A stretch of 32,000 nucleotides of DNA, from assembly GCF_000237865.1 (NCBI RefSeq), contig NC_017459.1:1410001-1442000 (forward strand). The letters are read 5' to 3'. Below are positions 1 to 32,000 of the stretch, piece by piece. The translations under genes and the position numbers were made by a program. Within the stretch, counting starts at the first letter, position 1; the number at the start of each line of letters is the position of its first letter. This DNA comes from Haloquadratum walsbyi C23. Lineage in GTDB: Archaea; Halobacteriota; Halobacteria; Halobacteriales; Haloferacaceae. A model generated the notes under the pieces. That model did no database searches, was not told the DNA's origin, and saw only the letters and a list, made by a program, of their open reading frames with translations.

Positions 1-235
1 GCGTTCCGCTTCTTCCAAATCCTAGAGCACATGCGAGAAGAGTAGCAAGAGAGGGTGAACGGATTACGAATTGAGCTGCGTCTATGGCTCCGCTAAACAC
101 ACTCACTATTACTATAGATAGATTGTGAGTCGTGAGTACAGAGGTCAGCTTTCTATTTGAGTATTATACTCCGAATCTATATCGTTCAGAGGAGCACGGT
201 GAAAGTGATAGACAGAGCCGAGATTACCCCGTTGA

Positions 236-499
236 GGAACCTCCGACAGCGTTGGAGTACATCCTATTGAGTACGAGACGCGCCCCGGCGTCACCGTCGA
301 GAACCTACAACAAGTTCGCGCGGTCTACGATAAGTCGAATGAACGGTGGGAGCTGCATCTCGTCTGCAAAGACGAAGTCGAGACGCCCACCGCACCCGGC
401 AACGAAACGGCGGGTATCGATCTCGGCATCAGCAACTTCGCGGCAGTCGCGTACAACACCGACGAAGCCGACCTGTACCCCGGCAACTGCCTCAAATAA
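236..499 (+). pseudogene. tnpB: N-terminal fragment of an IS200/IS605-family (IS1341-type) TnpB gene, truncated and decayed
   Basis: Translation of the frame starting at 236 reads ...IEYETRPGVTVENLQQVRAVYDKSNERWELHLVCKDEVETPTAPGNETAGIDLGISNFAAVAYNTDEADLYPGNCLK*. It contains the GIDLG block (first RuvC Asp) and the LYPGN.LK block typical of haloarchaeal TnpB. The open frame has no start codon (stop at 233-235). It ends at TAA 497-499, where full-length genes continue for roughly 250 more codons. Upstream similarity seems to shift frame. Confidence 0.6.
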
Positions 500-507
500 G
501 ACGGGTA

Positions 508-1053
508 CTACTCGCCGATTCGCTCGTCGACATCTGCGTCTAACGCCTCTATATCGAGTTCCGTCAAGATCTCGTCCTCTACATCAAGGAGGATTTCCTG
601 AAGTTCCTGGAGGATTGTTTCGGCTTCGAGGACGGGAATCTCCTGCTCGCGAGCCATGATCCGGGCAGTCATCTCCGATTTCGTGTAGGCCCGAGCGTAT
701 TCGATGGTCGTCGCCAGACCGCTGACTCCGTGGCGTTCGACGTAGAGTTCGATATTGTCGTTTGAGTCGCGTTGAGCCAGGGCAACGAGAAGGGTCGGGG
801 TGATTTGAAACGTCTCTTCCCCGGTCTGTATGGTCAGATCGACCCGACGAGCGCTATATCGGTGCGGCTGAGAGTCCGTCACGCGCTTGAGGACACCGAT
901 TTCCACGAGATGCTTGACATCCTCGTAGACCGTGGTTTGAGAACTCGCAAAACGGCTTGCGAGCTCCTCTACAGTAGGGGTGTTAACTTCGAGTACCCGA
1001 GCGTACAGACGTGCGAACCGTTCGTTTTGGATCACGTCAGAAACTGCCAGCAT
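508..1053 (-). CDS. winged-helix (ArsR/TrmB-like) DNA-binding protein with acidic C-terminal tail
   Basis: The track ORF starts at TTG 1062; the first ATG at 1053 gives MLAVSDVIQNERFARLY.... TVEELASRFASSQTTVYEDVKHLVEIGVLKRV looks like a helix-turn-helix plus wing. The C-terminus is very acidic (DIEALDADVDERIGE). Confidence 0.7.
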   Translation of the reverse strand: MLAVSDVIQNERFARLYARVLEVNTPTVEELASRFASSQTTVYEDVKHLVEIGVLKRVTDSQPHRYSARRVDLTIQTGEETFQITPTLLVALAQRDSNDNIELYVERHGVSGLATTIEYARAYTKSEMTARIMAREQEIPVLEAETILQELQEILLDVEDEILTELDIEALDADVDERIGE

Positions 1054-1357
1054 CGTGTCCAACGGGTGCGAACCCGAGAGAGCTGATTCGTTAATCCATT
1101 TTAATTTCCGCGGAATACATAAAGTAGTATCGTGGGCTAAGTGGTGCTTCCAACCGTTGATTGAGGGGTTTGTTATTCATCAAACCGGAGAAGAGACTCA
1201 TTATTTGACAGTACCACTATGCAAGATGTCAAGATGTAGAGGATAGAGGATCCATGCAGCACTTGATTACTATTGATTTCATTTCATTATTGACGGATTA
1301 GCCACTCGGTGAGCGTGCGTATGTATAGATTCCCACAGAGGGCGTAGGCTTTCGAGA

Positions 1358-1831
1358 CTACGGCAAGTTATTCTGCGCGTTCAACAAGCTCTCGTCATTA
1401 TTCTCGACCGCTGTCCACCACATCTTCAATACAGCAATCGTAACGCGTTTTGGTGGTTGTTCAGTCCCGATACAGGATTGCTTGTGTGCGTCGAGATTAT
1501 TAGGTGGGTGAAAATGCCGTACTGGTTTCTTGGTGGTCTTATTCGCTGCCTCGCGTCCGAATCTAAATTCTAGTCCTTCTTCCCGATAGTGGTACTTGTA
1601 GTCTCCATTTTCCCACCACTGGATATCGAAATACCCAGCCTGCTTGTGGATTCCAGGCGTAATAGTGGCTCGTGCTGTTCTAACGTCTTTCCCGTCACGC
1701 GGTTTGAACGGTTGCCCTTTCTGGTATCGGAATCGCACTTTGACAACTCCTCTCCCGAGTTGTTGGTGCATCTGATTCACGCTCTCATTAATCGCTGCTG
1801 AATCGATTGGAGAGCCGTTCCCCATCCGCAT
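1358..1831 (-). CDS. hypothetical protein, possibly a distant TumE/DUF6516-like partner of the upstream wHTH gene
   Basis: 157-aa ORF with an ATG start. Its ATG shares one base with the TAA stop of the upstream gene (TAATG at 1829-1833), which suggests coupling. The segment GYFDIQWWENGDYKYHYREEGLEFRFGRE...VRHFHPP loosely resembles the W.Y....RYDN..H...H.H pattern of the clearer TumE-like protein at 4244-4558. Confidence 0.55.
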   Translation of the reverse strand: MRMGNGSPIDSAAINESVNQMHQQLGRGVVKVRFRYQKGQPFKPRDGKDVRTARATITPGIHKQAGYFDIQWWENGDYKYHYREEGLEFRFGREAANKTTKKPVRHFHPPNNLDAHKQSCIGTEQPPKRVTIAVLKMWWTAVENNDESLLNAQNNLP

Positions 1832-2508
1832 TATTGGAGTGGGGCCTGATTGTTACTGGGGGTCGTTGTTTGATTATCTGTACGCCTATCTTCCGGTTCA
1901 TCTACGATCGACGCCTGCTCTTTTGCTTCTTTGAGGCGGTATGCCGCTCTGAGGTGGCTTAATTCTCGTTTTGCTGTCCGCCAGTGAGAGATGTCGTCGA
2001 GTTCATTCTGGTCAAGTTCCTTGTCTGAAATCAGAAGTTCCTCTGGGTCATTCACGTCATATTTGGATTTGTACTCTGTGAGTTCCTGTTTTATTCGTTG
2101 AATTTGATTGACAAGCGTTTCGCTGGTGGCGAGTTTCCTGATCTGTTTGAGAAGATGCCACTCTGGATCTCGACTGTATAGCTTTCCAGAGTCGGTCTGA
2201 TGACTTCTAACGATGCCTTCTTCTGCAAGCTTGTTGAGTGTCGTCCTGGCTTTTGTTTCTGAGACGAGAGCTGTGTCTGAGATGTCGGACGCCGATTTCG
2301 GAGTCGTCGTTCTGTTGATCACCGTGCGAATTCGTTCGTCTGCAGTGCTCTGGTCTTTCCACTCTGCGGCGGCGAAGTCATCGATGTCCTCAAAGTCATC
2401 GTCATTAACACTGAATGGATCAATATCATCCACGGTCACCGGTTCGTTCGGGATTTCCTCTTCAGAGGGGAATTCGTCGGGGGCGTCCGGGGATGGGTCG
2501 CCAGTCAT
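1831..2508 (-). CDS. winged-helix protein with acidic N-terminal region (DUF7342-like haloarchaeal family, from memory)
   Basis: The ORF is open to 2535. ATG 2508 (MTGDPSPD...) lies about 28 nt downstream of an AAAAATATAT box on the minus strand, which fits a leaderless transcript. SASDISDTALVSETKARTTLNKLAEEGIV is HTH-like, and the C-terminal part is coiled-coil-like. Confidence 0.7.
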   Translation of the reverse strand: MTGDPSPDAPDEFPSEEEIPNEPVTVDDIDPFSVNDDDFEDIDDFAAAEWKDQSTADERIRTVINRTTTPKSASDISDTALVSETKARTTLNKLAEEGIVRSHQTDSGKLYSRDPEWHLLKQIRKLATSETLVNQIQRIKQELTEYKSKYDVNDPEELLISDKELDQNELDDISHWRTAKRELSHLRAAYRLKEAKEQASIVDEPEDRRTDNQTTTPSNNQAPLQ

Positions 2509-2530
2509 ACAATACACCATGCCGTAGACA

Positions 2531-2561
2531 CACATATATTTTTCTGACCCGCATATATGTG
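2531..2561. promoter_or_regulatory. 9-bp perfect inverted repeat CACATATAT-N13-ATATATGTG overlapping the TATA-like box of the 1831-2508 gene
   Basis: CACATATAT at 2531-2539 and ATATATGTG at 2553-2561. One arm coincides with the AT box about 28 nt upstream of ATG 2508. Candidate autoregulatory operator. Confidence 0.35.
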
Positions 2562-2596
2562 CTTTAGGACTTTGATATCGATGGTCTTGATACTAA

Positions 2597-3046
2597 TTAC
2601 CGTAGATTATTTCCGTATATCGCCGGGCCCGAGGTCGGCGGATGCTGGTAATTGATCGGCCGCCGCATCACCTTTCCTGGCCGATTACCAAAGCCGCCGA
2701 AGAGGTCGATGATTCGATAGACTGCACCACCACTCCAGTCACACTGCTCGCTCGAACACACCGCGTTAGCCAGGGCTCCGTTCTCTGTATCCAGGCGGAC
2801 ACTCTGGAGATCGAGTCGCTCGCTACAGCGTGGGCACGTCGCTGGGACTTGCGCATAGCGGTACCCTGTACCGACGTCGATATCACCTTGATCAGCGTCG
2901 ATGCCATGAAGCCCATCGACGAGATGGCCGATTCGTGAACGGAACTCGGTGAGAAGCGCGTTGCGGGCTTGTTCGTCGACGGGCAGTTCGGCTCTATTAA
3001 GGGTAATCGTTACTCGGTACGCTGTCGTCTCATTAATGTCTTTCAT
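2597..3046 (-). CDS. hypothetical protein with Cys4 zinc-ribbon-like motif
   Basis: The track start 3055 is GTG. ATG 3046 (MKDINETT...) is preceded by GAGGTGA 7 nt upstream (Shine-Dalgarno-like). CPRC ... CSSEQC suggests a zinc ribbon. Confidence 0.65.
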   Translation of the reverse strand: MKDINETTAYRVTITLNRAELPVDEQARNALLTEFRSRIGHLVDGLHGIDADQGDIDVGTGYRYAQVPATCPRCSERLDLQSVRLDTENGALANAVCSSEQCDWSGGAVYRIIDLFGGFGNRPGKVMRRPINYQHPPTSGPAIYGNNLR

Positions 3047-3081
3047 CGGGTTCACCTCTGGGTTGGGGGGTACGTTCGATT

Positions 3082-3111
3082 CCCCCGCACTCCTTCAGGG
3101 GGCGAAAAAAC
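3082..3111 (-). repeat. copy A of the conserved T-run + hairpin intergenic element
   Basis: Minus-strand reading: GTTTTTTCGCCCCCTGAAGGAGTGCGGGGG. Its 5-prime end is 65 nt upstream of ATG 3046. It is nearly identical to copy B at 5046-5074. Confidence 0.75.
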
Positions 3112-3177
3112 TCTCCGACTAAATCCAAGTAAGACCAATACGAACTCCGCTATCAGCGGTTGTCTTCTTCCTCGGAC

Positions 3178-3399
3178 TCACCCTTCTTGTGAACGGATTT
3201 CGTCGGCCTGTTGTTTGAGCCGGCGGAGAATTCGAACACGCTGCTGATTCGCGTTTTCGTACGCGACACACGCTCGCAGCGTCTCCATATCGTGAATAGT
3301 CACGATTCCCGCATTGATGAGTCGCAAGTTTGGTGGTTCGAGTCGCTGTGCTGGCGACAGTCCGTTCGAATCTCTTTCTTGCTCTTCTAAGTTGCTCAC
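3178..3399 (-). CDS. small hypothetical protein (73 aa)
   Basis: GTG start at 3399, preceded by GGAGG 9-13 nt upstream on the minus strand. No in-frame ATG before codon 38. Confidence 0.5.
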   Translation of the reverse strand: MSNLEEQERDSNGLSPAQRLEPPNLRLINAGIVTIHDMETLRACVAYENANQQRVRILRRLKQQADEIRSQEG

Positions 3400-3406
3400 T
3401 GATGAT

Positions 3407-3433
3407 CGCCTCCGCCCTTACAGAGGCGAAATA
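3407..3433 (-). repeat. copy D (more diverged) of the T-run + hairpin intergenic element
   Basis: Minus-strand reading: TATTTCGCCTCTGTAAGGGCGGAGGCG. It lies 34 nt upstream of GTG 3399 and 13 nt after the stop of the preceding gene. Confidence 0.55.
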
Positions 3434-3448
3434 GACCGCACCTACTCG

Positions 3449-3727
3449 CTACTCGTCGTCTTCCCCCGGTTGAATCTGGCGGGCATCTTCGGCGAGGTCA
3501 TGGATGTACCCCCGAAGCGTCTCCATGTCCTCGCGGGCGTCTTCGAGCGTCTTACCTTTCGCTTTCGCGATCACCTCGTCCTGATCTCTGGTGCCGGTTC
3601 CTCGTTTGAGCTTCACAGTGAGTGAAACTCCAACATCGCTTCGTTCGACATACTCGGTTCGTTTCGTGCGCTCTTCACTGGACGACGATTCAACTACTCG
3701 GCCTGGTTGTTGCTTTGAGTCAGACAT
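3449..3727 (-). CDS. small acidic hypothetical protein (92 aa)
   Basis: The ORF is open to ATG 3763, but that codon lies inside repeat copy C. ATG 3727 (MSDSKQQPG...) matches the spacing seen for the other copies. Confidence 0.6.
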   Translation of the reverse strand: MSDSKQQPGRVVESSSSEERTKRTEYVERSDVGVSLTVKLKRGTGTRDQDEVIAKAKGKTLEDAREDMETLRGYIHDLAEDARQIQPGEDDE

Positions 3728-3756
3728 TCGCTCTCCACGAGAGCCCTTTGACAGCT

Positions 3757-3783
3757 CTCGCATCCCTTCAGAGGGTGAAAAAC
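3757..3783 (-). repeat. copy C of the T-run + hairpin intergenic element
   Basis: Minus-strand reading: GTTTTTCACCCTCTGAAGGGATGCGAG. It lies 56 nt upstream of ATG 3727 and starts 7 nt after the stop of the 3790-4209 gene. Confidence 0.65.
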
Positions 3784-3789
3784 AAGTGG

Positions 3790-4209
3790 TTAGTCTGCGC
3801 TAGCGGGAGTACTGTCTACGTCGACGTCGTCGAGAAGAGGATAGTCGATGTGCATCTCAATTTTATCGAAGGGGACAATTGGTTGAATCGCTCCCCCAGG
3901 GCCTCCTTCTTTGAGTTCGAGGATGCCCAGCACCTCCAGTTGTTTCAGATCTGCATGGACATCAGAGACGTCGCGGTCGACGAGTCGTGCAGCCTTGCGC
4001 ATACTTGATGGGTGCTCTTTGGCGATCGCCTGAATGAGATTGAGGCGCAGTGGGGTGAGGCTGTCGACGAGATCGTCATAGGTCCCGAACTGGAGTACTG
4101 CACGCTCATCACTTTTGCCCAGTTCATCAGCCTCGGCACTCTGAATGAACTGGAGCGTATCCTCTCGGAGCTGTGCTCGGTCGCCGACGGTGATGTGAAG
4201 CGTGGTCAT
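3790..4209 (-). CDS. HVO_A0114-family-like putative DNA-binding protein (TumA-type antitoxin candidate)
   Basis: The track ORF extends to 4323 and overlaps the upstream gene. ATG 4209 gives MTTLHITVGDRAQLREDTLQFIQSAE...LTPLRLNLIQAIAKEHPSSMRKAARLVDRDVSDVHADLKQLEVLGILE. This is the architecture remembered for the haloarchaeal HVO_A0114 family (wHTH in the C-terminal half). Confidence 0.7.
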   Translation of the reverse strand: MTTLHITVGDRAQLREDTLQFIQSAEADELGKSDERAVLQFGTYDDLVDSLTPLRLNLIQAIAKEHPSSMRKAARLVDRDVSDVHADLKQLEVLGILELKEGGPGGAIQPIVPFDKIEMHIDYPLLDDVDVDSTPASAD

Positions 4210-4243
4210 GTTCGGGTGTGTTGGATGTGTGTTTTGCCTTCTG

Positions 4244-4558
4244 TCAATAGGGACGTTGCGGGTTGCCACCAATGGTGTCCCAGTATTCGTCAGCACTGGC
4301 CCAGAACTCGACGTCTGCGTCACCGGAAGCGGTGTGGAGTTCGTGGCCTTTGGTGTCTTCGTGGGCGTTGTCGTAACGGATGAGCGTTAGGTCTTGCAGC
4401 GTTCCCAGATGAAGGGTGTACTTCCAGCCGGACGGGTAGGCATCTGTATCGGTCGTCCGTCGGATGACTAGGTTCTCGACGAGTCCGGCTTCGACGTGGG
4501 GTGTAGCGGTGCGTGAGTTCGTAGCCCATCCCTCATCCGTTGGGTAGCCGCCCAACAC
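4244..4558 (-). CDS. TumE-family (DUF6516-like) toxin candidate
   Basis: 104 aa with a GTG start and no internal Met. The block WKYTLHLG...LIRYDNAHEDTKGHELHT resembles the RYDNAPHH-type signature remembered for TumE/DUF6516. It lies directly upstream of the HVO_A0114-like gene (34-nt gap). Confidence 0.6.
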   Translation of the reverse strand: MLGGYPTDEGWATNSRTATPHVEAGLVENLVIRRTTDTDAYPSGWKYTLHLGTLQDLTLIRYDNAHEDTKGHELHTASGDADVEFWASADEYWDTIGGNPQRPY

Positions 4559-4566
4559 TGTAAGTG

Positions 4567-4586
4567 TGTTGGGGATATTCCCAACA
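4567..4586. promoter_or_regulatory. near-perfect palindrome TGTTGGGGATATTCCCAACA upstream of the TumE-like operon
   Basis: Inverted arms TGTTGGG / CCCAACA surround an ATAT core, 9-28 nt upstream of GTG 4558. A third CCCAACA at 4551-4557 abuts the start codon. The element is related to the one at 6973-6993. Confidence 0.4.
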
Positions 4587-4620
4587 GCTACTCAGATAAT
4601 TGCGGGATATCGCTATCCAG

Positions 4621-5016
4621 CTATGGGGCGATGAGCTCATCCGCTTCCGCTCCAACCACTGCCTCAATCTCACCCCCGGTGAGACGCCAACGGTCGTTGG
4701 GACCGGCACACTCCAGTTGACTCACGACCTCGTTCTTGAACTGGGTGTAGTGCGTTAGCGCAAATTCTTCGTCATCTGTGTAGTTGAGTAGGAGCGCGAG
4801 TGCAAGCTGCGCTGGACCACTCCCACCGTATCCCCATTCGAACCCTATGGGGCTGTGGTTCGCCACCTTGAGACTCCGGTGTGGCGTGAGCTGTTCATGA
4901 TTAGGTAGTTTCTCCACGACAGCGCGTCCTCGTTGTCGATAGCCGATGTAGACGACATCGCGGTCAGTTCTTTGGCGTCTCTGCTCGGGCGATTGTGGGT
5001 CGATAATTCTACTCAT
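4621..5016 (-). CDS. DUF6166-like protein
   Basis: The track start 5055 is GTG and lies inside repeat copy B. ATG 5016 gives MSRIIDPQSPEQ.... The block GFEWGYGGSGPAQLALALLL is the signature remembered for DUF6166. Confidence 0.65.
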   Translation of the reverse strand: MSRIIDPQSPEQRRQRTDRDVVYIGYRQRGRAVVEKLPNHEQLTPHRSLKVANHSPIGFEWGYGGSGPAQLALALLLNYTDDEEFALTHYTQFKNEVVSQLECAGPNDRWRLTGGEIEAVVGAEADELIAP

Positions 5017-5045
5017 TGGTCTGATCGAAGGTACTCGTTCGAGCA

Positions 5046-5074
5046 CCCCCCGCACCCCTCAGGGGGCGAAAAAC
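5046..5074 (-). repeat. copy B of the conserved T-run + hairpin intergenic element
   Basis: Minus-strand reading: GTTTTTCGCCCCCTGAGGGGTGCGGGGGG, 58 nt upstream of ATG 5016. Confidence 0.75.
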
Positions 5075-5110
5075 TGCCCCATGTTCGCAGAATGACGACG
5101 AAGATGTACT

Positions 5111-5152
5111 ATTAACCAACAAATTCTGTGATTACCGAGTCATGTTGGTTAA
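5111..5152. repeat. inverted repeat ATTAACCAACAAA-N19-TGTTGGTTAA (locus 1)
   Basis: TTAACCAACA at 5113-5122 and TGTTGGTTAA at 5143-5152. The same arms recur at 12548-12621. Confidence 0.8.
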
Positions 5153-5236
5153 GATGGGTGGAGACAATCGATTTCACTCCGCAGATGCTGTGTGCTCTGA
5201 CACACGGGAGAAACGGGAGGATGGTCAGTGCTATGA

Positions 5237-6934
5237 CTAGTCGTCTACCTGGGGGACTCGCCAGATCGATGCGAGTCGTTCGGCAAGTTCTTGATTCCGT
5301 TCTCGAATCGTCTTTTCCGTCCAATTATCGCACTCCTCAAAATACCCGTTCAGCTCGACGTGGCTTTCCATGAGGAGTTCACGCTTTTCGTCAAATGGCC
5401 GATTCGAGAGCTCTGGATTGTAGCCACTGAGGGTTAGATTGCCAAGGGCGTGAAGCCACTGGTCGTGGATACGTTCCCATTCATCGCCAAGCATCGCTTT
5501 CCACTCGTCGCCCCATTCGTTGTCGTCGATCGTCTGCGGCATGACGTGCTCAATCGTGAGCTCATCATACTGAACCGGCTCTTTGTGTCCGAACTGCTCC
5601 TCAAGTGTTCGAAGAACGAGCCACGTTTTCTTTTTGTCGCGGTTGTACATATCAAATCGGAGGATGTTGTCAAGGAGTTCTGTGTCATCTGGCCATCCTT
5701 GACTTTTCAGATAGGCGAATAGCGAGCCTTTCACGTCGTCGTCTTCGATGGACCGTGCAGCAATCGGGAAGGTTCGGTAGTAGCCCCGCGTGCTTCGGCC
5801 GCAAATGAACCGCCGAAGAACGAAGCTTTCCAGTCCGTGTAGAGTCTCGAGAAGTTCATCTATCGAGAGGTTATCCGAATCCCATCTGTACAGCAGATTC
5901 AACACTAGCTGATGAGCCGTTCCAATTTCGAGATATTGGAGGCGACGCAGCGCGTTGGTAAGCTCTTCGTTTGGTGCCGTTTCCGGTCGCTGAATCCAGA
6001 GATAGAGGTCACCATAGTACGAGAGTTCATCCACGAGTTCTCTGGGTGTCATCTCTGACGTCCGCCGCTTGAACTGATGGTAGATTTCGTTTTTCTGGAC
6101 GTACTCACCGGTTCGCATCATATAGTCACGATAGAACTCCGTGAGATCGACCCCCGAATAGTCATCCGTCTCTTCGAACTTTTGCTCAAACGGCATCCAG
6201 TGTTCATCGTTGAACCGATCTTGCTCGGTCAGAGAGAGCTGCATAAAGACATGGTTCCGGATAAGATCAGACTCTTCAAGCTGAAGCCCACGCTCGTTTA
6301 GAGTCTCGAAGATAGCGTAGGGATTCTCGTCTTCAGAAGTCGTGATCATCACCAACGGAAGCTGTTGGATGATGATTTGCTTGAGCCGATCAAGCGTTTC
6401 AATCTCATCATCACCATTCACTTCCTCTATCTTGCTGTACAGGAAGTCATAGCTCTGGTAGATTGATGTCTCCGCAAGGTTCTCGTCTACGCTTTCCTGC
6501 TCCACGATGGTGAAGAGGGCGTCCCGATCTTCGGCACGTGAGATAACTTTGAACTTCTCGACCCCGTCTTTGAATTCGTCAATGAGATACTTCTTGTTAA
6601 TTTCTTCAGCGAAGCTATTGTGTCGCTCATCGTTTACCTCGGTCGCATAGTCTCGGATAGCACTGAGGAAGAGCGTGAGAGTGATGAGACGTTGCTGTCC
6701 ATCGATAACGAGATATTCTGGCACAGTCCCCGGGCGATGATTCCCGGGCATTACAACGAACGTACCAATGAAGTGTTCTTCAGAAAGCGAGTCGGCCTCC
6801 AAGAGGTTTTGCACGTCGGACCAGAGAGCATCTAATTCATCGGTCCCCCACGAATAGTTCCGTTGGAAGACTGGAATTACGAATTGCTTCTCGCCTGCAA
6901 ACACACTTTGGAGAAATTGATCTTCAGCGTCCAT
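5237..6934 (-). CDS. GmrSD-like type IV restriction endonuclease (DUF262 + DUF1524)
   Basis: 565 aa with an ATG start. N-terminal FVIPVFQRNYSW and IDGQQRLITL match the DUF262/ParB-like NTPase module. C-terminal EHVMPQT...WLHALGNLTLSGYNPELSNRPF matches the DUF1524 His-Me finger nuclease module. Confidence 0.9.
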   Translation of the reverse strand: MDAEDQFLQSVFAGEKQFVIPVFQRNYSWGTDELDALWSDVQNLLEADSLSEEHFIGTFVVMPGNHRPGTVPEYLVIDGQQRLITLTLFLSAIRDYATEVNDERHNSFAEEINKKYLIDEFKDGVEKFKVISRAEDRDALFTIVEQESVDENLAETSIYQSYDFLYSKIEEVNGDDEIETLDRLKQIIIQQLPLVMITTSEDENPYAIFETLNERGLQLEESDLIRNHVFMQLSLTEQDRFNDEHWMPFEQKFEETDDYSGVDLTEFYRDYMMRTGEYVQKNEIYHQFKRRTSEMTPRELVDELSYYGDLYLWIQRPETAPNEELTNALRRLQYLEIGTAHQLVLNLLYRWDSDNLSIDELLETLHGLESFVLRRFICGRSTRGYYRTFPIAARSIEDDDVKGSLFAYLKSQGWPDDTELLDNILRFDMYNRDKKKTWLVLRTLEEQFGHKEPVQYDELTIEHVMPQTIDDNEWGDEWKAMLGDEWERIHDQWLHALGNLTLSGYNPELSNRPFDEKRELLMESHVELNGYFEECDNWTEKTIRERNQELAERLASIWRVPQVDD

Positions 6935-6972
6935 TACTGTCCCAACATGCTAAACCGATTGTCATAAGCGTA

Positions 6973-6993
6973 GGGGGAATATGGCCCAACAGC
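6973..6993. promoter_or_regulatory. element related to the TumE-operon palindrome, upstream of the GmrSD gene
   Basis: Minus-strand GCTGTTGGGCCATATTCCCCC compared with GCTGTTGGGAATATCCCCAACA (minus strand of 4567-4588). A second CCCAACA at 6941-6947 lies 7-13 nt upstream of ATG 6934. Confidence 0.4.
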
Positions 6994-7082
6994 GGCCGAA
7001 TAACCGTTCCAGGGACCCTCCCTATGACTATTCTCACTAAGTACCACCCAACGGTATGTTGTCAGAACTTCCGACGTCTACA

Positions 7083-7343
7083 TCACTCTCTCCTCAACCA
7101 CTCATTTTTCACACCTTCTGGGGGAGGACTTTTCGAAATCACTGGTTCTCCTTCACCTGGAACCAATCGAAGTTCTCCGTCTTCGATATACACGTCTACG
7201 ACATCGGTATCGACCGGGTCGATTCCAAGTTGGACAAGATCTGTCCCTGTGAGTGCGATACCGATCCCTAATGGGGTACTATCCCTGCATCGGTTCTCTC
7301 GAGCTGATGTAACTGGCTCCTCTGGCTCTTCGTGTGGAGGCAT
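7083..7343 (-). CDS. small hypothetical protein, possibly AbrB/SpoVT-like
   Basis: 86 aa with an ATG start. LGIGIALTGTDLVQLGIDPVDTDVVDVYIEDGELRLVP resembles swapped-hairpin DNA-binding modules. The 3-prime end of the ORF reads through a weak copy of the hairpin element (7110-7138), so the true C-terminus is uncertain. Confidence 0.45.
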   Translation of the reverse strand: MPPHEEPEEPVTSARENRCRDSTPLGIGIALTGTDLVQLGIDPVDTDVVDVYIEDGELRLVPGEGEPVISKSPPPEGVKNEWLRRE

Positions 7344-7373
7344 TCTTGTTACGAGTTGAGATACACCATAACC

Positions 7374-7766
7374 TCATTTTCTTCCTTCGAGCCGACCTGA
7401 TTTCTGGAATTCAGCACGCCGCTCAGCGCTCCGCTTCGCCGCGATGTCTCGCGTCCGCTTCTCCCGACCTTCCTGCGTCCCCAGCTCTGCCTGGGCACTG
7501 ATGCGCTCCAACTCAGCCTCTCGCGCCCGAATGCGCTCTTCCTGTTCGAGGGTCGCACCGTAGATCCGCTCGTCACTGGTATCGACCATCCCGTCTGGGT
7601 GGTTCGCATCGACCTTCGCCTGCACCTCCATCTGCACCGTCGCCTGGAACTTCAGCGTCTCATCGACGACCTCGAAGCCGTCTTCGTCGACCGCCGCTTC
7701 GTCCGCCTTTTCGAATGCCTGTTCATCGACCGAAACTACATTATCAAAGACGTTCTTATTTGGCAT
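7374..7766 (-). CDS. hypothetical protein (130 aa), acidic N-terminal half and Arg/Glu-rich helical C-terminus
   Basis: ATG start at 7766. The composition is typical of a real haloarchaeal protein. No family was recognised. Confidence 0.55.
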   Translation of the reverse strand: MPNKNVFDNVVSVDEQAFEKADEAAVDEDGFEVVDETLKFQATVQMEVQAKVDANHPDGMVDTSDERIYGATLEQEERIRAREAELERISAQAELGTQEGREKRTRDIAAKRSAERRAEFQKSGRLEGRK

Positions 7767-8180
7767 CGGAACTCAACCTAGTTCCGAAGGCGCTCACGCG
7801 CCCGACACCGCGGTGCTCCTACATCGCGGTTCTTCGACGACATCGACCGACAGAAGCATTTGCGCGCTCTCGCTCGCGCCTTCGCGAGCGCCCCATGGGG
7901 AGGCCACCCAACCAGCACCGCGCGCCGACCCGCCTGGAGCGAGCGACGCGGAGGGCGGCAGCGGCGAGCGGGGCGGGCCGTAGAGAAACACCGTTCAACC
8001 ACTCTCGACGCTCAGTTACCCAGCCGACATCCTGGCGGACTCAGAAAGGGCGAGGCCGTCTCGGTCGTCCCCCGGCCCCGCAAGCACTGCAGGCACGAGG
8101 AGCGCAGCGGTGGTCGCGGGATGCCGAGCGACCGAGGGCTTTTATCTGTTGTGCCTACGTCCTCGACAGAGCCTGGTCTG

Positions 8181-8230
8181 TGTTGCAAAATGCCGAATTG
8201 ATTTATACATTAGTTCGCTAATATGCAACA
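8181..8230. promoter_or_regulatory. inverted repeat TGTTGCA-N36-TGCAACA flanking a TTTATA box
   Basis: TGTTGCA at 8181-8187, TTTATA at 8202-8207 and TGCAACA at 8224-8230. ATG 8233 lies about 28 nt from the TATA centre, which is leaderless geometry. Confidence 0.4.
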
Positions 8231-8232
8231 GT

Positions 8233-8961
8233 ATGCTCACAGAAGCTGAGGTTCGCGCCCTTACAGCCCTCCACGGTGAGCAGACGGTCTCTGACCTTGC
8301 AACGAATCTCGATCGGAGTCTCAGCTACACGTCAGAACTCGTCGAGCGGCTCGAAACGGCTGGCCTCGTCGAGACACGTCGACAGGGGAAAACAAAGCGG
8401 ATTCGACTGTCGGACGCAAAGGCCCTCGAGTTACTCACGAAACTCACACAACAGTATTCACACATCGACTGGCCGGAGCTGTTGTCAGGGGCTGCCCTCC
8501 GTGTGTGCTACTACCTCGACACCCCGCGGACCCCGACCAAACTCGCACGCCGCGCCGACGTCCACCGAAGTACCGTCCACCGTGCGCTAGCCCCGCTTCA
8601 GCATCGCGGAATCGTCTACCAAACTGACGACGGGGCGTACACACTGAACGATGGCTTCGAACCGCTGAGCGTATTCGCTCGTGAGCTTGCCCATCACGTC
8701 CACCGCCAGACTGTCGAAGCACAGACCGACACGTACTCGATTCTGTGGGAATCGCTTGACGAGTTCCTTGTACAGATGCCGACTGAGATCGACAACGAAC
8801 ACTTCATCCCGACAGGCCCAGACCAGTTCCAGCGATACAGAGCCGGAAGTCGTGAAAGAGAAAGGCGAGCCTGTCGAGCAGTATCCGCCGCCCGGCGAAG
8901 GCTGGTAGTCATCTCAACCTGGGAATATCTGGGGCGAAGCGCCCCCGGTCAGTGTCGGTAA
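8233..8961 (+). CDS. transcriptional regulator with two winged-helix-like modules; C-terminus suspect
   Basis: The track ORF starts at GTG 8110 inside GC-rich non-coding-looking sequence. ATG 8233 gives MLTEAEVRALTALHGEQTVSDLATNLDRSLSYTSELVERLETAGLVE.... A second HTH-like segment is PTKLARRADVHRSTVHRALAPLQHRGIV. The last ~45 aa are Arg-rich and overlap the convergent Bax1 gene. Confidence 0.65.
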   Translation: MLTEAEVRALTALHGEQTVSDLATNLDRSLSYTSELVERLETAGLVETRRQGKTKRIRLSDAKALELLTKLTQQYSHIDWPELLSGAALRVCYYLDTPRTPTKLARRADVHRSTVHRALAPLQHRGIVYQTDDGAYTLNDGFEPLSVFARELAHHVHRQTVEAQTDTYSILWESLDEFLVQMPTEIDNEHFIPTGPDQFQRYRAGSRERERRACRAVSAARRRLVVISTWEYLGRSAPGQCR

Positions 8962-10310
8962 TCAGGGGCGCGTCCGTCGACAGCGTACTCCTCAGCCAAC
9001 TCCACGACATCATAGACGTGAATCCCTGATTTGAACCACAGCACACGGTCATCCATCCCCTCAAAGTCATCCGACGAGCAATCCAATCGCTCAGATACGG
9101 CGACGATGAGATTATCACGGTCGGCGTCTCGTATTTTCGCCAGCTTCTTATCAAGATATTCGGGCGTCCAGAACCCGACGATCTCGAACACTACCCGCCG
9201 TCCATCTGGGTGTTCGATAGCGAAATCGGGAAGCATTACCTCCGCACCCAAGTCCAGCACATCATCCTCTCGGACGAGTTTCCAGTCCGTATTCATTCGC
9301 TCCCACTTCTGAGCAAGCGTTCGTTCGACATCAGAGTCGAACTCGCCTTGAGCCGAGTAGTGCGAAGACAATCCACTGGAGGAGTCAAGCTCAAACGAGA
9401 GTGTCCGACCTGCGGATCCGCTTTCATCGTTGAGAATATCCGCCTCCATTTTCCAGCGATCACACAACGGGAGTGCAGGCAGGAAGTTTGCCATCCGTAT
9501 CCCGTACTTCCGTGATTTCGAGAAGAGAGACGCTGCTCCGTCTAGAATCGCCTCATACCCGTCAGCAACGTCTGTACTGGGGACACGATTACCGTCGCTA
9601 TCGATTGGATAGATACGGTGCATCAAGCCGAATAGCTTGACATAGCTAAAAACAGTCGCAAATGAGTCCCAAACCCGTATCCGCATCTCGGTTGCATCGT
9701 AGAGTTCCGCCTGTGCCAGAGCCAGATTGTATCGCGTGAGAAGCCAGTCAACTGTGATGGTATCCTCAGCGTAGGACTCCTCACTATCACCCGTGAGTCG
9801 CGTTGTTGTTGATGACTCATCAGCCCCCTCGTATTTATCGGAAACACGGTGTCCAAAGCGGACGAGTCGCTTGTTCTCCTCCAAGTCCGCATACATCCCC
9901 CGATAGCACTCTTCAAGCGAGATACCCAGTCGATCAGCAACGGTACTGTATATCCACACGGATTGGGTATCCTCTCCCAACGTTGGTTGACGGACAATCG
10001 GGTGATTCCTGTTCGCAACTTCGAAAAGCTCCTGTCGAATCTCCCGTGAGTCAACTGGAGCAACCGTCTCAAACTCACATTCATCTTTCAGTAGCTTCGC
10101 CAGCCCTTGGACGATTTTGTAGTCGGTATCCGAAACCGTGAGCTGGTCAATTGTGTCTTCCAACTCTCCTTTCGATTCGCCGAGATGCTCCTCAAAAATC
10201 TGGATGAGCTCCGCCGCTGTCTCTCGATACTGTTGCTCGTCAGTATCGATGAGCAACGGAGTAATGCTATTCTCGTCCGTGCGTGAGCGTGCAAGGTCAG
10301 CTGTTAGCAT
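8949..10310 (-). CDS. bax1: Bax1-like nuclease (DUF790 family), partner of XPB
   Basis: 453 aa with an ATG start. It begins 14 nt before the stop of the upstream XPB gene. Size, N-terminus (MLTADLARSR...ITPLLID) and position downstream of XPB match the archaeal XPB-Bax1 operon. The family call is from memory and was not searched. Confidence 0.75.
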   Translation of the reverse strand: MLTADLARSRTDENSITPLLIDTDEQQYRETAAELIQIFEEHLGESKGELEDTIDQLTVSDTDYKIVQGLAKLLKDECEFETVAPVDSREIRQELFEVANRNHPIVRQPTLGEDTQSVWIYSTVADRLGISLEECYRGMYADLEENKRLVRFGHRVSDKYEGADESSTTTRLTGDSEESYAEDTITVDWLLTRYNLALAQAELYDATEMRIRVWDSFATVFSYVKLFGLMHRIYPIDSDGNRVPSTDVADGYEAILDGAASLFSKSRKYGIRMANFLPALPLCDRWKMEADILNDESGSAGRTLSFELDSSSGLSSHYSAQGEFDSDVERTLAQKWERMNTDWKLVREDDVLDLGAEVMLPDFAIEHPDGRRVVFEIVGFWTPEYLDKKLAKIRDADRDNLIVAVSERLDCSSDDFEGMDDRVLWFKSGIHVYDVVELAEEYAVDGRAPDYRH

Positions 10311-11706
10311 CTGAAGTCACCCCCTGCCGACGTTGTTCGGAAACGTAGGTCTCCATTGTGTCTTCGGCGATGATCTCGTAGAGACGAGCGGGTTGTCGGT
10401 CGTCTGTTGGACGGAGAATTCGCCCTAATCGTTGTGCATACTGGCGTTTCGACGCACTCCCTGAGAGAATAATCCCAACGTTCGCCGCAGGCACGTCGAT
10501 TCCCTCATCAAGCACCTGTGAGGTAGCGAGCATCGAGTACTCCCCTGTCCGAAACCGCTCCAGAATTTCTGTTCGTTCGTCAGTCTCAGTCTGGTGTGTG
10601 ATACACGGGACGACGAACTCTTGAGAGATGTCGTATGCGAACTCGTTGTTGGCGGTGAAAATAATAGTGCGGTCGTCATAATGTCGTTTCAGGAGGGTAT
10701 CGAGCGTGTCAAGTTTCTTTTCAGCAGTACGAGCGATGGTTTCCGCTCGTTGCTTGGCGATGAGAGCCCGTCTCCCCTGTGGGTCATACGAAGTCCGCTT
10801 GAGGAACTCAGCATACCCGTTTTCTTTCCAGAGGTCAAAATCGTGGCTGTCAACATAGTCACGGTAAATCCCGTATTCTTCATCGTATTGTTCCCGTTCG
10901 TCTCCTGTTAACTCTACCCCGAGATGGATGGTTTCGTACTCGCTGAGGTACTCGCCAGCAAGTTCGTTAACCTCCTCTCGGTAGACGACCGTGCCCAGAA
11001 GCTCCTTCAATGTCTTGTGTTTGCCGTCAGCACGCTCATAGGTGGCTGTGAGTCCGAGTCGATACGGGGAGATCGTCATTTCAGGAATCTGCTGGTAGGT
11101 TGGAGCTGGCAGATGGTGTACTTCGTCGACAACAAGAAGTCCAAACTTGTCGCCGTATTCGTTGATGTAGCGGTAGGCGGAGTCATAGGTCGTAACCGTG
11201 ATGTTTGTGATATTGTGACTTCCGCCACCAAGAACACCGACCCCATCAGGGAGTTGCTCGCTGAACGCGTTAGTGAGCGTCGCGTGCCATTGGTTCATCA
11301 AGTCGATCGTCGGAACGACGACCAGCGTACTCACACCTGCATCAGCAATCGCTTGGACAGCAAGGAACGTCTTTCCGCTTCCAGTCGGGAGAACAACGCT
11401 TCCCTGGCGGTCGTTGTCCTGCCACGCCGAAAGAGCCTCCTGCTGATAATCTCGCGGTTCGATAGCAACCGAGGGAGTGAAGTGAAACTCGGAGTACGCA
11501 CGGGCATCATCTTCGAACTCAGCTATGGTCGCTGTGGATTGGGTGAGAGTGGCTTGTTCGTCGGGGTCAGCCAGCCAATCACAGATATCGCGATAGTGTT
11601 GTGCCCGTGCCCGATACTCTTCAACACGGTCATCCCACTCAGCATATGGCACAGTATCAGGGGCGTCTTCAAGAAGAAGCGTGCCGTCATCAAAGGCGAG
11701 ACGCAT
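10297..11706 (-). CDS. xpb: XPB/Rad25-type superfamily 2 DNA helicase
   Basis: 469 aa. N-terminal MRLAFDDGTLLLED, Walker A LPTGSGKT, motif II DEVHH, LGLTATYERADG (RED-like motif position of XPB), TSQVLDEGIDVP, and motif VI QRLGRILR. Confidence 0.9.
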   Translation of the reverse strand: MRLAFDDGTLLLEDAPDTVPYAEWDDRVEEYRARAQHYRDICDWLADPDEQATLTQSTATIAEFEDDARAYSEFHFTPSVAIEPRDYQQEALSAWQDNDRQGSVVLPTGSGKTFLAVQAIADAGVSTLVVVPTIDLMNQWHATLTNAFSEQLPDGVGVLGGGSHNITNITVTTYDSAYRYINEYGDKFGLLVVDEVHHLPAPTYQQIPEMTISPYRLGLTATYERADGKHKTLKELLGTVVYREEVNELAGEYLSEYETIHLGVELTGDEREQYDEEYGIYRDYVDSHDFDLWKENGYAEFLKRTSYDPQGRRALIAKQRAETIARTAEKKLDTLDTLLKRHYDDRTIIFTANNEFAYDISQEFVVPCITHQTETDERTEILERFRTGEYSMLATSQVLDEGIDVPAANVGIILSGSASKRQYAQRLGRILRPTDDRQPARLYEIIAEDTMETYVSEQRRQGVTSDANS

Positions 11707-11770
11707 TCAACCCTGTCTATGCGGGTAGGATACTTGTCTGTGCTGGAGCAAACACCTCATGAGGGACGCA

Positions 11771-12142
11771 CTACGTCGAGAGGTCATCAGCCATTGAGCG
11801 AAGTTCACTCTTGCTCGGTTGACTTCCGATCTCGACGGTCTCATCCCCATCCCCATCCCCAGCCCAGAACCGAAACTGCTGATGATCAACATCGAAATGA
11901 AGTCCACAGGAGATATCGGGATCTGCCTGCTCGTATGCGGATTTATTCACAGCCTCCCCCGCTTGAAGGGTTTCAAGAAGATACTCGGCGACGTGGGGAC
12001 GTTGCTTCATCGCCAAGATGTGGTCGGTTGCGACGTGTTTGAGTACTTCCTCACCCGTGCTGTATCTATTGCCGACAAGATAGAACTCACCGCTGAAATT
12101 GTATGATTCGACTCGGATGCTGAGCGAATATGTATTGCTCAT
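11771..12142 (-). CDS. hypothetical protein (123 aa) at the head of the XPB-Bax1 transcription unit
   Basis: ATG start, 64-nt gap to XPB, same strand. No family was recognised. Confidence 0.55.
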   Translation of the reverse strand: MSNTYSLSIRVESYNFSGEFYLVGNRYSTGEEVLKHVATDHILAMKQRPHVAEYLLETLQAGEAVNKSAYEQADPDISCGLHFDVDHQQFRFWAGDGDGDETVEIGSQPSKSELRSMADDLST

Positions 12143-12547
12143 ATGCTATCATCATCGTTTCACATTATAAATATGCTCTTGCGTAGACCATTGTTGGTGG
12201 CGAGCTGTCGGGCGATCTTGTTGTAGTTCCACACGGTGTCTGGACTTACCAGAACAGGAGTGAGACAGGGTGAAAGAATCGATTTCCCGAATTCACTCAG
12301 TCCGGAGAGTTCTTACCAACAATGTACTTCATAAGAGCGTTACAAGTATTACGCCCACGTTTGTTGTGACATACCTCAGGGGCAAGCCCCGAGGCTTCCC
12401 TGTTGAGACCGCACTACATCAGCAAGGGAATTTCATTTCTCCTGAGCTTTTCCATGAGGAACCGGCTGGAAGTAACACCCGAACACACCACAGCGCCCCT
12501 AAAAGCCAGTCACTCCAGCATAACCCGTATAGCTGCAAAAAGCCCAC

Positions 12548-12621
12548 ATTAACCAACAAACTGGTCCGTCTGTTGCTATCTGTTGGTTAATCATGGTGAG
12601 CTGTTGGTTAATCATGGTGAG
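12548..12621. repeat. inverted repeat ATTAACCAACAAA ... TGTTGGTTAA (locus 2) with a perfect 21-bp tandem duplication
   Basis: ATTAACCAACAAA at 12548-12560. CTGTTGGTTAATCATGGTGAG at 12580-12600 is repeated exactly at 12601-12621. A degenerate CTGTTGCTATC lies at 12570-12580. Confidence 0.85.
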
Positions 12622-12672
12622 CTCAATCGCGCACGCCCGCATGTTTTTGTCTCGCAGTATTGAATTACCAGT

Positions 12673-13656
12673 ATGCCATTTCGAGTGACGTGGAGCAATC
12701 TCCTCGACAACGTGGAGGAACTTCCAGCAGACGCCACACTCCTTACTCCGGTTTCTCAGAAGCCGTTTCAGATTACCGACGTCCAGCAACATCGAATGCT
12801 GATCGAGTATCGGACCGGCAGTGAGACTGTGCCGCTCCAGCGAGAGCAATTCGAGACGTTGTTCCAGCGCGTTGACGATGCGGCTGGAGCGTTCGATCTC
12901 GATCGCCTCCCACCTGGAGCTGAACCGTATGCAACCGTCGCGAGTCTTCATCCGCGATTCACGATCGACGACCGGGACGGCACGCTCTCCAAAAGCGAGA
13001 CGCCAACAGCGTCGCCACTTGTCGATGCACACACGGTCGAACACAACGATACCTCACGAGAAGAGCCCGATATCTCGGTGTACGCAGACTCACTTCTGTT
13101 GATCGACGCGCTCGAGCAGCACGATGTAACGTCACTCACCGACCTGGAGATGCCGACGCTTGTGAACCTCTACACGCTGCTGTCAGACGTCCAGCGCAAC
13201 GCCAACGACCTTCGACAAGACGTTCGTGGCGTCTTGCTCGACCGTCTCCACCACGATCAGCCTGTCAGCGGACAGTACGGCTCCGTCCAACGGACTGCCC
13301 GTAAAAATCGGACACTCAAAGATGATGAGACGGTTCTTGAGCGATTGGAGGCGCAAGGAATTGCCCCTGAGCGTATCATGAGCATCGATGCAAGCAAAGT
13401 TGATGACGCATTGGAAGTGACAGCACTCTCTGAATCCGATGTGTACGATATCGAGGAGAGCGAGTATGTACGGAAGGCAGATGTCGACGAAGAAATGAAA
13501 CAAACTCGTCTTCAAGGGCTCAAAGACCAGTTAGCTGGTGCCGACGAAGACACAACCGAGCTCCAAGCCGAAATCGAAGAGTTAGAGCAGCGTATTACCG
13601 AGCTCACCAGTTTTGACTCCGGAACCTCCTATCATACTCGCTCAACTGGTGGGTAG
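12673..13656 (+). CDS. hypothetical protein (327 aa) with C-terminal coiled coil
   Basis: ATG 12673 lies about 27 nt downstream of the T-run at 12644-12648. The composition is acidic. The C-terminal EMKQTRLQGLKDQLAGADEDTTELQAEIEELEQRITEL is coiled-coil-like. No family was recognised. Confidence 0.7.
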   Translation: MPFRVTWSNLLDNVEELPADATLLTPVSQKPFQITDVQQHRMLIEYRTGSETVPLQREQFETLFQRVDDAAGAFDLDRLPPGAEPYATVASLHPRFTIDDRDGTLSKSETPTASPLVDAHTVEHNDTSREEPDISVYADSLLLIDALEQHDVTSLTDLEMPTLVNLYTLLSDVQRNANDLRQDVRGVLLDRLHHDQPVSGQYGSVQRTARKNRTLKDDETVLERLEAQGIAPERIMSIDASKVDDALEVTALSESDVYDIEESEYVRKADVDEEMKQTRLQGLKDQLAGADEDTTELQAEIEELEQRITELTSFDSGTSYHTRSTGG

Positions 13657-14400
13657 CCAGCGCTGAGGAAGATACTGTCACATTTCGAGAGGCTCGTGAT
13701 TGACGATCGGCATCGCATAGGCGTAATTGTGCGCGTACAACAGGCCAAGACAGGTACTGTTGTAGAATTCGCAATCCAGGTAGACAGTCTTGACGCTTAA
13801 TGGCTTAGATAACCTTTGAAAACTAAGACGTAGCAAGAAAATAACAGACTAAGATAGCTGTGCACCAAGTGCACAGTGATTTGACAGCGTTTGAGGACTC
13901 TTCTCACTCTGCAAGAATTTTCTTCTTCTGACTTACCGGGCTCCAAAGTCAGCCGGAAGAAGTCTTGATGTAGCAATTCTCACCACTCAGATATAAACCA
14001 CACATTCACCATCTCACGCTCCCTGAGAATCACGAATAGAGACCACTTACCTCCAGAATTGAAAATTAATTTTCGAATCGCGTCGCGGTCATTACATCCA
14101 GAACGTCGAAGTCACTGTCACTGGAATAATTCGTTGGATTCGTTCGGTTGAACTCATCTCATTCGGTCGAGTCAGCCGTCGCCGAAAGCGATGGCTTTAG
14201 TCAGAATCGGTCGAAGCACGTCGATTGATCTGAATATCGCTTCACTCACCGCTTCAGCCCGATTAAAATCTCGCCTGATCGAATAGTTTTCGCTCAAGCA
14301 GCGAACCTAGTATGATATTCTAAAAGTCGCTCTCTGGAAGTTTATTAACTTAAAATATGATAACCATTATCTCTATTAGCTTTGAAACAGGTTTTAATAT

Positions 14401-14832
14401 ATGCCCATTGTGAGCTCTTCGATGACGGAGCGACTCCGGGACGATCTCGATACGTTTGCGGAAGAACATGGTTACACCGGACGAAGTGAGGTCATTCGCG
14501 AAGCGTGCCAGTCGCTACTTGAAGAGTATCAAGAAACAGACGACGAGGATCGGCGGGTATTGGCGACAGTTACGGCTGCTTTTGGATACGACGAACCGGA
14601 GATCGAACGCCGGATGATGGATATCCGCCACGAATTCGAAGCGTTAGTTCGGTCGAACTCTCACAACTGTCTCGAAGGCAACGCCGGCTGTGTCGAGACG
14701 TTCGTCATCGAAGCCGCACATAATGACGTCCTGCGTTTTATCGGGACCGTTCGAGGAGCAGACGAGTCAGTCTCGGTCGAATACACAGTTGTCCCTGTCG
14801 ATGCGATGAATGCCGAAACCAGCGATGAATAG
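14401..14832 (+). CDS. nikR: NikR-family (ribbon-helix-helix + metal-sensing domain) regulator, paralog 1
   Basis: N-terminal RHH segment VSSSMTERLRDDLDTFAEEHGYTGRSEVIREACQSLL. The C-terminal domain carries RHEFEALVRSNSHNCLEGNAGCVE. It is followed by cbiMNQO. Confidence 0.85.
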   Translation: MPIVSSSMTERLRDDLDTFAEEHGYTGRSEVIREACQSLLEEYQETDDEDRRVLATVTAAFGYDEPEIERRMMDIRHEFEALVRSNSHNCLEGNAGCVETFVIEAAHNDVLRFIGTVRGADESVSVEYTVVPVDAMNAETSDE

Positions 14833-14969
14833 GTCCGAAATCACCCGCGTCGACGGAAGTTGACTACTTTCTCTATCAAGAATCAGCAATATTCTATACC
14901 AAGATTATTATCTTACTTAATTTGATACAGCAACTTTATTATAATTAGAGACAAATTTGTCAAATATAG

Positions 14970-15650
14970 ATGGCACACATTCACCTTGGAGAAGGAACGT
15001 TCCCGGTATGGGCACTTATTCTGTGGACGACGATCGGCGTGGTACTGATCAGTGCTATAGTCTACCGGATCCGGAAGGGCAGTATCAAAACACACCAGAT
15101 CGCACTCGCCGGAATCGGCGCGGCGGCGAGTTTCGCGGTTTTCCAGTTGAATATCCCCGTTTGGGGGGGTATCCACATGAACCTCACCGGTCTCGTCGGC
15201 ATTATCGCCGGACCGCTGCTTGGTGCGTTGATTGCGCTGGTGGTGAACATCTTCTCGGCAGCGCTTGGTCACGGTGCAGTCGGTCTCCTCGGGGCGAATA
15301 CACTCGTCAACGCGAGCGAAGCTATCGTCGCTTACTACGCGTTCAAGACCCTGATGAGGATGGACTGGGATGTCTTCCCCGCCAGCGCTAGTGCCGCAAC
15401 GCTCGGTCTTTCGGCAGGAGCGTTCCTAATGGGAGCGATCATTATAATAAGCGGCGTGAACGGGAGCGCACTGCCACGCGGTGACCTCACGATTGCGGTC
15501 GCTGGGCTTGTCGGACTCAATCTCGGCGTCGCAGTCATCGAGGGTATCCTGACTGGATTCATCATCCAGTTCCTCGCCTCCGTCCGTCCCGACCTCGTTG
15601 ACCTTGCCGACCGTGACACACAGGAGGAACCGACCGGGGTGACGGCCTGA
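14970..15650 (+). CDS. cbiM: ECF transporter substrate-capture subunit CbiM/NikM
   Basis: N-terminus MAHIHLGEG (the CbiM/NikM-type N-terminal His loop), multiple TM helices, and a TGATG overlap with the next gene. Confidence 0.9.
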   Translation: MAHIHLGEGTFPVWALILWTTIGVVLISAIVYRIRKGSIKTHQIALAGIGAAASFAVFQLNIPVWGGIHMNLTGLVGIIAGPLLGALIALVVNIFSAALGHGAVGLLGANTLVNASEAIVAYYAFKTLMRMDWDVFPASASAATLGLSAGAFLMGAIIIISGVNGSALPRGDLTIAVAGLVGLNLGVAVIEGILTGFIIQFLASVRPDLVDLADRDTQEEPTGVTA

Positions 15651-15973
15651 TGCAGCGCTGGAAGCAGTATGGCGGTCTCCTCGGACTGTTCGCTGCTTTT
15701 CTCGCCGCTGGGTATTGGGGCTTCACCGCAACCGGCGGTGCCTTGCCGTACGCCAAACGCTCTGCGAAAGCCCTCCAGCGTGGTGTGCAGGAAAGCGGCG
15801 GTTCGCTTGTCGACTTCGGCCGTGGTATCGTTGTCGCCGGACCCATTCGGAAGGGCGGAATGATGATCGAATTTGCTGCGATCGTCCTTGTACTGGTTAC
15901 CCTCGGTATCGGGCTGTACATCTATGTCGACCGCTACGGCGGCTTTAATGACAGAGAACCTCCAGTTTCATAA
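15650..15973 (+). CDS. cbiN: small two-TM membrane protein in the CbiN/NikN position
   Basis: 107 aa with two hydrophobic helices (YGGLLGLFAAFLAAGYWGF and MMIEFAAIVLVLVTLGIGLYIYV). It sits between cbiM and cbiQ. The sequence itself is not recognisably CbiN. Confidence 0.55.
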   Translation: MQRWKQYGGLLGLFAAFLAAGYWGFTATGGALPYAKRSAKALQRGVQESGGSLVDFGRGIVVAGPIRKGGMMIEFAAIVLVLVTLGIGLYIYVDRYGGFNDREPPVS

Positions 15974-15975
15974 TT

Positions 15976-16788
15976 ATGACGACGCTCTCGAACCACGTTC
16001 CCGATCCGCGACTCATCACGGCGTTCGCCGAACGACGAGACGGACCGTTACACCGCGTCAATCCATGGACGAAGGTTGGCGTCGTCGGTGCACTCGTCCT
16101 CGCCGTCACGGTGTTCGACCGCCTTGCACTCTTGGCCGGACTATACGGAGCCATACTGGTGATCTATGGACTCGCAGGACTGCCATATCGACGACTCGCT
16201 GGCTGGTACACGCTCCCGATGCTGTTCATCGTCTCGGTTGCCGGACCGCTGGCGTTCCTCGAACCAGGGACGCCAATCGGTGGCGCGCTCTTGACACCGC
16301 TCGGTGAACTTTCTGTCACGTGGGCAGGGCTCGTGCTCTTTTCGGAGCTCACCTGCCGGTCACTCACAGTCGTCACATTTGTCTTGACGGCGTCGATGAC
16401 GACCAAATATACCGACGTCGCGTACATGCTTGGGCGGTTACTCCCACGACCGATCGACCAGATCGCGCTGCTTACCTATCGGTTCACGTTTGTCATGATC
16501 GAGACGCTCGAAGATTTAGCAAAAGCCGCGCTCTCTCGGAGTGCGAACTTCTCAGAGTTTTGGTCGAACAAACGGCTGTATGCCAGAATCCTCGGGATGA
16601 CGATGCTGTCGGCGATAGAGCAGTCCGAACGCCTCGTCAAGTCGATGGAAGCCCGTGGCTACAATGGCGATATCACGCTGTACGGTGACGTCTCGCGACC
16701 ACCAATCCACGAACTATTCATGATGGTGGGTTCGTACGCTGCTGTCGTCGGCTACGCTGTGGTCGCGGTCTACGGGGTGAGACTGTGA
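15976..16788 (+). CDS. cbiQ: ECF transporter transmembrane (T) component CbiQ
   Basis: 270 aa, multi-TM. LTYRFTFVMIETLEDLAKAALSRSANF ... VKSMEARGY are typical T-component coupling-helix regions. It overlaps cbiO by 4 nt. Confidence 0.9.
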   Translation: MTTLSNHVPDPRLITAFAERRDGPLHRVNPWTKVGVVGALVLAVTVFDRLALLAGLYGAILVIYGLAGLPYRRLAGWYTLPMLFIVSVAGPLAFLEPGTPIGGALLTPLGELSVTWAGLVLFSELTCRSLTVVTFVLTASMTTKYTDVAYMLGRLLPRPIDQIALLTYRFTFVMIETLEDLAKAALSRSANFSEFWSNKRLYARILGMTMLSAIEQSERLVKSMEARGYNGDITLYGDVSRPPIHELFMMVGSYAAVVGYAVVAVYGVRL

Positions 16789-17660
16789 GCCGAGACCATT
16801 CACCGCTCGTCAATCTTCAGTGTGAGGCTCACACTTACCCCGACGGGACGGTCGGCATGCACGATGTCGAATTCTCGGTGTACCCTGAGGAAGTCGTCGC
16901 ACTCGTCGGCGGTAACGGTGCTGGGAAGTCGACACTCCTCGAACACCTGAACGCGACGCTTGTTCCCGACGACGGCGAACTTGTCATTGGCGGCACGCTG
17001 ATCACCGAAGATAATAAGACACATGCACGGAGCGAAGTCGGCTTCGTCTTCCAGGACGCCGATACCCAGCTCGTTGCGCCAACAGTCCTCGATGACGTAA
17101 TGTTCGGTCTCCAGAACTACGGCGTGCCCGGTGACGAAGCGAGAGAGCGTGCTCGTGAGGCGCTTGCGACTGTTGACGCGGGTCACCTCGAAGACCGGAT
17201 TCCTCACTATCTGAGCGGTGGCGAGAAACGCCTCGTCGGTCTCGCCGGTGTGCTCGTCCTCGAACCGAGTGTGATCGTGTTGGACGAACCACTTGCAGGG
17301 CTCGACCCCGAGCGCTCCCAACTGGTCGCCAAGCGAATCGAGCAGATTCACGAGGATGGTATTAGCGTCGTTCTGTCGACGCATGACCTCGAATTTGCCG
17401 CTGAAGTCGCAGACCGAGTCTGTGCGATGGTCGACGGCAATATCGTTGGAAGCGGAACGCCCCGGGAGGTGTTCTACGACGACGCGCTATTGGCGGAAGC
17501 AAACCTTCATCCGCCCAGTGCTGTTCGCGTGGCTCGGGATGCGGGGCTGGGAACGACCGAACAGCCAGTGACGGAAGCGGATCTAGTGGCGCTCCTCACA
17601 GAAGCTGACAACCCGGAAACCACGCAGATACCCTCTCCAAGTGGGCGTAGACACGACTGA
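16785..17660 (+). CDS. cbiO: ECF transporter ATPase CbiO
   Basis: Walker A GGNGAGKST, signature LSGGEKRLV, Walker B VIVLDEP. GTG start overlaps the cbiQ stop. Confidence 0.9.
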   Translation: MSRDHSPLVNLQCEAHTYPDGTVGMHDVEFSVYPEEVVALVGGNGAGKSTLLEHLNATLVPDDGELVIGGTLITEDNKTHARSEVGFVFQDADTQLVAPTVLDDVMFGLQNYGVPGDEARERAREALATVDAGHLEDRIPHYLSGGEKRLVGLAGVLVLEPSVIVLDEPLAGLDPERSQLVAKRIEQIHEDGISVVLSTHDLEFAAEVADRVCAMVDGNIVGSGTPREVFYDDALLAEANLHPPSAVRVARDAGLGTTEQPVTEADLVALLTEADNPETTQIPSPSGRRHD

Positions 17661-17863
17661 ATAACTCTAACTCTGTTAATATCTTGCGCCACTTCCTCGG
17701 CGGATCAAGACCATTGCTTTGCAGTACGCGTGAGCAATCGTTGATATTATAATATGGTGTGTTCGAACACCCGAAAAATGACTCACCCGACCATCGACAA
17801 TTATCATAATCTAATAGACTTAATTACCAATGAATCATAAGTATAAATACAATTTAACATATA

Positions 17864-18253
17864 ATGCGTACGAGCTTTAATATCCCCGACACCCTTCTTT
17901 CCGAATTCGATGAGACATGGCAGGCAGAGGAATTAGATTCACGTTCGCGTGGCGTCCGCGAAGCGATGCAGGAGTATATCGAGGCACACACCAGATTGGA
18001 GGATATCGAAGGTGATGTCGTCGTTATCATCGCTTTCGATTATGAACACGAAGCGGTTATTGAGGAGATTCACGACGTGCAACACCAGTTTCAAGACGTC
18101 ATCACGACCACGAACCATATTCATGAAGGTGAGTGGTGTCTCGAGACGCTGTTCTGCAGCGGACCGGCACCGCGTGCCCGGGAACTCACCTATCGCTTGC
18201 GCGATTTCGATGCGGTGAGTCAGGTCAAGCTGATGCTCCTCGCTGAACACTGA
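17864..18253 (+). CDS. nikR: NikR-family regulator, paralog 2
   Basis: RHH N-terminus (MRTSFNIPDTLLSEFDE...SRSRGVREAMQEYI). The C-terminal domain carries VQHQF...NHIHEGEWCLE (His, H.H and Cys ligand pattern). Confidence 0.85.
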   Translation: MRTSFNIPDTLLSEFDETWQAEELDSRSRGVREAMQEYIEAHTRLEDIEGDVVVIIAFDYEHEAVIEEIHDVQHQFQDVITTTNHIHEGEWCLETLFCSGPAPRARELTYRLRDFDAVSQVKLMLLAEH

Positions 18254-18665
18254 GTAGACTTATGAATAACTTTGCTGAGATCCTCACTTGAGGAAATTTT
18301 TCAATGAGCATACTGAGTGTAGGGCGCGTGTCCCGCATTTGCGAACGGTATTCCCTTAGTCGTCAGTTCCCAGCAGTTTGCCCGATGATGGCATCTCAGC
18401 CTGAGCAGTGAAGACTACTTCAATCTGCGAGGAAACTCATATTTCTTGCAGAGCTACGGATGTGTCAGTCTTAGTGCTTCGTGAAATATTTTGAACCATC
18501 GGTCCTACACAACAGTATCAACGGCTACTCTATGACAAGATTTTGAATTGAATTCCTCAATAAGCTTTCAGGAGCACTATACTGACAGTGTGCGATAGTA
18601 CCGAGAAGATGGAGCCGCTTACGATAATTCAAATTCATACCTATATTTATAATGATAATATCGGC

Positions 18666-20060
18666 TCAAGTATTACAGTATGTTACATACTCTGTATCGA
18701 ACTCTCGTGACGGTGGTTGTTGGAATCGTGAACCCAGATCCGTCGATGTATAGGGGTCTTTTAGCACGGTCAATAATCTCTTGAATTTGGATAGGTCCCC
18801 AGTTTCGATATACTCATCCAGTGCTTCTTCAGCCAGGTAGTTGCGGAGGATATATCGCGGATTGGCTTCTTGCATCAACTCCGCATCTAGACCGACAGCA
18901 GTCAGTTTATTCCTGAGCCGTTCGAATTCCGTACTTGCAAACGCTGGGTCATCAAACGTACCGGGCATCTCTAATTCGAGGAACGTATTGGTATAGTCTG
19001 CGCTCGATTTGCGAAGCCACTCCACGAATTCATCGACGAGTTCTTCCTCGCCATCTGAGTTAATCCCCAGTTTCCTCCGCATCATCGTGTAGTATTGCGC
19101 ATCAAATCGATCCTCAAACTCGTCTAGTTTGCCTTCGAGTTCGTCATACGTGAGCGCTGACTGGGCACACAACGGTTGGAGTGACTCTGCGAATCGTTCG
19201 AGATTCCACCGCAGGATCGGTCGCTGGTTTCCGAACGCATATCGCCCGTGTTTATCGATTGAGCTGAAAACCGCCTCCTCATCATAATAATTCATGAATG
19301 CGCAGGGTCCGTAATCAAATGTTTCGCCATCGATACTCATATTGTCCGTGTTCATGACGCCATGAATAAATCCGATACGTAGCCAGTCAATGACCATCTC
19401 AATCGATGACTGCATGACTGCATCGAAGAATTCTAGATATGTCCGATCTTTTGCGTTTAATTCCGGATAATGCCGGTCAATAACATAGTCGGTGAATCGT
19501 GGTAGTTCATTGGATATCTGAGCTGCGACATACTGGAAAGTCCCGTATCGAATATGACTGTTCATCACTCGAACAAGGATGGCTCCAGGTTCTGTCCGTC
19601 GTCGTTCAACTGTTTCCTCGGTTTCGATGACCGCCAAACTTCTTGATGTTTTGATGTTTAGATTCTGCATCGCATATGAGTACAGATATTCTCTGAGCAT
19701 TGAACTGACCGTTGCGTTGCCATCACCTCTCCCGGAGTACGGCGTTCGACCAGATCCTTTCAGTTGAATATCGTATCTGTTATCTTCGTGGACATGTTCG
19801 CCGAGTATCATCGCTCTCCCGTCGCCCAAGAGAGTAAAACTTCCATACTGGTGGCCTGCATATGCCTGGGCGATTGATTCTTCTGTGAGATCCTGACCCG
19901 CTAGAATGGTAGCATTAAGTTCCGATGTATCCAATCCAATATCAGCACAGAGCCCGTCATTAATAACCAAAATTTCGGGATTATCAATATCTTTTGGGGC
20001 TACTTTGCAATACAGATCCGAATCTAAATCTTCGTAAGTGGTGTTGAACGAAAAGACCAT
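18666..20060 (-). CDS. selO: SelO/YdiU-family protein adenylyl/uridylyl-transferase
   Basis: 464 aa. Blocks AYAGHQYGSFTLLGDGRA, LKGSGRTPYS and HGVMNTDNMSIDGETFDYGP are typical of SelO. The gene and its flanks are visibly AT-richer than neighbouring genes. Confidence 0.9.
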   Translation of the reverse strand: MVFSFNTTYEDLDSDLYCKVAPKDIDNPEILVINDGLCADIGLDTSELNATILAGQDLTEESIAQAYAGHQYGSFTLLGDGRAMILGEHVHEDNRYDIQLKGSGRTPYSGRGDGNATVSSMLREYLYSYAMQNLNIKTSRSLAVIETEETVERRRTEPGAILVRVMNSHIRYGTFQYVAAQISNELPRFTDYVIDRHYPELNAKDRTYLEFFDAVMQSSIEMVIDWLRIGFIHGVMNTDNMSIDGETFDYGPCAFMNYYDEEAVFSSIDKHGRYAFGNQRPILRWNLERFAESLQPLCAQSALTYDELEGKLDEFEDRFDAQYYTMMRRKLGINSDGEEELVDEFVEWLRKSSADYTNTFLELEMPGTFDDPAFASTEFERLRNKLTAVGLDAELMQEANPRYILRNYLAEEALDEYIETGDLSKFKRLLTVLKDPYTSTDLGSRFQQPPSREFDTEYVTYCNT

Positions 20061-20265
20061 TTAATTATATCGTATTATGTTACTTGCTTTAATAATCTTA
20101 ACTTTGAAGATATTAAGAATCGATCGATTAGTGAGGTTCAAATCGGCGTGTGCTACGTACATACTTCGTATTCAGCAAACGGGCTCTTTCAACTCCTGCG
20201 AATTTCAACACCGAATCACGAGTTGATATACCGTTCAATGGAATCTTCGCCCTTCAGGGCGGAGA

Positions 20266-20608
20266 GGATGTCAATCGTGCAGGTACAGTTGACCGGCGAG
20301 TACGAACACTCGCCGATCGTGACGGCTGATAACACGCTAACACTGGTGAAGAAGGAGACAGGGATCGGATAGTACCGGAATTCTCTTTCCGTAATAGCCT
20401 AGCACCTGAGTGGCGACACTATCTGGAGTCTCGGAAATCTCCTGTATTGGTTGTTTGGGGAACACGAATGGCCGTTCAGAAAGCGATCTGAAGCAGATTC
20501 TGTTTGTCGATTCGGTCGAAACCATGCATCACAGACCCGCTAAACTCGGTGTAATCTCAATTTTCATATAGAAACAGTCGTTGAGACTGGGCTTCTCAAT
20601 GCATACAG
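20266..20608 (+). mobile_element. 3-prime fragment of an IS4/ISH3-type insertion sequence (copy A)
   Basis: Encodes ...VQVQLTGEYEHSPIVTADNTLTLVKKETGIG* (stop at 20370-20372), then about 236 nt ending ...GTTGAGACTGGGCTTCTCAATGCATACAG at 20608. It is homologous along its whole length to 21466-21801. More diverged similarity may extend back to about 20150. Confidence 0.6.
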
Positions 20609-20643
20609 ATCTGACACTGATTTCTTCACAAAGGATCCCTCAA

Positions 20644-20997
20644 TCAGTCGAGTCCGAGACTCAGTTTGAGCGCGTCGTCGATCTCGCCCACTGTCGAGTC
20701 GGCGAGACTGCCAGCCACCGAATGGATTTGCTTCTCAACAGACACGACTCGAATTTGATCAAGCCGCACAGAGAAGTCTTTCTCGAACGGTGAGTCCGAC
20801 GCTTCCACGAGTACCTCAAAGGGATAGCTTCGGTACGTTCCCGTCGCAGGTGCAACGATTGTGATCTTAGAGTTCTTGTTCCCGACATCGTTCTGGACCA
20901 CTACCGCAGGCCGTGTTTTCTGCATTTCGTGCCCCTCGGCAGGATCGAGTTGAATGATAACGACATCACCGCGCCGAATCTTGGTGTCGTCGCTCAT
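20644..20997 (-). CDS. mazF: MazF/PemK-family type II toxin
   Basis: 117 aa. IRRGDVVIIQLDPAEGHEMQKTRPAVVVQND...ITIVAPAT matches the MazF/PemK fold signature. ATGA overlap with the upstream antitoxin gene. Confidence 0.85.
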   Translation of the reverse strand: MSDDTKIRRGDVVIIQLDPAEGHEMQKTRPAVVVQNDVGNKNSKITIVAPATGTYRSYPFEVLVEASDSPFEKDFSVRLDQIRVVSVEKQIHSVAGSLADSTVGEIDDALKLSLGLD

Positions 20998-21236
20998 TCA
21001 TCAAGTCCCGACCCCGACCACGCCTCGTCCGAAACCCCATCCCACTCGTCGGCAAGATCACTGGCGCTTTCCGATGCCTCACGATACGCAGCGGCTAGTT
21101 CCGCCTCGTCGGGAGTCTCGGACTCAACCTCGACGACAGCCACTGTGACGCGCTTGTTCGCGTACTCAGTCCCGAGGTACACCCGCCCCCGGTCGTCGGT
21201 CTCGTTCGTCTGGAGTTTGTCGGCGTCAACTTTCAT
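20994..21236 (-). CDS. MazE-type antitoxin candidate (AbrB-like N-terminus, acidic tail)
   Basis: The track start 21248 is GTG. ATG 21236 gives MKVDADKLQTNETDDRGRVYLGTEYANKRVTVAVVEV.... The C-terminus is very acidic. It overlaps mazF by 4 nt. Confidence 0.7.
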   Translation of the reverse strand: MKVDADKLQTNETDDRGRVYLGTEYANKRVTVAVVEVESETPDEAELAAAYREASESASDLADEWDGVSDEAWSGSGLDE

Positions 21237-21242
21237 CTCGTA

Positions 21243-21288
21243 ACCCACTATTGCCCACGTCTATATCAGTCTTACCCACTATTACCCA
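21243..21288. promoter_or_regulatory. two 15-nt direct repeats upstream of the mazEF module
   Basis: ACCCACTATTGCCCA at 21243-21257 and ACCCACTATTACCCA at 21274-21288 (14/15 identical, 31-nt period), with TATATCA between them. They lie immediately upstream of ATG 21236 on the minus strand. Confidence 0.4.
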
Positions 21289-21331
21289 TTTTTTACAGGC
21301 ACCCAGATCACTGCCTGATGACACCAACGGG

Positions 21332-21801
21332 GTCGTCAGGGTGAGCTATCGATCGATTAAGCGGATCATGGCCGCGACCACGTCGAAAAATTTCGGGCGA
21401 CGGTTCTTCTACTTCGTGTTCGCGTGTCTCCTGTACTCAATCTGGCGAGCAGTCGATCTGCTGGTACAGATTGAGTTGACCGGTGAGTATGAACATTCGC
21501 CGCTGATTACAGCGGATAACACGCTGACGCTGCTGAAGAAGGAGACAGGAATCGGGTAGTGAGGTGCTCTGTTCGGGTTAGCGTGCCGTCTGAGTGGCTA
21601 CGCTGCTGGAAGTCTCAAAAATTTGTCCATATAGTTGAGCGTGTGACAAGAATAGCCGTTTGGAGGACCATCTGGGGCAGTACCCGCTGACCGAATCGGT
21701 CAAATTCACGCATCACAGACCGCTAAACCCTCTGTAGTCTCAACTTTCACATAGAAACAGTAGTTGAGACTGGTCGTCTCAATGCATACAGTTCTCGAAC
21801 T
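21332..21801 (+). mobile_element. 3-prime fragment of an IS4/ISH3-type insertion sequence (copy B)
   Basis: Encodes ...VVRVSYRSIKRIMAATTSKNFGRRFFYFVFACLLYSIWRAVDLLVQIELTGEYEHSPLITADNTLTLLKKETGIG*, the C-terminal region of a DDE transposase with no N-terminal catalytic part. The non-coding tail ends ...GTTGAGACTGGTCGTCTCAATGCATACAG at 21801. Confidence 0.65.
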
Positions 21802-21870
21802 TCTTCGCGATGGACAGTGATTCACCTTCAGCGATTTCGTAGATTTCATATCTAACACTCTTTACAGCAG

Positions 21871-22263
21871 ATGGCGTACCTCGTTTCAACGATGTCCATC
21901 GACCGAGACACCTTCGAGAACACGACCGAGGACGAGCTCACGGAGCTTTCGGTCCCTGATCAGGTCCTCGGATTTCTCGCCGCTAACGACGATCGTGCGT
22001 TCAAGACGCGCGAAATTGCCTCTCAGATCGGCATTAACGAGGGGGCGGTGAGTACTGCGCTCTCACGGTTGAAGAACCGCGATCTGGTCGAACACAAGGC
22101 GACGTACTGGGTCGTGACTGACGACACCGAGCGCCTCGAAGGATACAGCGGGTACGAGCGGGCGACCGCATTGTTTAACGACAAACTCGGTACAGAGGAT
22201 AAGGAGGCGTGGCGCGAGCACGCACCGCAGGAACCCCACCCGAGCGTCGAGGATGAACAGTGA
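21871..22263 (+). CDS. MarR-like winged-helix protein (antitoxin-position gene)
   Basis: ATG 21871 lies 20-27 nt downstream of TTTCATAT. LGFLAANDDRAFKTREIASQIGINEGAVSTALSRLKNRDLVEHK is a wHTH. GTGA overlap with the next ORF. Confidence 0.7.
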   Translation: MAYLVSTMSIDRDTFENTTEDELTELSVPDQVLGFLAANDDRAFKTREIASQIGINEGAVSTALSRLKNRDLVEHKATYWVVTDDTERLEGYSGYERATALFNDKLGTEDKEAWREHAPQEPHPSVEDEQ

Positions 22264-22511
22264 CGGACGAAGAGACACCGATTTTTGACCGTGGCGATGT
22301 CGTCTACGGCGATGACCCGTTCAAAAGTGACGAGGATGTTCGACCTTGGCTTTGGCTCATTCTTTCGAACCACGAAGGTCGTCCGTTCCACGGTGAGCAG
22401 TATATCGCGCTCACGCTGACGTCGAAATCATGGATGGATGGACTCATCGATATTCCCGAGGAGAGCTGGCTTCGTGGCGGGACACCGGACGGGAGTCGGA
22501 TCATCCCGTAG
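22260..22511 (+). pseudogene. MazF/PemK-like toxin gene, probably 3-prime truncated
   Basis: FDRGDVVYGDDPFKSDEDVRPWLWLILSN...PFHGEQYIALTLTSKSW matches a haloarchaeal PemK-like family remembered as about 115-125 aa. Here the frame stops at 83 aa, 21 nt before the junction with the nikR fragment. Confidence 0.5.
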
Positions 22512-22532
22512 GGCGTCCAATCCATTGACTAC

Positions 22533-22787
22533 GAGGATATCGAAGGCGACGTCGTCGTTATCATCGGTTTCGATTACGAACACGAAGCGGTTATCAAAGA
22601 TATTCACGACGTACAACATCAGTTTCAGGACGTTATCACGACCACAAATCACATTCACGAGGGAGAGTGGTGTCTTGAGACGCTCTTCTGCAGTGGACTG
22701 GCACCGCGTGTCCGGGACCTCATCTATCGCTCGCGCGATTTCGATGCGGTGAGTCGAGTCAAACTGATGCTCCTCGCTCAAACGTAG
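22533..22787 (+). pseudogene. nikR: C-terminal fragment of a nikR paralog (no ribbon-helix-helix domain, no start)
   Basis: Encodes EDIEGDVVVIIGFDYEHEAVIKDIHDVQHQFQDVITTTNHIHEGEWCLETLFCSGLAPRVRDLIYRSRDFDAVSRVKLMLLAQT*. It is colinear and highly similar at DNA level to 17998-18253 of nikR paralog 2. Similarity begins abruptly near 22531. Confidence 0.8.
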
Positions 22788-23290
22788 CGAACTGCTCGCA
22801 TCTTAATTCAGTTATCAGGTTCGAAAATAATGCCTTGTATCCTCCAAGAGAACCAATATTCCCTCCTGCGCCAGTCTATTAAAATTTATATTTTAAATAA
22901 TATTCAGTATTAATATAATAGATATATTTATTACATTGCCTCACACACGGTGAGTCGTTGATCCGATCAAATCACATTGTATGGCCTGCCAGTATTGGTC
23001 TGTTCTGGTGTACGAAGCCAGTCGCTCTCGCTATAACAAGTGTTGCAACACGGTGGCGGAGACTACCATCCCGTGACGTAAATCTCGTTGAGTTGTCTGC
23101 CGAATGGCTAGGATATGAGTGAACAGAACCGGGTTTCAGACGGGACGGCTATGTTTGTGAGGAGTGTGGAGATCCGTACCGGGAGGTGCAATGCCCTCCA
23201 GGATTCGTCGGTCTCTGCCCACAGTGCTTCGAGGCCGTACTAACCGGCGACGAGCAACAATAACCGTTTGAAGATGTGATTCTGTAGCTA

Positions 23291-23722
23291 CTATTCCGAA
23301 TGAGATAGCTGGCACTGACCGTCACTAATTGGCGCAATCGAGTAATCTACTGCCCGGATATCCGGCACGGCCCGGACGGTGTTGACGAAGCCGGATAGGG
23401 CCTCCGTGGTCCCCTCTAGGACGTACAACTCCATACAGTACTGGTCTTGGACGTGTGTATGAGTAGTCGCGGAGACGATAGCATCGTATTCGTGGCGTAC
23501 TCCCGTGAGACGCTGCTGGACGGCAGGTTGACAGTACTCGAAGACCACCGTGACTGTACACATATGCTTCTGTCCGTCGATGGTTCGCCCCTGAAACTCT
23601 TCAAGCAGCGTCCGTGTGCCTTCGCGGACGACCTCGCTTCGGCCACTGTACCCGTGTTCGTCGGCGAACTCGTCGATGCGTTCGAGTAACGCCTCGGGCA
23701 TCGATATGCTAACAACGCTCAT
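23291..23722 (-). CDS. nikR: NikR-family regulator, paralog 3
   Basis: MSVVSISMPEALLERIDEFADEHGYSGRSEVVREGTRTLL (RHH, close to paralog 1). The C-terminal domain carries RHEYDAIVSATTHTHVQDQYCME (His, H.H-N5-C). It is divergent from the COG0523 operon. Confidence 0.85.
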   Translation of the reverse strand: MSVVSISMPEALLERIDEFADEHGYSGRSEVVREGTRTLLEEFQGRTIDGQKHMCTVTVVFEYCQPAVQQRLTGVRHEYDAIVSATTHTHVQDQYCMELYVLEGTTEALSGFVNTVRAVPDIRAVDYSIAPISDGQCQLSHSE

Positions 23723-23820
23723 ATGATAAAATTTTATTCTGAGTTATTAGTATCTGTTATGAATATAGCAGTCGTACCGTAATAATTAGTATTTTAATAG
23801 AGTAAATTCATAAATAACGT

Positions 23821-25038
23821 ATGCCATTTAATAGCGATTCGATCCCAGTAACGATCCTCAGTGGAAGCCTTGGTGCCGGCAAGACGACGACGCTCAACCA
23901 CATTCTCAGTAGCGAGCAGAAACTGAACGCTGCTGTCTTAGTCAACGATATGGGTGAGGTAAATGTCGACGCTGACCTCGTTGAACGCGAGTCGGATCTC
24001 ACCCAGAACGACGACGAAATCATCGAAATGTCGAACGGCTGTATCTGCTGCCGTCTCCGTGGAGATATGCTTGATGAGGTGGGTCGATTAGCCGACGAGC
24101 GGGACTTTGAGTATCTTCTCGTGGAGTCGTCCGGAATCAGTGAACCGATTCCAGTTGCACAGACGTTTGTTCGTGGGTTCGAAGACGCAGAGTTCGATCC
24201 CACGGGAGTCTACGACCTCGACACGATGGTCAGCGTCGTTGACGCGCACAGCTTCTGGAAAGGGTTTGATTCCGGTCAAGCTCTCACTGACGACTCCATT
24301 GATCCACAGGGTAACCGGGTCCCCGAGGAGGCGCTGATAGATCAGATCGAGTTCTGCGATGTCCTCCTGTTGAACAAGTGCGATCTCGTCCCCGACGATG
24401 AGATCGACGAGATGGAGGCGGTACTACGAGCGCTCCAACCGCGAGCGAACATTATTCGGACCGAACACGGCGCCGTCGATCCCGAGAAGATCCTGAACAC
24501 GGGCCGGTTCGATTTCGATCGCGCGAGTCAGTCTGCCGGGTGGAAGCGTGAACTCCAGCACGGACATCACCACGAGTCAGCCGCCGATGAACACGGCGTC
24601 ACGTCCTTTAGTTTCGACGCTGACCGACCGTTCCATCCCGAGCGGATTGCTCGTCTCTTTGCCGACCTTCCCGATGGTATTGTTCGCGCAAAGGGTTTTT
24701 TCTGGTCCGCCGGTCGCGAAGACATCGCGATGGGGCTCGATAAAGCAGGGCAGTCGGTTCGGGCCGGTCCGAAAGGGACGTGGATCGCCACGCTCCCGAA
24801 GGCCCAACAGGAGCGCTACTTCGCTACCCGCCCTGAGATCAAAGAGGATTGGGACGACCAGTGGGGCGACCGCGGGATCCAGCTCGTGTTCATCGGCCGC
24901 GAATTCGATCAGGAGGCACTAATCGAGCAACTGGAAGAGTGTGTCCTCTCGGACGCAGAGATGGTCGAGGACTGGAACGCGTATCCGGACCCGTTCACTG
25001 CCGACGAGCAGCGTGAACTCGCACTGGCCGACGACTGA
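23821..25038 (+). CDS. COG0523-family (CobW/ZigA/YeiR-like) metallochaperone GTPase 1
   Basis: Walker A GSLGAGKTT, metal motif GCICC, LLLNKCDL, and a CobW-C-like C-terminal domain. Confidence 0.9.
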   Translation: MPFNSDSIPVTILSGSLGAGKTTTLNHILSSEQKLNAAVLVNDMGEVNVDADLVERESDLTQNDDEIIEMSNGCICCRLRGDMLDEVGRLADERDFEYLLVESSGISEPIPVAQTFVRGFEDAEFDPTGVYDLDTMVSVVDAHSFWKGFDSGQALTDDSIDPQGNRVPEEALIDQIEFCDVLLLNKCDLVPDDEIDEMEAVLRALQPRANIIRTEHGAVDPEKILNTGRFDFDRASQSAGWKRELQHGHHHESAADEHGVTSFSFDADRPFHPERIARLFADLPDGIVRAKGFFWSAGREDIAMGLDKAGQSVRAGPKGTWIATLPKAQQERYFATRPEIKEDWDDQWGDRGIQLVFIGREFDQEALIEQLEECVLSDAEMVEDWNAYPDPFTADEQRELALADD

Positions 25039-26330
25039 TGACCATCGACGAGCAACCACCGGTCACGATCCTCAGTGGGGGACTCGGCGCCGGAAAGACG
25101 ACCCTGCTCAATCATCTTCTTACCGTCGGCGGCGAGGCGTACGATATCGCCGTCCTGGTCAACGATGTCGGCGAAGTAAACGTCGATGCCAATCTTATCG
25201 AGAACGGCTCCGAACTCTCGATGGAAGACGGCGGTGTCACGGAGCTGTCGAACGGCTGTATCTGCTGTGGGCTGCAGAACGAACTCGATCGGGAATTGAA
25301 ACGCCTCGCGTTCGAAGCGGAATTCGACTATCTGGTCATCGAAGCCTCGGGTATCAGTGATCCCGTCCCCATCGCCCAGCGGTTCGTCTCGCCCGCACGT
25401 GCGTCGGCACTGTACAATCTCGATACGACCGTCACGGTGGTCGATGCCGCACAGTTCCATCAGGCGTTCGTCGATGGCCGCCCACTCAAATCGACAGACG
25501 ACGACGCCCGACCGCTGTCGGACCTCCTCGCCGAGCAAGTCGAGTTCTGCGACGTACTCATCCTCAATAAGTGTGATCTCGTTTCCGAGACAGAGCGCGA
25601 AGCGGTCGAACGCGTCGTCCGAACACTCCATCCCGGGGTCGACTTCGTCCAAACGACCGAAAGCACCGTCGACCCGGAACGAGTTCTCGGAACGGGTCGG
25701 TTCGATCAAGACGAGGCGAGTAATTCCGCCCGGTGGAAACAGGCACTCTCGCCCGATCACGGCGACGGCACAGACGTCGATTCAGACGAGCACCACGAGA
25801 GCCAGCCGGAGGCAGACGACCACAGCCACGACAAGGCGCACGACCATCGTCACCCACCAGAGGAGTTCGGTGTTGACTCGTTCGTCTACGAGCGCCACCG
25901 GCCGTTCCATCCCGAACGCTTCAGCGAGTGGCTCCGTTCGTTCCCTGAGTCCATCGTCAGAGCCAAGGGCCACCTGTGGGTCGCTGGTCGCGAGCGCTAC
26001 GCCCTCGACCTGAGTCAGGCGGGAACACAGACCCACATCGAGGTCAACGGGCGGTGGGCAGTCACACTCCCCGAGTTCCAGCGTGAGTCCTACCGCGAAT
26101 CGCGGTCGGACCTCCACTGGGACGAACGGTGGGGTGACCGCGAAGTGAAACTCGTCTTCATCGGGGCCGGGATGGACGAATCCAGCATCATGGATACGCT
26201 CGACGACTGCCTCATTTCGGAGACAGGGATGGACGAGAACTGGGAAGCGTTCGAGAATCCGTTCCCGGGGACGATGGAGTGGTCGCAGTCCCCGATGGAA
26301 CAACGCCTCGTGGTAGGTGACCGATCGTGA
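25038..26330 (+). CDS. COG0523-family metallochaperone GTPase 2 with His-rich insert
   Basis: GGLGAGKTT, GCICC, ILNKCDL. His/Asp-rich tract DHGDGTDVDSDEHHESQPEADDHSHDKAHDHRH (nt 25755-25853). TGATG overlap with the preceding gene. Confidence 0.9.
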   Translation: MTIDEQPPVTILSGGLGAGKTTLLNHLLTVGGEAYDIAVLVNDVGEVNVDANLIENGSELSMEDGGVTELSNGCICCGLQNELDRELKRLAFEAEFDYLVIEASGISDPVPIAQRFVSPARASALYNLDTTVTVVDAAQFHQAFVDGRPLKSTDDDARPLSDLLAEQVEFCDVLILNKCDLVSETEREAVERVVRTLHPGVDFVQTTESTVDPERVLGTGRFDQDEASNSARWKQALSPDHGDGTDVDSDEHHESQPEADDHSHDKAHDHRHPPEEFGVDSFVYERHRPFHPERFSEWLRSFPESIVRAKGHLWVAGRERYALDLSQAGTQTHIEVNGRWAVTLPEFQRESYRESRSDLHWDERWGDREVKLVFIGAGMDESSIMDTLDDCLISETGMDENWEAFENPFPGTMEWSQSPMEQRLVVGDRS

Positions 26331-26899
26331 TCCAGAATGACCGCGAACTTCCTCCAGTAGCGGACCGACGGACGACGGATGCCGACGACCACGACTGTAT
26401 CGACCCGCTGGGCGTGGCCATCGTAACCGTGTCCTCGTCCCGCGGAGATGGCGTCGAAACGACGCCACCCGATCCCAGTGGTGACGCCATTGCGAGTATC
26501 CTCGTCGAAGCGGGTCACGTCGTTACGTCACGTCGGATGGTTCCGGACGACTACGTCCGGATCAAGACCACAGTGAGCGAGTGCCTGGATCGACCGGACG
26601 TCGACCTCGTCGTCACCACGGGCGGGACGGGCGTCACCGTCGACGACGTCACTCCGGACGCGGTGAGCGAGCTCTTCGACCGCGAACTGCCGGGCTTCGG
26701 CGAGGCGTTCAGGTGGCTCTCGTGGGAGGAGGTACGGACGCGTATCGTCTCCACCCGTGCGACAGCGGGTATCGCCCGCGATGTTCCGGTGTTCGTCCTA
26801 CCGGGAAGTGTGAATGCCGTTGAGCTCGCTACGGCGGAGATTATCGCCGAGGAAGCTCCGCATCTCGCCGGGCTCGCAAGTCGACACGAGGTGGCGTAA
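26327..26899 (+). CDS. moaB: MoaB/MogA-family molybdopterin-binding protein
   Basis: VAIVTVSSSR...DLVVTTGGTGVTVDDVTPDAV...GFGEAFR...VFVLPGSVNAV match MoaB-type blocks. The GTG start overlaps the previous stop (GTGA). Confidence 0.8.
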   Translation: MIQNDRELPPVADRRTTDADDHDCIDPLGVAIVTVSSSRGDGVETTPPDPSGDAIASILVEAGHVVTSRRMVPDDYVRIKTTVSECLDRPDVDLVVTTGGTGVTVDDVTPDAVSELFDRELPGFGEAFRWLSWEEVRTRIVSTRATAGIARDVPVFVLPGSVNAVELATAEIIAEEAPHLAGLASRHEVA

Positions 26900-27289
26900 A
26901 TGCAGGGTTCGAAAATGTATCAGGAGGTAATCCTGGATCACTACCGCAATCCTCGAAGGTGGGGACGCCTCTCGCCAGCTACCGTCTCGCACACTGGCGA
27001 GAACGCTTCCTGTGGCGACGAACTCACGTTCGATCTCAGACTCGCCGAGGACGGTGAAACGATTGAAGAGGTCACGTTTACTGGAGAGGGCTGTGCAATC
27101 AGCATCGCAAGCGCGAGCCTGCTCGCCGAAGAACTCCCAGGAATGACGCTCTCAGAGGTTCGTGACCTCAATCGTGAGGACGCCCTCGATCTCTTGGGAA
27201 TCGAGCTGACGCCGATGCGCGTCCCGTGTGCTGTGCTCGCGGAGAAAGTGGTTCAGGACGGTATCGAGAGCCATGAGGAGGGCGCGTAA
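26900..27289 (+). CDS. iscU: IscU/SufU-type Fe-S cluster scaffold protein
   Basis: MYQEVILDHYRNPRRWG, then three conserved Cys contexts: ASCGDE, GEGCAIS and RVPCAVLAEK. ATG 26900 abuts the moaB stop; ATG 26915 is an alternative start. Confidence 0.85.
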   Translation: MQGSKMYQEVILDHYRNPRRWGRLSPATVSHTGENASCGDELTFDLRLAEDGETIEEVTFTGEGCAISIASASLLAEELPGMTLSEVRDLNREDALDLLGIELTPMRVPCAVLAEKVVQDGIESHEEGA

Positions 27290-27292
27290 CCG

Positions 27293-27496
27293 ATGAGACT
27301 CTACGGAATCGGGCTAGAACCAGATGCAACCGACCTGCTTACGATGCGTGGTAGGCGACGAGTCAATTCGGTCGACATCCTTTATTCATCAACATAACTG
27401 GCACGGCACGTCGCAGCCGAGTACGTTTCTAGATCGAAACTGAGTGACCACGACCTCCCGATGCCAACCGGTCCCAAGGAACTGCAGGCAGCGTAA
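27293..27496 (+). pseudogene. N-terminal remnant of a tetrapyrrole (precorrin-2 C20-type, CbiL/CobI-like) methyltransferase gene
   Basis: MRLYGIGLEPDATDLLTMRGRRRVNSVDILYSST*LARHVAAEYVSRSKLSDHDLPMPTGPKELQAA*. The MRLYGIGLGPG...LT.RG...ADV.Y start is typical of TP-methylases. There is an in-frame stop at 27395-27397 and the frame ends after 67 codons. Confidence 0.5.
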
Positions 27497-28400
27497 AGTA
27501 CCTCAGGGCATATCAAAGAGCTGAGGCACTCGCCTTGCTATCTATAGAAGACGGCAGTCGCGGAAGTCACATCAAAAACGCGAGAGGTCGACGCAGCGTT
27601 GTCACGCTCGGCGATCTCTGTGTCTACTTGATGCTCAGACACTTGCGTCAGACGCTTCGCAAGCACATCCAACCGTCGACATCAAAGTCCCTCCCGGCGT
27701 AAGCAGTGTAACGGCGTTCGCTTTGATTCTCGAAGTCAGTATTGACACCGGTGCAGAACTGACGCTGCGTAAGACGACCGACGGAAAAGCACTGATCAGT
27801 TCGAATCGATTTATCCTGTTCAAGATGACTGACGCACCGACGACATACGAAAAGACTGGGACAGGGTACGAGGTGACGTTCGGTCAGCAACCGCTCATCG
27901 ATACCGAAGAGATGACCGTCACGATTGATTCCAGTAAAGTAACTGGTCGAGACTACTGTACGCCCGCGTACGCATAGAAACGGGAGGCGATTGGGTCTGA
28001 GTGACGGCGGACATTGTCGGTCGTCCGGTTAATACTAAGATGAACTAGTCTCAGACGGTGACACCAAGCGTTTCTAGCTCTTCCGTGGAGTATTCTGCGC
28101 GGAGTTCCTTTGTCGAGTGTTCTCTGAGGATTTCCGTGCGCTCTTCATCACTCATCTCGGTCAAATCGTTGAAGCAATGGCACATTGCATTCATTAATTC
28201 AGGCTACAAGCATGAAAAGCCTGTTAGCACCATTTTCAGGCTTAGGTAATACGGATTTCGAGATAGCAATAATTAGCAATTCTATGACTCGCATTAGTTA
28301 CCATGACATCGGTTACTAAACGTGAACTTCAGATAATTTTATTAATTTTAATGTATAGAATCACAATATTTATTATTCGAGCTATTAATCTTATCAATAG

Positions 28401-29912
28401 ATGCCTCGATATACCAGAAGAAAACTCATCGCAGCTGGACTTGGAACGGCAACGATCAGCACGCTCGCGGGTTGTACGTCAAGCAACAGTGACTCCGGCG
28501 CGACGGAGAATGATGGCTCAACAGCGGCAGAGAACGCTAGGTCGGAAGCCCAGTCTTCGTTCTTCGTATTCGGAGACTTGGCCAGCCAGGTTGCAGGCGA
28601 CATTGCGACCGCAGAGACGCTCGTCCCGATCGGTCAACACGGCCACGGGTGGGAGCCTGGCTCCAAAATACAGGGAACGATCCTCGAATCGGATCTCTTC
28701 CTCTACGGGATGGAGGGATTCCAGCCGTGGGCTGACGACCTCGTGACGAGTCTCCGTGGCGACGACGCCGACGTCGATATCGTCACTGCCGGTGCTGGTA
28801 TCGACCTCATTGAAGCCGGACATAACCACGATAACGGTCACGAAGGCGAACATGAGGAAGGCCACGACGGTGAAGAAGAGCACAATCACGGTGGGGAGAC
28901 TTCCTGGGAGTGGGCTGGCCTCTACCACCTCGAAGCTGGCACCTACACGCACACGTTCTATCAGGGCCCCGATCCGAGGATGCAGCTCGCGGTCATCGCG
29001 ACCGACGAGGGTGGCGACCACGGCATTCACCACGTTGAGGAGACCGCAACCACCCTCTACGGCGACCACGACACGCACACACCGGTCGAAGGCGGCGAGA
29101 TACTCACGCCGTCTAGTGACTCACTCTATCACCTCCAGTTTGCGGACTCCGATGAGACGACGTTCTCCATCGACGTCGAAACAGAGGGTCACTATGTCCT
29201 CTTTGCCCAGCATGCTCCCGCTGAGTTTGATGCGACGCTCATCGACGGCAGTGGGTCGGTCATCGAACCCGAAGTGACCGAGAGTGCGGGCGGACACGGG
29301 CACGAGGGTGAGCACGACCACGAGAGTGGAGAAGAACACGAAGGCGAGGAGGGACACGGTCACAACCACTCTGGTGGGGCTGACCCACACTTCTGGCTAG
29401 ACCCCGAGCGAGCGAAGCAGGCGGTGGACAACATCCGGAGCGGGTTCCTCAACGTCGACGGGGACAACGCCAGTGCCTACGCCGAGAACGCCGAATCGTA
29501 CCGGAACCGCCTAGACGAACTCGACGAGTCGTTCCAGTCCGCGCTTGAGAGCGCCTCAAAAGACGTCGTGTTCGTCGCTGGTCACAACGCCTTCCAGTAT
29601 CTCGGTCAGCGATACGGCTTCGAAATACAGACGCTGACGGGACTGTCACCGGACGACCAGCCGACGCCGAAGGACATCGAGCGGGCCCAAGAGGTCATTG
29701 CCGAGCACGACCTCCAGTACGTCTGTGCGGACCCGCTCGAATCCCAGACCGCGGCGAACCAGCTCGTCGAAGAAACCGACGCCACTGAAGTCCTCCCGCT
29801 GACGCCGATTCCCGGGCAGACCCAAGAGTGGGACGACAAAGACTGGGGCTACGTCGAGATCATGGAAAATATCAATCTCAAGACGCTGAAGCAGACCCTC
29901 GACGCAGAATGA
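28401..29912 (+). CDS. znuA: ZnuA/TroA-family metal ABC transporter substrate-binding lipoprotein with a very large His-rich insertion
   Basis: Twin-arginine signal MPRYTRRKLI plus lipobox LAGC. Blocks PIGQHGHGWEP and DPHFWLDPERA are typical of ZnuA-type binding proteins. About 180 extra residues lie between them. Confidence 0.9.
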   Translation: MPRYTRRKLIAAGLGTATISTLAGCTSSNSDSGATENDGSTAAENARSEAQSSFFVFGDLASQVAGDIATAETLVPIGQHGHGWEPGSKIQGTILESDLFLYGMEGFQPWADDLVTSLRGDDADVDIVTAGAGIDLIEAGHNHDNGHEGEHEEGHDGEEEHNHGGETSWEWAGLYHLEAGTYTHTFYQGPDPRMQLAVIATDEGGDHGIHHVEETATTLYGDHDTHTPVEGGEILTPSSDSLYHLQFADSDETTFSIDVETEGHYVLFAQHAPAEFDATLIDGSGSVIEPEVTESAGGHGHEGEHDHESGEEHEGEEGHGHNHSGGADPHFWLDPERAKQAVDNIRSGFLNVDGDNASAYAENAESYRNRLDELDESFQSALESASKDVVFVAGHNAFQYLGQRYGFEIQTLTGLSPDDQPTPKDIERAQEVIAEHDLQYVCADPLESQTAANQLVEETDATEVLPLTPIPGQTQEWDDKDWGYVEIMENINLKTLKQTLDAE

Positions 29913-30130
29913 GCGACACCACGTCTAGCGACACGGAACCAGATTGGGACGGGAACGCCGATTCCGGTCCGTCCGAGCGCCCTCGGTCAGGATTGATGGC
30001 ACTGGTCGTCGGCCCAGCAGAGAGACCTGCCTGCACGATCTACCCGCCGGACGTGGCCGTTCCGTATCGGACGACGACCTGGATTACGGCGTGCGGGAAC
30101 TCGTTCGTCAACCTCAACGACTACCGATGA
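29909..30130 (+). CDS. small conserved-looking protein (73 aa, DUF7511-like from memory) embedded in the znu operon
   Basis: ATG 29909 overlaps the znuA stop (ATGA), and its own stop overlaps the znuC ATG 30127 (ATGA). The C-terminal ACTIYPPDVAVPYRTTTWITACGNSFVNLNDYR resembles a haloarchaeal small-protein family. Confidence 0.6.
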   Translation: MSDTTSSDTEPDWDGNADSGPSERPRSGLMALVVGPAERPACTIYPPDVAVPYRTTTWITACGNSFVNLNDYR

Positions 30131-30903
30131 CGACAGCAACGACGGAGCGGGAAGGGTCGGGAGACCATCTCATTAGCGTCGACGACGTCACATTCGGCTA
30201 CGGAGAGGTCCCGGTTCTCGAGTCGGTATCGATCGACGTCGCACCCGGAGCCTTCCTCGGACTAGTCGGGCCGAACGGTAGCGGCAAGAGCACGCTGCTT
30301 GACCTGATGCTCGGTCTCCGACGACCCGACAGTGGAACAGTTTCGCTGTTCGGCGACCCTGCCCACGAGTTCGACGCCGGTGAGCGAATCGGATACGTCG
30401 CACAGGACGCGACGAAGGCGGCGCGCAATATGCCGATCACGGTTCGAGAGGTGGTCAAGATGGGGCGATACCCGCGGCGGCTCTTCGGTCGATTCTCGAC
30501 AGCGGACCGGCGAGCGGTCGAGGAGGCACTGGAGCAGGTTGGAATCACAGATCTCTCGTCTCGGCGGGTCGGTCGACTGTCCGGTGGTCAACGCCAACGG
30601 GTCTTCATCGCCCGTGCGCTTGCCTCGGAGGCCGACCTGCTTGCACTCGACGAACCGACGGTCGGCGTTGATGCCGAATCCAGAGAGGAGTTCTACAGTC
30701 TTATCAACGAACTGAACGCGACTGGACTGACCGTCATCCTGATCGAACACGATATCGGCGTTGTCACCACGCATGCGACGGACATCGCCTGTGTCAATCG
30801 CCAGTTGTACTTCGACGGTAATCCGGAGGAATTCGTCGAGACTGATGCACTCTCACAGGCATACGGAAAGGACCAGCACGTTCTCAAGCACGATCATAAA
30901 TGA
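30127..30903 (+). CDS. znuC: metal ABC transporter ATPase ZnuC
   Basis: The track ORF begins upstream at 29944, but ATG 30127 is coupled to the preceding ORF. Walker A GPNGSGKST, signature LSGGQRQRV, Walker B LLALDEP. Confidence 0.9.
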   Translation: MTTATTEREGSGDHLISVDDVTFGYGEVPVLESVSIDVAPGAFLGLVGPNGSGKSTLLDLMLGLRRPDSGTVSLFGDPAHEFDAGERIGYVAQDATKAARNMPITVREVVKMGRYPRRLFGRFSTADRRAVEEALEQVGITDLSSRRVGRLSGGQRQRVFIARALASEADLLALDEPTVGVDAESREEFYSLINELNATGLTVILIEHDIGVVTTHATDIACVNRQLYFDGNPEEFVETDALSQAYGKDQHVLKHDHK

Positions 30904-31958
30904 TACACACACTACACCGCCTCGGAGAGAGTATCCAATTCGAGGATGCGATTGCATCCCTCCTCCTCACAGTCAATATTTTCGCCCCCATCGAGTGGTT
31001 CCTCGACCACATCTTCGGTCTCGGAATGGATGTGTTGGCCGACCTGCTCGGCACGCCGATGCTTGGATATCCCTATATGCAGCGAGCCTACCTCGCAGCG
31101 GTGTGTATTGCCCTCATCGGGCCGGTCGTCGGGACGTTCCTCGTCCATCGAGAGATGGCGATGATCAGCGACACCCTCGCACACACAGCCTTCGCCGGCG
31201 TCGCCGTCGGATTGTTCCTCAATTCGGTCCTCTCGCTCACGCTGTCCCCGCTGCTCACCGCGTTCGTGGTCGCAGTCGTCACGGCACTGCTCGTGGAGTT
31301 GCTCGTCGAACACGCCGGAGCGTACAGTGACACCTCGCTGGCGATCGTCCTGACGGGCGGGTTCGCCGTCGGCAGTATTCTCATCACTGCAACCGACGGT
31401 GGCATTGCAGTCGGCATCGACGCCTACCTCTTCGGCAGTCTGGCGACCGTCTCGACGGAGAACGTCGGGATCCTCGTGTTGATGAGCGTCATCGTCGGCA
31501 GCCTCGTCACGCTGGCGTATCGACCACTTCTGTACGTCACGTTCGACGCGACGGCCGCCCGCGCGGCGCGACTGAATGTCCGCCTGTACAAACGCCTCAT
31601 GGTCGTGCTCACGGCGCTGGTCGTCGTCAGCGCAATGCAGATCATGGGCGTCATCCTGGTCGCTGCGATGCTTGTCGTTCCGGTCGCCGCCGCGGCGCAG
31701 GTCGCCGGGAGTTTCAAACAGTCCATCTTGCTGGCGATCCTCGCTGCCGAGTTTGCGGCGATAGCCGGTGTGACACTATCGTACGTCTATGCAATTGCGG
31801 CCGGTGGCTCGATTGTCGTCGCGGCGATTGCTGTGTACGCCGTCGCCCTCGGCGTCCAGGGACTGGCGCACCGTCTCCCGACCGTGCGACGGCACCGAAG
31901 CCAACGGCCCGGACAGACCCGAGACGGACTCGAAGCCGACGGAGGCGAGCGAGAGTGA
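30900..31958 (+). CDS. znuB: metal ABC transporter permease ZnuB (ABC-3 family)
   Basis: 352 aa, highly hydrophobic multi-TM protein. ATGA overlap with znuC. Motif region HREMAMISDTLAHTAFAGVAVG. Confidence 0.9.
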   Translation: MIHTLHRLGESIQFEDAIASLLLTVNIFAPIEWFLDHIFGLGMDVLADLLGTPMLGYPYMQRAYLAAVCIALIGPVVGTFLVHREMAMISDTLAHTAFAGVAVGLFLNSVLSLTLSPLLTAFVVAVVTALLVELLVEHAGAYSDTSLAIVLTGGFAVGSILITATDGGIAVGIDAYLFGSLATVSTENVGILVLMSVIVGSLVTLAYRPLLYVTFDATAARAARLNVRLYKRLMVVLTALVVVSAMQIMGVILVAAMLVVPVAAAAQVAGSFKQSILLAILAAEFAAIAGVTLSYVYAIAAGGSIVVAAIAVYAVALGVQGLAHRLPTVRRHRSQRPGQTRDGLEADGGERE

Positions 31959-32000
31959 CCGTCGACGGACCGGACACCAATACCACGTTGAGCGGGTCAC

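Follow-up and report, generated by a model that had tools for sequence, protein, structure and literature searches.

Haloarchaeal basal promoters are described by a BRE (CGAAA), a TATA box of the TTWT type centred at -27/-28 and a WW at -10/-11, and this set was taken as our reference (Brenneis et al. 2007; PMC2151090). The oligo-T terminator T5C ended 95% of the transcripts in a Haloferax reporter (Berkemer et al. 2020; PMC7237163). TFB-directed regulons exist in haloarchaea (PMC2396416), and at the hsp5 promoter with TFB2/TFBb, BRE and TATA box suffice, the downstream sequence being dispensable (Lu et al. 2008). Here we describe a T-run followed by a hairpin that is a real signal, apparently undescribed before, and that precedes genes in a single conserved module of haloarchaeal plasmids of the conjugative type.

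In the window, that is the whole stretch of 32,000 nucleotides of Haloquadratum walsbyi C23 DNA that was analysed, four copies of this element stand in front of minus-strand genes (Table 1). Their coordinates and sequences are as the initial annotation gave them, and so are the distances from element to start codon (65, 58, 56 and 34 nt for copies A, B, C and D); the downstream proteins are indeed unrelated, one being DUF6166, one DUF7389 and two having no Pfam match. A covariance model (R1), trained on 14 elements from other plasmids and on no window sequence, found copies B, A and D with E-values of 3e-5 to 7e-3, indicating that the repeat is real. Copy C is weak in this model because the outer stem of its hairpin 1 has decayed while its sequence motif is kept; its orthologues in four related loci (L001, L004, L006 and L018) have a better paired hairpin. 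The motif TTTTTCRCCCYCTGARGG, with up to 3 mismatches allowed, has just three matches, each of them on the minus strand, at copies A (3092-3109), C (3765-3782) and B (5056-5073), against a mean of 0.09 matches in dinucleotide shuffles, 0 of 100 of which reached 3. Folding also agrees with the second hairpins proposed for copies A, B and C, and that of copy B takes the G-run of hairpin 1 again and has its loop at the predicted transcription start. In copy D, whose hairpin folds with z = -4.6, the GTG start at 3399 lies just 6 nt past the hairpin, and the mRNA would therefore be nearly leaderless. The weaker look-alikes once listed at 7110-7138, 12374-12394 and 20248-20262 are absent from the R1 matches up to E=10. 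Across the whole window no Rfam family reached its gathering score, and in 2500-5300 there was no Rfam match up to E=1.

Table 1. Elements, their parts and the genes behind them in the window (all on the minus strand).
Feature	Start	End	Strand	Remarks
Copy B	5042	5074	-	ahead of DUF6166 gene; model R1 E=2.9e-5
Copy B, G	5074	5074	-	
Copy B, T-run	5069	5073	-	
Copy B, hairpin 1	5044	5068	-	CGCCCCC / GGGGGTG; loop motif GGGGTG
Copy B, second hairpin (2:3)	5027	5050	-	GGGGGGTGCTC-GAAC-GAGTACCTTC; by folding; whole leader B z=-2.46 as single strand
DUF6166 gene	4621	5016	-	copy B in front
Copy C	3737	3783	-	ahead of DUF7389 gene; R1 match 3740-3783, E=9.6 only
Copy C, T-run	3778	3782	-	
Copy C, hairpin 1	3764	3775	-	inner CCCT/AGGG the only pairing
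Copy C, second hairpin	3737	3761	-	strong, 9 bp, by folding
DUF7389 gene	3449	3727	-	copy C in front
Copy D	3402	3437	-	ahead of 73-aa gene; model R1 E=0.007
Copy D, box TATTT	3429	3433	-	replaces T-run
Copy D, hairpin	3406	3429	-	10 bp
73-aa gene	3178	3399	-	no Pfam family; copy D in front; 22 orthologues
Copy A	3077	3113	-	ahead of 149-aa gene; model R1 E=2.1e-4
Copy A, T-run	3105	3110	-	
Copy A, hairpin 1	3082	3101	-	CCCCTG / CGGGGG
Copy A, second hairpin region	3052	3086	-	G-run 3086-3082 pairs C-run 3070-3065
Copy A, Shine-Dalgarno-like AGAGGTGA	3052	3059	-	after second hairpin
149-aa gene	2597	3046	-	no Pfam family; copy A in front

Model R1 gave 97 matches in the window and 20 related haloarchaeal plasmid or genome loci, and a set of 25 metagenome contigs added another 80. 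Each of the 177 is on the coding strand and points the same way as the gene array, and a descriptor scan gave 83 sense-strand versus 15 antisense matches, with 7.8 expected per strand. Within ten annotated loci, 51 of 54 matches end 1-95 nt upstream of a same-strand start codon, no gene with a gap below 49 nt bears an element, and 28 of the 97 genes without an element abut the preceding gene; the elements precede the first genes of transcription units. On the complete plasmid NZ_CP100458.1 (81.5 kb), all nine matches fall in a module of 11 kb that extends from the TFB gene to the one following ArdC, and the rest of the plasmid has no model matches. The cluster of genes around the elements has matches in 132 plasmid records, and Haloferax volcanii pHV4 carries elements at 45,804-45,835 and 46,852-46,885 (NC_013966.1). 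TFB, ArdC and T4SS genes belong to the core of this plasmid family (PMC13532300). Within this conserved plasmid module, which begins at TFB and ends shortly beyond the ArdC-like gene, each element stands at the head of a small transcription unit and travels with its downstream gene.

In integrons, attC sites form the 3' end of the upstream cassette, are 55-140 nt long, carry R/L boxes and require IntI. The array is similar in that one structured, sequence-variable site stands between co-oriented small genes, a combination of variable sequence and conserved structure reminiscent of attC, and the initial annotation had offered cassette-boundary recombination as one reading. Such attC-like boundaries, REP/MITE-like palindromes or Xer sites would shuffle small genes in the array, in keeping with a gene content between elements that varies by plasmid (in the window a TumE toxin-antitoxin pair, in other plasmids an inserted nucleotidyltransferase or ATPase) and with the XerA encoded by the plasmid family (PMC13532300). 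However, the hairpin family tracks the downstream gene regardless of the upstream neighbour, just the reverse of what attC does, and the arrays have no adjoining integrase as partner. The element spans just about 35 nt, lacks R/L boxes as well as terminal inverted repeats and target duplications, and is never found off gene starts or on the opposite strand. A dispersed repeat of the REP/MITE kind was likewise discarded, the copies being alike in structure and not in sequence, and all placed in one module, on one strand, before genes. We regard recombination as highly improbable and already largely refuted.

What is conserved in the element is the G-T5-6-C/G box and the GGGTG loop motif; between gene families, the stems differ completely yet remain complementary. 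In cross-family alignments, whose members were selected by structure or aligned to fit it, both sides of all 8 stem pairs change between families while the loop stays conserved, 81.8% of the cells are paired versus 52.6% in shuffles, and 198 cells are compensatory versus 73, neither value being reached by any of 500 shuffles; slid controls gave 42-53% paired. Orthologue sets picked by protein homology and not by hairpin also keep the hairpin, with different stems. The hairpin covariation first suspected from the copies in the window is real across gene families, but weak inside orthologue sets. Selection holds the arms complementary and not their sequence.

Operators of the TrmB/TGM, Phr and MDR1 types are palindromes between TATA box and start, with half-site sequences conserved across the regulon. 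The half-sites of the elements, in contrast, vary by gene and only complementarity is kept. An operator for a dimeric repressor was rejected on the same grounds, half-site sequence not being conserved and every stem pair changing between families: one such repressor cannot read the elements because their stems differ from gene to gene. Nor is the proposed regulon of a neighbouring wHTH protein supported, since the wHTH gene at 3790-4209 sits in the inserted TumE-type toxin-antitoxin pair, which is missing from most relatives. The sole transcription factor recurring in the module is the plasmid TFB.

Judged from sequence, the likeliest role of the element is that of a special promoter with a spacer that has to remain able to fold. 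Among the three readings in the initial annotation, the one with most support takes the T-run as a TATA-like box and puts the palindrome between it and the start, apart from the wHTH regulator attached to this reading. The G-T5-6-C/G box would be the TATA box, an assignment drawn solely from geometry and from variants of the box. The median end of hairpin 1 is at +24 after the last T (dyad centre +13), and a TATA centre at -27/-28 would place the transcription start there, about 25-26 nt past the last T and at the 3' foot of the first GC-rich dyad. Orthologues have TTTAT, TATTT, TTTATTTT or TTTGT in place of T5, and in front of the TFB gene that heads the array, TATTTAT or TTGTTTATT precedes the hairpin; no A/T-rich box is conserved further upstream of the T-run. 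Genes of the 73-aa and 99-aa families start 5-7 nt past the hairpin, which fits near-leaderless mRNAs.

The elements share with the basal promoter a T-rich box that fits TTWT at a fixed distance before gene starts, TATA-like variants, one box per transcription unit and start-codon distances that fit near-leaderless or short-leader mRNAs. They differ from it in several respects. The 16 nt upstream hold no CGAAA BRE; G occupies -1 in 88%, and this stretch otherwise shows just a weak preference for G. GGGTG is conserved at about -13 to -8 of the predicted start, where ordinary haloarchaeal promoters carry an A/T-rich -10/-11 element; assuming a start at +26, the positions corresponding to WW (+15/+16 after the last T) are 70-75% G. 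Moreover, the entire TATA-to-start spacer is a GC-rich dyad with covarying arms, and the elements are confined to one plasmid module.

The T-run could also mainly be the oligo-T terminator of the preceding gene, the GC-rich block only slowing the polymerase so as to make termination more efficient and keep neighbouring units apart. The coding-strand G-T5-6-C run resembles archaeal oligo-T terminators, T5C being strong in Haloferax (PMC7237163); it often starts 5-20 nt past the preceding stop codon, is bounded by the frequent G at -1 (88%) and by C/G at +1, and is T5 or longer in about 82% of the boxes. Against this, about 18% of the boxes are TTTAT, TATTT or TTTGT, with A or G inside, and would be poor terminators, and GC content alone needs no complementarity, yet the arms covary. 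The conserved hairpin comes after and not before the run, and the element stays with the downstream gene even when the upstream neighbour is divergent or absent, as at DUF6166 after a divergent restriction gene and at the array-head TFB gene, where there is nothing upstream to terminate. The Haloferax 3'-end table (Berkemer) lists no end near pHV4 45.80-45.82 and 46.84-46.87 kb, where expression is perhaps low. Overall, a mainly terminating role seems improbable. A bacterial-type intrinsic terminator was dismissed, the order being reversed (T-run, then hairpin) and the terminator scan blank at the elements. As for the earlier suggestion of an oligo-T terminator plus a structured 5' leader, its first half agrees with T5C as a proven strong terminator in Haloferax, but a transcript begun from a T-run promoter would exclude the first hairpin. 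Under the promoter reading, the T-run would usually double as an oligo-T terminator, where another gene ends just upstream.

The second dyad consumes the entire 3' arm of the first and has at least 6 bp in 63 of 77 leaders, versus 33% of shuffled leaders. This speaks against the promoter reading: the many G-T pairs of the DUF6166 family (G-T 13, A-C 1) look like a sense strand folding as RNA, yet a start 26 nt past the T-run would give a transcript that lacks the arm used by the second dyad. The element could instead function at the RNA level if the U-run and both hairpins were transcribed, by read-through from the preceding gene or from a start further upstream that escaped recognition. It would then be a site of intercistronic processing or stabilisation, a U-tract of the Lsm type with stem-loop, or a translational switch between the mutually exclusive pairings 1:2 and 2:3. 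Both pairings are conserved, G-T exceeds A-C in the second helix overall (19 to 4, mostly from one family), and leader B folds as one strand with z=-2.5. In addition, the loop GGGGUG is similar to the haloarchaeal Shine-Dalgarno GGAGGUGA, the 3' arm of the 73-aa and 99-aa families contains a GGAGG, 9-10 nt ahead of the start codon, and a clear GAGGTGA ends several leaders. However, hairpin 1 has no wobble bias (G-T 10, A-C 10), there is no Rfam family match, no promoter is conserved upstream of the T-run, where the neighbour varies between orthologues, and TATA-like variants of the T-run exist, also at the array-head TFB gene. Read-through of up to nine T5C sites per array is implausible because T5C stops about 95% of transcripts in Haloferax. 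We consider an RNA-level function rather unlikely.

Bacterial Frpo elements fold into long hairpins and so restore a duplex -35/-10. The present elements are comparable to Frpo/ssi leading-region signals as folded repeats before small co-oriented genes, close to an ArdC-type gene on a T4SS plasmid, conserved in structure rather than in sequence. The module might thus be the archaeal counterpart of a plasmid leading region, in which, on the single strand that enters during conjugative transfer, SSB-resistant hairpins beside an exposed T-run prime complementary-strand synthesis or otherwise time early expression. This is consistent with the ArdC-like ssDNA-binding protein encoded in the module, the VirB4/VirD4-type T4SS and SSB genes of the plasmids (PMC13532300), the absolute strand specificity (177/177) and arms conserved for foldability only, as in other signals read as ssDNA. 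But the hairpin is only about 25 nt long and excludes the T-run, so that no duplex TATA box can arise by folding in the way that Frpo restores -35/-10, the archaeal host initiates with TBP/TFB, and the elements are bound to gene starts and not evenly spread. Transfer of ssDNA by these plasmids is putative, as is the choice of strand, and we give little credence to this function.

The best explanation, in which we have moderate confidence on the basis of sequence comparison, would be a compact, module-specific archaeal promoter cassette, forming a regulon via the plasmid TFB, with the dyads as structural control. The promoters would be read as one regulon, most plausibly by the plasmid's own TFB, a link made by co-location only. 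As with hsp5 and TFB2/TFBb (Lu et al. 2008), one TFB paralogue may read a set of promoters whose core is distinctive, and here the TFB gene heading the module has the same element; unlike at hsp5, what is conserved is structural and found on the downstream side of the box, and the TFB specificity is predicted. The start would fall in the loop of the second dyad, which shares the 3' arm of the first. The two dyads exclude each other and would act once the DNA is unwound, whether through melting of the promoter, through cruciform extrusion or because the plasmid is single-stranded; they would switch initiation on or off by structure and not as a sequence-specific operator. A bolder version, which we hold to be quite unlikely, would make the TFB-to-ArdC module an archaeal establishment or leading region with orthogonal transcription, whose TFB reads BRE-less promoters with GGGTG at -10 that are structure-gated by the dyads. 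The overlapping dyads would sense whether the DNA that arrives is single-stranded, relaxed or supercoiled, and the genes would fire only upon entry into a new cell. If true, archaea would have a first class of structure-gated promoters, analogous in function to the Frpo promoters of bacteria.

Haloarchaeal megaplasmids of the T4SS type are common. A cis-signal of this kind would show which unannotated small plasmid genes are expressed together; those under it include DUF6166, DUF7389, DUF7567/7568, DUF6610 and ArdC-like genes, which it would tie to a plasmid-borne TFB. The covariance model lets annotators locate operon heads in these plasmids. A TATA-to-start spacer under selection for foldability and not for sequence poses a mechanistic puzzle, directly testable in Haloferax volcanii since pHV4 has copies, and the predicted regulon may offer a concrete case for the old idea that the multiple haloarchaeal TFBs act like sigma factors.

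The four copies of the element (a T-run box followed by a hairpin), named A to D, lie on the minus strand of the window with the sequences reported in the initial annotation. Each sits in the gap before a minus-strand gene (starts at 3046, 5016, 3727 and 3399 for A, B, C and D, respectively), and the downstream products are indeed unrelated, being a 149-aa protein without a family, a DUF6166 protein, a DUF7389 protein and a 73-aa protein without a family. In a scan of the window, the motif TTTTTCRCCCYCTGARGG with at most three mismatches matched A, C and B only, for 0.09 matches expected, and a repeat search of the window also grouped these three copies together. Folding confirmed the second hairpins and gave copy D a 10-bp stem (z=-4.6). 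With R1, a covariance model derived from elements of other plasmids, B, A and D were detected in the window (E=3e-5, 2e-4 and 7e-3) and copy C was reached only at E=9.6. None of the three proposed look-alikes (7110-7138, 12374-12394 and 20248-20262) was recovered by this model, and a weak match in the CbiM/CbiQ region is probably due to chance. Rfam gave no match in the window at gathering scores and none up to E=1 for the elements, so that membership in an Rfam family was rejected. Directly after hairpin 1, the first dyad following the T-run, a TCGAAC, TCAAAC or TCAATC motif is found in the predicted start-site region (3074-3079 and 5037-5042 in the window, and likewise at many loci); the DUF6166 family carries a motif of the TCGAAC type twice, about 16 nt apart.

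Matches to the region came from 132 haloarchaeal plasmid records, among them Haloferax volcanii pHV4 and Halobacterium salinarum R1 pHS1/pHS2; Halobacterium NRC-1, a strain covered by transcriptome atlases, is devoid of it, and of these two strains only R1 has the region. The region is without a phage match, a scan of viral contigs was negative, and a protein-seeded scan of genome contigs gave three loci only. In the relatives, these small genes recur as a long array in one orientation with cargo genes inserted between them, in the order TFB, several unknown genes, DUF6735, DUF7568/DUF7567, DUF6166, DUF7389, the 73-aa gene with further small genes, DUF6610 and an ArdC-like ssDNA-binding protein. 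Many of the plasmids were typed as MPF_T. A 2026 study described this plasmid family as having in common Orc1/Cdc6, SSB, TFB, ArdC-like, VirB4/VirD4 and XerA genes (PMC13532300); the elements are not mentioned in it. Only part of the module is present in the window, where a GmrSD restriction gene flanks it and a TumE-type toxin-antitoxin pair breaks it up. In several relatives (L004 2768-4131, L006 6766-8129 and L011 6348-7711), a two-gene cassette encoding a sigma-70 region-4-like HTH protein and a nucleotidyltransferase lies within the array, between DUF7389 and the 73-aa gene; this cassette is not found in the window. Elsewhere in the window, an XPB-like helicase adjoins a DUF790 protein (8949-11706), a pair kept at 72-77% DNA identity in many haloarchaeal plasmids, and a metal-homeostasis block (14401-17660 and 23291-31958) comprises two NikR-like regulators, CbiM/Q/O transporter genes, two CobW GTPases, a molybdopterin-binding protein and ZnuABC.

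Features located in the window and in two related loci (L011 and L022)
Feature	Location	Strand	Remarks
GmrSD-type (DUF262/DUF1524) type IV restriction endonuclease gene	window 5237-6934		immediately upstream of copy B, in place of the usual upstream neighbours of DUF6166
TumE-family toxin gene	window 4244-4558	minus	followed by the wHTH gene at 3790-4209 (HVO_A0114 family)
Two GTTGGG-N6-CCCAAC palindromes	window 4539-4585	minus	29 nt apart, overlapping the toxin gene start
Weak R1 match	window 15696-15743	plus	E=0.49; between CbiM and CbiQ region genes; 14-nt loop insertion
SelO	window 18666-20060
Element of plasmid TFB gene	L011 12440-12480	minus	box TATTTAT, then the usual hairpin
Element of plasmid TFB gene	L022 2311-2345	plus	box TTGTTTATT, then the usual hairpin

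A first motif scan of the relatives found copies ahead of many other genes, with quite different stems. A purely structural descriptor, requiring TTTT, a spacer of up to 3 nt, a GC-rich stem of 6 bp or more and a 6-13-nt loop, retrieved 83 sites on the coding strand versus 15 on the other strand, with 7.8 expected per strand from dinucleotide shuffles. The stems are wholly unlike between gene families (CGCCCCC/GGGGGTG, GTCGCCTC/GAGGCGAC, GAGCCTCC/GGAGGCTC, TGCGCCGGC/GCCGGCGCA, CACGCCGTC/GACGGCGTG and AGGGGC/GCCCCT), and three features are common to the elements: a G preceding the T-run (88%), a C or G following the run, and a loop rich in purines with a GGGTG end. MAFFT and RNAalifold gave no consensus structure for 28 mixed elements because the stems were out of register, which was cured by anchoring on the dyad centre. 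The alignment behind R1, gapless and dyad-anchored, comprised 14 elements of six gene families, all from outside the window, with 90% pairing versus 49% in shuffles. In the window and 20 loci, R1 gave 97 matches at E<=0.05, without exception on the coding strand; a further 80, all co-oriented with the seed, came from 25 metagenome contigs that had been seeded with a single 22-nt core. Over 85 distinct sequences, 81.8% of the cells are paired versus 52.6% in shuffled ones and 42-53% in slid controls, and compensatory cells number 198 versus 73, a count reached in none of 500 shuffles, these cross-family alignments being chosen for, or fitted to, structure. The covariation noticed in the window copies thus stands across gene families, where eight of eight pairs of the 14-element alignment change on both sides, and is weak within orthologue sets since the stems there are mostly just conserved. 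Independent support is provided by the tenfold enrichment, by the absolute strand bias, and by orthologue sets drawn from protein homology, in which the hairpin persists and the stems differ.

In ten annotated loci, the element is carried by 51 of 157 genes, and 51 of 54 R1 matches end 1-95 nt ahead of a same-strand start codon (median 26). With this positional bias, the possibility of a dispersed repeat was rejected, the elements being restricted to the module, on the coding strand and ahead of genes. No element-bearing gene has a gap below 49 nt, and 28 of the 97 element-less genes considered lie less than 40 nt behind the previous gene. Position and gap counts together therefore indicate that each element stands at the head of a unit of one or two genes. 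The hairpin family goes with the downstream gene regardless of the upstream neighbour, which for DUF6166 may be a 131-aa gene, a 163-aa gene, a divergent restriction gene or, in the window, GmrSD. As attC-like sites are a property of the upstream cassette, this association argues against the idea that the copies are cassette recombination sites, and the motifs that define attC are absent. A K-turn or box C/D identity was dropped, the defining motifs being absent as well. On the complete 81.5-kb plasmid NZ_CP100458.1, all nine R1 matches (E<=1, filters off) are confined to 44.2-55.2 kb, the first just ahead of the TFB gene and the last at the gene that follows ArdC, and none was obtained at this setting in the T4SS, ParA, Orc1 or BREX regions. 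The element therefore defines a discrete module.

The T-run had been proposed to be either a TATA-like box or an oligo-T terminator. In haloarchaea, the TATA box reads TTWT and has its centre at -27/-28 (PMC2151090), and a T5C sequence terminated 95% of transcripts in a Haloferax reporter (PMC7237163). About 18% of the orthologous boxes are TTTAT, TATTT (as in window copy D), TTTATTTT or TTTGT, and no other conserved A/T-rich box is present within 44 nt upstream of the T-run. The end of hairpin 1 falls at +24 from the last T in the median (IQR 21-25), which coincides with a start predicted 26 nt beyond the box, frequently at a C/G-A step. Near-leaderless mRNAs are thus predicted for the 73-aa and 99-aa families, whose start codon lies 5-7 nt after the hairpin. 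A terminator role is favored by T-runs that often start 5-20 nt behind the stop codon of the gene before. At the two copies of Haloferax volcanii pHV4, nothing is listed in the 3'-end tables of Berkemer 2020 or in the processing-site tables of Ibrahim 2021. Judged from the sequence, we conclude that the T-run would be a TATA box primarily and a terminator secondarily. The TATA role is favored by box variants, by spacing and by the boxes of the TFB gene, which at the array head has nothing upstream needing termination; against it, the elements lack a CGAAA BRE and read GGGGTG, not A/T, at the predicted -13 to -8 positions, so that such promoters would be unusual. Compared with an archaeal promoter, the element lacks two usual features (BRE and WW) and has gained a covarying dyad; we know of no described archaeal promoter class with such a dyad. 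A bacterial-type terminator was rejected by a terminator scan. In its action, the element would come closest to an archaeal core promoter joined to an oligo-T terminator.

Hairpin 1 has its dyad centre at +13 from the last T (IQR 11-14), or near -13 when counted from the predicted start. Its 3' arm can also pair with a downstream segment to form a second helix, which reaches 6 bp or more in 63 of 77 elements versus 33% of shuffled leaders (leaders of at least 14 nt) and whose loop, centred at +28 (IQR 25.5-30), straddles the predicted start. The two structures are mutually exclusive. A third option, in C-rich families, is for the 5' arm to pair internally with the G-run of the loop, which is the palindrome of the initial annotation. 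The folded molecule could be promoter DNA in a melted or cruciform state, plasmid DNA in single-stranded form, or RNA, as a structured leader. The second helix has more G-T than A-C wobbles (19 versus 4); this is at most suggestive of strand-specific folding, 13 of the 19 coming from the DUF6166 family, and hairpin 1 is without bias (10 and 10). However, a transcript begun at the T-run promoter would miss the shared arm, and one coming from upstream would need to read through a strong terminator. A structural role at the DNA level is therefore our preferred reading, with the RNA leader in second place. An A-run able to pair with the T-run, giving a duplex TATA box on single-stranded DNA, was seen by eye only sporadically and is not general.

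The wHTH proteins encoded near the copies, proposed to govern them as a regulon, are not general partners, and the one that follows the TumE toxin gene pairs with it and has its own operators. The two genes appear to form a toxin-antitoxin pair, under an operator of its own, that was inserted between DUF6166 and element C; most related plasmids lack them. An operator for one repressor was excluded, given half-sites that vary between genes. Among the factors, it is the plasmid TFB (for example WP_254547331 and WP_050049476) that recurs; it has a canonical zinc ribbon and two cyclin repeats, and carries the element itself. Since its gene is preceded by the same hairpin element, with the boxes listed in the table, the sequence suggests that TFB belongs to its own regulon; TFB-directed regulons have a haloarchaeal precedent (PMC2396416). 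Co-location makes the plasmid TFB a candidate reader of the elements. No description of the element was found in the searchable literature; bacterial leading-region ssDNA promoters are like it in context and unlike it in build. There is a minority chance that the element constitutes a structure-gated early-promoter system.

Follow-up and report, generated by a model that had tools for sequence, protein, structure and literature searches.

Plasmids and proviruses of haloarchaea are highly mosaic, and the organisation of their modules is poorly understood. The OB sites of KorB on IncP plasmids and the parS sites of ParB are contiguous palindromes of 13-16 bp. In the NikR operator (GTATGA-N16-TCATAC), widely spaced half-sites are bound by an elongated oligomer, and V(D)J RSS contain non-conserved spacers with a fixed length of 12 or 23 bp. 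In integrons, attC sites have an imperfect structure and range from 55 to 140 bp in length. It is the folded single strand of such a site that is recognised, and both the integrase IntI and an attI site are needed (PMC9668308). Arrays of attC sites mostly have one orientation, and this paper on archaeal integrons does not mention Halobacteria (PMC9668308).

Here we analysed a stretch of 32,000 nucleotides from Haloquadratum walsbyi C23 (the window), in which an earlier note had described an identical inverted repeat at two loci on either side of a 7.4-kb block. Direct reading of the sequence confirmed the arms at locus 1 (ATTAACCAACAAA at 5111-5123 and TGTTGGTTAA at 5143-5152) and at locus 2 (ATTAACCAACAAA at 12548-12560 and TGTTGGTTAA at 12581-12590 and 12602-12611). 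The 21-bp tandem duplication of CTGTTGGTTAATCATGGTGAG at locus 2 (12580-12600 and 12601-12621) is exact, and the degenerate unit TGTTGCTATC is present at 12571-12580. Allowing at most one mismatch, the 10-mer arm occurs five times in the window, compared to 0.77 expected copies, and all five are located at the two loci; none of 100 shuffled sequences contained five copies. The gene content of the block was also as described (DUF6166, GmrSD_N and GmrSD_C, a double wHTH protein, DUF790/Bax1 and XPB), and its proteins that were scanned contain no Pfam domain of a recombinase, in line with the reported absence of such an enzyme. The features of the two loci and their surroundings are the following, where no strand is given for the sites and modules:

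4621-5016, minus strand: DUF6166 gene, downstream of locus 1 (probable ATG at 5016; GTG at 5055 in the list of open reading frames)
5056-5214, no strand: locus-1 module, 90% shared with the Salinigranum rubrum plasmid NZ_CP026310
5069-5073, minus strand: T-run followed by a GC-rich hairpin, 38 nt from the locus 1 arm
5112-5121, no strand: left arm of locus 1, TTAACCAACA (the 13-mer of the earlier note is longer by a flanking A and by the AA typical of the family)
5122-5142, no strand: spacer of locus 1, AATTCTGTGATTACCGAGTCA, 21 bp
5143-5152, no strand: right arm of locus 1, TGTTGGTTAA
8949-12142, minus strand: operon of a 123-aa gene, XPB and Bax1 (DUF790), starting 406 bp from locus 2
12549-12558, no strand: left arm of locus 2, TTAACCAACA
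12559-12580, no strand: spacer of locus 2, 22 bp, homologous to the spacers at L184, L002 and L003
12581-12590, no strand: right arm of locus 2, TGTTGGTTAA, first copy
12601-12621, no strand: second copy of the 21-bp duplication (first copy at 12580-12600)
12644-12648, plus strand: T-run centred 27 nt before the ATG at 12673, conserved in L184, L002 and L003
12673-13656, plus strand: 327-aa gene, phrog_35116

The degenerate arm-like unit falls inside the spacer of locus 2. The duplication, which is bounded by a CT microhomology, creates a third arm (12602-12611), which follows the first right arm at a distance of two helical turns (21 bp). This duplication was found only in the window, whereas the closest homologous sites (L184, L002 and L003) are single-copy. 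The spacer of locus 1 is similar to spacers of DUF6788/MSYEPP-type sites on Haloferax plasmids, with 83% identity over the 41-bp unit. The T-run at 5069-5073 probably serves the DUF6166 gene as a TATA-like promoter element, and the same combination of T-run and hairpin abuts sites at other loci. The T-run at 12644-12648 is a likely TATA box of the 327-aa gene, whose transcript would be leaderless.

Two further statements on the pair of loci did not hold. The right flanks had been called similar, but their local alignment score of 12 equals the mean of the shuffles (P=0.59) and their similarity ranks 295 of 436 among the flanks of the family. These statistics also led us to reject the idea that the window loci are a sub-lineage with common flanks. 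Moreover, the loci had been assigned the same orientation, which is not definable because the arms form a perfect palindrome and the flanks share no significant asymmetry.

The repeats are not confined to the GmrSD-XPB/Bax1 block. A motif search revealed a common dispersed motif, an outcome that the earlier note had itself listed as a refutation; the motif is unrelated to the block and is found in at least 120 genome stretches, nearly all from Halobacteria (dozens of genera), and in 53 viral contigs. The replicons carrying it are haloarchaeal plasmids, islands and viruses, and the window loci were shown to be independent copies of this widespread split palindrome of the haloarchaeal mobilome. 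The family is described by the near-invariant pattern 5′-TTAACCAAC(A/G)-N(21±1)-(T/C)GTTGGTTAA-3′. When spacers of 15-35 were allowed, the total length of the site among the matches listed was 41 (88 sites), 42 (83 sites), 40 (25 sites) or 43 (13 sites), while the lengths of chance bacterial matches were scattered. Arm positions carry 2 bits of information, and the spacer and the sequence outside the arms carry about none; spacers have 50% GC and no conserved sequence, yet their length is tightly fixed. The arms are nearly always paired, with close to no pairs in shuffled sequences. Each replicon contains few copies (1-4).

Variation of the arms is essentially confined to position 10, where the commonest variant is an A to G change without a compensating change in the partner arm. 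Single replicons can contain the same mirror-symmetric arm variant more than once, with CTAACCAACA...TGTTGGTTAG occurring twice in L185 and GTTACCCCAC...GTGGGGTAAC three times in L169. Arm variants of the split palindromes include CTAACCAAC, TTACCCCAC and CCTTATGTA. The symmetric variants retain complementarity, as would be expected of a hairpin in RNA or single-stranded DNA, with a 10-bp stem and a loop of about 21 nt, that serves as a 3′-UTR stabiliser or processing signal or as a structure for replication or transfer. A perfect palindrome gives an identical stem from either strand, and many sites are located directly 3′ of stop codons. We nevertheless consider such a hairpin improbable, since its stem is invariant instead of co-varying and the change at position 10 is uncompensated. 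A loop fixed at 21±1, which equals three helical turns, has no rationale in a hairpin, and 21 nt in a loop would be destabilising. In addition, some sites precede promoters and those at the DUF6788 gene enclose its TATA-like element, and no Rfam family matched in a search of the window.

The family shares with MITE- or REP-like miniature elements that it is short, dispersed, intergenic and has inverted ends. However, the palindrome stops at 10 bp, direct-repeat flanks are not above chance, there are no target-site duplications and spacers are shared only between orthologous sites. On these last two grounds the MITE reading was rejected, and with shuffled controls close to zero, a miniature element or a chance palindrome is hardly credible.

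The position of the sites relative to genes was also informative. Only 14 of the 215 sites listed are within called genes, as compared to 73% coding sequence, and many sites are located 3-16 nt 3′ of stop codons. In convergent (3′-3′) intergenic regions, the site frequency equals the background expectation, as judged from crude gene calls. As the sites do not avoid these regions, a purely promoter-linked operator is weakened as an explanation. A terminator was rejected, with a T-run following only 2.8% of the arms. Among the 172 loci listed, the top recurrent neighbour families are Orc1/Cdc6, DUF6788, ParA, PadR and DUF7342, and 42 of these loci have an Orc1/Cdc6 gene at most 4 kb from the site. 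The window itself contains no orc gene. A single-protein search for relatives among viral contigs found none, comparisons of DNA and protein with a phage collection gave no match, and exact-protein look-ups of the 327-aa and DUF6166 proteins of the window returned no record.

Each of the two loci recurs elsewhere in another context. Locus 1 with its flanks is found in the Salinigranum plasmid beside different genes, and the homology of this module ends 62 bp right of the arm, 23 bp before the GmrSD stop codon. Locus 2 is found again, together with the 327-aa gene, on Halorubrum and Halobacterium plasmids, where it is located downstream of orc1/cdc6 genes and the homology starts at 12548, one base before the left arm. 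The 327-aa gene family (phrog_35116) is present on 71 haloarchaeal plasmids, but the site is located upstream only in the closest homologs, and a role as part of the promoter of this gene was therefore rejected. Exact sites are also found 110 bp (pHV4) and 94 bp (a Halovenus plasmid) upstream of the XPB/Bax1 operon; with three genomes having the site and four lacking it, the site was rejected as a general part of this operon.

An empty site for the 7.4-kb block (DUF6166, inverted repeat, 327-aa gene) was not present at any locus examined. Parts of the block match different plasmids and have independent distributions, and no record contains at least 80% of it. The two repeats do not define the 7.4-kb block as a mobile cassette; the block is a mosaic of modules between two sites and not one mobile unit. 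This bears on the two readings that had been proposed, operators for the wHTH regulator of the island itself or attL/attR-type ends of a 7.4-kb defence cassette. Both draw on the fact that two sites flank a block with defence genes that encodes wHTH proteins, and both are very improbable for a motif that is class-wide and mostly unlinked to the genes of the block. The double-wHTH family is present at only 8 of the 172 loci listed, each locus recurs without the block, and the flank similarity of the two loci is at chance level. The earlier interpretation was nonetheless partly supported when the family as a whole was considered. The operator for a dimeric DNA-binding protein agrees with the geometry of the family and its link to DUF6788, although nothing ties the site to the wHTH proteins of the island. 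Likewise, an att- or TIR-like cassette boundary agrees with the homology breaks and three cassette indels of the family, although the sites are not the ends of this block.

The protein linked to the motif is DUF6788. The MSYEPP subfamily consists of 107-aa DUF6788 proteins that are 78-94% identical across genera, and DUF6788 accompanies orc1/cdc6 replication modules. In all 15 loci, from five lineages, that were retrieved by the protein only, the DUF6788 gene has the site 13-16 nt upstream of its ATG, with arms that bracket an A/T-rich, TATA-like stretch. When lineages were sampled blind to the motif, it was found upstream of the gene in five of six; in the sixth, one MSYEPP gene (L184) has no site, which was lost. 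A distant DUF6788 subfamily has a different split palindrome of its own, CCTTATGTA-N29/30-TACATAAGG, over the ATG. Of 15 exact arms of the CCTTATGTA type, 12 are paired at the N29/30 spacing, including one orphan site with an unrelated spacer. The site sequence co-varies with the DUF6788 subfamily (MSYEPP or distant). In the predicted structure of DUF6788, a long helix and an acidic linker are followed by a three-stranded beta-sheet that is rich in conserved aromatic and basic residues; the model is of moderate confidence (pLDDT 74), and fold and sequence searches of the PDB with it gave no significant relatives. We found no relevant account of the arms or of DUF6788/PF20586 in the searchable literature.

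Starting from the motif, a DUF6788 gene is present within about 8 kb at 25% of the genomic loci and 4% of the viral loci among the matches listed. No such gene is encoded in the window, and none was found beside the variant-arm sites of L185 and L169 in the DNA examined. Since most sites, as well as the window and the variant-site loci, have no nearby DUF6788 gene, an action in trans has to be assumed. Further, operators are not usually conserved almost perfectly over 18-20 bp, which counts against a protein-binding site of this kind. The site is probably the docking site of this small uncharacterised protein.

The homology between replicons suggested a second role. Flanks are 93-97% identical up to an arm and unrelated beyond it, and one flank family is joined to 15 different partner flank families. 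We further found three cassette indels in which two sites and an insert in one replicon correspond to one site in another (L050 and L057, L011 and L124, L075 and L024/L066). In one of these, the crossover was mapped within an arm, and one insert is an AbiE-like pair of wHTH and NTase genes. These homology breaks and indels suggest that the site may act as a boundary of cassettes and modules. On the other hand, site pairs with at least 88% identity all span the motif and never differ at the site, which indicates that the arms are not often used for exchange over short time spans.

The same observations would be expected of a dedicated, attC-like site for site-specific recombination, at which a recombinase acting in trans inserts and excises cassettes, DUF6788 is at most an accessory or directionality factor and the block of the window consists of one or more captured cassettes. 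Homology that breaks exactly at the arms, the combinatorial partner flanks and the indels all fit this explanation, as do near-invariant arms, which are expected of a cleavage or synapsis site, the many sites 3-16 nt after stop codons and those in convergent regions. The AbiE-like pair as an insert and GmrSD in the window block are also in agreement with it. However, no recombinase family is recurrent near the sites in the 172 loci listed. Tyrosine recombinases use an identical overlap of 6-8 bp, and a 21-bp spacer that differs between partners fits neither these enzymes nor small serine recombinases. Microhomology-mediated end joining (MMEJ), which is active in Haloferax, could use the shared 10-bp arms without a dedicated enzyme. 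As the closest pairs do not differ at the site and the window block is a mosaic for which an empty site was not found, we regard a dedicated recombination site as possible but rather doubtful.

Instead, we lean slightly towards a duplex site for a dimeric DUF6788 protein that would also be a crossover point for module exchange. In this proposal, a dimer of the 107-aa MSYEPP protein would bind duplex DNA with one 10-bp arm per monomer, the arm centres being 31-32 bp or three helical turns apart and located on the same side of the helix. Because the site at the DUF6788 gene stops 13-16 nt short of the ATG and encloses the TATA-like stretch, binding there would be autoregulatory, probably through repression. 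The protein would act in trans on the other copies, which lie at module edges, near stop codons or ahead of promoters. Since the arms are identical in every copy, these copies may double as crossover points, at which modules and cassettes of one or two genes would be swapped between replicons. Locus 1, which lies between the GmrSD 3′ end and the DUF6166 promoter, would represent such a copy, as would locus 2, which lies where the XPB/Bax1 operon and the 327-aa gene diverge. As the window lacks a DUF6788 gene, the two would be orphan sites, with the protein supplied by another part of the genome, and the 21-bp duplication may supply a third half-site in helical phase.

More tentatively, a hitherto unrecognised module-exchange system, in which proteins of the DUF6788 family act at split palindromes on module boundaries, including sister motifs with different arms and spacings, might be common to haloarchaeal plasmids, islands and viruses, an extension we think rather unlikely as it stands. 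If true, these sites would be where cassettes enter, leave or are exchanged, among them defence genes such as GmrSD of the window and the AbiE-like pair, and the system would be a functional integron analogue made from unrelated parts and working on duplex DNA. A nearly invariant 20-bp signal is common to dozens of genera and viruses and located at exact module-exchange points. Confirmation of the protein-site pair would provide a function for DUF6788 and a regulatory or boundary code that is mobilome-wide, as well as a means to predict the places at which accessory cassettes, defence cassettes among them, are acquired and lost. Because an exact site is present on Haloferax volcanii pHV4 (NC_013966.1, 451295-451335), the idea is directly testable in a genetic model organism.

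When compared to known systems, the sites share their neighbourhood with the ORBs of haloarchaeal origins, and in L002 and L005 the distance between site and classical ORB is 170-500 bp. However, the arm sequence is unrelated to the ORB/G-string repeats of L005 and L002, no AT-rich unwinding element is present between the arms and an orc gene is absent from the vicinity of most sites. As for KorB and parS sites, near-perfect palindromes are dispersed intergenically on mobile replicons, near replication and partition genes, with one copy at the promoter of the binder and others at a distance. In contrast to these, the haloarchaeal site is split by 21 non-conserved bp, DUF6788 is unrelated to ParB and KorB and there are only 1-4 copies per replicon. 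Integron attC sites are similar in their conserved inverted ends, variable centre and intergenic location, often just after stop codons. Cassettes of one or two genes have a site at either end, as opposed to a single site in a related replicon, the recombinase is not encoded in the cassette and several sites can be found per region. The haloarchaeal site differs from attC, which has an R''-L''/L'-R' structure with extrahelical bases, in its perfect 10-mer arms, its fixed 21±1 spacer and its total length of 40-43 bp, and from integrons in that neither IntI nor another recombinase is recurrent near the sites and that the flanking genes have all orientations. The NikR operator and RSS involve other proteins and another biology, and the haloarchaeal half-sites are 31-32 bp apart from centre to centre and dispersed on mobile DNA. 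Nevertheless, all three have in common that the length of the spacer, and not its sequence, is constrained to whole helical turns.

The earlier note had reported an identical inverted repeat at two loci bracketing a 7.4-kb block, one with a 21-bp tandem duplication, and had read the repeats as operators or as attL/attR-like ends of a defence cassette. Direct reading of the window bore out every arm coordinate and the duplication, and gene calls agreed with the content given for the block (GmrSD, wHTH, Bax1, XPB and a 123-aa ORF). The features are:

1358-1831, TumE-like 157-aa gene
1831-2535, DUF7342 gene
3178-3399, minus, 73-aa ORF
3449-3763, DUF7389 gene
3790-4558, HVO_A0114/TumE
4621-5055, minus, DUF6166 gene
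5111-5123, locus 1 left arm, 13-mer ATTAACCAACAAA
5143-5152, locus 1 right arm, TGTTGGTTAA
5237-6934, minus, GmrSD gene
8110-8961, plus, double-wHTH protein gene
8949-10310, minus, Bax1/DUF790 gene
10297-11706, minus, XPB gene
12548-12560, locus 2 left arm, 13-mer ATTAACCAACAAA
12581-12590, locus 2 right arm, TGTTGGTTAA, with a second copy at 12602-12611
12580-12600 and 12601-12621, 21-mer CTGTTGGTTAATCATGGTGAG in exact head-to-tail tandem
12673-13656, plus, 327-aa ORF

The 32 kb contain five copies of the 10-mer arm with at most one mismatch, always at locus 1 or locus 2, compared to 0.77 expected by chance (0 of 100 shuffles gave five). The right flanks, described as still similar, were at chance level (score 12, equal to the shuffle mean, P=0.59), and a common orientation of the loci is undefinable for a perfect palindrome. 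The window proteins are strongly acidic and the DNA matches were all Halobacteria plasmids, which marks the DNA as haloarchaeal. The remainder of the window is metal-homeostasis DNA (CobW, ZnuA, NikR, SelO), and therefore the region of ~1-14 kb looks like a mobilome-derived island. Its left part (DUF7342, the TumE-like gene, DUF7389 and HVO_A0114/TumE) holds the same families that flank sites elsewhere. Relatives of the 73-aa ORF in two comparison stretches (L012 and L024) have a site 9 nt past their end; no site lies downstream of the window copy.

Locus 1 is located 84 nt past the GmrSD stop and 38 nt from a T-run/GC-rich hairpin element (5045-5073, minus; GTTTTTC-GCCCC..GAGGGG..) taken as the putative DUF6166 promoter. 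This element recurs in other loci (L024, ~900-948; L050, ~2455-2493 and ~4000-4036) between the site and the start of leftward genes (DUF6166, DUF6610, 175-aa family), directly abuts the arm in some of them and is probably a shared promoter type. Locus 2 precedes the ATG of the 327-aa gene by 61-82 nt. A T-run is centred at -27 of this gene, and the 123-aa/XPB/Bax1 operon starts 406 bp from the locus. The 21-bp duplication of locus 2 is specific to the window and is a slippage event with CT microhomology; through it the locus gains a third arm at a distance of two helical turns from the second.

Between the 123-aa gene and locus 2 we found an imperfect inverted repeat (12175-12198 and 12315-12338; 24-nt arms, 79% complementary, 116 nt apart), whose arms contain CCATTGTTGGT and ACCAACAATG and partially resemble the family arm. 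In addition, a conserved stretch of ~120-170 nt with the hairpin CCTCAGGGGCAAGCCCCGAGG (12366-12532) has matches in unannotated DNA of at least 15 haloarchaeal plasmids, with similar sequence also present upstream of the pHV4 327-aa homolog. This stretch had no Rfam match and could be a small repeated element or ncRNA remnant, e.g. a TnpB/IS1341-type end.

The repeat had been tied to the block, but it turned out to be a common dispersed motif, an outcome that the earlier note itself had named as refuting its reading. When scanning one genome per species, we found the pattern TTAACCAACA-N15-35-TGTTGGTTAA in at least 120 genome stretches (nearly all Halobacteria and dozens of genera, among the matches listed) and in 53 IMG/VR contigs. 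The split palindrome is widespread, nearly invariant and of fixed spacing. With spacers of 15-35 permitted, the total length of haloarchaeal sites was 41 (88 sites), 42 (83), 40 (25) or 43 bp (13); the few bacterial matches were of chance type, with scattered lengths. Each arm position carries 2 bits of information and the positions immediately outside about zero, while spacers are 50% GC and unrelated from site to site. Exact arms are nearly always paired (154 forward and 150 reverse vs 143 pairs). Deviations are nearly all A to G at the innermost position, so the family core is TTAACCAAC. This commonest variant is not compensated in the partner arm, which, together with an invariant stem and a fixed loop length, makes it unlikely that the palindrome acts as a hairpin.

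The sites are intergenic (14 of 215 inside called genes vs 73% coding). By crude gene calls, tandem, divergent and convergent regions were represented at background proportions and ~29% of site-to-3′-end distances were at most 20 nt from the stop codon. At least two sites were present in 35 of 167 loci, with a median spacing of 2.9 kb; the two sites of the window, 7.4 kb apart, are ordinary for the family. A terminator was rejected, as T-runs are rare at sites, and so was a mobile repeat: target-site duplications are absent, the palindrome ends at 10 bp and spacers are never common to sites with unrelated flanks. We found no description of the arm sequence in an archaeal context in the searchable literature, and the general phenomenon behind the two repeats is, as far as we can tell, undescribed.

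Among 172 loci, no neighbour was universal. The commonest were Orc1/Cdc6 (42/172) and a 107-aa protein, MSYEPP (30/172); the 175-aa family, ParA, DUF7342, PadR-like, TnpB, ArdC-like, PolB, DUF6610 and DUF6166 were also frequent. MSYEPP stands out because the site ends at a fixed 13-16 nt upstream of its ATG. It is a member of DUF6788 (PF20586; at least 1,475 cluster representatives), with 78-94% protein identity between genera. When loci were sampled motif-blind, by way of the MSYEPP protein only, all 15 (from 5 lineages) had the site 13-16 nt before the ATG, and the gene was usually convergent with orc1/cdc6. In a sixth lineage (L184) the gene has no site, the 41-bp unit being precisely lost. 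The link between the split palindrome and the DUF6788/MSYEPP promoter is near-obligate. The convergent genes are typically a few hundred bp apart (L197-L211, L184); in one metagenomic lineage they are separated by a TnpB gene and a fragment of an IS200/IS605 Y1 transposase.

The spacer of MSYEPP sites starts with an A/T-rich stretch (AAAnTATG), presumably the TATA box; this would place the left arm at the BRE position and the right arm between TATA box and transcription start. Although the locus 1 spacer belongs to the MSYEPP type (83% to Haloferax sites across 41 bp), no MSYEPP gene follows locus 1, and the window encodes no DUF6788 gene. The AlphaFold model of MSYEPP/DUF6788, of moderate confidence (pLDDT 74), combines a long helix and an acidic linker with a three-stranded beta-sheet, on which the conserved NRYYYWQWRDGDKIRSQYKG motif is located. 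Structure and sequence searches gave no significant relatives, and integrase arm-binding domains were seen solely among the non-significant matches.

A different split palindrome, ATACCTTATGTA-N29/30-TACATAAGGTAT, overlaps the ATG of distant DUF6788 paralogs encoded on the same small plasmids. In 1.74 Mb scanned, 12 of 15 exact arms of this type were paired at this spacing, one pair being an orphan site with an unrelated spacer. Mirror-symmetric arm variants were found twice in one Haloarcula plasmid (CTAACCAACA...TGTTGGTTAG) and in three copies beside a canonical site in a halovirus-like contig (GTTACCCCAC-N23-GTGGGGTAAC; L169, 2570-2614, 2799-2843 and 4966-5010, canonical site 5029-5069). 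This contig encodes a Cas4-like nuclease, Orc1/Cdc6 and PCNA; a common CTTTCCGGAACC(CCCC) element follows three of its four sites at a distance of up to ~25 nt, and two of the four lie shortly before the start of orc1/cdc6. Of 244 canonical sites, 6 have the second-palindrome 8-mer (CTTATGTA/TACATAAG), part of a recurrent flank 'ctttcc...ctacataagagcg', at most 40 nt away, vs ~0.5 expected (L008 5903-5935, L039, L080, L054, L097, L184 2360-2397).

The arm centres are 31-32 bp apart, i.e. three helical turns, and we infer that the split palindrome is recognised as duplex DNA by a dimer of DUF6788. Such binding would autoregulate the gene of the protein itself and would act in trans at sites elsewhere.

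A Salinigranum rubrum plasmid matches the locus 1 region (5056-5214) at 90% identity and has a different right-hand neighbour; the homology stops 62 bp past the arm, 23 bp short of the GmrSD stop. Locus 2, its promoter and the 327-aa gene are also present on Halorubrum ezzemoulense and Halobacterium salinarum plasmids, 3′ of an Orc1/Cdc6-type gene and with a single copy of the 21-mer, and this homology begins exactly at the left arm. The block is a mosaic: its parts (XPB/Bax1, the wHTH module, the remainder) match different plasmids, and none of the DNA matches was a record with 80% of the block. The earlier note observed the repeat correctly, but its block-specific interpretation was wrong. 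The 130-aa 'DNA-binding/OB-fold' and double-wHTH genes form one module (7402-8838; 87-88% DNA identity to many plasmids of different genera). The 283-aa wHTH ORF looks truncated at a junction, because its C-terminus is aberrant and it overlaps the Bax1 stop region (8949-8961).

Exact sites lie 110 bp (H. volcanii pHV4) and 94 bp (Halovenus plasmid) upstream of the 123-aa/XPB/Bax1 operon; four other genomes with the operon have no exact site upstream. The 327-aa protein (phrog_35116, function not assigned; labelled DUF2800 in a few records) was found on 71 haloarchaeal plasmids (e.g. L182 7001-7981 and L191 2501-3493). As its gene is often a neighbour of XPB/Bax1, locus 2 is better seen as internal to this neighbourhood than as an outer boundary. 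This recurrent proximity, differently arranged in the window, pHV4 and Halovenus, suggests that the genes are functionally linked.

The split palindrome is located at points of module exchange. The outer arm edge was by far the commonest end point of pairwise homology (247 alignments vs ~60 across the neighbouring 200 bp). The breaks are not only an effect of divergence, since in some pairs an identity of 93-97% up to the motif gives way to unrelated sequence past it, either at the near arm, with the spacer not common to both (L024:949 vs L096:2194), or at the far arm, with a common spacer (L012:652 vs L024:5745). Pairs at least 88% identical all span the motif, so exchange at the arms is not frequent. 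The MSYEPP-gene flank family is joined to 15 different partner families. Moreover, three cassette indels (one of a 389-aa gene, one of a 182-aa + wHTH pair, one of an AbiE-like pair of wHTH + nucleotidyltransferase) have an insert between two sites where a related replicon with matching outer flanks has one site, and in one of them the crossover mapped inside the arm. Plasmid pNATPE01 of Natrinema pellirubrum carries an ISH3 element whose insertion point coincides exactly with the outer edge of a TTAACCAAC arm (L196 5395-6800 vs L182 11340-11400); this arm is homologous to the pHV4 site and its partner arm is absent.

The identical arms would serve as crossover points, through a dedicated enzyme or microhomology-mediated joining. 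The main rival to a site bound by DUF6788 is that the sites are primarily attC-like recombination sites, a reading that the junctions and cassette indels support; however, no recurrent recombinase lies near them, and their spacer is long and differs between partner sites.

Follow-up and report, generated by a model that had tools for sequence, protein, structure and literature searches.

The analysed window is a stretch of 32,000 nucleotides from the genome of Haloquadratum walsbyi C23. It lies inside the island GI2/DV6, which has been published as hypervariable and rich in pseudogenes and which also carries CRISPR-Cas (PMC3119063). A helicase gene and a nuclease gene form the core of the locus, and the following features were assigned in and around this pair.

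5112..5152, no strand: second palindrome copy, TTAACCAACA-N21-TGTTGGTTAA, upstream of the DUF6166 gene (4621-5055)
5237..6934, minus strand: GmrSD-family type IV restriction enzyme (Pfam GmrSD_N and GmrSD_C)
7374..8839, no strand: unrelated OB-fold DNA-binding and ArsR/wHTH module that abuts the cassette (Pfam HTH matches)
8819..8905, plus strand: PRiA4_ORF3-like remnant, last 29 codons, left edge of the cassette (tblastn)
8949..10310, minus strand: Bax1 (DUF790) structure-specific nuclease, 453 aa, plasmid-type clade (Pfam DUF790)
10297..11706, minus strand: XPB/Rad25 SF2 helicase-translocase, 469 aa, with N-terminal damage-recognition domain (Pfam)
11707..11770, minus strand: 64-nt spacer on the 5' side of XPB, with the conserved block CCAGCA-N2-GACAAGTAT
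11771..12142, minus strand: orf123, acidic conserved protein of 119-123 aa, plasmid-backbone gene (homologues in the genome survey)
12549..12621, no strand: TTAACCAACA-N22-TGTTGGTTAA palindrome and exact 21-nt tandem duplication in the divergent orf123/orf327 intergenic region
12673..13656, plus strand: orf327, conserved plasmid-backbone protein, usual divergent partner of orf123 (phrog_35116)

Pfam analysis of the 453-aa protein, which a first-pass annotation of this DNA had called Bax1/DUF790-like, revealed a full-length DUF790 domain with a score of 445 bits over residues 1-438, covering positions 1-386 of the 387 in model PF05626, and the protein matches the solved Bax1 structures 6p4w, 6p4f and 6p66. 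All three acidic nuclease motifs are present (EFDSDVE at 323, LPDF at 360 and FEIVGFW at 375) and align with the active-site residues E275, D305 and E318 of AfBax1 (residues named in PMC7293015). Similarly, the helicase contains the Pfam domains XPB_DRD, ResIII, ERCC3_RAD25_C and Helicase_C, with XPB_DRD (PF18458) at residues 3-46 scoring 53.7 bits (cut-off 26), and it aligns end to end with AfXPB (6p66_A/2fwr_A; 354 bits over 4-462). The helicase motifs quoted in the first-pass annotation were all located, with PTGSGKT at 107, DEVHH at 194, TATYERADG at 220 and QRLGRILR at 425. The RED motif is absent as such and the window XPB reads R-A-D (within TATYERADG). Since the glutamate of this motif is replaced in 34/34 window-type and 12/12 core haloarchaeal XPBs (RPD in the core type), this is a lineage trait and no sign that the protein lies outside the family. 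All three ORFs of the first-pass annotation are found at the coordinates given there. The claimed 14-nt overlap of the two genes exists (10297-10310, same strand), and related loci with gene calls for both XPB and Bax1 likewise have them co-oriented and adjacent. When compared to the archaeal XPB-Bax1 complex (A. fulgidus, S. tokodaii; PDB 6p66, 6p4f, 6p4w, 6p4o), the window pair shares the two-gene arrangement and the domain order (DRD-HD1-ThM-HD2 helicase, DUF790 nuclease), with full-length alignments and conservation of the acidic nuclease motifs and of helicase motifs I, II and VI. However, it is located off the core chromosomal site and is of a type carried on plasmids and islands. Its scores remain below the narrow NCBIfam equivalog cut-offs.

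A second XPB-Bax1 pair is encoded in C23 at 1.98 Mb (C1:1978718-1981556) in the syntenic order XPB-Bax1...Sun methylase...grpE-dnaK-dnaJ, and DnaK/GrpE were found nearby in 18/20 control chromosomal XPB-Bax1 loci from other genera. The core pair and the window pair belong to the same family and have the same gene order, but their identity amounts to 47% for XPB and to about 29-35% for Bax1, and whereas the core pair shows conserved chromosomal synteny and is near-universal, the window pair belongs to plasmids and islands. The presence of this core pair elsewhere in the genome agrees with the earlier proposal that the window copy is not the housekeeping one. A survey of Bax1 in 301 Halobacteria genomes gave a bimodal distribution, with window-type Bax1 (65-91% identity) in about 45 and the other type (35-43% identity) in 287/301. 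Window-type Bax1 is patchy in its own-genus group (3/7), some genomes harbor more than one copy, and window-type XPB occurs on 29 sequenced haloarchaeal plasmids, including pHV4 and pNRC100. Median pairwise identities were 82% (XPB) and 75% (Bax1) for the window type, compared to 64% and 65% for the core type. The window pair is an intact two-gene unit of a distinct, compact 'plasmid-type' clade, in which the copies of pHV4 and pNRC100/200 fall as well; protein identity amounts to 78% with the pHV4 copy (probably Rad25a) and to 81.5% with the Halobacterium pNRC100/200 rad25-DUF790 pair. By elimination, the XPB on pHV4 probably is rad25a (HVO_A0441), being the sole XPB match on that plasmid. 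The pHV4 and pNRC100/200 pairs have CcbP-like, orf327-like, PRiA4-like, ParA and PadR genes as neighbors, whereas the C23 pair is chromosomal, is led by orf123 and not by a CcbP-like gene, and stands apart from replication and partition genes. Although mobile, the pair is an ordinary representative of a known family, and the patchy occurrence and horizontal spread of its type bear out the idea of an accessory copy. Haloarchaea possess up to four Rad25 paralogues. The mobile, plasmid-borne clade, which includes pHV4 Rad25a and the pNRC100 copy, is now separated from the core pair beside dnaK. This split bears on the role of XPB-Bax1 in archaea using UvrABC and offers a rational starting point for genetic work on individual paralogues in tractable hosts.

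Only positions 8977-11750 or 8977-12150 are common to the window locus and its closest relatives. At the left edge, the PRiA4_ORF3-like remnant was detected by tblastn with 79% identity (E 5e-12), and the corresponding gene is intact and convergent to Bax1 in five related loci (L059, L060, L062, L085, L089) and in pNRC100. The adjoining OB-fold/ArsR module shows 87-88% nucleotide identity to plasmids of Natrinema, Halorussus, Natronosalvus and Halobacterium, an 8-kb query including this module matched 146 plasmid records, and its homology stops at about 8839 (junction at about 8830); the DNA around the cassette is a patchwork in which modules are truncated. The cassette reached GI2/DV6 horizontally together with the plasmid-backbone genes orf123, orf327 and the PRiA4-like remnant. 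The characterization of the region as IS-littered fits the published description of GI2/DV6 (PMC3119063), but no IS element is found among the annotated ORFs of the window. A MazF toxin gene is located about 8.5 kb to the right.

The previously unrecognised 123-aa ORF is a real gene, conserved in 24/301 Halobacteria genomes. It had no match in Pfam, NCBIfam, PADLOC or PHROGs, and structure prediction, as suggested in the first-pass annotation, gave a model of low confidence (pLDDT 50.8). It seems distinctly unlikely that, in this sub-lineage, orf123 forms a true three-gene operon with XPB-Bax1 and provides the complex with a co-transcribed subunit of regulatory or adaptor function. Such an arrangement would be in agreement with the DNA up to about 12150 that orf123 and XPB-Bax1 share across several genera, with the constant orf123-XPB spacing of 62-73 nt in the 9/14 loci of the close orf123 group where orf123 lies upstream of XPB, and with a canonical TATA box (TTTATAA), placed about 28-34 nt upstream of the orf123 ATG as expected for a leaderless mRNA. 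However, four loci of that close group lack XPB, the distant orf123 group is found in divergent pairs with orf327/PRiA4, without XPB in the vicinity, and most window-type pairs are devoid of orf123, their upstream gene being CcbP-like or another one. Also, the block CCAGCA-N2-GACAAGTAT, at -40 to -24 from the XPB ATG and nearly invariant across nine loci, precedes XPB where the upstream gene is not orf123, and this block is probably the own promoter of XPB-Bax1; orf123 would therefore be a neighbor and no subunit. The product of orf327 matches phrog_35116 with 435 bits, and its gene adjoins orf123 homologues at about 60% identity. In sum, orf123 belongs primarily with orf327 and is no obligate member of an XPB-Bax1 operon.

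The first-pass annotation had read the surroundings as a defence context, and its GmrSD neighbor was confirmed by Pfam, 2 kb from Bax1 with the OB-fold/ArsR module in between; PADLOC matches of this enzyme were Orf5 (670 bits) and HEC-06. GmrSD is a neighbor of the cassette, outside the cassette itself, and this adjacency was seen in no related locus and is unique to C23. Among the 46 window-type loci surveyed, the recurring neighbors were Orc1/Cdc6 (20), orf327 (17), CcbP-like (15), ParA (9), PRiA4-like (8+5), TRAM (7) and SWIM (5+6+6) genes, and the annotations deposited for pHV4, pNRC100 and nine other plasmids list the same genes. Replication, partition and backbone genes are the conserved partners, no defence gene recurs in these loci, and a conserved defence context was not supported. 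PADLOC matches among 145 neighbor representatives were sporadic, with 2-3 members per family. An RM, TA, TIR or BREX gene was found within 8-10 kb in about 5/11 annotated plasmid loci (raw count), of a different kind at each locus.

Nothing in these data points specifically to an antiviral function, and it is unlikely that the plasmid-type XPB-Bax1 is a defence or inter-element conflict module. Such a module would recognise the DNA of invading viruses or competing plasmids and cut it as a helicase-nuclease effector similar to Cas3, type III Res or Hachiman, and orf123 or the CcbP-like leader gene might be its sensor or regulator. As might be expected of such a module, the pair is accessory with a patchy distribution, has been transferred horizontally and is multi-copy in some genomes, and GmrSD and, in the same island, CRISPR-Cas (PMC3119063) are at hand in C23. 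Single relatives lie beside a restriction endonuclease, a DNA methyltransferase, or TIR/DUF4231 and BREX PglX, and it is unexplained why a UvrABC organism should need extra copies for repair. The helicase core resembles that of PbeA from the archaeal antiviral system DndCDEA-PbeABCD (195 bits, model positions 240-635; shared ResIII and Helicase_C SF2 core). However, PbeA has an N-terminal PLD domain (PMC6459918) and PbeBCD as partners, whereas the window helicase has the XPB DRD, no PLD in Pfam, and Bax1 as its partner. In PADLOC-DB v2, the helicase matched generic SF2 cores only (PbeA, mREase_IV, Cas3, DpdE), Bax1 matched no model, and no described defence system was matched by both proteins. 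Domain architecture and catalytic motifs are the same as in the repair-type enzyme, and none of the papers in the literature searched ascribes a function in defence to XPB-Bax1 or DUF790. A restriction-enzyme neighbor in one genome should not be taken as evidence of defence.

Biochemically, XPB binds Bax1 1:1, opens or translocates at a bubble or fork in an ATP-driven manner and positions the Bax1 nuclease domain so that one strand is cut near the single/double-strand junction (PMC7293015, PMC7672443). By analogy with this family, the window pair would perform the same 1:1, ATP-driven junction cleavage and, judging from its genomic context, may serve the replicon that carries it. The likely role would be in recombination or gene conversion among the copies of the replicon or, alternatively, in the processing of replication intermediates that are stalled or branched, close to Orc1/Cdc6 origins. 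With moderate confidence, we favor as the best overall explanation a mobile plasmid-type unit that serves its own replicon and is not a dedicated anti-virus/anti-plasmid system, although patchiness and horizontal transfer would fit a defence gene equally well. In H. volcanii, oriC2 is located between orc5 and a Rad25/XPB helicase (PMC1868953). There, rad25a (HVO_A0441, pHV4) is dispensable for growth and its deletion led to about 12% survival in a gene-conversion assay; growth is normal in the quadruple rad25 mutant (PMC11276520). Halobacterium relies entirely on uvrABC for the dark repair of UV damage (PMC1590041), and C23 encodes UvrA and UvrB.

The C23 cassette stands apart from all Orc1/Cdc6 and ParA genes and can, therefore, not act in replicon maintenance on a plasmid. 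The closest relative, Halobellus salinus, carries an XPB gene with a frameshift and an interruption, so that in chromosomes the cassette may be a decaying passenger, and in Halorubrum yunnanense XPB is truncated. We regard it as improbable, though, that the window cassette is simply a redundant repair paralogue that came with a plasmid fragment and is heading for loss, with at most back-up repair of bulky or cross-link lesions and no element-specific role. The broken relatives, the missing replication module, the architecture and motifs shared with characterised repair enzymes, the truncated modules around the cassette (PRiA4 remnant, junction at about 8830) and the pseudogene-rich island (PMC3119063) would all agree with such a fate. 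However, both C23 genes are intact with all catalytic motifs present, and XPB is kept at 74-99% identity in many genera and on 29 plasmids, indicating purifying selection. Also, the phenotype on deletion of the probable H. volcanii orthologue is not covered by the other paralogues (PMC11276520).

The sequence TTAACCAACA occurs five times, compared to zero expected. Its palindromes had been thought to delimit a block around the cassette, but they recur in many intergenic regions of the plasmid family and are a recurring intergenic element of the plasmid backbone. A rather remote further reading is that a widespread haloarchaeal plasmid family possesses an undescribed function in inter-replicon conflict or exclusion, with the plasmid-type pair as its effector. 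The pair would then cut branched intermediates of competing plasmids or viruses and be co-regulated with the backbone genes orf327, CcbP-like, PRiA4-like and Orc1 via the shared palindrome AACCAACA-N21-23-TGTTGGTT. For the palindrome at 12549..12621, an orthologous site with a similar spacer is located upstream of orf327 in two related loci (L080 and L087).

The first-pass annotation had placed three minus-strand ORFs between 8949 and 12142 and had read two of them as an XPB helicase and a Bax1/DUF790 protein whose genes overlap by 14 nt. The three ORFs and the overlap were found exactly where it had placed them, and the identities were borne out by Pfam profiles and by alignments to solved structures. 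The features relevant here are as follows.

Features of the XPB-Bax1 cassette and its surroundings (positions in the window)
5112-5152: palindrome TTAACCAACA-N21/22-TGTTGGTTAA
5237-6934, minus strand: GmrSD, type IV restriction enzyme
7374-8839: OB-fold DNA-binding gene and ArsR/wHTH module
8819-8905, plus strand: remnant of a PRiA4_ORF3-like gene (last 29 codons, 79% identity), in another frame within the 3' end of ORF 8110-8961
8949-10310, minus strand: Bax1 (DUF790), full-length (Pfam, 445 bits, 386 of 387 model positions)
10297-11706, minus strand: XPB/Rad25 helicase with N-terminal damage-recognition domain (DRD), ResIII, ERCC3_RAD25_C and Helicase_C (Pfam)
11771-12142, minus strand: orf123, 123 amino acids
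12549-12590: palindrome TTAACCAACA-N21/22-TGTTGGTTAA, then an exact tandem duplication of 21 nt (to 12621)
12673-13656, plus strand: orf327, divergent from orf123

The Bax1 of the window matches the solved Bax1 structures 6p4w, 6p4f and 6p66 and carries all three acidic nuclease motifs (EFDSDVE 323, LPDF 360 and FEIVGFW 375), which correspond to the active-site residues E275/D305/E318 of AfBax1 (PMC7293015), and residues 4-462 of the XPB align with A. fulgidus XPB with 354 bits. By these sequence comparisons, the pair is confirmed as an intact member of a known family.

When the window Bax1 was used as a query against 301 Halobacteria genomes, a match was obtained in 287 of them, and identities were bimodal with a gap from 43% to 65%. 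The 35-43% class, the best match in most of these genomes, is found mainly at megabase coordinates of contig 1. The 65-91% class occurs in about 45 of the 301 genomes with a patchy distribution (three of seven in the own-genus group); some of these genomes have more than one copy, and the contigs that carry it are often small. An XPB of the window type is encoded on 29 sequenced haloarchaeal plasmids, with identities of 81.5% for pNRC100/pNRC200 and the R1 plasmids of Halobacterium and of 78% for pHV4 of Haloferax volcanii. Median pairwise identities amounted to 82% (XPB) and 75% (Bax1) within the window type, and to 64% and 65%, respectively, within the core type. No Bax1 relative was detected in phage records or in a close-relative scan of IMG/VR, and viral carriage of the cassette was rejected on these searches. 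Taken together, the survey, plasmid, identity and viral-scan results show that the window-type pair forms an accessory, plasmid-associated clade that is spreading horizontally.

For a control set of 20 loci carrying the common haloarchaeal Bax1 type on main chromosomes of other genera, DnaK and GrpE were encoded near XPB-Bax1 in 18 and a Sun-family methylase in 14. Exactly this synteny is reproduced at a second XPB-Bax1 pair of C23 (C1:1,978,718-1,981,556; locus L011, 8719-11556), which is therefore the core positional orthologue. Our analysis adds the distinction between a plasmid-type clade, which is mobile, and a core clade, which is syntenic. Loss of the RED motif was considered as a marker of the window clade and discarded, since the glutamate is also absent in 12 of 12 core haloarchaeal XPBs. 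The Bax1 of the C23 core pair is unusually divergent (31-34% identity to core Bax1 of the same genus; closest in the sample, 52%), and, of the haloarchaeal XPBs examined, its XPB alone retains the canonical RED motif; a foreign allele could have replaced the original pair in place. C23 also encodes a third XPB-like helicase (C1:1837745-1840503; about 30-32% identity, 703-aa open frame) that has no Bax1 and adjoins a TBP gene sharing 82% identity with the plasmid-type TBP family. Outside the Halobacteria, XPB homologues with 41-45% identity were encountered on 12 Deinococcus plasmids and Bax1 homologues with 34-36% identity in Pyrinomonadaceae (Acidobacteria) MAGs.

Among the nine closest loci, the common DNA extends from 8977 to about 11750 (Bax1-XPB) or to about 12150 (including orf123), and none is shared to the left of 8977. 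In several relatives and in pNRC100, an intact PRiA4_ORF3-like gene lies convergent to Bax1, where the window holds the remnant. This remnant is abutted by the OB-fold/ArsR module, whose homology ends at about 8839 and which is unrelated to the cassette; the module has 87-88% nucleotide identity in Natrinema, Halorussus, Natronosalvus and Halobacterium plasmids, and an 8-kb query containing it matched 146 plasmid records. A recombination junction at about 8830 accounts for the odd basic C-terminus of the wHTH ORF 8110-8961.

In order to define the usual company of the cassette, genes were called in 46 related loci and clustered, and the clusters were annotated. Recurrent neighbours were Orc1/Cdc6 (20 loci), the orf327 family (17), a CcbP-like 120-aa protein that is frequently immediately upstream of XPB (15), ParA (9), PRiA4_ORF3-like proteins (8+5), TRAM (7) and SWIM-finger proteins (5+6+6), with DUF7509, TBP and PadR in fewer loci, and the deposited annotation of 11 plasmids shows the same neighbour genes. 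In C23, neither Orc1/Cdc6 nor ParA is encoded near the window, the nearest Orc1/Cdc6 being at 2.38 Mb; here the cassette is a detached piece of plasmid backbone. The window falls within the hypervariable island GI2/DV6 (nt 1,268,551-1,472,326), which has a raised G+C content, numerous indels, IS elements and pseudogenes, and a CRISPR-Cas locus (PMC3119063); C23 has a G+C content of 47.8% and encodes UvrA and UvrB. On the left flank of the window are genes of the kind usually carried by haloarchaeal plasmids (DUF7437, DUF7342, HVO_A0114 and DUF6166), and on the right flank genes for Ni/Co/Zn homeostasis form a cluster along with a MazF toxin.

The cassette had initially been read as a likely defence module, in part because it lies next to GmrSD. 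GmrSD is indeed present, but it is absent from the recurrent neighbours of the 46 related loci, which yielded replication, partition and backbone genes; the adjacency on which a defence role was argued is peculiar to the C23 genome. Bax1 matched no PADLOC model, and the window XPB matched generic SF2 cores only. The best of these was PbeA, a PLD-ResIII-helicase fusion (PMC6459918), whereas the window helicase lacks the PLD domain and carries the XPB DRD in its place. A PADLOC link between 'Orf5' (GmrSD) and 'PbeA' was dismissed, as the Pbe paper has no Orf5 (PMC6459918) and the PLD domain is missing here. A defence or inter-replicon conflict role of the plasmid-type pair is nevertheless one of two main rival explanations. 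By raw count, about five of the 11 annotated plasmid loci have an RM, TA, TIR or BREX gene inside 8-10 kb, all of different kinds, and 145 representative neighbour proteins gave sporadic PADLOC matches, each matched family (SNF2/DrmD/DrmA-like, Lhr/BrxH-like and TnpB) having 2-3 members in tallies from one of three batches with pseudo-alignment input. In the literature searched, no paper credits XPB-Bax1 or DUF790 with a function in defence.

According to the established biochemistry of the family, XPB pairs 1:1 with Bax1; at a bubble or fork, the helicase opens the DNA and the nuclease domain of Bax1 cleaves near the junction (PMC7293015, PMC7672443); all motifs required for this mechanism are intact in the window pair. 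The window-type XPB of pHV4 is presumably rad25a/HVO_A0441, as it is the sole XPB match on that replicon. H. volcanii can grow without rad25a, which is weakly expressed; when rad25a is deleted, survival falls to about 12% in a gene-conversion assay, a loss that is not made up for by the other paralogues (PMC11276520). Moreover, H. volcanii oriC2 is located between orc5 and a Rad25/XPB helicase (PMC1868953), and where archaeal extrachromosomal elements encode repair-type helicases, these have been interpreted as serving the upkeep of the element's own genome (PMC13444090). Based on this biochemistry, genetics, origin context and precedent, we favour a role in which XPB-Bax1 would serve the replicon that carries it, in recombination or in the handling of replication intermediates. 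The other main rival is that the pair is a redundant or decaying passenger. As a separate observation, the cassette of the closest relative, Halobellus salinus (L117, G056:C1, 10459-11750), is undergoing decay, with an XPB that is frameshifted near residue 264 and interrupted near residue 363 by a 1.29-kb insert encoding a putative secreted repeat-rich protein.

Five copies of TTAACCAACA were observed in the window, with none expected, and a third full palindrome copy of C23 lies outside it at C1:2448931. In 47 window-type loci, the form AACCAACA-N21-23-TGTTGGTT was found in 30 copies, 28 of them intergenic, with as many as five per locus and in many genera (loci L064-L087). Sites were located upstream of orf327, upstream of CcbP-XPB, between other backbone genes, 69 nt upstream of XPB and about 105 nt downstream of Bax1. 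The element is thus a recurrent predicted cis-element of the plasmid family, and its fixed spacing and variable spacer sequence suggest that it is probably a shared protein-binding site of the plasmid backbone. Mobile-block ends and integron attC-like sites were rejected in view of the many intergenic positions per plasmid and a length of just 37-42 nt, and because no integron integrase was identified among the annotated ORFs. With copies at so many intergenic positions, the palindromes do not border a GmrSD-XPB block as had been proposed.

Also, orf123 had been taken for the leading gene of the operon. It is a real conserved gene with homologues in 24 of the 301 genomes, but it also occurs away from XPB, together with orf327. 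In nine of 14 loci, its close homologues (68-86% identity) precede a window-type XPB by 62-73 nt. Distant ones (about 41%) have no XPB inside about 1.5 kb (in one wider locus, a window-type XPB is about 5.5 kb off) and belong to a conserved module, PRiA4-like <- orf327 <-> orf123, near ParA, Orc1 and SWIM genes. Searches of Pfam, NCBIfam, PADLOC and PHROGs gave no family for orf123, and its AlphaFold2 model (38 sequences) was too poor for a fold search at a mean pLDDT of 50.8. The orf327 product matches phrog_35116 (unknown function) over its full length with 435 bits, so its family is also represented in a data set of viruses or proviruses. A TTTATAA box precedes the ATG of orf123 by about 28-34 nt. 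In the spacer ahead of XPB, an almost invariant block, CCAGCA-N2-GACAAGTAT, is located at -40 to -24, also where the upstream gene differs from orf123, and in other sub-lineages this position is occupied by a conserved box of their own. Since the XPB box is conserved with or without orf123, XPB-Bax1 is most likely driven by its own promoter, with orf123 as a backbone neighbour. The PRiA4-orf327-orf123 module was also found, with identities as in haloarchaea, on a 561-kb contig labelled as an uncultured Bacteroidetes MAG (L168), which is probably mis-binned or mislabelled haloarchaeal DNA.
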